Part shown: positions 1 through 39,794 of the stretch, one piece after another
How the letters are laid out: each line of letters starts with the position of its first letter
Position numbering within the stretch: the stretch's first letter is position 1
IMG/VR virus record: IMGVR_UViG_3300049023_000163
Span: 1-39,794 of that record
Strand: one strand, 5' to 3'
Source: a virus
Taxonomy: Duplodnaviria; Caudoviricetes
DNA length: 39,794 nucleotides
Position numbers and translations under genes: made by a program
The notes under the pieces: generated by a model
The model's database searches: none
Told to the model about the DNA's origin: nothing
Seen by the model: the letters and a program-made list of their open reading frames with translations, nothing else

Positions 1-960
1 CTGGCGGGCTTCAGCGTCCATGTCGTCGTTGATGATCCCGAACACATAAGGCTTGTGTTTACCGCGGCGATCGAGGATATCGCGCAACTGTGTGGATATT
101 GGTATTATGATCTCCACCTGTTCGTGCACGGTATCCTTGGTTTTCCTGCGGATGAACTTGAAGTAATCGGGCCGAAAGTTCTCGACGCGGAGGTAAGCCA
201 TATCGGTGAAGTTCATGCCATTCGCGTAGTAGCTGAACAGCGCGTAGTCCTTTGCCGCGGATTCGGCATCGATCGTTGGTACGAATGCCACCAGCCGATC
301 TTTGACGTCCTTCGGTATCGGCTTCTTCACTGTTCTTTTCTTCCGAATGACGTACTTTTCTTTCCCAAAGGGATATTGATCGTCGCTGATCAGATGTCGG
401 TTACGGTTGATTACGGCCTTCAGTGTGCGGAGATAAATGCCGATGGAGTTCAGGGACATGCCGGCGGCGAGCTTCCGCGTCTCGTAGTTCTTGAGCCAGG
501 TGGAGTCGATGTCGCTGATCTGCAGATCTGGATCTTCACAGATGCTATTCATCGCATGCGCGTAGCTGGCGGAGGTCCGGAGCTTACCGATCGCTTTCTT
601 CTCGTCGATGACTTCCTGGAATAGATCTCGAAGTTTGGCGGTGACGGTTGTCTTGCCTTTGTACTTGGCGTCAAACTGATGTACACCGATGTAGTTCTGA
701 TCATCGAGCCAAGTGCTGACTTCATTCCTGATGGCGAAGATCTTTGTCTGCTGATCTTTCAATGTTCCTTTCGCTCGACCACGTTCAACGACTTTGAAGT
801 CCGATTCACTCATGTACTGCCGGGTCTTTACGTAACGACTGACAGTCTTCGAATGTCCATCGGTTCTTGTCTGCCAGGACACACGGACTTTAACAGGGTA
901 GAGCCCTCCTTCGACAGGACGACGGGTATCAAGAATAAGTGCGACCGATGGTTTTTGCAT
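1..960 (-). CDS. int: Tyrosine integrase (Bacteroidetes type), 3' end truncated by window edge
   Basis: Not in the ORF track. My translation from the ATG at 960 reads MQKPSVALILDTRRPVEGGLYPVKVRVSW...NSIGIYLRTLKAVIN...YPFGKEKY...FSYYANGMNFTDMAYL...FIRRKT, open to position 1. Arm-binding, core-binding and start of catalytic domain are recognisable; adjacent to the att site. Confidence 0.9.
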   Translation of the reverse strand, partial: MQKPSVALILDTRRPVEGGLYPVKVRVSWQTRTDGHSKTVSRYVKTRQYMSESDFKVVERGRAKGTLKDQQTKIFAIRNEVSTWLDDQNYIGVHQFDAKYKGKTTVTAKLRDLFQEVIDEKKAIGKLRTSASYAHAMNSICEDPDLQISDIDSTWLKNYETRKLAAGMSLNSIGIYLRTLKAVINRNRHLISDDQYPFGKEKYVIRKKRTVKKPIPKDVKDRLVAFVPTIDAESAAKDYALFSYYANGMNFTDMAYLRVENFRPDYFKFIRRKTKDTVHEQVEIIIPISTQLRDILDRRGKHKPYVFGIINDDMDAEARQ

Positions 961-990
961 GATTCGTGGTTAATGGCACGATGTTCGGGA

Positions 991-1013
991 ATTTGCAATA
1001 GATTTGCAACAGA
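991..1013 (+). repeat. Putative integrase arm-type site, copy 1 (ATTTGCAATAGATTTGCAACAGA)
   Basis: 22/23 identical to 1192-1214; tandem TTTGCAA half-sites; the two copies flank the tRNA fragment. Confidence 0.7.
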
Positions 1014-1112
1014 GGCCGGAAATAGTGCGGAAATGAGTGGGAAATGAATGGGCAATGGGAGAGTGGAAACGGCCTTTTTGTGGGTGTATTCATCGAAATA
1101 CTGAAATTCCGG

Positions 1113-1161
1113 GCTGACTTGTAATCAGTAGGTCGCTGGTTCGATTCCGGCAGGGGGCTCA
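1113..1161 (+). mobile_element. attP: attP core: 3' half of tRNA-Thr(UGU)
   Basis: GCTGAC-TTGTAA-TCAG anticodon arm, GGTTCGATTCC T-arm and acceptor 3' strand are present; no 5' half upstream; next to integrase. Confidence 0.85.
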
Positions 1162-1190
1162 AAAAAGGCGGTTTTATCGACCGCCTTTTT
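1162..1190. terminator. Bidirectional intrinsic terminator after tRNA fragment
   Basis: AAAAAGGCGGT-N7-ACCGCCTTTTT inverted repeat. Confidence 0.8.
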
Positions 1191-1191
1191 C

Positions 1192-1214
1192 ATTTGCAAT
1201 AAATTTGCAACAGA
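1192..1214 (+). repeat. Putative integrase arm-type site, copy 2
   Basis: ATTTGCAATAAATTTGCAACAGA; direct repeat of 991-1013. Confidence 0.7.
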
Positions 1215-1589
1215 ATGGACTTCCCGAAGGACTATCCACTTGGCATGGTGATCCGTACTCTGAAGGACGGATTGGAGGGAATTATTGTTGATCGCGAACA
1301 GCCTTTTCAGGGCTTCATTAGATTCATTGTGGAGATGCGCACAGGAGAGACGGTGCTGATGAACACCGATCAGTTTCTACCGATCGAAGATCCTGTACAT
1401 GGGATACTGGAGGACTGGCATGCCGAAGCTCGGCGACGCGGTTATAACTGGATCGTTATTGGATGGGATGTATCAGGTGAATGGCATTGTGTGTTTCATC
1501 AAGAAGGTGAACCATTCAATTCACCTTCTCATTTTGTTCCGCGGTATCATTGGCCGGTCCGAGGGAGCGCCAGTCCTCCATCGCCTTAA
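1215..1589 (+). CDS. Hypothetical protein
   Basis: 124 aa ORF with protein-like composition, filling the gap after attP. Confidence 0.55.
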   Translation: MDFPKDYPLGMVIRTLKDGLEGIIVDREQPFQGFIRFIVEMRTGETVLMNTDQFLPIEDPVHGILEDWHAEARRRGYNWIVIGWDVSGEWHCVFHQEGEPFNSPSHFVPRYHWPVRGSASPPSP

Positions 1590-2013
1590 CAAACGTGATC
1601 TGTGATAGATGCATCTCAGATCCAGGGGCATATTTCTCAAGCATGCGCAGCCGAAACTTATGTTCTTTCAGATGCAACTGAAAGCCACGCATCGGGAATG
1701 CTGTGAAACAAAGGTACTCGTACATTTCTTCCTCCGTCCATTTAGAACCAAGGAATTCGATCACTTCATCAACCTCTTGTTCTTCCGGCTCGGGTTCTGG
1801 TTGAGGTTTATAGTATATCTCGCGTTCCATCTCTGTTGGAACGGCAAGACCAAAGGTTTCGAATAGTAGGTTCGGAGCTCCCATCTCCATCAGACTTATA
1901 CGCATCTCATTATTGGTCGGTACCTTGTATTCAACAGTGTTGCCGAAGCAAGGATGTGTTGCATGCGCGAGCAGACCATCAAGTTCAGCTCCGCAGTGTG
2001 GGCATTTACTCAT
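1516..2013 (-). CDS. Hypothetical protein with N-terminal CxxC
   Basis: Last gene of coupled minus-strand operon. Confidence 0.65.
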   Translation of the reverse strand: MSKCPHCGAELDGLLAHATHPCFGNTVEYKVPTNNEMRISLMEMGAPNLLFETFGLAVPTEMEREIYYKPQPEPEPEEQEVDEVIEFLGSKWTEEEMYEYLCFTAFPMRGFQLHLKEHKFRLRMLEKYAPGSEMHLSQITFVKAMEDWRSLGPANDTAEQNEKVN

Positions 2014-2356
2014 AGATCGTGTATTCAGGGTGATCGGGATGCGGTCCTTTGTTTTTCATTGGCTTGAAGTAGGTGTCCTTTATGAATGGTCCAGCTACAC
2101 TGATCAGCATGTTCTTGTATGGCATTTCTCCTTTCATTATTGTGAACTTCTCACCATCAAAATGAGCGATTTCACCTTCCTTGAGATCTGGCCATTTTAG
2201 CACGGAGTCGGCATCGTAAATGAAATTACCAGTTTCCTTATAGATCTCCATGAGCCCTTTCACCTTATCGATGTCACGTTGTTTCTCACGTTTGGCATCA
2301 ATTTCTAGATGAAGATGCTCACAAGCTTTATCAAGTTCTTTGTTCCAGTCTTTCAT
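2006..2356 (-). CDS. Hypothetical protein
   Basis: Start/stop overlaps with neighbours. Confidence 0.7.
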   Translation of the reverse strand: MKDWNKELDKACEHLHLEIDAKREKQRDIDKVKGLMEIYKETGNFIYDADSVLKWPDLKEGEIAHFDGEKFTIMKGEMPYKNMLISVAGPFIKDTYFKPMKNKGPHPDHPEYTIYE

Positions 2357-2883
2357 GATTTCTTTCGGCGTTTATTGAACCATACAACAAAATCTCTTTC
2401 TGATGGATCACGCGGGACCCTGTATTGTCCGGTGGGCTCCTTGTACTTGCGTGCTGGGGTATGTACGATGCGAAGTAGTTTGCCGCGATCTTTTTTCAAT
2501 TGTTTCCAATTAGTGACACCATTAAAGCTGGTGCTACTCCAAGACCAACCATTGGGCCACTCCCAGATCGAATCGTAGCGTTCTTTGTTCCATACCATTA
2601 TCTCGGTACCACGTTTTGCGAGATCGTAGTTGAACTGTTTGTTTTCTTTTATACAAACATCGTGACCACCATGAGAGATAGAGGCACCGCCGCCGATGTG
2701 CATTACATGCCCATGCTCACAATAATTCCAGTAATCCCTGCGCTCAACGGTCACTGGATTGGCGTGTAGATCGTAAATGTATTCTTTGAAGATCGAATCA
2801 CTGACTGTCAGGTTGCCGATCTTGAATTGCGCGCAGGCTGATCCGGAAATCAGACAGGCGATGAGTAATGTTAGTGTTTTCAT
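2353..2883 (-). CDS. Hypothetical exported protein
   Basis: MKTLTLLIACLISGSACA-Q signal peptide followed by Gln (Bacteroidetes-like); ATGA coupling. Confidence 0.7.
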   Translation of the reverse strand: MKTLTLLIACLISGSACAQFKIGNLTVSDSIFKEYIYDLHANPVTVERRDYWNYCEHGHVMHIGGGASISHGGHDVCIKENKQFNYDLAKRGTEIMVWNKERYDSIWEWPNGWSWSSTSFNGVTNWKQLKKDRGKLLRIVHTPARKYKEPTGQYRVPRDPSERDFVVWFNKRRKKS

Positions 2884-3278
2884 ACATCATTCCGATAGGT
2901 TGCTGTGATACTTGGATTCATTCGTTCGTAAGCTTCAAGCATGGCATCAATCTCTTCGATCTGCAGCTTTATTGATCCAGCTTCACGACCGGATTTCTTT
3001 TCATACAGATCACGGAGATTGTTTCTAATGTCGCGTTGCTGGATGTAGTGATCATCGGATTCTATTACCGGAGGCGCTATAAGATGACGATGTTTTTTGA
3101 TCTCGTTGATCAGCTCGTCAGGCAAATCGTTGAGATTGTGCATGAAATACTCTCCGTTCTTTTCTTCGATCCAGTATGGAATGAAGTAGTATGTACTACT
3201 ATCGGTAGCCACAAGTGATGCGTGCGTCTTTAACAGATTGACTGTCTCAGCGTGCAGGTTGATTTTGATTTTTGCCAT
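2880..3278 (-). CDS. Hypothetical protein
   Basis: ATGA coupling to downstream gene. Confidence 0.7.
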   Translation of the reverse strand: MAKIKINLHAETVNLLKTHASLVATDSSTYYFIPYWIEEKNGEYFMHNLNDLPDELINEIKKHRHLIAPPVIESDDHYIQQRDIRNNLRDLYEKKSGREAGSIKLQIEEIDAMLEAYERMNPSITATYRNDV

Positions 3279-3285
3279 TTTGTTT

Positions 3286-3582
3286 TTATCTCTTCTTTTT
3301 CTTGGGTCGTAAACTAAAAAAGCTCGGTAATCCTTCGAAGCATTTGAAATGCCAGATAGGAACAGTTCGTTCTTTTCCTTCCCATGATTTAGCTGTGATC
3401 ACAATCGTTTCATTGGTCGATGATACAACAGTGTACAAGCCACGCAGGGTGCGAAGGTGAATTCTTGCTCCTGGTTTAAATCTTGAAGATGTTATCTTCG
3501 TTGAAGCATGTTCCATCGCAGGAGGGATGTTTGACTCTCGGTATAGTAATACATCGTCATAGAATGATTGCACTTGGAACAT
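3286..3582 (-). CDS. Hypothetical protein
   Basis: Start overlaps upstream stop. Confidence 0.6.
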   Translation of the reverse strand: MFQVQSFYDDVLLYRESNIPPAMEHASTKITSSRFKPGARIHLRTLRGLYTVVSSTNETIVITAKSWEGKERTVPIWHFKCFEGLPSFFSLRPKKKKR

Positions 3583-3968
3583 CAGTTAAAGTTATTTGAT
3601 TTTGCGATCATTACAGAAGATTGCTTGATGAGGAAGTATGTCTTTCCCAACAATGTGAGTTCCAGCGATTGCTGGCCGCGCATGAAATACACTTCATCGC
3701 CGACGTTGACCTTCAACGGGATGTGAATGGTCTTACGTCCATCAGTGAGTGTATCTTGTTCGGTGTGTGTCGGATATCCATCACCTTTGCGGATGACAAA
3801 GCCACGGATCATCTCCGGAACTTTGGGATGGCCAGGCTGAGCGATCAACGCAACTTTCGGGATAACAATACCGGAATCGGTTTTATGTTCATTCGATTCC
3901 TTTGCCGGCTCGACAAGCAGTGCGTCCTGCACTACGTAGTATTCGTCAGGTAGTTTGTCGGTTGTCAT
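3582..3968 (-). CDS. groES: GroES/Cpn10-like co-chaperonin
   Basis: DALLVEP...KTDSGIVIP (mobile loop)...G.VI..GDG...PLKVNVGDEVYF...GKTYFLIKQSSV. Confidence 0.8.
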   Translation of the reverse strand: MTTDKLPDEYYVVQDALLVEPAKESNEHKTDSGIVIPKVALIAQPGHPKVPEMIRGFVIRKGDGYPTHTEQDTLTDGRKTIHIPLKVNVGDEVYFMRGQQSLELTLLGKTYFLIKQSSVMIAKSNNFN

Positions 3969-4393
3969 AGTTCGTTTTCTTTAAAGGTGAAACAGCCTGA
4001 TATCCATTCTTGGATGATCTTTACTTTATGCGAATCGTAATCGAAGTCTCCACCGAGTGGTTCATCATTGAATCCGGGACGCCATTTGTATTCTAAAATG
4101 TAAGTAGCTCCTTCAAAGTCAACACCTACCCCAAGATCATTTTCGGAGTAGTAAGTTTTTCCGTCAACCTCGATAACACGATGGAGCTTTGTTGACGTCC
4201 TACAATTGAAACCTTCATGAAGACGCATAGCAAGGTGCCTTGCATCTAACTTTTTCTCAATGTCCTGCAGTTTGTCAATGTAAACCTGTCGCTCTTTTGC
4301 AGTATCGAAATAATGGTGTCCTGGTTTCTCGCCATGCTTATTCCATTCATTGTAGAAGCCACCCCATGTGTACAGATAATACTCGTATTTCAT
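3965..4393 (-). CDS. Hypothetical protein
   Basis: ATGA-coupled on both sides. Confidence 0.7.
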   Translation of the reverse strand: MKYEYYLYTWGGFYNEWNKHGEKPGHHYFDTAKERQVYIDKLQDIEKKLDARHLAMRLHEGFNCRTSTKLHRVIEVDGKTYYSENDLGVGVDFEGATYILEYKWRPGFNDEPLGGDFDYDSHKVKIIQEWISGCFTFKENEL

Positions 4394-5718
4394 ACAGCGA
4401 TTTTAGATTGTTCTTGAGATGCGATCATAATTCTGTCCAGATCTGAAAAGATCTTGTGTTGGTCGACACGCGCATACACCTTCTCGGTCTCCGTGATACT
4501 TGTATGTCCCATCATCCTGGATACCGACTCCATCGAGAACCCAAGAGAAAGCATTCGCGTCCCGAACAGATGGCGACCAAGGTGTGAGCGACTGCTCATA
4601 TCCTCATTGTGCTTGATACGATAGAAGTGTAGCAGTCCGCTGATCTTGCGCTTGTACGTATCATACGATACCTGCGGGCTGCAGTCGTAGTTCAGGACCG
4701 TCAAGATCTCCAATGTCTGTGGGAATATCGGAACAGGTGCAAGCTCACCGGTCTTCACACGGTTGTAGACAAGTGAGTCACGATTAGCCAAGTCCTTGGT
4801 GATGTAGTTCCGGATGTTCTTACCGTACTTCTCAAGATCAGCGAATGCCATTCCGGTCCATGTCTGCAGCAGGAAAAGAAGTCGCGCGCGTGAGAGATCA
4901 CCGCCCGTGGTATCTTTCGCATGCAGTTCTTCCTTGCCGACTTCAATTGAGCGAGCGGCGATCGATACGGTCTCGATCTTGTGAAGATCCTCCGGAGAAA
5001 TTTTCCACATGATCTCAGCTGAGCGGTCTTCCTCCTTCTCGGTGATCGCGGAGTATCCCTGTAAGATGTTGGTCTTGATCTCACCGAGCTTCGTAGCCCA
5101 ATTGATGACGGCCTTGAACTTGTTCATGTACTCGATGATCGATGATGCGTTGTACATCCTGCCTTTCGGTCCAAAGGACTTCTGCAGATACAACTCAAAG
5201 CGGTACACCAGCGCGGTCTCCATCTCATCACAGAAAAGATCCTGCTGATTGGTCTTCGAGAGAAACGCACGCAGCGCGATCTCCATGGCCCGGTAGATGT
5301 CACCGGTTGCCGGCGCGAGCTTCATCGCGGTCTTATACTCCTGGATCAACTCGAAGAAACTTCGACGCACAGGTTCCTTGATGCCATTCTTCCAGGCGTC
5401 CATGATATCACGACAGCGTGGCTCGATCTTCAGCACGCTCTTCAACTTATGGTACAGGAGTTCGACCTTCTTCATCGACTCCCGGATGTTTTCGTTCTGC
5501 AGCATGGTGAGTTCATCATCTCCTTTGATCCATGGCCCGAAGGCCGTCAGGCAGTGTGCCCAACGCTCGTGCTCGATGTGTATCCCGAGATAGATCTTTC
5601 CCATGCCCTCACCGAACTTCTGTTTGTAGTTCGGATTGTACAGGCCGAGGTACACGGTATATATCTCCTTCTTCGGGAGCTTGGTGCATACAACACCTAT
5701 AGTGAATAAATTTTTCAT
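4390..5718 (-). CDS. Second tyrosine recombinase/integrase
   Basis: TGMAFADL, RVKT, SHLGRHLFGT, SRMMGH, EKVYA motifs. Start moved to ATG 5718 because the upstream extension overlaps a structured RNA. Confidence 0.9.
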   Translation of the reverse strand: MKNLFTIGVVCTKLPKKEIYTVYLGLYNPNYKQKFGEGMGKIYLGIHIEHERWAHCLTAFGPWIKGDDELTMLQNENIRESMKKVELLYHKLKSVLKIEPRCRDIMDAWKNGIKEPVRRSFFELIQEYKTAMKLAPATGDIYRAMEIALRAFLSKTNQQDLFCDEMETALVYRFELYLQKSFGPKGRMYNASSIIEYMNKFKAVINWATKLGEIKTNILQGYSAITEKEEDRSAEIMWKISPEDLHKIETVSIAARSIEVGKEELHAKDTTGGDLSRARLLFLLQTWTGMAFADLEKYGKNIRNYITKDLANRDSLVYNRVKTGELAPVPIFPQTLEILTVLNYDCSPQVSYDTYKRKISGLLHFYRIKHNEDMSSRSHLGRHLFGTRMLSLGFSMESVSRMMGHTSITETEKVYARVDQHKIFSDLDRIMIASQEQSKIAV

Positions 5719-5744
5719 GTTCGGGGGATTTGTAAATAAATAAG

Positions 5745-5922
5745 GCGGGGCATCAGCTGACCCCGCCTCTAACCATAAAACACAAAGATGAACTTCGTGT
5801 GCTGACTGTCTTGAATGTTTTTTAAAAGCCCGTGGCAGCTTATCTCCACAGGCTTTATGGCTACGTTTCCTCTCATTCCACATCTCGACCAATGTAGTAG
5901 CCCGGAACGTGATCTTAAATGA
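5745..5922 (-). ncRNA. Candidate small RNA or structured leader upstream of second integrase
   Basis: TATATTTG promoter element just upstream; hairpins GGCTAC/GTAGCC and AAAGCCTGTGG/CCACGGGCTTT; single-stranded segment antisense to early-gene leaders; terminator-like AGGCGGGG/CCCCGCCT plus TATTTATTT. Confidence 0.55.
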
Positions 5923-5927
5923 CTTTG

Positions 5928-5935
5928 CAAATATA
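5928..5935 (-). promoter_or_regulatory. Bacteroidetes -7 promoter element TATATTTG
   Basis: Matches TAnnTTTG; intergenic, just after the MTase stop. Confidence 0.55.
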
Positions 5936-5937
5936 TG

Positions 5938-7893
5938 TTATCCTTGCCAGATAATTCCCAACGTTTTACGTTTCCGATTTTCATTAATCTTCTTGTAGTC
6001 CGACGACAGTTCAATCTCGATTGCATCACCACCAAGTTGTATTGCCACCAGTCCAGTGGTTCCGGCACCAGCGAAAGGATCAAGCACCACGAATTTTCCA
6101 CGCTCTGTGGTCTCGCATGCGCAGGTCTTCTCCCATCCATCTGTCTGATACTCGTAATAACGGCCGCTCTGATGCCCGGACTTCGCTCTATTGCTTCCTT
6201 GATCTTGTGCATCTGCATCGTGATCACGTTTGTCGACGACGATGTTCTTCGGTGCACTTTTCAATGCGCGAAGATCTTTCTTCACCACACGTTGATACGG
6301 TGCTCCACAATCAGCACAGACGCCATAGGCGGAGGTACCGGCCAGGATGCATAGTCGTGGTAGTTCTTCGGGGAACGTCGCGAAGTGCGCCTCCTTGAAT
6401 GCCTGTGTAGAGATGTCCCACACATCATCGTAGTGTAGCTGTTCCTTCGCGTATTTCTCCCAGAGGACAGCGAAGATCCCGGGTTCAAGGTTTTGCTCCA
6501 ACCACTTCCAGAGAAACAGCGGGTCATCAATCTCCCAGACGGATCTTTTATTTGCGAGACCATTTCCAAGCAATGAACCATCAGCTGCGTAATTGCCACT
6601 ATGATTACGCAAACCTTGATCTCCTTCATTACTTCGATGATCATAACCTTTACGCTGCGCTTCGATTGATCGGCCTTTGTGAACCTTGGATTGAGCCCAA
6701 GAGCCAGGTGTTCGGTCAGCATCTTTTATGAAGCTACCGTGATCACCTTTCCCTGTAGCCCAATTGGATGATTTCTTAGCCAGGGTATTTTTGGTGATGT
6801 CACTTACTTTTGAGGCAATAGCAATTTGATCGTAGAAATACCTCTTCGACTTCGCGAACATGAAGATGTATTCATGCGCTTTGGTGCAACGATCCTTCGC
6901 GGACTCTGGCATCGGGTTACGTTTCTTCCAGATGACATCCTGCCTCAGATAAAATCCTTCTTCATACAAGGATGGAACGGGTTGTAACCAGCGCGGTAGA
7001 TCGACGTCTTGTCCTTTGTTAAGCTTTGAAAGACTTTCCATCATCCATGATCGGCGTTCCTGTTGTGCGGGGAGGTAACCTTTTTTCTTAGATTTTAAGC
7101 CCTTCTGCATTTCTAGAAAGTTCCATGCTATAATAGCCTGTTTCTTTTTCGCTACCAGATATGGGAATATCTCACAAATGAACAGCTGTTTTATTTTAGT
7201 CTTTTCAACGTCCCATCGATACACAGTTTTGTTTTTTTTGTCACCTTTCTCGTACACATTCCTTTTTTCTTGAGGGAATAAAAGTATACACCTATCAATG
7301 ATGTCTGTGGAAGAGTTGGTAATAGTTATATAGATGTTTGTTTTCGTTTTTCCGGCGAACAGGTATTCTGTTCCGCAAATGCTACCCTCAGCATCTAACA
7401 TGGCGGCCATCCACATTCTATCAGTTTCGGATTTAATAACACCTGTGTAGAATGGCGCCTTTAAAGCCTCTGCTAATTTCCAAGGGATACCCACCATGTC
7501 CTTTGCTTTTAGTCCCCCGACTATTTTATTCTTCTGACGCAGGTTGATCAGCTGCGTACCTTTTCCACCAATCAGTGTGCTGGCTTTCGTTGCTTGAGCC
7601 GGCGACCGGTTCTTTTGCTTCGATGCGTAGCTATCACCGATATTGATCCATAGTGTTCCATCATCACGTAAGATGCGACGCACCTCACGGAAGACCAACA
7701 CCACCTTCTGTACAAATTCTTCCGGAGTAGGTTCAAGACCAAGCTGGCCTTCTACTCCGTAGTCACGCAAATTCCAGTAAGGCGGAGAGGTCACTACGAC
7801 GTGCACGGACTTGTCCGGGATCTGTCGCAGGATCTTCAACGCGTCACCGAGTGTGACTTTGTTGAGCCATTGAGATAAGTCAATTCTTTTCAT
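5938..7893 (-). CDS. Beta-class N4-C/N6-A DNA methyltransferase with in-frame LAGLIDADG insertion
   Basis: TSPPY near N terminus, GIPW...GFYLRQDVIWKKRNPMPES...HEYIF, HFATFP, C-terminal LDPFAGAGTT. Confidence 0.92.
   Translation of the reverse strand: MKRIDLSQWLNKVTLGDALKILRQIPDKSVHVVVTSPPYWNLRDYGVEGQLGLEPTPEEFVQKVVLVFREVRRILRDDGTLWINIGDSYASKQKNRSPAQATKASTLIGGKGTQLINLRQKNKIVGGLKAKDMVGIPWKLAEALKAPFYTGVIKSETDRMWMAAMLDAEGSICGTEYLFAGKTKTNIYITITNSSTDIIDRCILLFPQEKRNVYEKGDKKNKTVYRWDVEKTKIKQLFICEIFPYLVAKKKQAIIAWNFLEMQKGLKSKKKGYLPAQQERRSWMMESLSKLNKGQDVDLPRWLQPVPSLYEEGFYLRQDVIWKKRNPMPESAKDRCTKAHEYIFMFAKSKRYFYDQIAIASKVSDITKNTLAKKSSNWATGKGDHGSFIKDADRTPGSWAQSKVHKGRSIEAQRKGYDHRSNEGDQGLRNHSGNYAADGSLLGNGLANKRSVWEIDDPLFLWKWLEQNLEPGIFAVLWEKYAKEQLHYDDVWDISTQAFKEAHFATFPEELPRLCILAGTSAYGVCADCGAPYQRVVKKDLRALKSAPKNIVVDKRDHDADAQDQGSNRAKSGHQSGRYYEYQTDGWEKTCACETTERGKFVVLDPFAGAGTTGLVAIQLGGDAIEIELSSDYKKINENRKRKTLGIIWQG
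6961..7455 (-). mobile_element. LAGLIDADG homing endonuclease-like insert (about 165 aa) inside the MTase
   Basis: WMAAMLDAEGSI motif, ITITNSS..II, VYRW, IFPYLVAKKKQA; visibly more AT-rich than flanks; interrupts the ALxA-xGxYLRQD motif. Boundaries approximate. Confidence 0.8.
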
Positions 7894-7914
7894 AGGTCGG
7901 GGGTTGTTGGAGAT

Positions 7915-8013
7915 TTATGAATTATTAATTATAAAGTAGATGACTAGCGCTTCAGTAATTGCCGCGATGGTCACCAAGATTATGAGTGCTCGATAGCTTT
8001 TGTTATTTGTCAT
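7915..8013 (-). CDS. Small single-pass membrane peptide (32 aa)
   Basis: My translation MTNNKSYRALIILVTIAAITEALVIYFIINNS. Confidence 0.4.
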   Translation of the reverse strand: MTNNKSYRALIILVTIAAITEALVIYFIINNS

Positions 8014-8089
8014 GGGGATGTTTTTTTACATTTTCAATTTGATTCCTTGCACATGGTACTGGCATCGTTTATTTCTGTAAGTTGGTCTT

Positions 8090-8368
8090 ATGGAACAACC
8101 AGACATCAGGGCTCGATATATTCCCGAGGAGGAATACGAGCAACTCGTGAAGAACTACTTGAAGCATTTCAAGGGTAATACAGAATCCGTTTCATTCAAC
8201 TTGTATGATCTAGCTGCGATCATGCGTCAACCGGGAGCTGACGCGATAACGATTGTGTTCGGAGCTGATAAGAAAGGGAAGTTGACGGTGATGTTGAAAT
8301 CTACTTCACAAGGCCGTGATACTATACAGTATAAAAGCGACGACAGTCTTGGTGCATGGGGAAAATAA
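8090..8368 (+). CDS. Hypothetical protein, opposite orientation between the two MTases
   Basis: 92 aa; fills the intergenic space, converging on the Dcm stop. Confidence 0.6.
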   Translation: MEQPDIRARYIPEEEYEQLVKNYLKHFKGNTESVSFNLYDLAAIMRQPGADAITIVFGADKKGKLTVMLKSTSQGRDTIQYKSDDSLGAWGK

Positions 8369-8373
8369 TCGGA

Positions 8374-10212
8374 TTACATCAAAGTCTCCACGCAGCGCTC
8401 CACCAGGAACTTCATCACCGGCGGTGTTACTGCGTTTCCGAGTTGTTTCACTTTTGATTTTGAATCACCGAGCACGATGTAGTCTTCATCGAATGCCATC
8501 CCGAGTTGAATCTCATGTGGTAGAAGCATCCGATAATAGCAGTCTTCGAGTTTTGGTTTCTCATACGGCTGTTCGATGAGCATTGCACGTTCTTTGGTTG
8601 ACGCTGTGCGCATCGCCTCCGTGATGTGTGACGCTACGTTAGATCCTCCATAGTAGTAGGAGAGGAATGAATTGAAGGCCTTGTCTGTCAGGATCCCGTG
8701 GCGCTCGCGGGTAGTCATACCCCCAAACTCTTTCTCAGATGAATGTGGCAGCGACTTGCCATTGCCGACGGTGATGATCGGTGTTAGTAATCCTGCGCTT
8801 TCTTGCGTTGTCTGGGTGAATCCTTCATCTGTAACAGGTTTGATTCGGCCAGTATATTCTCCGGTTGTAATGAGTGGAGGAACAACAACTGCTTTGTCCT
8901 GCAATGTGGTCTGAGTGTTGACAACTTGTAGGCTGGATCTTTCCAAACCTTTACCGGTCTTGTTTGAGGTGTTACTGGTGTTAACAATCAGCGGAGCTTG
9001 GAAGATTGCATGATGATCAGCGGTTGTATGTGCGCCGAGTTCATGATCAGCTGGCTTTGCTGCATGTTTTGCTTCGAAGTTTCCACCGAAGTTCTTAATC
9101 ACCAATGGCGGACTGAACAAGCTTTCACGTGCTTCAGTCATCTGTGGTGCTAGTGCGTCGTGCGAGGATTTCACGCGAGACCCTATGCCTGAGATATATC
9201 TCCCGGAGATGATCGCAGGTTTCAGGATACCGACTGCAGCGTTTTGCGGCTGTGTTGTGAGTGAATCATCAGAAACAGACTTCACACGGAAGTCAACACC
9301 TGATGAGTACTTCACATTGATAAACGACGGTTCATTCCAATACTTATCGATACCGTACTGACAGCGCTCTTCTGTTTTGGGCGATAGACGTCTCTTTCGA
9401 TCGCCGATACGTGTTCCTGGACGAGACCAGTCGATCACATTGAATGCAGCGTAGAAGTATGGCTCTACGATCGAATGGCAATCGGGACATTTGAACACAT
9501 ACTGAATGCGATACTTGCCGATGGTCTTCGTCGGGTTCTTCCAGTGTTGATATGCTTCAACGTTTTTGCAACACTTCACGCATGGAGCAATTGGTTGATG
9601 TTCGAGATCCGGCGCTTTGTTTCCTTTCTTCCAGAAGACACAGTACATGCGATCGCGTGACTGTGGAGTAGGATGGAAGTGCATGGAGTTGAAGTACTTG
9701 ATCTGGTGATTGTATCCAAGCTTATCCATTGCCATCAGCCAGACGTCAAACAATTCCCATTTACGGGCTTCTACGACGTTCTCCACGATGATGATCTCAT
9801 AGCGATGGTATTCCGCGAATCGTGGTACATCGAACATCGTAGCGCGTGAACGATCTTCAGCCTCTTCCCATGCGAACTTCCCAGACAACGCTAGTTGGTT
9901 GCCGTAGATTTTCTTCTTCGCATGGCCACCGCCAGCCGGTGAGTGCACCGTACATTCAGGAGATGTGATGAGGATGGTAGTGCTTCCAAATCGACGAGGA
10001 TCTGAACTGCTGATATTCTCACATGCGTGTTCGGCCTCCGGGAAATTGGTATTATGTGTCTCGATCGCCAGCGGCCAGTGATTCATCGCGAGCTTTACTT
10101 CGAGACCGGTGTTCAGTTTCTTCTCACGGGCAACGAGACGAACGCCTTGTGAACTTCCCCCAGCTCCGCAGAACTGATCGGTGACGGTTATTGTACTTCC
10201 TTTACGTGGCAT
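8374..10212 (-). CDS. dcm: C5 cytosine DNA methyltransferase
   Basis: DQFCGAGG (I), SPEC (IV), IVENV (VI), PQSRDRMY (VIII), QLGNAV (X). Confidence 0.93.
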   Translation of the reverse strand: MPRKGSTITVTDQFCGAGGSSQGVRLVAREKKLNTGLEVKLAMNHWPLAIETHNTNFPEAEHACENISSSDPRRFGSTTILITSPECTVHSPAGGGHAKKKIYGNQLALSGKFAWEEAEDRSRATMFDVPRFAEYHRYEIIIVENVVEARKWELFDVWLMAMDKLGYNHQIKYFNSMHFHPTPQSRDRMYCVFWKKGNKAPDLEHQPIAPCVKCCKNVEAYQHWKNPTKTIGKYRIQYVFKCPDCHSIVEPYFYAAFNVIDWSRPGTRIGDRKRRLSPKTEERCQYGIDKYWNEPSFINVKYSSGVDFRVKSVSDDSLTTQPQNAAVGILKPAIISGRYISGIGSRVKSSHDALAPQMTEARESLFSPPLVIKNFGGNFEAKHAAKPADHELGAHTTADHHAIFQAPLIVNTSNTSNKTGKGLERSSLQVVNTQTTLQDKAVVVPPLITTGEYTGRIKPVTDEGFTQTTQESAGLLTPIITVGNGKSLPHSSEKEFGGMTTRERHGILTDKAFNSFLSYYYGGSNVASHITEAMRTASTKERAMLIEQPYEKPKLEDCYYRMLLPHEIQLGMAFDEDYIVLGDSKSKVKQLGNAVTPPVMKFLVERCVETLM

Positions 10213-10514
10213 GGTAGAATTTCCTTTTGAAAGTTTAAATGATATGGATTGTAAATAAGACCTTCTGGGATGCCGAAGATCTGCATTGGTTGTCCAGCAA
10301 AATGTGCGACGATGATATCGGCTATTGATGTGCTTCGTATATCAACACTGCTTATATCCTTGGTATTGACGACTTTGGTCACCCGTGGATTATCCGGATG
10401 ATGGACAACGATGTTACCCTGGATGCGAGTGAATCGGAGATCCTGCATTGCCGGGAATGGTTTGCCCAGCGTAGCGCATGGAAGGCTGCACTTTAGCTTT
10501 AGTGTCTGTTGCAT
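10188..10514 (-). CDS. Hypothetical protein (start uncertain)
   Basis: Fills gap before Dcm; overlaps upstream ORF. Confidence 0.5.
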   Translation of the reverse strand: MQQTLKLKCSLPCATLGKPFPAMQDLRFTRIQGNIVVHHPDNPRVTKVVNTKDISSVDIRSTSIADIIVAHFAGQPMQIFGIPEGLIYNPYHLNFQKEILPCHVKEVQ

Positions 10515-10776
10515 AGTTTTTGATTCGTTGTAGGTAGTCATTAAACCAGTCGATGATTTCATTCACGAACTCGGGGTTACGGTTCGCGAAGTACTCTGCT
10601 TGCTCCTGGACTGCTTCATTGCTGAACAGTGGATAGTAATGCGTGTATCGGAGATTGAACCAGAAATAAAGAAGGGCGATGTCTACGCCCTTCTCTATAA
10701 CCTTGTGTGCCTCCATCATCTCCGGCGTCGGTAGCTGCCGGATGATGTTAAGTGCTTTCATTTTGTCCTTTGTCAT
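10414..10776 (-). CDS. Hypothetical protein
   Basis: ATG 10776 directly follows upstream stop. Confidence 0.6.
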   Translation of the reverse strand: MTKDKMKALNIIRQLPTPEMMEAHKVIEKGVDIALLYFWFNLRYTHYYPLFSNEAVQEQAEYFANRNPEFVNEIIDWFNDYLQRIKNYATDTKAKVQPSMRYAGQTIPGNAGSPIHSHPG

Positions 10777-10777
10777 C

Positions 10778-11038
10778 TCAGCGCTCGTTTCTGAATTGTT
10801 CAATCAGTTCTCCTTGCCGGATAGCGTGGCTATTACGTTCTAGATACAGGTCCTCCGCCGTGGTGCCAGTCATCTCTTCATAAGCGCGCCGGTCATCCTC
10901 ATCATCAAGAATATCGTCGATTTGCTCCTGAGTTTCATCAATCAATTCCTCGATCGCGCGACGGTTCTCATCATCGGAGGATTGCGCCAACTGCATGCGT
11001 AAGTCCGCTAGTTTTCTTTTCAGTGCACGTATTGTCAT
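10778..11038 (-). CDS. Acidic coiled-coil hypothetical protein
   Basis: ATGA coupling. Confidence 0.7.
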   Translation of the reverse strand: MTIRALKRKLADLRMQLAQSSDDENRRAIEELIDETQEQIDDILDDEDDRRAYEEMTGTTAEDLYLERNSHAIRQGELIEQFRNER

Positions 11039-11259
11039 TTTCGTTTTGTGTTGAAGTGAATTTTCAGAAGATCCTGCAGTAGTTCAGTGGCCTTAGCTTC
11101 ATCAGCCTCTGAACAATGGAAATGGTGGACAATCCGATCAACAGTGCAGCAGATTGTCAAGCTTGGAGCCGCGCCATGCGCGAGTGTTAATTGAATTACC
11201 AAGAACTCCGGCATATTGAGCTTCCGTAGTGCGGCAAAGATTCTCTGTGCTTTTGTCAT
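11035..11259 (-). CDS. Hypothetical protein
   Basis: ATGA coupling on both ends. Confidence 0.7.
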   Translation of the reverse strand: MTKAQRIFAALRKLNMPEFLVIQLTLAHGAAPSLTICCTVDRIVHHFHCSEADEAKATELLQDLLKIHFNTKRK

Positions 11260-11645
11260 AACTGTTGCAGTTTGAGGTCAATGAATTTGTCCAGGGTATC
11301 ATGGAAGTTCTCCGCATCGATATCCGGATACAAGGTTTCGAATTCTGTGGCTATCATTGATGCCAGCGCTGCGCGTGAGAGATCGCCACCCAGATGTTCG
11401 ATGACTTTCAGCTTCTCCCAGTGTGGTGGGTATTCGTGGTGCTCCGGATCAGCGAGGAATTGATTGAATGCACAGGAGACGACGAACAACGTTTCATTGT
11501 ATAGCCTGGTGACCGTTACCTCAACGACACACCATACACCGTTTACTTTCTTAACCTGGATTGGATTGTATGCCCACTCCAAGTTTTTGCCAAGGGCAAC
11601 CAGCGCCGAGAATGGCGTGTTATTGCCTTCAAAGTAGATTTTCAT
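11256..11645 (-). CDS. Hypothetical protein
   Basis: ATGA coupling. Confidence 0.7.
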   Translation of the reverse strand: MKIYFEGNNTPFSALVALGKNLEWAYNPIQVKKVNGVWCVVEVTVTRLYNETLFVVSCAFNQFLADPEHHEYPPHWEKLKVIEHLGGDLSRAALASMIATEFETLYPDIDAENFHDTLDKFIDLKLQQL

Positions 11646-11920
11646 ACGGCAACGGTTTCCGGGATTAGTGCCGCGAAATGTACTTCAACTTCATAGTGAT
11701 GAAGCTCGTAATCCATTGCATCGAATGGGCATTCACGTGTGTACGTCCAATCAATCCACGCTTGCTTGTACTCGTCAATGGATTCATTGACCTCACGCGC
11801 GCGGAAACCCTTGGTGACGGCTTTGCGCTCGAAAGTGATCGCTGCGCTGAATAGCGTTTCGAATGCAATTGGAGCTTGAACAACGCCATGCTCGACCTCC
11901 TGTACGATAGTGATGGTTAA
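11642..11920 (-). CDS. Protein-like reading frame without a canonical 5' start codon
   Basis: LTITIVQEVEHGVVQAPIAFETLFSAAITFERKAVTKGF...IPETVAV*; stop overlaps the next ATG (ATGA at 11642-11645). Confidence 0.45.
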   Translation of the reverse strand, partial: LTITIVQEVEHGVVQAPIAFETLFSAAITFERKAVTKGFRAREVNESIDEYKQAWIDWTYTRECPFDAMDYELHHYEVEVHFAALIPETVAV

Positions 11921-11987
11921 GACAAAAAGAGACAGGCTGTGAACCTTTCTCCTGTTGTTTCGGATCGTGAATCCTCGTCAGTTAACC
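11915..11987 (-). ncRNA. Type I hammerhead ribozyme HH-D
   Basis: GGUUAA CUGACGA GGAU-ucacg-AUCC GAA ACAACAGGAGAAAGG-uucacag-CCUGUCUCUUUUUGU C^ UUAACC. Confidence 0.9.
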
Positions 11988-12203
11988 TTTCTTCTTTCCT
12001 TTGGTCCACTTCAATGGAATGGCGGACATTTGAGCATCTTCATCGAGATCGGGATTGAATAGATTCTCAACGCTCTCTGATTTTTCCAGTAGGGCAACCG
12101 ACACTTCAGTTACCGCATTATTCAAGAGATCGTTTGAAAGTGTAGGCACAGCTTTACGAATTGCATTTTTAATAGTCTTGTAGAAATCATTTTTTGAGTT
12201 CAT
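11982..12203 (-). CDS. Hypothetical protein (MNSKNDFYKT...)
   Basis: ATG follows the TAACCATAAAAACACAAAC leader; stop TAA lies within ribozyme stem I. Confidence 0.7.
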   Translation of the reverse strand: MNSKNDFYKTIKNAIRKAVPTLSNDLLNNAVTEVSVALLEKSESVENLFNPDLDEDAQMSAIPLKWTKGKKKG

Positions 12204-12217
12204 GTTTGTGTTTTTAT

Positions 12218-12280
12218 GGTTAAGACCTCCGGGTGACCCAGTCCCGAAGGTTTCGGCTATTGAAGCCTCATCAGTTAACC
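12218..12280 (-). ncRNA. Type I hammerhead ribozyme HH-C
   Basis: GGUUAA CUGAUGA GGCU-ucaau-AGCC GAA ACCUUCGGG-acuggguca-CCCGGAGGU C^ UUAACC. Confidence 0.92.
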
Positions 12281-12282
12281 TT

Positions 12283-12531
12283 TTAGATGAATGAGAATTC
12301 GACTTTGAGCCTTGCTTTCTGGTGTAGCATCTTGTCGATAGGTTCACCAAGTATTTCGCATATCTTGATCACCTCGTTCAATTTTGGAGTTGTCCTGCAT
12401 TCTTCGATTCTTGCGATGATCGTCTTGGTTTTGAAATTGCAAAACGATGCTAGGTCACGCGATGTCATTCCTTGCGCTGTTCTAACGGTCTTCATATTCT
12501 GAGCGAACCGTTTCAATTGTTCTTCATTCAT
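12283..12531 (-). CDS. XRE/Cro-CI family helix-turn-helix protein
   Basis: NMKTVRTAQGMTSRDLA...IARIEECRTTPKLNEVIKICEILG. Confidence 0.85.
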   Translation of the reverse strand: MNEEQLKRFAQNMKTVRTAQGMTSRDLASFCNFKTKTIIARIEECRTTPKLNEVIKICEILGEPIDKMLHQKARLKVEFSFI

Positions 12532-12543
12532 AACATTGCTGTT

Positions 12544-12948
12544 TTAACCTCGATGTCCCGGAAAGAAATCATCACCCAGATCAATGTCGGCCGTGACCTT
12601 TCCTCCAATATGTGTTCTGATTGCGCGATCGATGACCGCGTTACTGATTCCTGTATCCGGATCAAAGTGCTTTTTAAGGTTTCCTATGATGTAGAAACAG
12701 TCTTCCATCGTTAGAGGATAACCAAGAGCTTGCGCCCTCCTGGTTATATGTGACAGCCGCCAAAGTCCCTTGAATATGTGGCCGTCGTCCAGTGGCCGAT
12801 AGCTTTCAAAGATTTGAGTGTTGAAAGCTTCACGCACGGCGCGTTCACGCTCTTCAAGCCGTTGCACACGTGTTTGGTAAATGACGTACACCATAGCGAC
12901 CGCCGCCAGGAGCGCGAATACCAATACAGTTACTTCCCCGTTGTTCAT
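12544..12948 (-). CDS. Hypothetical membrane-anchored protein
   Basis: N-terminal hydrophobic helix; ATGA coupling. Confidence 0.7.
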   Translation of the reverse strand: MNNGEVTVLVFALLAAVAMVYVIYQTRVQRLEERERAVREAFNTQIFESYRPLDDGHIFKGLWRLSHITRRAQALGYPLTMEDCFYIIGNLKKHFDPDTGISNAVIDRAIRTHIGGKVTADIDLGDDFFPGHRG

Positions 12949-13154
12949 CTTGATATTTGTTTAGTTGTGAATGAGACCAATGATTTGACGATTCCCGAGA
13001 TCAGGAACTTCGCCAAGAAGATCAGCGCCGCGACAGCGCCAACGTTTACCGCCAAGATGCCAGCCTCGCGGATGATCACAATGATCGCCGGTAGGGCAAT
13101 CAATAAATGAGAAAGGAGCCGCGCGATGCGACTCCCGATGAGCTTCCGAAACAT
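12945..13154 (-). CDS. Small membrane protein (2 TM)
   Basis: Hydrophobic; ATG follows ribozyme HH-B leader. Confidence 0.65.
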   Translation of the reverse strand: MFRKLIGSRIARLLSHLLIALPAIIVIIREAGILAVNVGAVAALIFLAKFLISGIVKSLVSFTTKQISR

Positions 13155-13169
13155 AAAGAATAAAGTTAT

Positions 13170-13230
13170 GGTTAAGACTCCGAACGCTGGAAGCCCGGAG
13201 TTTCGCTTATTTAAAGCTCGTCAGTTAACC
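13170..13230 (-). ncRNA. Type I hammerhead ribozyme HH-B
   Basis: GGUUAA CUGACGA GCUU-uaaau-AAGC GAA ACUCCGGGC-uuccagc-GUUCGGAGU C^ UUAACC. Confidence 0.92.
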
Positions 13231-13491
13231 TAATGCAAATGGAATAGTACGCCGTTGTGTCGGCATTTTACGTAGACCTGTCGTCTCTATGATCCTGATC
13301 CGTTCAACACGAACGATCTTAAAATCCTGTGAGACATACAAAGCACAACCCGAAAGCCAATTCTTGTACTCATCACGGACACCCACACAAAAACAAATGA
13401 CGCCGTTCCAAGCGCCATTGTATTCTACCGTATCAACCGGAATAGTCACAAGCTTCGCGACCCGTTCCGAACATTCATCATCCAATACCAT
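13225..13491 (-). CDS. Hypothetical protein
   Basis: Stop TAA lies within HH-B stem I. Confidence 0.6.
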   Translation of the reverse strand: MVLDDECSERVAKLVTIPVDTVEYNGAWNGVICFCVGVRDEYKNWLSGCALYVSQDFKIVRVERIRIIETTGLRKMPTQRRTIPFALG

Positions 13492-13502
13492 TACATCAAG
13501 CG

Positions 13503-13685
13503 TTAAATCAGACTCAAAACAAATTTGAAATAATCATCCGGAACAGCTGATTCGTAGTACTGGTCAAGAATCCATTTACTGAACTCCTCGCGTTCGTAAT
13601 CATTTAAAGATTGATACCCTTTTCGGCTATCCTTACGATTACCGTTGAACCAATTGTCAATGATGTGTTGAAATTTCTCTTCCAT
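13503..13685 (-). CDS. Hypothetical protein (MEEKFQHIIDNW...)
   Basis: ATG follows the TAACCATAAACACAAAGATC leader. Confidence 0.7.
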   Translation of the reverse strand: MEEKFQHIIDNWFNGNRKDSRKGYQSLNDYEREEFSKWILDQYYESAVPDDYFKFVLSLI

Positions 13686-13700
13686 GATCTTTGTGTTTAT

Positions 13701-13754
13701 GGTTAAGACCGCGACAATGCGCGGTTTCGGATACTTAATCCTCATCAGTTAACC
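13701..13754 (-). ncRNA. Type I hammerhead ribozyme HH-A
   Basis: GGUUAA CUGAUGA GGAU-uaagu-AUCC GAA ACCGCG-cauugu-CGCGGU C^ UUAACC. Confidence 0.92.
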
Positions 13755-13756
13755 TT

Positions 13757-13981
13757 CTAGAAGTCGAAATTGATCTCAACAAGCGTTAAAGGAGTCATAT
13801 ACCTGAAATTGTTGATGTCATCGAATGCAACGCATTCGTAACGCTTCGACATTCGATCGTAATCGTTGCGCACATATACTTTAGTCTGGCCTTGCTTACG
13901 GAAGTAATCACCTCGTTTCACGTCACGTAGATACACCACGCGAACACCGACATCGTGCCTATCAATCGTTATTGCTTCCAT
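13757..13981 (-). CDS. Hypothetical phage protein
   Basis: LRDVKRGDYFRK...VYVRNDYDRMSKRYEC; ends 2 nt before HH-A. Confidence 0.7.
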   Translation of the reverse strand: MEAITIDRHDVGVRVVYLRDVKRGDYFRKQGQTKVYVRNDYDRMSKRYECVAFDDINNFRYMTPLTLVEINFDF

Positions 13982-14075
13982 ACTCTTTGTTGATTAAATG
14001 ATCATCAAGAAGAACTAGACCGATTGAGCCAAATACGGCCACAACCGATAGGATACTGAGAATTAAAATGAACAT
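13962..14075 (-). CDS. Small membrane peptide, probable first gene of the ribozyme operon (37 aa)
   Basis: My translation MFILILSILSVVAVFGSIGLVLLDDHLINKEYGSNND; leader CTAACCATAAAACACA-ATG. Confidence 0.5.
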   Translation of the reverse strand: MFILILSILSVVAVFGSIGLVLLDDHLINKEYGSNND

Positions 14076-14425
14076 TGTGTTTTATGGTTAGTGAACGTCA
14101 TTATATCAAATGTGTGTACGCACAAATGATCTAAGACCGCACGGTTTTCACGCCCTAATCACTATTATCACCCCAAAAGTTTTAGACCTTTTGACCTTCG
14201 TATTAATGTGCTCATCAACAGGTGATTACATCTTTAAATAACCCTTATCAAGGGCTAAGTTTAAGGTATTGCAAGTGATTGAATGTGAGGGGCTAAGAGC
14301 CCTTTCCTACTAATGTATTTCAGATTGGTCTACTCTTGTAAATATAGTGAGCCGTCAATCCCCGCGCGCAAGTCGGGTTTTTGGTCGTGCACCTTAATTT
14401 CAGAATGTCAATGAACGTGGTTGAG

Positions 14426-14509
14426 TAGAACAAATGTATTATAACAAATGATATAGTACAAGTGTTAAGTAAAATATTTTAGAACAAATGTTTCAATCGT
14501 CTATCTTTG
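14426..14509. promoter_or_regulatory. Divergent promoter region with three operator-like 16-mers
   Basis: TAGAACAAATGTATTA (14426), TATAACAAATGATATA (14440), TAGAACAAATGTTTCA (14480); minus-strand TACATTTG and plus-strand TATCTTTG (14502-14509). Confidence 0.7.
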
Positions 14510-14513
14510 TGGA

Positions 14514-14765
14514 ATGCACACAATCATTAAGGGATATAAGAGCGCGTCAGACTTCGCGACCCAATACACAGGCAAGCGTGGAAAGGTTGGAGTATCAAGA
14601 ACTCAAATGCACTTTGTCATTAAGAAGGAGATGACAAGCCCAGGAACGACCGATATAGACGTTCTAGAGATAGCGGGACATTACTATGTTAGATATCGTG
14701 GAGTGAACGATCGTAGCGTAGAAGTGATTACAATCAACGAGGCGAGCCAGGTAGCGCCAGTGTAG
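14514..14765 (+). CDS. Small hypothetical protein, possible DNA-binding regulator
   Basis: Lone plus-strand gene right after a TAnnTTTG element and operator cluster; SASDFA...GVSRTQMHFVIKK is loosely HTH-like. Confidence 0.55.
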   Translation: MHTIIKGYKSASDFATQYTGKRGKVGVSRTQMHFVIKKEMTSPGTTDIDVLEIAGHYYVRYRGVNDRSVEVITINEASQVAPV

Positions 14766-15164
14766 CCGCCGTTTGCTGGCATTTTACCGCGTTACTTGAC
14801 GCTTGTCAAGTAAACACATAATGACACCGTGACAGGTCGAAACCTATCTATTCACGCGCTTTCCCATCTATAGGAATGGACATCACAATGCGTATTTGCG
14901 TCTTTTGTATGACAAAAGGTGCAATCTACGTTTGAAGGTTTTCCGTCGACCTCGTGACCAAGGAATGGCGCGAGAATGCCAATGGAGCGGGAGTGAGGGG
15001 GGAGGGGGTTAAAGTTCGCGTTTCCCCATCGACCGCATGGCCCCCCTCAATTTACCAGATACTGGCGGTAGAAGCCCGGACATGCACCTTAAACAGAAGG
15101 ATATTTGGGAGTCACAAGTCTTGCTCCGGGAATATTCGAGACCGTGACGGTCGTAAACAGAAGA

Positions 15165-15392
15165 TTATTTGGAAGGTATCCATCCTGGACGTGGTCCAAT
15201 ACGTCCGTTGTTGTGCCAGAGGACGAGTCTTTCGGCGTAATCGATTTGGCGATCGGCTGCAGTACCTCTTTCACGGCTTTCAAGGATGTTGGCGGCGAGT
15301 CGGAGAGCGTCTTCGCACTGTTTGAGGATGAATTTGGTGTCAGCTTCAACGGTGGATCTGCTGGGTGGTGTCTTTGGCTTGAATTCCTCCAT
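15165..15392 (-). CDS. Hypothetical protein
   Basis: A-rich leader AAAAACC-ATG; last gene of operon. Confidence 0.6.
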   Translation of the reverse strand: MEEFKPKTPPSRSTVEADTKFILKQCEDALRLAANILESRERGTAADRQIDYAERLVLWHNNGRIGPRPGWIPSK

Positions 15393-15397
15393 GGTTT

Positions 15398-15526
15398 TTA
15401 TGTTGTTATGTCGTAATCGTCATCATCGTCAAGAAAGTAGTCGATGGCTTCAAGTATGGCGAAGGTGCCGAAGAAGCATGCTGCGGCTTTGAACATTGAT
15501 CCGAGGATGAGGAATACTGTTTCCAT
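15398..15526 (-). CDS. Small membrane peptide with acidic tail (42 aa)
   Basis: My translation METVFLILGSMFKAAACFFGTFAILEAIDYFLDDDDDYDITT; TAATG coupling. Confidence 0.5.
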   Translation of the reverse strand: METVFLILGSMFKAAACFFGTFAILEAIDYFLDDDDDYDITT

Positions 15527-15711
15527 TATGGTTTATCGTTTTTGATCTCAAGTCTTCTTGCTGCCCATACTTGTCGTGTTCCGTCTTTCCAGTCTATGAC
15601 GTAAGCTTCTTCGCCGTCGTCTTTTCGGAACTGGACGATGCCGGTGATCCTGGTGCGTGGGTCGGCGGCGGTGACGACGACAACGTCGCCTGGCTTGAGG
15701 CGATCGGTCAT
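15526..15711 (-). CDS. Small SH3/KOW-like protein
   Basis: LKPGDVVVV...TGIV...YVIDW pattern; coupled. Confidence 0.65.
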   Translation of the reverse strand: MTDRLKPGDVVVVTAADPRTRITGIVQFRKDDGEEAYVIDWKDGTRQVWAARRLEIKNDKP

Positions 15712-16013
15712 CTGTCTAGTTGTCTTTCTTCATTTAATCTTTTTGTTCTGTCGAATAAGGTTTCGCCATTCTCGGATGGTGGTACATATACTGCCACTAT
15801 TTTGATGTGTTTGACATTACGGCTGGCATTCCTGGCTTCTTCTTGGATGTTTTCGTATGCCATTTCGATGACTTCTTGTTCTCCATGGAATTCGGCTTCC
15901 TCTGACATTCGCAGGTCTTCTACTGGCATGTAGTTCTTGTGGATGCGTCGAAGTGTGCTGAGCATGTGGTTGAACTGCTCGGCTTGCTTGGTGGTGATCT
16001 GGATCTTTTTCAT
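15708..16013 (-). CDS. Hypothetical protein
   Basis: ATGA coupling. Confidence 0.7.
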   Translation of the reverse strand: MKKIQITTKQAEQFNHMLSTLRRIHKNYMPVEDLRMSEEAEFHGEQEVIEMAYENIQEEARNASRNVKHIKIVAVYVPPSENGETLFDRTKRLNEERQLDR

Positions 16014-16492
16014 GCGTCCTCTCTTTTAATGGTGGTATGTTCAGTGAAAAGTTTAGTGTGTGGACGGCGCCAAAGCTTACTGATATCTTGTTGCAGCTCA
16101 GGCATGATCAATCCGATTTCGTCGATCGACAAGTCGTTCTGCTTCCCTACTCGTGGATCATTTATGCCGACATGGTAGGTGTATCCCATTTCTTTGAGAT
16201 CGGGATCTGGTTCGCCGGCATGGATAAGCGGTTTGAATTCAGGCCATCGCCATTGATCTTTTGATTCTGGGCACATGTCCTCCACTGTGGTGAGCTTGAA
16301 AGGACGGTATGCAAATAGGCTTTGTGTTGGGAACTCTGTTCCTTCGGTGCTACGCTGGTGATCGAGCACGTACGTTCGCACCTTTTGAGGAAGCGATGAG
16401 AATGCTGAGTCTTTGGCTTGGTCGTAGCAAACGATCTTTCCAAGTCGGTTATGCTGCAGGTATGTCTCTTGTGCTTCGCGGATCGGGCTCAT
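16010..16492 (-). CDS. Hypothetical protein
   Basis: ATGA coupling. Confidence 0.7.
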   Translation of the reverse strand: MSPIREAQETYLQHNRLGKIVCYDQAKDSAFSSLPQKVRTYVLDHQRSTEGTEFPTQSLFAYRPFKLTTVEDMCPESKDQWRWPEFKPLIHAGEPDPDLKEMGYTYHVGINDPRVGKQNDLSIDEIGLIMPELQQDISKLWRRPHTKLFTEHTTIKREDA

Positions 16493-16881
16493 GGCTTTGA
16501 TGCATTACGGTGGAGGAATTGTAGTACGTCGGCGTATGCTCTTCGCATACCTTCGATATTTTCGGTGGTCATGCTGTCGAATGGATAGAACTCTGAACCA
16601 CCTTCGAGTGCGCGAAATGCTTGCGCGAGGCGTTTCTGAATGAACTTCTCTGGATCAGTTATCTCAGCCGTATGCTCTTCGACTGGTTTGTTGAAGAATA
16701 GATGGCCATAAGCGTCAACAGGTTTATAACCGAAGTTATGCTTTTTGCAAAATTCGATGATCATATTTCTTCGAGTCGGTCCATGGAACGTAGGGAACAG
16801 CTTGGTGATCTCGAAGTCATGCATTACATACTGGCCGGTGCCGCAGGCTTTGATCTCACGGGCGAGGTTTTCGAGGTTCAT
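16489..16881 (-). CDS. Hypothetical protein (start moved to MNLENL)
   Basis: ATGA coupling with 16878-17015. Confidence 0.7.
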   Translation of the reverse strand: MNLENLAREIKACGTGQYVMHDFEITKLFPTFHGPTRRNMIIEFCKKHNFGYKPVDAYGHLFFNKPVEEHTAEITDPEKFIQKRLAQAFRALEGGSEFYPFDSMTTENIEGMRRAYADVLQFLHRNASKP

Positions 16882-17015
16882 ATGCTTTGTAGTATTTCGA
16901 TGAGTTGATCTTTGTCTCCTGCCCAAATTGGATGACCGTTCTGGAAGATGAAGCACAGATCTTTTTCAGGAATTACCTGAATTGAGATCGTCTTGAACTG
17001 GAAGAAGATGGTCAT
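16878..17015 (-). CDS. Small hypothetical protein (45 aa)
   Basis: My translation MTIFFQFKTISIQVIPEKDLCFIFQNGHPIWAGDKDQLIEILQSI; fills the gap exactly. Confidence 0.55.
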   Translation of the reverse strand: MTIFFQFKTISIQVIPEKDLCFIFQNGHPIWAGDKDQLIEILQSI

Positions 17016-17016
17016 A

Positions 17017-17232
17017 TCAGTTTGATCTGTTAAAATCGATTTGAAGTTTCTTGCAGAGCTTAGCGATGTCCTCCACGCGGGATGGTCGGCAGTTAAGTGT
17101 TATCAACTTAACAGCATCGTTGAATTTCATAACCTTACGATCGCGTAGACCGATGGCTTCGAGTGCAGCCTCGAATTTCTCGACTTTGTGGTTGTCGACC
17201 AGGATGCCGATTTTAAGATCTGGTGAGCTCAT
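17017..17232 (-). CDS. Hypothetical protein
   Basis: ATGA coupling at MSSPDL. Confidence 0.65.
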   Translation of the reverse strand: MSSPDLKIGILVDNHKVEKFEAALEAIGLRDRKVMKFNDAVKLITLNCRPSRVEDIAKLCKKLQIDFNRSN

Positions 17233-17486
17233 CCTTGTCCCCAATCTATTTCCACTGTCTGATCGATCACCTTGACTTTGTAGCCCTTCAGCTCAAACTG
17301 ACTGGCGATGAAATTCAGCTGAGCTTTCGATAAGTCGATTACCGCGATGCAACATGTAAGCTCGCCTTTTGCGCATGCTTCGACGATGCGTTGCTCGATG
17401 GAGGTGATTGCGGTCTTGATCTCCGCGCTGTCCTTAAAGCCTTCCCTGGCTTTCGATGCAGCTATGTTTGCGTCTCGTGATGTCAT
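17229..17486 (-). CDS. Hypothetical protein
   Basis: ATGA coupling. Confidence 0.7.
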   Translation of the reverse strand: MTSRDANIAASKAREGFKDSAEIKTAITSIEQRIVEACAKGELTCCIAVIDLSKAQLNFIASQFELKGYKVKVIDQTVEIDWGQG

Positions 17487-17734
17487 AAAAATGCTGATGG
17501 TTTAAAGATTGTTCCGTCGATACCGGCCAACTTGAAGCATTCGCAGTTGATGGCGATGACCTCCGCGGTATCGCCTTTCTTGTGTCTGATCGCGCCGCTG
17601 ATGCCAATGAGATCATGAGCGAACGTCACAGTCTTGCCGACATACTGTTCCTCAAGGAACTGCTGACGTGCTTCCGCATACTGTTTGTAGTGGAAGAAAT
17701 CGTCGCGGTTGAATGGTGGTGTGGCGAGTATCAT
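17483..17734 (-). CDS. Hypothetical protein
   Basis: ATGA coupling. Confidence 0.7.
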   Translation of the reverse strand: MILATPPFNRDDFFHYKQYAEARQQFLEEQYVGKTVTFAHDLIGISGAIRHKKGDTAEVIAINCECFKLAGIDGTIFKPSAFL

Positions 17735-18171
17735 GGCATCACCGTCCCCCAGCGGATGTAGAATCGTTGCTTGAATATCTCTTTCTTATAGTCCCTGGGT
17801 TGCGCGCCAAGTTCGCTGATGAATCGGTATTCCTGGCGCCGGTTGAGTTGAAGCTTGCCGATCTTGAACATGCATTCGTAGGAGACAATCGGATGTTTAG
17901 GTGGACCCCAGCCCCCATCTTGCTTCTTTGCTGCTTCCTTCTTCGTCGGATCCTTCAACCAATGGTTGTAGAATCCCATGGCCCAACTGTACAGGTAGAA
18001 CATGCAGATCGCGAGCACCATCCATTGGCCGGTGGTGAATGTGTGGTAGATCCAGAACGGTTGTCCGAGTAGCCCGGCGATGTAGCCGTAGCGTCGCCAA
18101 CGATCGGTGCGGCCGACCAGCCATATGGCTGAGACGCCGAAGATGAATATCATCACTTGAGGGAATGTCAT
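17731..18171 (-). CDS. Membrane protein (3 TM, PnuC/SemiSWEET-like N terminus)
   Basis: WRRYGYIAGLLGQPFWIY...GQW hydrophobic triple helix; family call tentative. Confidence 0.6.
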   Translation of the reverse strand: MTFPQVMIFIFGVSAIWLVGRTDRWRRYGYIAGLLGQPFWIYHTFTTGQWMVLAICMFYLYSWAMGFYNHWLKDPTKKEAAKKQDGGWGPPKHPIVSYECMFKIGKLQLNRRQEYRFISELGAQPRDYKKEIFKQRFYIRWGTVMP

Positions 18172-18521
18172 GACTGTGATTTTGGTTGTGGTAATTCGCG
18201 TTTAGGTCCTTTACCGCAGATATGCTCAGGCATCTGCTTCACTTGCTCGTCGTTCTTCTCGATCTCACATGCACGGCAGGTGATTGGTCGTCCGGTTGAT
18301 TCTTCGATAAACCGTTTCACATACTTCATCGCGGTTTCCTCAGATACAGGTTCACGAGGCCCATTTGTTTCCGGGTAATAGGATTTGTTGTGATAATCTT
18401 GTGGATTGTTCTCCTGGGTTACTCTGATGATTTGATAAGATCCGCCACGGAAGTATACACTGTATAGATCCGGTTGGACGAAGATGTTGAACATGGCGTT
18501 AATGATCTCGGGTTTGTTCAT
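18168..18521 (-). CDS. Hypothetical protein
   Basis: ATGA coupling; CxxC...HxC motif. Confidence 0.65.
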   Translation of the reverse strand: MNKPEIINAMFNIFVQPDLYSVYFRGGSYQIIRVTQENNPQDYHNKSYYPETNGPREPVSEETAMKYVKRFIEESTGRPITCRACEIEKNDEQVKQMPEHICGKGPKRELPQPKSQS

Positions 18522-19477
18522 GGGTGTAGCTTTAAAAATTCATCGATCGCATAAGGTGGTTCGTCTTTCCAGTCGGAGTCCATGTATCCTTGGTCTTCGA
18601 GAAACTGGCAGAATGCTGATAGCAGATTGATCTTCGCGTTACGCTCAACAACTGCCTGTGGAAGTTGATCAGGAACGATGCGCGCAGCGACGAACATTTT
18701 CGCGCAGTTCTGTTTACACGGGCTGTCCGTCTCCTTATTCAGGCATTTTTTTGTCGGTATACAGGGGTTGATCCAAGTCCATTCGATCTTCTTATCGATC
18801 TGGTACGTGGCACCTTCGACGAGCTGAAACTTGACGGCAACTGAACGGTCTTTCGGCTTATACTTGTCACAAAGCACAAAAAAGCAATCGTTGTGATTCT
18901 CGAATGGAATGGAATCTTTGATGGATTTTTCGTAGGCGTCCTCAGCTTCCTGGAATTTACTCACCATGAAACCCTCCTTTTGCGCATCACCGAAATTCGA
19001 CCTATCGGGTTTTTCCGGAAATCCGTCTTTGTTATACCGTAGCTCACCGTTATGGTAGATGACGTTGTTCATTCGTTCGGTGTGTGCTTTGTCGATAGCA
19101 TTAAACTCCCGATCAACTTCTTCCTTCACCGGCTGAGAGACTTTCGATAATGCTGTATCAAATAGGTCCGATTTCTCTTCAACGATACGGGCGACTGTTC
19201 TAAATTTTACTCTTGGATCATTAGACACTTCGTTCATCGGACAATCTTTCCATTCAAATATTTCGGTTGTTATTCCCCATCCGCGATGTCTCTGTCTCAC
19301 CACTTCCACCTTCTCACGGATTGAATAAGTTGAGCCTTCTTCGGCGCGAAATCCGCCAGGGATAAATGCGGCGGGATGTTGATTCTGTCCGATGATAACG
19401 TACATCATGTTTTGATCTTCAAACACTATCCCGTCTTCCGTCTGGAATTGTCCTGATTTGTAGATGATCGTGGTCAT
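18518..19477 (-). CDS. Hypothetical protein with internal duplication
   Basis: 319 aa; ATGA coupling. Confidence 0.75.
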   Translation of the reverse strand: MTTIIYKSGQFQTEDGIVFEDQNMMYVIIGQNQHPAAFIPGGFRAEEGSTYSIREKVEVVRQRHRGWGITTEIFEWKDCPMNEVSNDPRVKFRTVARIVEEKSDLFDTALSKVSQPVKEEVDREFNAIDKAHTERMNNVIYHNGELRYNKDGFPEKPDRSNFGDAQKEGFMVSKFQEAEDAYEKSIKDSIPFENHNDCFFVLCDKYKPKDRSVAVKFQLVEGATYQIDKKIEWTWINPCIPTKKCLNKETDSPCKQNCAKMFVAARIVPDQLPQAVVERNAKINLLSAFCQFLEDQGYMDSDWKDEPPYAIDEFLKLHP

Positions 19478-20016
19478 GATTGTCCTTTCTTCGCTTCGTC
19501 CTCCAAGATGATCAGGTATCGATCGTATAGTTCATCGAATGACAATTCGCGGATGCCGGTCGAGGTCGTTACACACATATCGGTGGAGTTGAGCGTCGAT
19601 AGCCAGGCAGCGAAGGTGATGGCGATGATCTTCGTGTTCTTCTCCAGGAAGTTGATGCGTCCTTCGATGCGGCAACCATGTTCGGCGTTTTTCTCCGGTT
19701 CCGGATCCGCCGGCACCCCCATCTGGTCGAATCGCTTATGGACGTAGTCCTTGAACTTCCGGAGTTTTATCTCGCGATCAACAGCGTTACAGACATAACT
19801 GTAGGAAGCTGAGTAGTATGGATTATCCTTTCCAATACGTTGCTCGGCGATGGTCTTCTCTGTGTTACACATAGCTGCTACACCACAGGCGGCGAGTTGC
19901 AGGCGAAGGACTTCAACTTCTTCCATGTATTTGTCAGCTCTGTCCGAATGATACATCATCGCTTTTTTGTAGTCTGGATCTCCATCAGACTTAATTTGTT
20001 CAATTTGATTTGTCAT
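19474..20016 (-). CDS. Hypothetical phage protein (mosaic)
   Basis: ATGA coupling at MTNQIE. Confidence 0.7.
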   Translation of the reverse strand: MTNQIEQIKSDGDPDYKKAMMYHSDRADKYMEEVEVLRLQLAACGVAAMCNTEKTIAEQRIGKDNPYYSASYSYVCNAVDREIKLRKFKDYVHKRFDQMGVPADPEPEKNAEHGCRIEGRINFLEKNTKIIAITFAAWLSTLNSTDMCVTTSTGIRELSFDELYDRYLIILEDEAKKGQS

Positions 20017-20222
20017 AGTTGATAGTTTGTGCAAGTGCTTTGCGTTGTGTTTTGGTTCATCACCACCGATAGAATTTTGTCACATCGATCGGAACAGAGA
20101 TGAAATTCATGTTCGTTAAAAAATCCGACCGAATACACGTGCGCTATCCACTGACCTTTGATCCATACGGAGGTATAGCCGCAGATATCGCACTTATAGA
20201 TCGGTTCTCGGATGATCTGCAT
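20013..20222 (-). CDS. Small zinc-finger protein
   Basis: YKCDICG...HLCSDRC. Confidence 0.65.
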   Translation of the reverse strand: MQIIREPIYKCDICGYTSVWIKGQWIAHVYSVGFFNEHEFHLCSDRCDKILSVVMNQNTTQSTCTNYQL

Positions 20223-20507
20223 TTATGCTGGATCATATGTTTTCTCGAAGATGTCAGGCTTGCATGGGTAGAATTCTCCATTCACACCTTTTATGATGAA
20301 ATCCCCCGGCATGGCTTTGTGATTTCCTTCGAGTGTTTCAATGGTTAAACTTCTGATCGGAGCACCTTGACCCGCGATATACGCCGTTTCCGATTCGATC
20401 TCCGACGCAAGAGGTTTACCAACAAAGGCTTCAATTTCATCCTTGTTGATGTTGTTGTATTGAATAGCTTCAATTACCACTGGTTTCTTTCTGTACTTTC
20501 TTATCAT
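20223..20507 (-). CDS. Conserved phage protein (PGDYG-like)
   Basis: KYRKKPVVIEAIQ...TLEG...PGDFIIKGVNGEFYPCKPDIFEKTY. Confidence 0.8.
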   Translation of the reverse strand: MIRKYRKKPVVIEAIQYNNINKDEIEAFVGKPLASEIESETAYIAGQGAPIRSLTIETLEGNHKAMPGDFIIKGVNGEFYPCKPDIFEKTYDPA

Positions 20508-20712
20508 GGCTTTTTATTTGATGGTTAAGCGTTACAATCAATCGTTTCAATGGCCAGCATTCTTTGATGTGTCGGAAGTACGCGCGCTGGATCTCGCTGT
20601 ACTTCCAGCTTCGTTGCATGCCTACGGACCAGATCGCAGTGCCGCATGCTTGGCAATACAGGTAATCGCCAGAGCTGAGTCGATGTGCTTCATGGTGGTC
20701 ATGCTTCTTCAT
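20470..20712 (-). CDS. Small zinc-finger-like protein
   Basis: YCQACG...HIKEC. Confidence 0.55.
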   Translation of the reverse strand: MKKHDHHEAHRLSSGDYLYCQACGTAIWSVGMQRSWKYSEIQRAYFRHIKECWPLKRLIVTLNHQIKSHDKKVQKETSGN

Positions 20713-21163
20713 CTACTTTGAAAGCACCTTCAACTTGAAGTGATTCAAGCTTATTAATCATGGTATAACAGGCGTTATCAAAGGGTTCTCCTTTAGGAAT
20801 TGTTACCGTTTCTCGAACTTCTTTGCCATTGCCCGCGACTGTTATAAAAGCAAAATGCAACTGCTCGTCGGTAACCCATGCTAACGCGTAGCACTGCGGA
20901 TCTTTATCCATTAGCTTTTTTAGGAAATCTTTCAATGTTTTCTCTGGTTCACTGATCTGTTGTTGAATTGTCAGTGAGCGTTCGAGAAATTCATGTGCTT
21001 GTTTTCTGCCAGCTGAAAGTCTCCGTAGCGCATCTCGTTTTTTTTGCTCGATGATTGGCGATAGATATTTATCGAACATCTGTCCGAGCGATTCCTCCAT
21101 GCTCATGCTCTCGCGGTTGTCCGCGTACTCTTTGATGAAATTTTCTTTGGTGAGTGTTCTCAT
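20699..21163 (-). CDS. Hypothetical protein
   Basis: Tight operon packing. Confidence 0.7.
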   Translation of the reverse strand: MRTLTKENFIKEYADNRESMSMEESLGQMFDKYLSPIIEQKKRDALRRLSAGRKQAHEFLERSLTIQQQISEPEKTLKDFLKKLMDKDPQCYALAWVTDEQLHFAFITVAGNGKEVRETVTIPKGEPFDNACYTMINKLESLQVEGAFKVDEEA

Positions 21164-21165
21164 AG

Positions 21166-21744
21166 TTATTGTTGTTTATCAAGGGCTGCTTCGCCCCCGA
21201 CTTGTTGAAAATACTTGTAGTTGTTCGCCGCGCGCGTGTTCGCCATCTCCAACTCATGCTTCATCCGGGAGAGACGTCCGCGCAGATGTTGTTGACGCCA
21301 GGACAAGCCAATCGCCAACGTCTTGTAGAACTTGATATCAACCGGATTTTTATGAAGCAATGGCGCTGGCCGTACGATTTGCAGAGATCCTTCATCGTAG
21401 AAGATCACACCACAGTGACGAGGCATGAGCTCAGCGTCAACCATATCCACAGGTACGACGAAGAAAAAACGATTTGCCGGTAGACGTCCTGCGGCCAGCT
21501 CCACGTGCTTGTTCGTCTGCTCGGTCTTCTTCGACCAACCATTGTGTTTGTTTTTCTTAAAATCGTTCTTCAAATCAGCACGAGACACCTTTATCTCGTA
21601 CTCGGTGATCAACCCACGTTCATTGAGCTTGAATACATCCATCTCGTAGCTTCCTACATAGTAGTTGGGGATGATGATGTCACTCCCGGTACCGCGGGCG
21701 AACCTCAACAACTCCTTCTGTATGTCTGATGCCTTGACTTTCAT
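21166..21744 (-). CDS. MmcB-like PD-(D/E)xK nuclease
   Basis: EMDVF...EYEIKVSRADLKNDFKK...ANRFFFVVP. Confidence 0.75.
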   Translation of the reverse strand: MKVKASDIQKELLRFARGTGSDIIIPNYYVGSYEMDVFKLNERGLITEYEIKVSRADLKNDFKKNKHNGWSKKTEQTNKHVELAAGRLPANRFFFVVPVDMVDAELMPRHCGVIFYDEGSLQIVRPAPLLHKNPVDIKFYKTLAIGLSWRQQHLRGRLSRMKHELEMANTRAANNYKYFQQVGGEAALDKQQ

Positions 21745-21923
21745 CTGCCGTTATACTCGATCTGTGTTCTCAAAAATTTATTTCCGGACCGGTTGCCTGT
21801 GTAAGTCATCGGTGGAGTTTCGTGGAGGTTGTTCATCCAGCCTTTCCTCCGGAATACCGCGACCTTGCGTCCATCGTGGTAGACTGCAAATCCTCCTTCC
21901 TCTCGACCGTACGTGACTTTCAT
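21741..21923 (-). CDS. Hypothetical protein
   Basis: ATGA coupling. Confidence 0.55.
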   Translation of the reverse strand: MKVTYGREEGGFAVYHDGRKVAVFRRKGWMNNLHETPPMTYTGNRSGNKFLRTQIEYNGR

Positions 21924-21995
21924 CGGTTATTGGTTTTGGTTCGCAGATCGGGTTCTCTGTATTCAGCGTCTCGATACGCCCGTTCCACTTGCTTT

Positions 21996-22286
21996 TTATC
22001 CGCGGCCAGGCGTGTCGTTCGGACTGTTTTTCCTACTGGACTTATGTTTACCATGCTTCTTGTGCACATGCGACTCAACAACTTCCCGGGCGATCACATC
22101 GATGTGATGCATCTCATTCGCGCGAAGACGATGCTTCAGCGTATGTATCTGTCGCTGTGATGCCTTCACAAACTCCACCTGGAATCGATCGTCGTCGATC
22201 TCCTTCACCAGAAATTGACATCCAAGCAGATAGTGCTGTGTCTGCATGAAGTCCTCGATTTTCTGTATGCGGTTCTCTGTTTTCAT
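21996..22286 (-). CDS. Hypothetical protein
   Basis: ATGA coupling. Confidence 0.6.
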   Translation of the reverse strand: MKTENRIQKIEDFMQTQHYLLGCQFLVKEIDDDRFQVEFVKASQRQIHTLKHRLRANEMHHIDVIAREVVESHVHKKHGKHKSSRKNSPNDTPGRG

Positions 22287-22762
22287 CGGAAATCAATTAA
22301 TTGTCCTTCTGTGCCTTTCATTCCTGCGTACATCATCGCCAGCGGATGCCACGGAGTTCCATTGCTATTTTTTCCAAAGCATTTTGCCTTGGTGAATTGA
22401 TTCCGAATCTTTTTCGCGCGATACTCAGCCATAGGAAAAGCTCCCCAGCAGAAGATCACTTCATCAGAGAGATCAGCGATGATTTTCAACCATGTGTCAT
22501 TAGCACCAACAGGATCCGGGACTTCCCGAAGAAGTTCTGGATCTGATGAGACCAGGCCGAATAGGTTCGTCATATACAGTCCACCGTAGCCCAATGACTT
22601 CAATGTTGTAATGAGCCGGGTTATCGTTGCATCATCATGATCCTGGTTGGCGGTTGACGGATTGAGACCGATGCACATAGCCCGTGGCATGTCTTTCTCC
22701 CAGATACGATACAAGAGGTATCTGTACTTCTGGTCATCGGAAAATGCGGCACCTTTGATCAT
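22283..22762 (-). CDS. DUF1643 family protein
   Basis: YRYLLYRIW...IGLNPSTA...DDATI...GYGGLYMTNLF...FCWG...PWHPL. Confidence 0.88.
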   Translation of the reverse strand: MIKGAAFSDDQKYRYLLYRIWEKDMPRAMCIGLNPSTANQDHDDATITRLITTLKSLGYGGLYMTNLFGLVSSDPELLREVPDPVGANDTWLKIIADLSDEVIFCWGAFPMAEYRAKKIRNQFTKAKCFGKNSNGTPWHPLAMMYAGMKGTEGQLIDFR

Positions 22763-23022
22763 GATTGCGTGATGTTAGACTTTGGACGGAAGGTGAATTG
22801 GCGGATGTCGGCTTTCTGCAGCTTGCGGAGCCATGTCCTGTAGTAGTCCTTCGCTTGCTCTGAGTACATCTTCGCGGGATCCTCCCAGAACTGATTTCGT
22901 TCATCCATCCAAAACTCTACGCGCAAGTATGGATGCGTTGCGCTTTTACCGTTGCTCGATGTTACACCGGAACCACCGCGGTTAAATCCGGGCAATACTC
23001 CATTCATATCTTTCTTAGCCAT
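22759..23022 (-). CDS. Hypothetical protein
   Basis: Coupled. Confidence 0.65.
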   Translation of the reverse strand: MAKKDMNGVLPGFNRGGSGVTSSNGKSATHPYLRVEFWMDERNQFWEDPAKMYSEQAKDYYRTWLRKLQKADIRQFTFRPKSNITQS

Positions 23023-23254
23023 TGCGTTCAGCTTGTAGTTTTTTGAGAAAATCTGTTATTGCCTGCATGCAGTCTTGTTCAAATACAGTGTTCGCGGCCG
23101 GCATGAAACTGTATTTTCTGAATCGGTTGTACCACCGAACCTCACCAAGGAGAAATGATGGATCCTTTGCCCACACTTGAAAGATCTTCGTCTTCAGTGT
23201 CTTTGGTTCTGTAACTTCCTTAGCTACTATCCACTTTGTTTCCAGGGTTATCAT
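23015..23254 (-). CDS. Hypothetical phage protein
   Basis: LLGEVRWYNRFRKYSFMP...FEQDCM. Confidence 0.7.
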   Translation of the reverse strand: MITLETKWIVAKEVTEPKTLKTKIFQVWAKDPSFLLGEVRWYNRFRKYSFMPAANTVFEQDCMQAITDFLKKLQAERNG

Positions 23255-23529
23255 GCTGCTTTCATTTGAGTGCGACCTAATTTTTTGTTGATGATATTCA
23301 CGATGAAGTCCGGGAGTACATCATCACGGAGCGCAACGAAGTCACGCTGGCGATCGATCTGGAAGCCGAGATCATTGATTCGGTGAACCAATCGATAGAC
23401 AGTTCGCTTATCACAGCAGAGCTGATTCGCCAATGATCCAATGGTCTGGCGTCTCTTCTGCAGTATTGTTAATGCAAGGAAGATGCGTTGTTCCATTAGA
23501 GTCTTGGTGTTGGTGGCCACACGGGCCAT
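23251..23529 (-). CDS. Winged HTH (HTH_11-like) protein
   Basis: TIGSLANQLCCDKRTVYRLVHRINDLGFQI. Confidence 0.75.
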   Translation of the reverse strand: MARVATNTKTLMEQRIFLALTILQKRRQTIGSLANQLCCDKRTVYRLVHRINDLGFQIDRQRDFVALRDDVLPDFIVNIINKKLGRTQMKAA

Positions 23530-24212
23530 GGTTTCGATTCAACTTGTTCTTGATGAGATAGTATTGCCTTGAAGAGCTGAAAATTCCATTCGGCATCAAC
23601 GATTGCATTATGTTCGCCAATTGGATCGGGACAATTTTTGTCCTTCCATTGTTTGTCGAATCCACGCTCTTCCATCATCTGCTTGAGATCGATGCAGAAC
23701 ATAGGAAAGCCGGCAGGCTTCTCGATCATCACACCGAACAAGCTGCAGAACAATACCCAGTCGTAATCAGAGTAGTACCCGTAGAATACTGGGTTGCGTT
23801 CGTTGTTCATCTTGTGCAACGCTTTATAATAATCGTCCAGGAACCCGAGCCAGCTATCAAGAAGTGATTCACTTGGATCGTAGATGAACTTCAAAATTTC
23901 ACAAGCGATTTGATCAATAGTCTTACCGCGGCGCGCTTGCACATCGCGTACAGCCTGGCGATCGTATGACATGTAGCCATGCAGATTCGACAAGCTTTTC
24001 GGATACCCGTTTTCCACCATGATCGAGTACAGCACGTTCTCCTGGACCCATTCGCTTGCATCTTCAGGATCAAATTCATTGCAGATCGCATAGTATTCGC
24101 GACCATCTTCGCATTTGATGCCGATGCTGATGAGATCTATGAAGTGCCGGCGCTTGCCGAACAACGGCTTGTGAAAGCCTTCGATGAATTCCGTATCGAT
24201 GAAGTATTTCAT
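23496..24212 (-). CDS. DEDDh 3'-5' exoribonuclease (Rv2179c/DUF5051-like)
   Basis: FIDTEF...LISIGIKCEDGREYYA...YYSDYDWV...GFPMFCIDLKQ...HNAIVDA. Confidence 0.85.
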   Translation of the reverse strand: MKYFIDTEFIEGFHKPLFGKRRHFIDLISIGIKCEDGREYYAICNEFDPEDASEWVQENVLYSIMVENGYPKSLSNLHGYMSYDRQAVRDVQARRGKTIDQIACEILKFIYDPSESLLDSWLGFLDDYYKALHKMNNERNPVFYGYYSDYDWVLFCSLFGVMIEKPAGFPMFCIDLKQMMEERGFDKQWKDKNCPDPIGEHNAIVDAEWNFQLFKAILSHQEQVESKPWPVWPPTPRL

Positions 24213-24223
24213 GTGGTTGTGAT

Positions 24224-24607
24224 TTAAAATGGTAGATCGTCGTGAGTTACAGGCGTTGTGGGTTGTGCTGGTTCACGGAAATCAAAGTCCGGCGCCTCAC
24301 CGGTTTTCCTTTCAGGTTCTACCGATGGTGTTGTCTCAGGAGTAATTGGTTCTGATTCAACCTTGGTCAATTTTGCTTGTGCCTCTGTGATCAATTTTTC
24401 TATATCCCATCGATCGTACATTAATGCATTGGCAAATCGCTCGTTGTTCTCCACCATATGCGTGACCTGTGTGTCGTTTGGACCAAACACAGTGATTCGG
24501 ATTGCAAATTCCGGTACTTTAGCAAGCTGTTCTGCAGCTGCTGCGATCTGGACTAGTTGATTAAGTCGCGCGATTTCGTCTGTCAGTTCTTTGATCTTGG
24601 TATCCAT
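24224..24607 (-). CDS. Hypothetical protein with SSB-like acidic tail
   Basis: Coiled coil plus P/T/E-rich linker ending HDDLPF. Confidence 0.7.
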   Translation of the reverse strand: MDTKIKELTDEIARLNQLVQIAAAAEQLAKVPEFAIRITVFGPNDTQVTHMVENNERFANALMYDRWDIEKLITEAQAKLTKVESEPITPETTPSVEPERKTGEAPDFDFREPAQPTTPVTHDDLPF

Positions 24608-24609
24608 CC

Positions 24610-25137
24610 TTAGTATCTGAGTTTAGTCCAGTGAATAATTTTACCTGTGAAGTCGGTGGAGAACCACTTGAAGAAGTCCTCAGTGGAATCGAAGCCGTCG
24701 TTGCGCGCGAGAAGATCTATTTGTTCTGTTTCCATAATGCGACCATCGATGAACACCCGTGGTTTGATCATGCTGGTGTCAACGTATTGATATTGCTGTT
24801 CTTCAACCACTTCACCTTTGTACATGATGATCAATCGTTGCGTTGACAAGCAGGGTGTTTCAGCAAAGCACTTACGCTTCGGTGTGCGGTTGTCGTACAC
24901 GTGATGGATCCTGTTGGTCTTTGGTGGCCATCGCTCTGCAGCATCTTCGCGGATGGAGTGAAGCTTTGGATTCAGGTTCTGGTCCACAATAGCTTCAAGT
25001 TCCTTTACCGTCGGATTTAAAGTGTATGATATCGGGTTATAACCTTGATTCAGTTCTTTTATCAAGCCAGTGCAGATCTTCTCCAAGAACAACGTTGGTT
25101 TTCCCCAGGGGAACTGTTGTGAGTAGGGTAGTGTCAT
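24610..25137 (-). CDS. Hypothetical protein (ASCH/PUA-like, tentative)
   Basis: KLHSIRED...LARNDGFDSTEDFFKWF...GKIIHW. Confidence 0.65.
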   Translation of the reverse strand: MTLPYSQQFPWGKPTLFLEKICTGLIKELNQGYNPISYTLNPTVKELEAIVDQNLNPKLHSIREDAAERWPPKTNRIHHVYDNRTPKRKCFAETPCLSTQRLIIMYKGEVVEEQQYQYVDTSMIKPRVFIDGRIMETEQIDLLARNDGFDSTEDFFKWFSTDFTGKIIHWTKLRY

Positions 25138-25649
25138 ACTTTCGCGTATCGGTTAAATGCCTGGAGGAACTTTATTTTCGAGAATGGTGGATTGAAGACA
25201 TTGATCGGCTTGAACTTAGATGTCTTGCTCTGCATCATCAGCAATTCCCATTCGCGTTCCAGCTGAAGTTTGTCAATGACCTTGATCTCCGGATCCAACG
25301 GCCATGGTATATCAAACTTCTTAGCGATCACCTCCATCAGGTGCTCCTCGATCGCCTGATACTCTGGCATCCGATGTTTTATCGGTCTGGGCATATCAAG
25401 CAGATATGCCTCAGAAGCATCGTGCATTAAAGCTTGTAACTTCAATGATGGTGGAGCAGCTTCCATGCAATTCAGTGAGTGTTGCGCGACGGAAAACAAT
25501 TCCGGAAGATGACCACCGAACCGTGGTGCGAATGACAGCGCGTGCGCGATATCTTCGATGAGAATTGTGCTTGGATCCGGATCAAAGACATTCACATATT
25601 TCCCGCTTGAGGAGCGAATACAGTCGGTGGTGTAAAGATTTTCTTTCAT
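25134..25649 (-). CDS. HD-domain phosphohydrolase (YfdR/YfbR-like)
   Basis: IEDIAHALS..PRFGGH...SVAQHS...LMHDASEAYLLDMPRPIK. Confidence 0.88.
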   Translation of the reverse strand: MKENLYTTDCIRSSSGKYVNVFDPDPSTILIEDIAHALSFAPRFGGHLPELFSVAQHSLNCMEAAPPSLKLQALMHDASEAYLLDMPRPIKHRMPEYQAIEEHLMEVIAKKFDIPWPLDPEIKVIDKLQLEREWELLMMQSKTSKFKPINVFNPPFSKIKFLQAFNRYAKV

Positions 25650-25651
25650 CG

Positions 25652-25840
25652 TCAGTATGATTTACCCATTGAAGGAGGTTGCTTTTTAATGAGATCTTCA
25701 GCGTATTGCTGAGCTGACATTCCAGACTCGTAGTCATGGACAATGGTGGTCTTATCGACCTGTAGTTCGGGATAGCCGCGATCAGCAAGTGTCTGCATGA
25801 CCTTCTCTACCCATAGGTGATATTGCGTCTCGTTTTTCAT
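25652..25840 (-). CDS. Hypothetical protein
   Basis: ATGA coupling at MKNETQ. Confidence 0.6.
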   Translation of the reverse strand: MKNETQYHLWVEKVMQTLADRGYPELQVDKTTIVHDYESGMSAQQYAEDLIKKQPPSMGKSY

Positions 25841-26370
25841 GCGCGTCTCCAAGGTTCTAGGTATTGTACACCGGCCAGGTGGAACATGGTCTTCTCATCA
25901 GGTACCGCAATGATTTCCTCATCCGCGTTGCGCAGGAATCCATCCTGACCGTGATATCCATTCCTCTTCCATCCCCAGGCAAGAACTTTTTCACTGAACT
26001 CCGCAGGACCGGTACGAATCGCGTAGATGTAGCCCCAGTTGTTGGGTACCGCACAGAAAACATCCATGTTGATCTGGTGCCTGTGCAGGTAGATTTGTAT
26101 GTATTTGCCATTACGAGGATCACCTTTCTTGATGACTGTCTCATCATCATCTTCAAGAGCATTTGCAAATCCAGCGACACGAGTTCTATCAACTCCACCA
26201 AAGAGACTTGTTTGACGATCGGTGGTCTTCGGGATACAAACTAACTCGATGTCCTTCACCAATTGTTTCTGGCGGCGTATAGATCCTGCGATTTCGATCT
26301 TATCGCAGAACGGTCGAAGCTTGCGTAGCCAGTAACTTGCGATCTTCTCAGCTTTTGAAATCTCCATCAT
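25837..26370 (-). CDS. Minimal family X DNA polymerase (palm plus thumb)
   Basis: IAGSIRRQKQLVKDIELV...MDVF...IRTGPAEFS...DEKTMFHLAGVQYLEPWRR. Confidence 0.85.
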   Translation of the reverse strand: MMEISKAEKIASYWLRKLRPFCDKIEIAGSIRRQKQLVKDIELVCIPKTTDRQTSLFGGVDRTRVAGFANALEDDDETVIKKGDPRNGKYIQIYLHRHQINMDVFCAVPNNWGYIYAIRTGPAEFSEKVLAWGWKRNGYHGQDGFLRNADEEIIAVPDEKTMFHLAGVQYLEPWRRA

Positions 26371-26774
26371 CTTCGTGTCTTTATGTCTCTGAAACCTTTT
26401 ACTTTGATGTGACCAAATTCTTTGCGCCATCGACGCATAATCTCTTGCTTGATCTCGTCCGGTGCCTTGATGTTGATGCTCTTACCGCGGATGTTCGGCC
26501 ATGCTTCCTCGAGCTCTTCCATGTTGTTGATCTCCATCACAGTTTGCGGCTCATCGATCTCTAGAGCTTTGCGGAAAGTTTCTTTAAACTCGCTCCTGGT
26601 CATCGTGGTCTTCTGATCGGGATTCAGCCAGCTGAGTAGCGTCGTCTCCCGGGTCTTGAGATCGTTCATGTACGATTCATTGCGCTGATCCTTCGGGATC
26701 TTCTGATGTTCCGCGATGTGACGACGAGCACGTTTGAGTGCTTTTTTGAGCAGATCTATTTCTCGCTTGTTCAT
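26367..26774 (-). CDS. Hypothetical protein (start at MNKREI)
   Basis: ATGA coupling downstream. Confidence 0.65.
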   Translation of the reverse strand: MNKREIDLLKKALKRARRHIAEHQKIPKDQRNESYMNDLKTRETTLLSWLNPDQKTTMTRSEFKETFRKALEIDEPQTVMEINNMEELEEAWPNIRGKSINIKAPDEIKQEIMRRWRKEFGHIKVKGFRDIKTRR

Positions 26775-26779
26775 TTTGG

Positions 26780-27550
26780 CTATTCTGGTATTCCTATGAT
26801 GTAGCGTTTTTCTACTTCGATGACTTGTTGGACGTTGCACCTCCGATCGACATTGATCAAAGTGCGCACGTCATCCAGGCAGTAGTTTGCGATAGCTTTG
26901 ATCTTTCCTTGATAGAAAGCAACTGGTACCATTGCACCATCCATTGATTCTTTCGGGCTTGGAATGCCGAATACATAGGCGAGTGTTTGTAAGCTGACGT
27001 AGTCCTTGAAATTGTGGAATTGCCAAAACTCCATTGTGTCACTCCATGGTAACTGCCATTTTGATTTCCCTTCTGTAACAAGAATCTCAGGGAGTCGCAT
27101 TGAGTTGATTAACAACCTGCGGCATAACCAAGGAAAGTCGAATGCTTTGCCATTATGGGCGACAATAATTTCCGGAGATGACTTACTGATTGAAGCGCAG
27201 AACTCGCGAAGAATGAATTCTTCATCACCTACAAATGCCTTCATTCCAATATATTCAGATCCTCCGTCCTGTTCCTTCAACACATAGCCTACGCCAAGAC
27301 AAATGATCTTCGCGAACTCCGCAAATAGTGCTGCTTTATCTTTGTACAACTGCGCATAGATCGCCTGCAGCTGCGATTCAGCTTCGGCATCCGGATTACC
27401 ACCATTCCATTGCTCAACTGTTTTTAAGAACTCCTGGACAATTGATTCACGTTTCATTTTATAGATGAAAGCTCGTTGCCCTTGTTCCGGCATTTGTTCG
27501 AATGTTTCGTATTCAGGAGCGGTTTCGATGTCGACGTATAACTTTTTCAT
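26780..27550 (-). CDS. PolB-related DnaQ-like 3'-5' exonuclease
   Basis: YVDIETAP (ExoI), AHNGKAFDFP (ExoII), NYCLDDV (ExoIII). Confidence 0.88.
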   Translation of the reverse strand: MKKLYVDIETAPEYETFEQMPEQGQRAFIYKMKRESIVQEFLKTVEQWNGGNPDAEAESQLQAIYAQLYKDKAALFAEFAKIICLGVGYVLKEQDGGSEYIGMKAFVGDEEFILREFCASISKSSPEIIVAHNGKAFDFPWLCRRLLINSMRLPEILVTEGKSKWQLPWSDTMEFWQFHNFKDYVSLQTLAYVFGIPSPKESMDGAMVPVAFYQGKIKAIANYCLDDVRTLINVDRRCNVQQVIEVEKRYIIGIPE

Positions 27551-27792
27551 GACGTAGATGATTTTTGATTTTTTATGATAGGGCACCAGTCTGGTGTTGG
27601 GATGTATAGATCTTCAGATCTGACTTCGATTTCTTTTTTAAATTCAGTGGGATGAATGCAGTAATGATTGTACTGCGGGTTTCGTCCACTGCGCCACAAT
27701 TTGCTGTCGTGATAGATGCATCCATTGCATGCCCTTACTGATTGAGTAGGAATGGAGATATTCCTAGGACCTTCCTGTCGTGTTAAGCTCAT
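27547..27792 (-). CDS. Small Cys-rich protein
   Basis: CNGCIYH...YCIHP...TPDWCP; ATGA coupling. Confidence 0.65.
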   Translation of the reverse strand: MSLTRQEGPRNISIPTQSVRACNGCIYHDSKLWRSGRNPQYNHYCIHPTEFKKEIEVRSEDLYIPTPDWCPIIKNQKSSTS

Positions 27793-27815
27793 GGGTTACT
27801 GATTAAAATACCTTG

Positions 27816-27931
27816 CGGGGGTGAGAGGATTCGAACCTATGACCTCTACCAACATCAACAGTTCGTCGTGCGCAAGACTCGTGTTGATTTTTTGCTGGTA
27901 GCGCTCTAACCATCGACTGAGCTACAACCCC
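27816..27931 (-). ncRNA. tRNA-like RNA with 39-nt expansion of the anticodon loop
   Basis: GGGGUUG UA GCUC-AGUCGAUGGUUA-GAGC G CUACC-[46 nt]-GGUAG AGGUC AUAGG-UUCGAAU-CCUCU CACCCCC G. Confidence 0.75.
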
Positions 27932-28056
27932 AAGTTGCGTTCGGCTTCCTTCTGTTGAGATGAAGTGCTTATTCCAAGATCTGTGTACCACCATCAGACC
28001 GGTTATATCTTCATCTCCGGCGATCGCCACAGCAGTCGCACGGAACGCAGCGTCTT

Positions 28057-28491
28057 TTATATTTTCTTGCGCAGTCCGACATACGTGCTGTTGAAGCACA
28101 CACACCAGATTGCCCAATAGATTAAGTAGTTGACCAAGTTCAATGATGTGCCTCCGGCGTAGCAGAGTATTGACAACAGTAAGAACTTGATGAAAATGAA
28201 TTGCATCAGATGAAAACCATCTGTGAGAAAAACTAACACCGTAGTGCTGAACAGAAAGCGTTCCTTGTACTTTACTTTCGCCAATCTGTAGTACCAATTG
28301 TTCGGTGCGGGTATTGGTCTTTCGTCAGTGGCGATTTTTGCGCCAAGTTTATATTTCCGCATGTACGAATACTCACCCCAAAAACCATCCTTCTTTTTGC
28401 TCCACGCAATTCCTTCGTGATGATCAATGCACTCACAGATCCCGTAAGCTGCTGCAGCTATCCCGAGACATATCATTGATAGGATGATCAT
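28057..28491 (-). CDS. Membrane protein
   Basis: Hydrophobic segments; FLFSTTVLVFLTDGFHLMQ; ATGA coupling. Confidence 0.7.
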   Translation of the reverse strand: MIILSMICLGIAAAAYGICECIDHHEGIAWSKKKDGFWGEYSYMRKYKLGAKIATDERPIPAPNNWYYRLAKVKYKERFLFSTTVLVFLTDGFHLMQFIFIKFLLLSILCYAGGTSLNLVNYLIYWAIWCVCFNSTYVGLRKKI

Positions 28492-28691
28492 GGATTCTTC
28501 CTTAAAAGCCAGGACATGAGATAAATAAATACATTGAAACCTGTGGCGTACAAGAAGCACCATAGGTTAAGGTGGCCGTCAGTGTACGACCAGAATGCGC
28601 TCCATATCACTGCGAAAGCGAGTGACGCCCAAAGGATCCTGCGGATCAATTTGTCTTTGATGTGTTTCTTCGAAAATTCTTTAAAGGTCAT
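28488..28691 (-). CDS. Small membrane protein
   Basis: Two hydrophobic helices. Confidence 0.65.
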   Translation of the reverse strand: MTFKEFSKKHIKDKLIRRILWASLAFAVIWSAFWSYTDGHLNLWCFLYATGFNVFIYLMSWLLRKNP

Positions 28692-28705
28692 AGCCGTTTT
28701 GGTTT

Positions 28706-28800
28706 AAAAAGAGAAGGGAGGCCGCTGGTAGTCTAGAAAGTAAAGAACAACCACGAACCATAACATTCCGAAGCCCATACCATTGGTGCGGACCTCCCTT
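28706..28800 (-). ncRNA. Intergenic long hairpin with U-tract (candidate sRNA or terminator)
   Basis: AAGGGAGG-CCGC (28714-28725) pairs with GCGG-A-CCTCCCTT (28788-28800), enclosing about 60 nt. Confidence 0.45.
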
Positions 28801-28803
28801 ATA

Positions 28804-29139
28804 TCAGTTATTGAGCACCGGGTTAGGTGCTATAGTATTGCCAAGCTCTTCGACCAACATCCTGAACTCCATGTCGACTTCCGATGGAAAGACCGTCACT
28901 TTGTAGATGATGCGATGGATATTATTCTTTCCCATCGTCCGCACGTATCGCACTTCAACCATCAGGAAAATGGGACCTGCTCCAGTTAGTATCAGGAAAT
29001 GGTTGTAGTCGAAAGCGATCGAATCGTCGATCTCGATCATCACAATAGCCTGTTGTGCATCCAGCTCTTTATAGAACTGATCCAGTTGCGGCGGAGTAAG
29101 GGTTTTGATGAATTCGGTATAGTTCTCGTACTTTTTCAT
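28804..29139 (-). CDS. Hypothetical protein, first gene of leftward operon
   Basis: Directly downstream of a TACATTTG promoter element. Confidence 0.7.
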   Translation of the reverse strand: MKKYENYTEFIKTLTPPQLDQFYKELDAQQAIVMIEIDDSIAFDYNHFLILTGAGPIFLMVEVRYVRTMGKNNIHRIIYKVTVFPSEVDMEFRMLVEELGNTIAPNPVLNN

Positions 29140-29160
29140 TGTCTGGTCCGTGGTTATCGT

Positions 29161-29241
29161 TAGAACAAATGTAATAACAGAATAGTACGTTTGTCAAGTA
29201 AACATAGAACAAAAGTTATAATTATTATTACATTTGTTCTA
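29161..29241. promoter_or_regulatory. Divergent promoters with three operator-like 16-mers
   Basis: TAGAACAAATGTAATA (29161) and its exact inverted copy (29226-29241), each containing TACATTTG; TAGAACAAAAGTTATA (29205). Confidence 0.75.
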
Positions 29242-30222
29242 ATGAACCCCTTTAGAGAATTTATCGTCGTAAAAGTCCCGAGCGTCTTTCTTGATGAGAC
29301 CAAGTACACCGGCGTCGAGGGCAAAAGGATTATTGTGAGCGTTATTCAGCATCCTGAGCGCCATATCCGAAACTTCGGAGAGGTTGTCAGTGTGCCTGAT
29401 GAATTACTGAGGTATCCATTGGCCAGTGATCACACGTCAGCTCCCGCGTATCATGACTACCCACATTTCAGCTGGAAGACCACGGAGGATGTGGAGCTCG
29501 AGATCCGAGTTGGTGATCGTGCTTACTTCCACTATAACTGTCTGCTTCCCGATGTGAACAGCGAGTACTATGAAGACAAGTGGAACAAGATGTTTTTGTA
29601 CTCGAAGAAGGAGGAGGAGAACGGCAAAATAGTCGAATACCACTACTTCCGCGTGAAGTATGACCTGGTCTTTGCGACGGTTCGGTTCTCACCCGCCAAC
29701 GCAGCCTCCGCTCCATTTGCATGGTGGATGGATCCTATGTTGAAAGAATTCGATTCAACAATCAAGGATGACGAAACCCGCGAAATCAGTGCCGGCAAAC
29801 GATATGAGCGAGTTGATGAGCATGGCTTCTCTCATATATATAAGAAGGAGATCACGATGATCGGCTCTTATGTGTTAATCGAACCAGATAAGGAAACATG
29901 GGAGGATATCAGTATCCCAACGGCAGTAGTTGTGAACGGCAAAATTCTCATGGAATTGGACGGTAAAACGCCAAAGATGAGGCCGAAGGAAGAATGGATT
30001 GTGGTGAAATCTATGCCGACAGAGAAGTATTTGATGGGATGGGTTCGGTGCACTGGATCTCCATTGAAAGGCGATCGTGCATTCCTTAAACCTGGCATGT
30101 ACGTGCATTTCCAACGACATGCTGATACCAAGATGATGTTTGAGGGCAAGGAGTATTTCCGGATGAGACAGAGACACGTGTTCGCGATCGATACCTCAAA
30201 GACTTTAATCAATGCGGCTTAA
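29242..30222 (+). CDS. Tandem GroES-like domain protein
   Basis: GEVVSVP...EIRVGDRAYFHY and MIGSYVLIEP...G.V...G...LKPGMYVHF...EGKEYFRMRQRHVFA; start moved to ATG 29242. Confidence 0.65.
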   Translation: MNPFREFIVVKVPSVFLDETKYTGVEGKRIIVSVIQHPERHIRNFGEVVSVPDELLRYPLASDHTSAPAYHDYPHFSWKTTEDVELEIRVGDRAYFHYNCLLPDVNSEYYEDKWNKMFLYSKKEEENGKIVEYHYFRVKYDLVFATVRFSPANAASAPFAWWMDPMLKEFDSTIKDDETREISAGKRYERVDEHGFSHIYKKEITMIGSYVLIEPDKETWEDISIPTAVVVNGKILMELDGKTPKMRPKEEWIVVKSMPTEKYLMGWVRCTGSPLKGDRAFLKPGMYVHFQRHADTKMMFEGKEYFRMRQRHVFAIDTSKTLINAA

Positions 30223-30628
30223 TTCAATTAAGTATATGAAAAAGTGGTACACACTCCTTGGCTTCTTGCTGCTGGTAGCGGTGGTTGTCATCTGTGCTTT
30301 TCAGGGTTCCGCAAAAGTGAAACCTGACCGTGGTAAATCGATTATAACATTTGTTTCACGTGAAACTGGAACAGATGTTGTATTGGTAGCCTCTCGCGAT
30401 GCTTATAAGTCTGTTTATGAGGTAGTTACGTACAAAAATGCTCCTGGTAATGATTTTGGTATTATCACAAATGATGGTATTGAGGATCATTACCGGCGAT
30501 GGTACGATAACTATCGACAACGATCCCAGGCTTGGATTAAACGGAACAACTCAGAAGCAACGGGACGAATTCATAGTAAGGCGACAGGGACCTTATACAA
30601 CACGATCGGGCTTAAACTGAATTGTTAA
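30212..30628 (+). CDS. Hypothetical exported or membrane-anchored protein
   Basis: MKKWYTLLGFLLLVAVVVICA hydrophobic N terminus. Confidence 0.65.
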   Translation: MRLNSIKYMKKWYTLLGFLLLVAVVVICAFQGSAKVKPDRGKSIITFVSRETGTDVVLVASRDAYKSVYEVVTYKNAPGNDFGIITNDGIEDHYRRWYDNYRQRSQAWIKRNNSEATGRIHSKATGTLYNTIGLKLNC

Positions 30629-30718
30629 AATCAATACACCAACAAAAAACCCCAAAGGATAATTGGACAACCATTGGGTTTTTTTCTTATCCATTTCTCA
30701 CTCAAAATTCAAATCAAA

Positions 30719-31357
30719 ATGTATAAAGAAGCTATCGAGCAACTTACCCAGGAGCGGATCACACTTAACTCCATCGAAGAGAAGATCAAGATGATGATCG
30801 ATAAAAAGATCTCTTCTCGCCCAGAAACAACACTCTCATATCGCGCTGTTCAACTGGCGACAATGTGGCTAGGAAAGGCAAAAGGTCAACTTGGCTCACA
30901 GCATCCATACCCGGATAGCTACAATCCTGCGAGCAAAGTCATCGAAGATCGCGCTGATGTTGCTGAACTGATCAAATCACTCCATGGCGATGAGCTCACG
31001 CTGGTAAAAACCATTCGTGCTGAGCTGAAAGAGATGGAGGCGGACATCGCCAACGATGCTCAGATCTTCACCGATAAGCCTGCATATCAGCATTGTATCG
31101 CGAATGCATGGACAAAGTGTTGTGAGGGAACAATGTGGCTCGGAATGGTTCTCAACCAGATGAAAAAGGAGGAAACGCCAGCTACAACAAAAAAAGAAAG
31201 CAAGCCTGCAAAGGAAAAGAAGCTGAGCGTATCCGGTGGTAAATCATCGAATGCGAAGAAGTCTTCGAAATCAGAGAAAACTGAGACTGACAAATCAAAA
31301 GAAACGAAAGCTGCAGATGATAAGTCTGCAAAGAAAGAAACTACAACCGACAAATAG
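30719..31357 (+). CDS. Protein with two helical-hairpin repeats (Acb2/Tad1-like, tentative) and K/S/E-rich tail
   Basis: TLSYRAVQLATMWLG and ANAWTKCCEGTMWLG. Confidence 0.55.
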   Translation: MYKEAIEQLTQERITLNSIEEKIKMMIDKKISSRPETTLSYRAVQLATMWLGKAKGQLGSQHPYPDSYNPASKVIEDRADVAELIKSLHGDELTLVKTIRAELKEMEADIANDAQIFTDKPAYQHCIANAWTKCCEGTMWLGMVLNQMKKEETPATTKKESKPAKEKKLSVSGGKSSNAKKSSKSEKTETDKSKETKAADDKSAKKETTTDK

Positions 31358-31366
31358 CAGAAGGCA

Positions 31367-31717
31367 ATGTCAGACTCAAAAACGATTCAGGTAACCCCTA
31401 TAAATAAGATTACGCTCGATCCTGAGCGTAGTCTTCTTCCTATTCAGATGGTCGGTGATCGCATAATCATCGATCCGATTCGTGCAGATGAATTTCTGTC
31501 TAAGGAATTAAACATCAGAAAATCTCTTGACGCTAAAGAAGACTTCTTAAAAGGTATCGTGATGTGCATCGGCGGTGGCGAGTATGGTGTAAATATTCCT
31601 GCTAGCCTTAAGACAGGTATGACGGTGCTCTACTGGCATCAATCGGCAATCAACTATGTGGTCGACAAAAAAGTATATCACTTGGTCAGAGTGTCTGACG
31701 CATTCGCGTATCTATGA
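31367..31717 (+). CDS. GroES-like protein
   Basis: MVGDRIIIDP...KGIVMCIGGG...LKTGMTVLY...KVYHLVRVSDAFAYL. Confidence 0.75.
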   Translation: MSDSKTIQVTPINKITLDPERSLLPIQMVGDRIIIDPIRADEFLSKELNIRKSLDAKEDFLKGIVMCIGGGEYGVNIPASLKTGMTVLYWHQSAINYVVDKKVYHLVRVSDAFAYL

Positions 31718-32493
31718 AAGCACTAATTCAGCAAGAGCGTTTTTCTCGGATCAAAACACCGGTCCATAAATTCAAGGCAAAGACGCCTGTTGAGTTATTT
31801 CAGTACATACCGAATCTCCGGAGATACTTTCAAAATCTTTCAAATACAGCTGCTCAACTGGAAGTAGAGGTGCCAGTTGAGCGACTGAAGGAAGATGATG
31901 ATCAGATAGGTGGCTACGATGTGAAGAAGATGAAAGTCGATGGGTATGAAGCGGTGCCAATTGACATCGTCCGCATCATCACGTACATCGTCCTCGTCTA
32001 TGATCCTGATACGGATCTGATCCACGAATTTCCAAATGAGATCCGCGCGATGAAGGATGAAGGCGCTACTGTCGCCGGCTTCGAACGGCTCGAGAATGGT
32101 GACTGGCCTCCGTATGTTGAGCGTATCATCACCTTCCAGGACAAGCATGTTGTTCGCTGGATCATTGACTATCTCAAAGTCAAGAAAAACACCATCTGGA
32201 CAGAGATAAAGTTTATCGAGGAAGAGCTGGAAACGCTCTACCGCCAACGAACGAATGCTCTGTTAACCGGATCGGTGAATTCGGCATTGATGGATACCAT
32301 CAGTGTTCGACTGGAAAAACGTGATGCGCTGTACAAGCGATTCTATGCAGAGCACGTCGATTTGAAGAATGAAACTCAGGATGAACTGTACCCCGTGACC
32401 CCTGAGAATGTTTTTAAGGAATTAAAAATTCCGCCTGAAGTGTGGCGGGTGAAGCAAGTGAAAGATGTACCTAAAGACACCGGGGTCAATTAA
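31714..32493 (+). CDS. Hypothetical protein, possible terminase small subunit
   Basis: Position immediately upstream of terL only. Confidence 0.5.
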   Translation: MKALIQQERFSRIKTPVHKFKAKTPVELFQYIPNLRRYFQNLSNTAAQLEVEVPVERLKEDDDQIGGYDVKKMKVDGYEAVPIDIVRIITYIVLVYDPDTDLIHEFPNEIRAMKDEGATVAGFERLENGDWPPYVERIITFQDKHVVRWIIDYLKVKKNTIWTEIKFIEEELETLYRQRTNALLTGSVNSALMDTISVRLEKRDALYKRFYAEHVDLKNETQDELYPVTPENVFKELKIPPEVWRVKQVKDVPKDTGVN

Positions 32494-34738
32494 GAAAGTT
32501 ATTCAGGATCTATATACGGTATGGCTACCGCCAATACCCTCACGCGAGTTGATCCTGAATGCTGACAAGAAGAAGAAAGACCAAATTTGGCGCAGGCAAC
32601 CATTGCCATCATTCTACGAAGAGCGCCGCCAGGAAGAATTCCATATCCAAGAGCAGGAGAAGAAACTCGTTGATGAAGGTGCAATCCCCCGAATTACGCA
32701 CTTTGATCCTGTACTCGAAGCATATCGTCGTGATCAATGGAACAAACGCATCTATGGCATCTATGCATACATCGGCGGCAAGCTCGTTTATCTAACGCCT
32801 GATCATTGGATGTTCCTCCAGTGGTCCAAGATGGACCACGCGGAGAACGATGGTTATGCGATGTTCTTCGAACCACAGGTGGAGCGTTTTCAGTTTCGCC
32901 AGCTCTGTGCAGAAGATCCATTCTGCCACGGATACATGTTCGTTGGGCCTCGTGGTGGTGGTAAAACCGCAGAGGAGGTTGCCTGCCAGCTGAACAACAT
33001 GACGAAGCCCGGGCACAACCGGCATGCGGCTATTCAATCAAAGGACTCCGATGAAGCAAAGGAAGTCATCTTCCAACAGAAGATGGTTCCGATGTTCAAC
33101 GCATACCCGGAATTCTTCAAGCCTGAATTTTCTCACGGTACCGATCCGAAAGATCAGATGATCTTCAAACGTCGTACGCAAACCGGGAAGAATGCGAAAC
33201 GCGTGAAGCATGGAGAGGATTATGAGTTGAGCAATACCATACGTCCTTACGCGCCACACAATCGTGCTCTCGACTCCACGACGATGTCCGATATCTTTGT
33301 CGATGAGATTGGAAAGCTCAAGCCGGAGGCAAACCAGGACGCATACACGCGCCATTCATCGAACTTGAAGTCGATCTTCCGCTTTCAGGTAAAACGTGGT
33401 TTGATCAGATGTACCACCACGATCGAGGAGATGGATAAGGGTGGTGATGAGTGCTTCGAGCTATGGCAGGAGAGTGATCCACGTCGTCGCGATCAGAACA
33501 ACTTCACTATGTCGCGAATGTATCGCTTCTTCATCAGCGCGCTGGATACTCAAACAGATCTCGCTGACGAATTTGGATTCATTGACAAGGAGGCCGCATA
33601 CACGAAGATCATGAATGAGCGCGAGCCGATTAAAGACGACTCGTACAAGTTATCTCTCAATATGCGGAAGAACCCGCTTACTGAAGATGAGGCGTTCATC
33701 AAGGATCCTGGAACGTCGCCGTACGATATGATGATCTTGACCAAGCGCATCTCCGAACTCAAGATGATGTTGCCTGGCCAGCGGCCCGGGAAGTTGGTCA
33801 ATCCGGAATGGAAGAATGGTATCATTGACGGAGAGGTTGAACTCGTCCCACATCCAGAAGGTAGTGTTCGCATATTCTTCGATCCGGATGTGTGGTGGAC
33901 GAAGGAGCGCAAGCTTATCAATGCGTGCAACTACTACGAAGATGACAATGGCGTCAAGCAATGGATGCCTTGTAACAACGATCTATTCCGCGGTTCTGCT
34001 GACCCGATCAAGTTCGTGAAGACATCAGATTTGCGCGCGTCAAAGATGGGTAGCCATGGTATAATGATGTACATCCCTGATCTTGACAACGGCAAAAAGC
34101 TCAACAGCAATGGACTCCCGGGAAATGATTGGATCAGTAATAACTTCCTCTGGGAGTATCATGGTCGACATACGGATCCTGAGCTTGACTACGAGGTTAC
34201 CATCAAGATGATGCGATACTTCGGGCATTCAATCATGCCTGAATTCAACACTGGCGAATTTGTTAAGCATCTCTATTCACGGGGATACAAGAAGTTCATC
34301 ATCGTCAGGAAGCAATTCAATGCAGATGTATTGATCAGCAAACACAGTAAGAATGCTTTCGCAGGAGAACAAGCTGTCCATTCGAACACAGAAAGCATTG
34401 AGGCATACGTTCGTCGTACTGCAGCTTTCATCCGTCGCCATGGTCACCGTGTTAATTCGCTGGCATTGTTAGAACAATGGCGCGACTTTGATCCTAAGCA
34501 TCCAACTAAATACGATTTGGCGGTCAGTGGATCATATGCGGTGATGGCACTGGAGGCAAACCTCGATGATGACTACTATCAGTGGAATACCCAAAAAACA
34601 GAGGACTTAGTATCTAAATACTTCCGTCGCTATGATATTAGTGGCAATCAGAGCCGGTTGTTACCGTCTACCTCTGATGATGGCGACTACAATGATTTTG
34701 ACAGCGAAGATTTTTGTAATCAATTTTTTAACTCATGA
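32465..34738 (+). CDS. terL: Terminase large subunit
   Basis: Walker A GPRGGGKT, Walker B IFVDEIGK, coupling TTT, nuclease GSADPI...PEFN...YDLAVS. Confidence 0.88.
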   Translation: MYLKTPGSIKKVIQDLYTVWLPPIPSRELILNADKKKKDQIWRRQPLPSFYEERRQEEFHIQEQEKKLVDEGAIPRITHFDPVLEAYRRDQWNKRIYGIYAYIGGKLVYLTPDHWMFLQWSKMDHAENDGYAMFFEPQVERFQFRQLCAEDPFCHGYMFVGPRGGGKTAEEVACQLNNMTKPGHNRHAAIQSKDSDEAKEVIFQQKMVPMFNAYPEFFKPEFSHGTDPKDQMIFKRRTQTGKNAKRVKHGEDYELSNTIRPYAPHNRALDSTTMSDIFVDEIGKLKPEANQDAYTRHSSNLKSIFRFQVKRGLIRCTTTIEEMDKGGDECFELWQESDPRRRDQNNFTMSRMYRFFISALDTQTDLADEFGFIDKEAAYTKIMNEREPIKDDSYKLSLNMRKNPLTEDEAFIKDPGTSPYDMMILTKRISELKMMLPGQRPGKLVNPEWKNGIIDGEVELVPHPEGSVRIFFDPDVWWTKERKLINACNYYEDDNGVKQWMPCNNDLFRGSADPIKFVKTSDLRASKMGSHGIMMYIPDLDNGKKLNSNGLPGNDWISNNFLWEYHGRHTDPELDYEVTIKMMRYFGHSIMPEFNTGEFVKHLYSRGYKKFIIVRKQFNADVLISKHSKNAFAGEQAVHSNTESIEAYVRRTAAFIRRHGHRVNSLALLEQWRDFDPKHPTKYDLAVSGSYAVMALEANLDDDYYQWNTQKTEDLVSKYFRRYDISGNQSRLLPSTSDDGDYNDFDSEDFCNQFFNS

Positions 34739-37137
34739 ACGAAATCAAGAGCAACGGCATCAATAGCTTTCCGAACGAATTTGTTCCATCGTCGGTAAAG
34801 GCTACCAAAGATTACTTTTTAAAGTACGCGAAAGCTTTTCATGAGGAAGCTGCCCATGGCCCAATGGATGTTTCGTTGTGCCGGAACAATAAGAACCTCA
34901 AACGCTACAAGCAGTACGCACGTGGCGAACAAAGCCAATTGCAGTACAAGGAACTTATGGGTTTGAAGCGAGAAAAAGGCGACGTCCCTAACCACTCGTT
35001 CCGTAATATCAATTACGAGATCCTGAAGGTGGTACCGCGTATCAGGAACTCAGCTGTTAATAAAATTATCTCTATCCCGCTCCGGATGAGAGCTCGAGCA
35101 ATTGATCCGAAAAGTATCAGTGCAAAGCAGAAGTACAGATCTAAACTTCTGGAATTCATCGTAAACAAAGAAGAGATTGAGCGCTTCGAGCAACTTGCAA
35201 GACTTGGTCTTGAACGTCCAATTCCTCCTGGTGAAGTACCACCGGCTTCAGCAGCAGAGATTGATCCTTATATCGAGATGAACCCAAAAGACATCACTTC
35301 AATGGAGGTGTTGGACATGCTGGAAAAAGCATTTGAGGATTCTAACTGGAAGCAGGAGAAGAAAGAAATTGTTGGAGATCTTTTTGACTATGGCGTTGGT
35401 GGTACCCGGCAATACATTGATGTCAACGGGAAAATAAAGTCACGGCGGGTGATGATCGATCGATCAGTCACCAATCATTGTGTCCTTCCAGACTTTCGCG
35501 ATATGATTCGCTTTGGCGAGTACCTTGAGAAAACTATCTCACAGTTACGCAGGGAAGCAAAGAATTTGAAGGAGGAGGAGTTGAAGGACATTGCTCACAA
35601 AACATCTGTTGCTCGCGGTGGGAATGGTTATATTGGAAAGTACAGTGAACATTACAATTCCGGAACATATTCCTATGCGTACGATCATGAGAAGGTTACT
35701 GTATTTGAGTTACTGTATTTAACGACCGATTCTGAGGTCAATGTTGAATACAAGAATTCATCTGGAAACACCAGAACAAAGACCGAGGCTCCAAATTACG
35801 TTCCATTCCTGGGCGATGCTTCTGTCAATGATGGTAAGGGATTGACCGACGACGAATTCAATAAAAAATTCGAGGGCAAGAAAAGGATTTATCGAACGGA
35901 AGTACGCAACGTATATCAAGGCACTTGGGTCGTTGATACCGAATATTGCTACAGCTATGGGTTAATGACGAACATGTTGCGTCCTGCAACTGACTGGCAA
36001 GAAACTGTTCTTCCTGTTGTATTAGTTTCAACCGACTTCATCAGCACAATCGGAATGATTGAGCAGGCCGCGGACCAGGTTCAATTAAACTACTTGCAGT
36101 ATCAGAGTCACTCATCTCAATCAAAGCCGCCTGGCATTGCGATCGAGAAGAAGGCCCTTGCTCGTACTGGCAAAGGAAATGCAAAATTAGATCCCAAGAA
36201 GGCTCTTGAGATGTATGCAGAGACAGGTAGCTTTATCTACGATGGGTATGATCAACACGATTCGCCACTAAATACAAAACCATTTGAGGAATTAGTCAAT
36301 GGACTGTCTCAGGGAGCAAGCGATCACTTGGTTTTGATGAAGCAGTGGATTGATCAAGCCCGGGATATGGTTGGTCTCAACGTTCTTTCAGAAGGAGGGA
36401 CGCCGGCTGAGCGTACCGGTAAAGAAGTGGCACAACTGGCTTTCAATGCCTCCGACAATGCGATGTCACACATCCTTGAGGCTTACAAAACCATCTACGA
36501 GAAGTCAGGAAAAAATATGTTCTACCTGCTGCAGAACAATGTCCAGCGGATGAATCCTGCTATCATCAGCGAGTCGCTTGGTATGGAAAGCTACAAGTAT
36601 TTTATGCTGAATCGGGATCTCCCACTCATCGATATGGGTATCATTCTTGAAGAAGGTCCGGACGATAAAGTCAAGGAAAAGATATCAGCGATCTTGAATT
36701 TGATGGTCACCAATAAAGAGATACCAGGAGAGAAAGCTATTGAGATCGAGATGGTGGAGAATCCTTATCGCCAGATCCTGATGATCCGGAAGCATGTGAT
36801 TGAACGTGAAAATCGTGAAGCGGCAAAGCAAGAAAATCTTATGCGTGTCCAGGGTGAAGAGAACACGAAGACCGCTGTCGCAACAGAGCAGGCTAAACAG
36901 AAGTCCATGCAGATGGAATTCCAGCAGAAGATGGCCGAGAAGGAATTCGATAAGCAGCAAAAGAAACAGGAGGATGATCGGAAATTCCTACATGAGATGA
37001 TCCTCAAGGGTGCTGAATTGAAAGAAGGGGAAGCGGAACGTGTCAATGAACTTCTAATGGCACTCTTGAAGGGACAGATGGATATCGCGAAGGAGAAGTC
37101 GAAACCAAAGCCACAACCAGCAACATCAAAACCTTAG
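34735..37137 (+). CDS. Portal protein
   Basis: 800 aa coupled downstream of terL; YARGEQ, GLN...EG motifs and C-terminal coiled coil as in Bacteroidetes phage portals. Confidence 0.8.
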   Translation: MNEIKSNGINSFPNEFVPSSVKATKDYFLKYAKAFHEEAAHGPMDVSLCRNNKNLKRYKQYARGEQSQLQYKELMGLKREKGDVPNHSFRNINYEILKVVPRIRNSAVNKIISIPLRMRARAIDPKSISAKQKYRSKLLEFIVNKEEIERFEQLARLGLERPIPPGEVPPASAAEIDPYIEMNPKDITSMEVLDMLEKAFEDSNWKQEKKEIVGDLFDYGVGGTRQYIDVNGKIKSRRVMIDRSVTNHCVLPDFRDMIRFGEYLEKTISQLRREAKNLKEEELKDIAHKTSVARGGNGYIGKYSEHYNSGTYSYAYDHEKVTVFELLYLTTDSEVNVEYKNSSGNTRTKTEAPNYVPFLGDASVNDGKGLTDDEFNKKFEGKKRIYRTEVRNVYQGTWVVDTEYCYSYGLMTNMLRPATDWQETVLPVVLVSTDFISTIGMIEQAADQVQLNYLQYQSHSSQSKPPGIAIEKKALARTGKGNAKLDPKKALEMYAETGSFIYDGYDQHDSPLNTKPFEELVNGLSQGASDHLVLMKQWIDQARDMVGLNVLSEGGTPAERTGKEVAQLAFNASDNAMSHILEAYKTIYEKSGKNMFYLLQNNVQRMNPAIISESLGMESYKYFMLNRDLPLIDMGIILEEGPDDKVKEKISAILNLMVTNKEIPGEKAIEIEMVENPYRQILMIRKHVIERENREAAKQENLMRVQGEENTKTAVATEQAKQKSMQMEFQQKMAEKEFDKQQKKQEDDRKFLHEMILKGAELKEGEAERVNELLMALLKGQMDIAKEKSKPKPQPATSKP

Positions 37138-37143
37138 TATATC

Positions 37144-37662
37144 ATGTTAAAATTAACTGAAGAAAATCTCGCAAGCTTGATGTCAACAAGGGGTGTTGAT
37201 GTCATTGGAGTTGGACAGCGCACGATCGCATATACTGTGATCGCTGATGGTGGTACCGGCCAGATAATCATCACCGCCGCGGGCCATGGTCTGAAGAAGC
37301 ATCAAAGCTTCTGGATCACATCTGGTGGCGCTTACGCCAATACGGCTCACAAGGTGAAAAAAGTGATCGATGCAAACACATTCATCGCAGATGGAACCTT
37401 CGGTGTTACTGCAGCCGGAAACATCAACCTCATTGTAGCGCTTGACTGTGAAGGTTTCATCGTGAACGTAGCAACAGGATTAGTGTTCTCTGAATTGGTT
37501 CCTGATGATCCTAATATCGATGCAGCAACATTGATCGCAAAGACTTATGCAGTTGGTGAAGTAGTGCCTATCCCTTGTAGTAAGATCCGTATTACAGCTG
37601 TTGGTCAAATCACTTGCATACGCAAGCAACCACAGACTGACTTACCATATTCACGCCGTTAA
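37144..37662 (+). CDS. Hypothetical beta-rich, probably virion protein
   Basis: ITAAGHGL...VIDANTF motif; follows portal. Confidence 0.55.
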   Translation: MLKLTEENLASLMSTRGVDVIGVGQRTIAYTVIADGGTGQIIITAAGHGLKKHQSFWITSGGAYANTAHKVKKVIDANTFIADGTFGVTAAGNINLIVALDCEGFIVNVATGLVFSELVPDDPNIDAATLIAKTYAVGEVVPIPCSKIRITAVGQITCIRKQPQTDLPYSRR

Positions 37663-37687
37663 GTTCACATCGTTCAACTTACGCGTC

Positions 37688-37718
37688 AAGGCCTGATCAC
37701 TCAGGCCTTTTTTATTTG
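37688..37718 (+). terminator. Intrinsic terminator
   Basis: AAGGCCTGA-TCAC-TCAGGCCTT followed by T tract. Confidence 0.8.
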
Positions 37719-37723
37719 GCAAT

Positions 37724-37752
37724 AAAAAAACCCGAACATTTCTGCTCGGGTT
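37724..37752 (-). terminator. Intrinsic terminator for the convergent gene
   Basis: AACCCGAGCA...TGTTCGGGTTTTTTT on the minus strand. Confidence 0.7.
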
Positions 37753-37786
37753 CAAACGCTGCGGCAAATAACAGCGCAAAAAATGC

Positions 37787-38371
37787 TTATGCCTGTGTGA
37801 AGTCATCCGCAACATCCCAGGTGCCTGCTTCCAAGCAAACGTAATGCTTACGAATATTCACCGCGTGTTGCAATGTTGCATCGTCAGCAAGTCCGCGGAA
37901 ATTCTCACCTGTCTGTGGCCACGCGTCCAACGCAATACCGGCGCCTCCTGCACCAGGAACAGTGTTGTAGACAACGCATACTTTGCCAACAGTTGCTGCG
38001 GGAAGCTGATAACCATCAGTTGTTGTAGCGGTCGCTGTGTCGATTTCAGTGAAATACTTCACGATATCAGCGGCAGCTGCAGCGGTAGCACCAGCCGCGT
38101 CGATACTGAGATCGATGAATTTTTTTGCCAGAAGTCCTGTCGCCTGGCCTTCATTCATCAAGATTTGTGCGTTGATCTCTGCTGGAGACTCGTACACGTA
38201 ATACACATCAACAGAATTACCTGATTTCTCCTCGACCCGACAAAGTCCCTGACTGTACCCGCCAGATTTTGAAACAGGAGTCATTGAGATCTTTGCTGGA
38301 TCCACGATCACCACACGTGGTTTCACATAATTGTCGCCATTCTTTGATTTGGCGGTTAAGAAGATTTGCAT
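37787..38371 (-). CDS. Hypothetical protein, probably virion-associated
   Basis: A/T/G-rich; YQLPAATVGKVCVVYN...WP..GE pattern seen in phage structural proteins. Confidence 0.6.
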   Translation of the reverse strand: MQIFLTAKSKNGDNYVKPRVVIVDPAKISMTPVSKSGGYSQGLCRVEEKSGNSVDVYYVYESPAEINAQILMNEGQATGLLAKKFIDLSIDAAGATAAAAADIVKYFTEIDTATATTTDGYQLPAATVGKVCVVYNTVPGAGGAGIALDAWPQTGENFRGLADDATLQHAVNIRKHYVCLEAGTWDVADDFTQA

Positions 38372-38820
38372 AAAGATTTGTTGTTAAGTTGAACAATCGA
38401 AGCCGCCATGTTGGCGATCTATAAGGATTCAAATCACGTGAAATCTATTTGTTGTAATTACCCAAAAAAGTGAGTGAAAAGTTGTTGATGTATGGGCATA
38501 CCGACCCTTCTTCTCTGAATATGTATTACCTTTGCATTGTTGATACAGGGTAAACGCTTTGCAAGAGCGTTGATACATATTCTGAGAACTAATCCTTTCT
38601 TTTACTTCACATCAGAAAGGCTTCTACCGAAGCAGGGGGAAACCTCTGCTCTGTACAGACCGCGCTACTTGTTACCTTTCGGCTTCAGATGACCGGGTTC
38701 GATAGTCGGTTGATCTACCCGGATTTCACGCATTCCCCTGAACGATACTTTTTTTTCGTGACGCCTGTTGTGCATCACTGGTTCAATAAGTCTTGCAAAA
38801 CCAATTGTATGTAAAAAGAA

Positions 38821-38928
38821 ATCAGAGGCCCATTTTGAGGGACTATCACGAACCTCGTTGTTACCGACGACAAACGATCATGGGACCTCTGATAAGATCT
38901 TTTCGTTTGTCGCTGGTACGTGATAGTC
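38821..38928. ncRNA. Candidate structured RNA with pseudoknot or alternative fold
   Basis: Three complementary pairs: 38841-50/38919-28, 38868-77/38903-12, 38821-33/38880-93. Confidence 0.55.
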
Positions 38929-38980
38929 TGGGCAAATAAGGATTGTGCGGCTTACGACGCAACAAAAAGCAGAAGAAAAT

Positions 38981-38996
38981 TATAACAAATGTTCTA
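38981..38996. promoter_or_regulatory. Operator-like 16-mer TATAACAAATGTTCTA
   Basis: Same motif as at 14.4, 29.2 and 39.7 kb. Confidence 0.6.
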
Positions 38997-39368
38997 AAAC
39001 GGCTTTTGCGTTCGAATTACTGCGAAGTATTTTGAGTCGATGACCATCACAGAGACTGTGACTCCGGTCTGATCTTCCGCCATATGCTTGGCTTTCGGGT
39101 CTATGATCTTCTTCAGGAGATCTGACATGGATCCTGCTTCATACTTTATTTCATCCAGACAACCATCACACGATAACTTGTTCTCCTGGCCGATGCTGTA
39201 CAAGACAGCTTGCGCATCGCATTCCGTTTGCTTGTCCGACGAGTATGAAAGTTTCCGAAGTTTCAGCTCAGACCTCTTGCCATTGATTGCCAAAAAAGCC
39301 TGGCGTGATTCAACATTCTGAGCAAGGCCGAAGATCGGCAAAAACAAGAAAATGATCAGAAATTTCAT
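38994..39368 (-). CDS. Hypothetical exported protein
   Basis: Signal peptide MKFLIIFLFLPIFGLA-Q. Confidence 0.7.
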   Translation of the reverse strand: MKFLIIFLFLPIFGLAQNVESRQAFLAINGKRSELKLRKLSYSSDKQTECDAQAVLYSIGQENKLSCDGCLDEIKYEAGSMSDLLKKIIDPKAKHMAEDQTGVTVSVMVIDSKYFAVIRTQKPF

Positions 39369-39391
39369 GTGTGGAGTTCGTTTTCCACAAT

Positions 39392-39691
39392 TTACGAAAT
39401 CCGAGCGGTTCGCTCAATATTGTCCTCAATGTAGTAACGGATCTGTTTAGATATTATCGTCCCTTCGCGGATTAGAAGGCTTTTCGCCAAGGCGATCGAT
39501 AGGTAAAAATCTTTCCTGTGCCGGCGTCTTTGTGGATGTAAAAAAAAATCCCTCGGGCTCTCAAGGGATTGATTGTTTGCTATGTATCTGGTTGTCCAGA
39601 GATAGTACTTCTTTGTTTCTCGATCAAGTGCATCATAGAGCTCCACCGAGCTAATCATCAACCGCTTTTCTACTTGATGCGCTTTAATCAT
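39392..39691 (-). CDS. AntA/AntB antirepressor-like protein
   Basis: ISSVELYDAL...W..RYI...RKDFYLSIALAKSLLIRE....KQIRYY matches the family pattern from memory. Confidence 0.65.
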   Translation of the reverse strand: MIKAHQVEKRLMISSVELYDALDRETKKYYLWTTRYIANNQSLESPRDFFLHPQRRRHRKDFYLSIALAKSLLIREGTIISKQIRYYIEDNIERTARIS

Positions 39692-39720
39692 TCCGGTTCA
39701 AAATACCCAAAAAAATGCGA

Positions 39721-39758
39721 TAGAACAAATGTTGTTATGAAATAGAACAAATGTTATA
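39721..39758. promoter_or_regulatory. Two operator-like 16-mers upstream of antirepressor-like gene
   Basis: TAGAACAAATGTTGTT (39721), TAGAACAAATGTTATA (39743). Confidence 0.7.
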
Positions 39759-39794
39759 TAGTTTCACCCGCAATCGTAACCCCCAAAGAAAAAC

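Follow-up and report, generated by a model that had tools for sequence, protein, structure and literature searches.

A candidate antisense RNA element ahead of a phage integrase gene matches the leaders behind hammerhead ribozymes

Introduction

The early operon of the phage analysed here holds four hammerhead ribozyme motifs, each followed by the leader of an early gene, and directly ahead of the integrase gene of the same phage lies a stretch complementary to those leaders. This raises the question of whether the stretch belongs to an RNA that acts on the early mRNAs and, if so, how it is made and what it does to them. In the main text of Perreault et al. 2011 (PMC3088659), prophage hammerheads are described as clustered, several of them bordering individual genes or small gene blocks in the vicinity of integrase genes, and they were proposed to cut long transcripts into shorter mRNAs.

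Results

The phage and the gap before its integrase gene

The window, i.e., the whole stretch of DNA analysed (39,794 nucleotides), is a 39.8-kb linear virus record that is 73% complete, is present in four soil DNA runs, two of them possible sources of the record, and encodes a terminase, a portal protein, two DNA methyltransferases and a tyrosine integrase. Because its terminase resembles those of Flavobacterium and Cellulophaga podoviruses (approximately 25% identity, 87 records) and those of two prophages in Chryseolinea genomes (58% identity), the host is likely a member of the Bacteroidota belonging to the Cytophagales.

The element under study occupies the whole 219-nt gap between the adenine/N4 methyltransferase gene (5938–7893, minus strand, with an HNH endonuclease domain inserted at residues 155–294), which ends at 5938, and the integrase gene (4390–5718, minus strand, 442 amino acids; PHROG 1 at E = 3e-19, PF00589 and PF13102 above cut-off), which starts at 5718; it thus lies directly 5´ of the latter.

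Several other features of the window were recorded. A partial tRNA at 1099–1160 is the likely attachment site, and a terminator-like hairpin closing the minus-strand operon adjoins it. The minus-strand tRNA at 27816–27931, matched by Rfam and missed by ARAGORN, carries around 46 extra letters in its anticodon arm, which may be an intron or an insertion. Two GroES-like genes are located at 3582–3968 (minus strand) and 29191–30222 (plus strand), and the ORF beside the former (3965–4393) is absent from a related strain. Finally, a repeated AGAACAAATGT element, found at 14431–14492, 29160–29242, 38974–38999 and 39712–39755, holds a -7 box in either direction; the copies are likely the promoters of the phage, with a divergent pair at 29173/29229.

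Hammerheads and a fifth structured motif in the early operon

The four hammerhead motifs and their leaders are located on the minus strand at 13683–13754 (A), 13152–13230 (B), 12201–12280 (C) and 11905–11987 (D), with predicted cuts after 13707, 13176, 12224 and 11921, respectively. The type I core (CUGAnGA, GAAA, NUH and three stems, with stem I open) was found in all four, as was the stem I GGUUAA/UUAACC, and the predicted fold was clean for A–C and partly different for D. Each predicted cut would leave a piece that starts with UUAACCAU, followed by an A-rich run and then a start codon. This assembly has a truncated leader behind D: 25 additional letters, which include an A-rich run and an ATG on the minus strand, follow 11910 in runs X1 and X3, and with these letters (contigs of X1 and X3) leader D resembles the other targets. 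The contigs of run X2 break at 11905–11920.

With regard to classification, the Rfam family nearest to hammerhead C is RAGATH-1 (RF03152), of which it is not a member by score (31.9 bits vs. a cut-off of 56.3). The layout of a hammerhead followed by a leader is ordinary among phages, where at least 131 such stretches were counted by one pattern and around 370 were estimated.

For comparison with related phages, six records with enough DNA and with either a terminase of 39–58% identity or an integrase of the same subfamily were employed, namely G001, G003, G004, G412, G521 and the window. A conserved structured RNA motif at 14089–14164 (minus strand) of the window shows the same core and fold in G001 (C1:22355–22420), G003 (C1:2080–2140), G004 (C25:180850–180918) and G521 (C1:64548–64642). 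It is a three-stem motif composed of a closing stem, AUUAGG, a small stem-loop, GCGGU and a long variable hairpin, with changes on both sides of the closing stem across phages. In all five phages it lies directly before the first early gene, whose leader forms its 3´ strand. Its position relative to the first leader corresponds to that of the hammerheads relative to the leaders behind them; the first leader may thus be a processed end as well, and the motif is a candidate ribozyme or processing site.

No Rfam match to the motif was obtained. It resembles the twister-sister ribozyme; none of the four records matched RF02681 at E ≤ 10. The CACATTTG sequence at 14114, open to misreading as a promoter, lies inside the hairpin of this motif, and a full promoter box is found at 14438.

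Complementarity to the early leaders and target specificity

A perfect 17-nt inverted match between 5769–5785 and the leader and start of the first early gene had been claimed in a preliminary description of this DNA. The match is real: all 17 letters are complementary to 14075–14091 (minus strand, target 1), which covers the A of the AUG of the first gene (37 amino acids). Equally borne out by the sequence were the matches with a one-A indel to the leaders behind hammerheads A (target 2) and C (target 3), and all coordinates of that description proved correct. The 17-nt match is the longest perfect inverted repeat in the window after one local hairpin. An inverted match of this length occurring anywhere, palindromes included, is not rare (15 of 60 simulated windows of the same make-up), whereas one falling on a gene leader is rare (chance approximately 0.001).

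Specificity was then addressed by running the proposed check against all phage leaders with ViennaRNA duplex and co-folding energies. The three best partners of the 22-nt anti-leader seed (5769–5790, minus strand) among the 261 start regions in the window were the leaders of C, A and the first gene, so that the intended targets took the top three places. The seed window also ranked first of 5680 windows, and the operon-strand sites with at least nine letters matching the seed precede a start codon in four cases out of four. The leaders behind B and D share only their first 7–9 nt in this assembly (9 nt for B, a weak target). The full RNA was calculated to bind leader 1 with a net -13 kcal/mol, leader A with -10, leader B with -11, leader C with -17 and leader D with -5 kcal/mol, where the value for B includes pairing outside the seed. 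No family was assigned to the early target genes by profile search.

The targets lie 6–8 kb from the seed, on the same strand. Since the best partners (first gene, A and C) are on pieces that predicted cleavage separates from the seed, action in trans would be called for. In one contig of run X3, from a related strain, an additional T follows 5769; with it, the seed would be able to pair bulge-free up to the cut site.

Anatomy and predicted fold of the element

In agreement with the minus-strand promoter element claimed earlier, a sequence match to the Bacteroidota sigma-A -7 box, TATATTTG, was found at 5935–5928; it is one of six TAnnTTTG boxes on the minus strand of the window. Taking the box to sit at -12 to -5 relative to the start, as given in the available text of PMC9723704, the RNA start is predicted near 5923. 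Measured from the box to the U tail (5734–5923, minus strand), the predicted RNA would be approximately 190 nt long instead of the 175 nt originally proposed, and on read-through it would also be the 5´ leader of the integrase mRNA. No Rfam match at E ≤ 1 was obtained within 5734–5923, and the region folds better than shuffled sequences (z = -3.6 to -4.8).

The two hairpins described beforehand recur in the predicted fold, at around 5897–5878 (hairpin 1) and 5856–5825 (hairpin 2), both on the minus strand. The seed, by contrast, had been described as an unpaired segment, and in the predicted fold of 5921–5734 it is on average 24% unpaired: its core pairs with an internal leader-like stretch at 5863–5854 (minus strand), which would thereby mask it, and part of it lies in a hairpin of its own at 5800–5780. 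The calculated opening cost was 6 kcal/mol for the 11-nt core and 14 kcal/mol for all 22 nt, and the core became 69% unpaired in the predicted fold once the 5´ half of the RNA was removed.

The GC-rich terminator-like hairpin reported after the seed came out at the top of the terminator scan (5734–5769, minus strand), with 10 pairs (7 of them G-C) at 5769–5742, an imperfect tail of 6 U in 8 and -20 kcal/mol; by a criterion of consensus match only, it is the best such site in 900–14700. AGCUGA is found in or near its loop, and in the same place in G004 and G521. In addition, the 5´ end of the RNA is predicted to be able to pair with the integrase start region.

Anti-leaders with changed tags in related phages

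The clearest independent case is G004, as the place of its anti-leader was predicted from the window. This Chryseolinea prophage has a TerL of 58% identity and a different stem I (GGUUUA/UAAACC). Over 120 kb, its two hammerhead junctions find their longest antisense match, of 14 nt, in the gap 5´ of the integrase gene, within a hairpin loop and ahead of a G-C hairpin with AGCUGA like that of the window. Its seed ranked second of 11424 windows, four of the five operon-strand partner sites precede start codons, and a terminator is located between the last hammerhead and the seed.

In G412, a 13-nt anti-leader stands before the strong terminator ending the hammerhead block and matches four neighbouring leaders with 10–13 letters, five out of seven sites lying before start codons. 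G003, with the tag AACUAA, has an 11-nt anti-leader before a hairpin and a terminator inside the operon (rank 4 of 11424). Both of these anti-leaders are far from the integrase gene. In G001, with eight hammerheads and no gap before the integrase gene, the only candidate is imperfect and precedes a terminator, so that an anti-leader in this phage is doubtful. The provirus G521, tested blind, showed neither hammerheads nor a convincing anti-leader; a hairpin loop before its integrase gene pairs with the first leader at rank 147 of 249. No TAnnTTTG box was detected within 300 nt of the candidate seed in any of G001, G003, G004 and G412.

Each seed paired best with the leaders of its own phage (-23, -22.5 and -15 kcal/mol vs. 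-8 to -19 kcal/mol), a preference that follows in part from the way of choosing the seeds. With regard to the suggested covariation of seed and leaders, a seed altered along with its targets was seen in G004, G412 and G003, was doubtful in G001 and was absent in G521. A single alignment of the anti-leader regions of five phages yielded no common RNA family (46% column identity).

The combination of seed pairing letters with a hairpin after them was then counted in 27 records, using matches of at least 10 letters across the tag. It was present in 4 of 9 matches in five related hammerhead phages and in none of the 29 matches in 22 other phages (p = 0.007 by Fisher's test with the window left out; the background rate was 5%), where the hairpin criterion and the inclusion of G412 as related were fixed after the hits had been seen; with G412 counted outside and the window excluded, the figures were 2 of 4 vs. 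1 of 33. The 22 other phages comprised 12 with and 10 without an integrase; nine were read only to 40 or 60 kb, and some are near-duplicates. In a less tailored test covering all segments before hairpins, none of the 101 control segments did as well as those of the window, G004 and G412 (genome-level p only 0.06–0.13). The site of G003 was not its best in this test, the best of G001 gave p = 0.07 per segment, and one of 19 unrelated phages also beat all controls (3 records left out).

The tag itself is of a frequent leader type; of 152 leaders taken from other phages, 4 share 12–14 letters with it. Taken as a whole, the support from relatives is real but modest, and consists of a recurring layout with changed tags and no conserved RNA.

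Two further observations concern leaders and gaps of this kind. In G466 (L348, L349), leaders with the same AACCAUAAAAC tag stand behind tRNA-like or hairpin elements instead of hammerheads. In G003, the same long hairpin occurs twice in early-operon gaps (L310:5420–5460 and 5806–5850) and is a possible RNase III site.

Wider searches

The exact 17-nt pattern was found at six loci in viral contigs, all of them lacking a hammerhead and a related context. Neither the integrase nor the terminase found relatives in single-protein scans, the terminase alignment scan gave distant relatives only among the matches listed, and G001 was the sole match of the A4 scan. In 59 other hammerhead loci with up to 10 kb of flank, the longest antisense match was 14 nt, in a coding context. 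A tyrosine integrase was present in 13 of 117 hammerhead records; none of these 13 had a convincing anti-leader in the 400 nt before the integrase gene, and the idea that the anti-leader is general to integrase phages was rejected.

With regard to integrase relatives, L138, L219, L221 and L222 showed neither a gap before the integrase gene nor a hammerhead in the DNA examined, and in L220 only eight matching letters were recognized by eye, in a structured element before the integrase gene. A branched hairpin closed by a G-C stem precedes the integrase gene in L218 (528–600) and L220 (1233–1306); it has no Rfam match and holds eight letters complementary to the hammerhead leader of L220. G522 and G523 had no hammerheads, and 401 family-level plus 401 order-level genomes yielded no new prophage of this group.

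Discussion

A lysogeny-type RNA acting in trans on early mRNAs

That the pairing between the element and the early leaders is functional in some way is likely. The reading that we favour, with a probability of about 0.5 on the sequence evidence, is that a promoter-driven, integrase-coupled, lysogeny-type RNA of approximately 190 nt blocks translation of the ribozyme-cut early mRNAs in trans. The promoter before the element would fire and most transcripts would stop at the hairpin, while read-through past it would produce the integrase mRNA and so tie the RNA to integrase expression. The hammerheads would cut the early transcript into pieces that all start with the unfolded tag, and cutting would therefore create the binding sites. 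On contact, the tag would displace the internal strand that masks the seed, and the resulting duplex would cover the A-rich region up to the AUG. Bacteroidota ribosomes use the A-rich region before the AUG in place of a Shine–Dalgarno sequence. Several early genes would thus be silenced together, probably when the phage integrates or lies dormant; the earlier suggestion of a role in lysogeny fits the position of the element ahead of the integrase gene.

The proposal of an antisense sRNA on the early leaders is supported by the target specificity, by the position and by the changed seeds of the relatives. A free-standing trans-acting sRNA, however, is not established by these data, as no promoter box lies near the candidate in four of four relatives.

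The second proposed activity, a switch of ribozyme cleavage or ligation, fared less well. For the uncut hammerheads A–C, the calculated probability of stem I fell from 0.42–0.93 to 0–0.02 in the dimer with the RNA, and this effect is a matter of calculation only; that a second RNA would bind before cleavage during transcription is doubtful. A switch is less likely than a block of translation, and if cleavage or re-ligation were affected, this would follow incidentally from pairing with the 3´ strand of stem I.

Rival readings

The seed could instead be functional as the 3´ end of the early transcript, the last piece folding back on its own leader or binding others, which would amount to a delayed, icaR-like shut-off of lytic early genes. 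In its favour, the seed of all four or five phages shares the strand of the operon, comes after the leaders and is closely followed by a hairpin or terminator, and four relatives show no promoter box near it. The window has one weak terminator-like site only from hammerhead D to the seed, and leader D, which would then be on one piece with the seed, resembles the other targets when the 25 letters of X1 and X3 are included. Against it, a full promoter box precedes the seed of the window by 146 nt, the perfectly matching leader is that of the first gene, from which four predicted cuts separate the seed, and in G004 a terminator intervenes between the last hammerhead and the seed. We regard this reading as rather unlikely.

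A lack of function would mean that the stretch is an inverted relic of a gene leader or, as the preliminary description itself had offered by way of refutation, a plus-strand leader for the mini-ORF MNFVC. On the other strand the order is indeed hairpin, leader and ATG, as before real genes in other phages, and an ATG follows in three of the five phages; a common tag and modest support from relatives point the same way. Nevertheless, no TAnnTTTG box was found on the plus strand within 250 nt in any of the five phages, and the peptides, of 5, 7 and 3 codons, bear no relation to one another and are missing from two phages, which makes the mini-ORF a weak objection. The recurrence of the arrangement ahead of hairpins, with other tags and in one phage at the matching position, likewise speaks against a lack of function. 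We consider a functionless element unlikely.

More improbable still is a sensor in the integrase leader, in which the cut early mRNAs would bind the seed and change how the integrase message folds, terminates or is translated. The element does lie in the integrase leader in both the window and G004, before an AGCUGA hairpin that G521 also has; an internal strand covers the seed, as would be expected of a switch; and the 5´ end of the RNA could reach the integrase start region. Yet the terminator-like hairpin is present in all predicted folds, whether or not a target is included, and G003 and G412 have their anti-leaders far from the integrase gene. The least probable reading is a site for a DNA-binding protein working in either orientation, in keeping with the same 17 letters in both orientations and with a helix-turn-helix protein encoded in the operon (12283–12531), given that the motif is not palindromic, that all other copies are on the coding strand right before start codons and that the match in G004 covers the ribozyme cut site.

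A possible all-RNA circuit

The reading of an RNA that blocks translation in trans can be extended to a circuit made of RNA throughout, in which the four hammerheads and the fifth structured RNA would tag every early piece and one integrase-linked RNA would read the tag, silencing translation and also blocking cleavage or circularisation through the 3´ strand of stem I. We hold this extension to be a long shot. If it were true, bacterial hammerheads would have their first natural trans-regulator in this element, and the single stem I common to phage hammerheads would be explained. An RNA aimed at ribozyme-made ends would give them a testable purpose, namely uniform addresses through which many early genes could be turned off at once.

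Comparison with known systems

No description of an antisense RNA aimed at ribozyme-made leaders was found in the open-licence literature, supplements aside. The C4 model (RF01695) gave no match at E ≤ 1 in the whole window. The c4 antisense RNA has two target sites and is processed by RNase P. As described in the available text of PMC8198154, c4 of P1 and P7 is alike in being a phage RNA that pairs with phage leaders and keeps lytic-side genes quiet in lysogeny; however, it lies upstream in the anti-repressor operon under its control (c4-icd-ant), whereas the seed studied here lies 6–8 kb downstream of its targets, before the integrase gene, and of the two only our element aims at leaders behind ribozymes.

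The RNAs sar of P22, OOP of lambda and aQ, as covered in the accessible text of a review (PMC12197685), are likewise phage RNAs that block translation of lysis–lysogeny genes, and aQ is co-ordinated with the integrase promoter. They are read opposite one target, in contrast to the element of the window, which overlaps no target and has several; the words ‘ribozyme’, ‘integrase’ and ‘Bacteroid’ are absent from that text of the review. A cis-encoded antisense RNA of the sar or OOP type was ruled out here by targets 6–8 kb away on the same strand. The likeness to c4 and sar is one of aim, and the element is a member of neither.

The icaR 3´-UTR of Staphylococcus aureus, in the available text of PMC3868564, resembles the element in that pairing of a stretch upstream of the terminator with the translation start region blocks initiation. 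There, a single mRNA and a Shine–Dalgarno target are involved; the leaders matched here are A-rich and belong to different pieces, and the element of the window has its own promoter box.

The prophage hammerheads of PMC3088659 are again near integrase genes and were proposed to cut transcripts, and the main text of that paper contains neither the word antisense nor an RNA aimed at cleavage ends. Set beside that text, in which clustered hammerheads in prophages are already known, the new part of the present locus would be the antisense copy.
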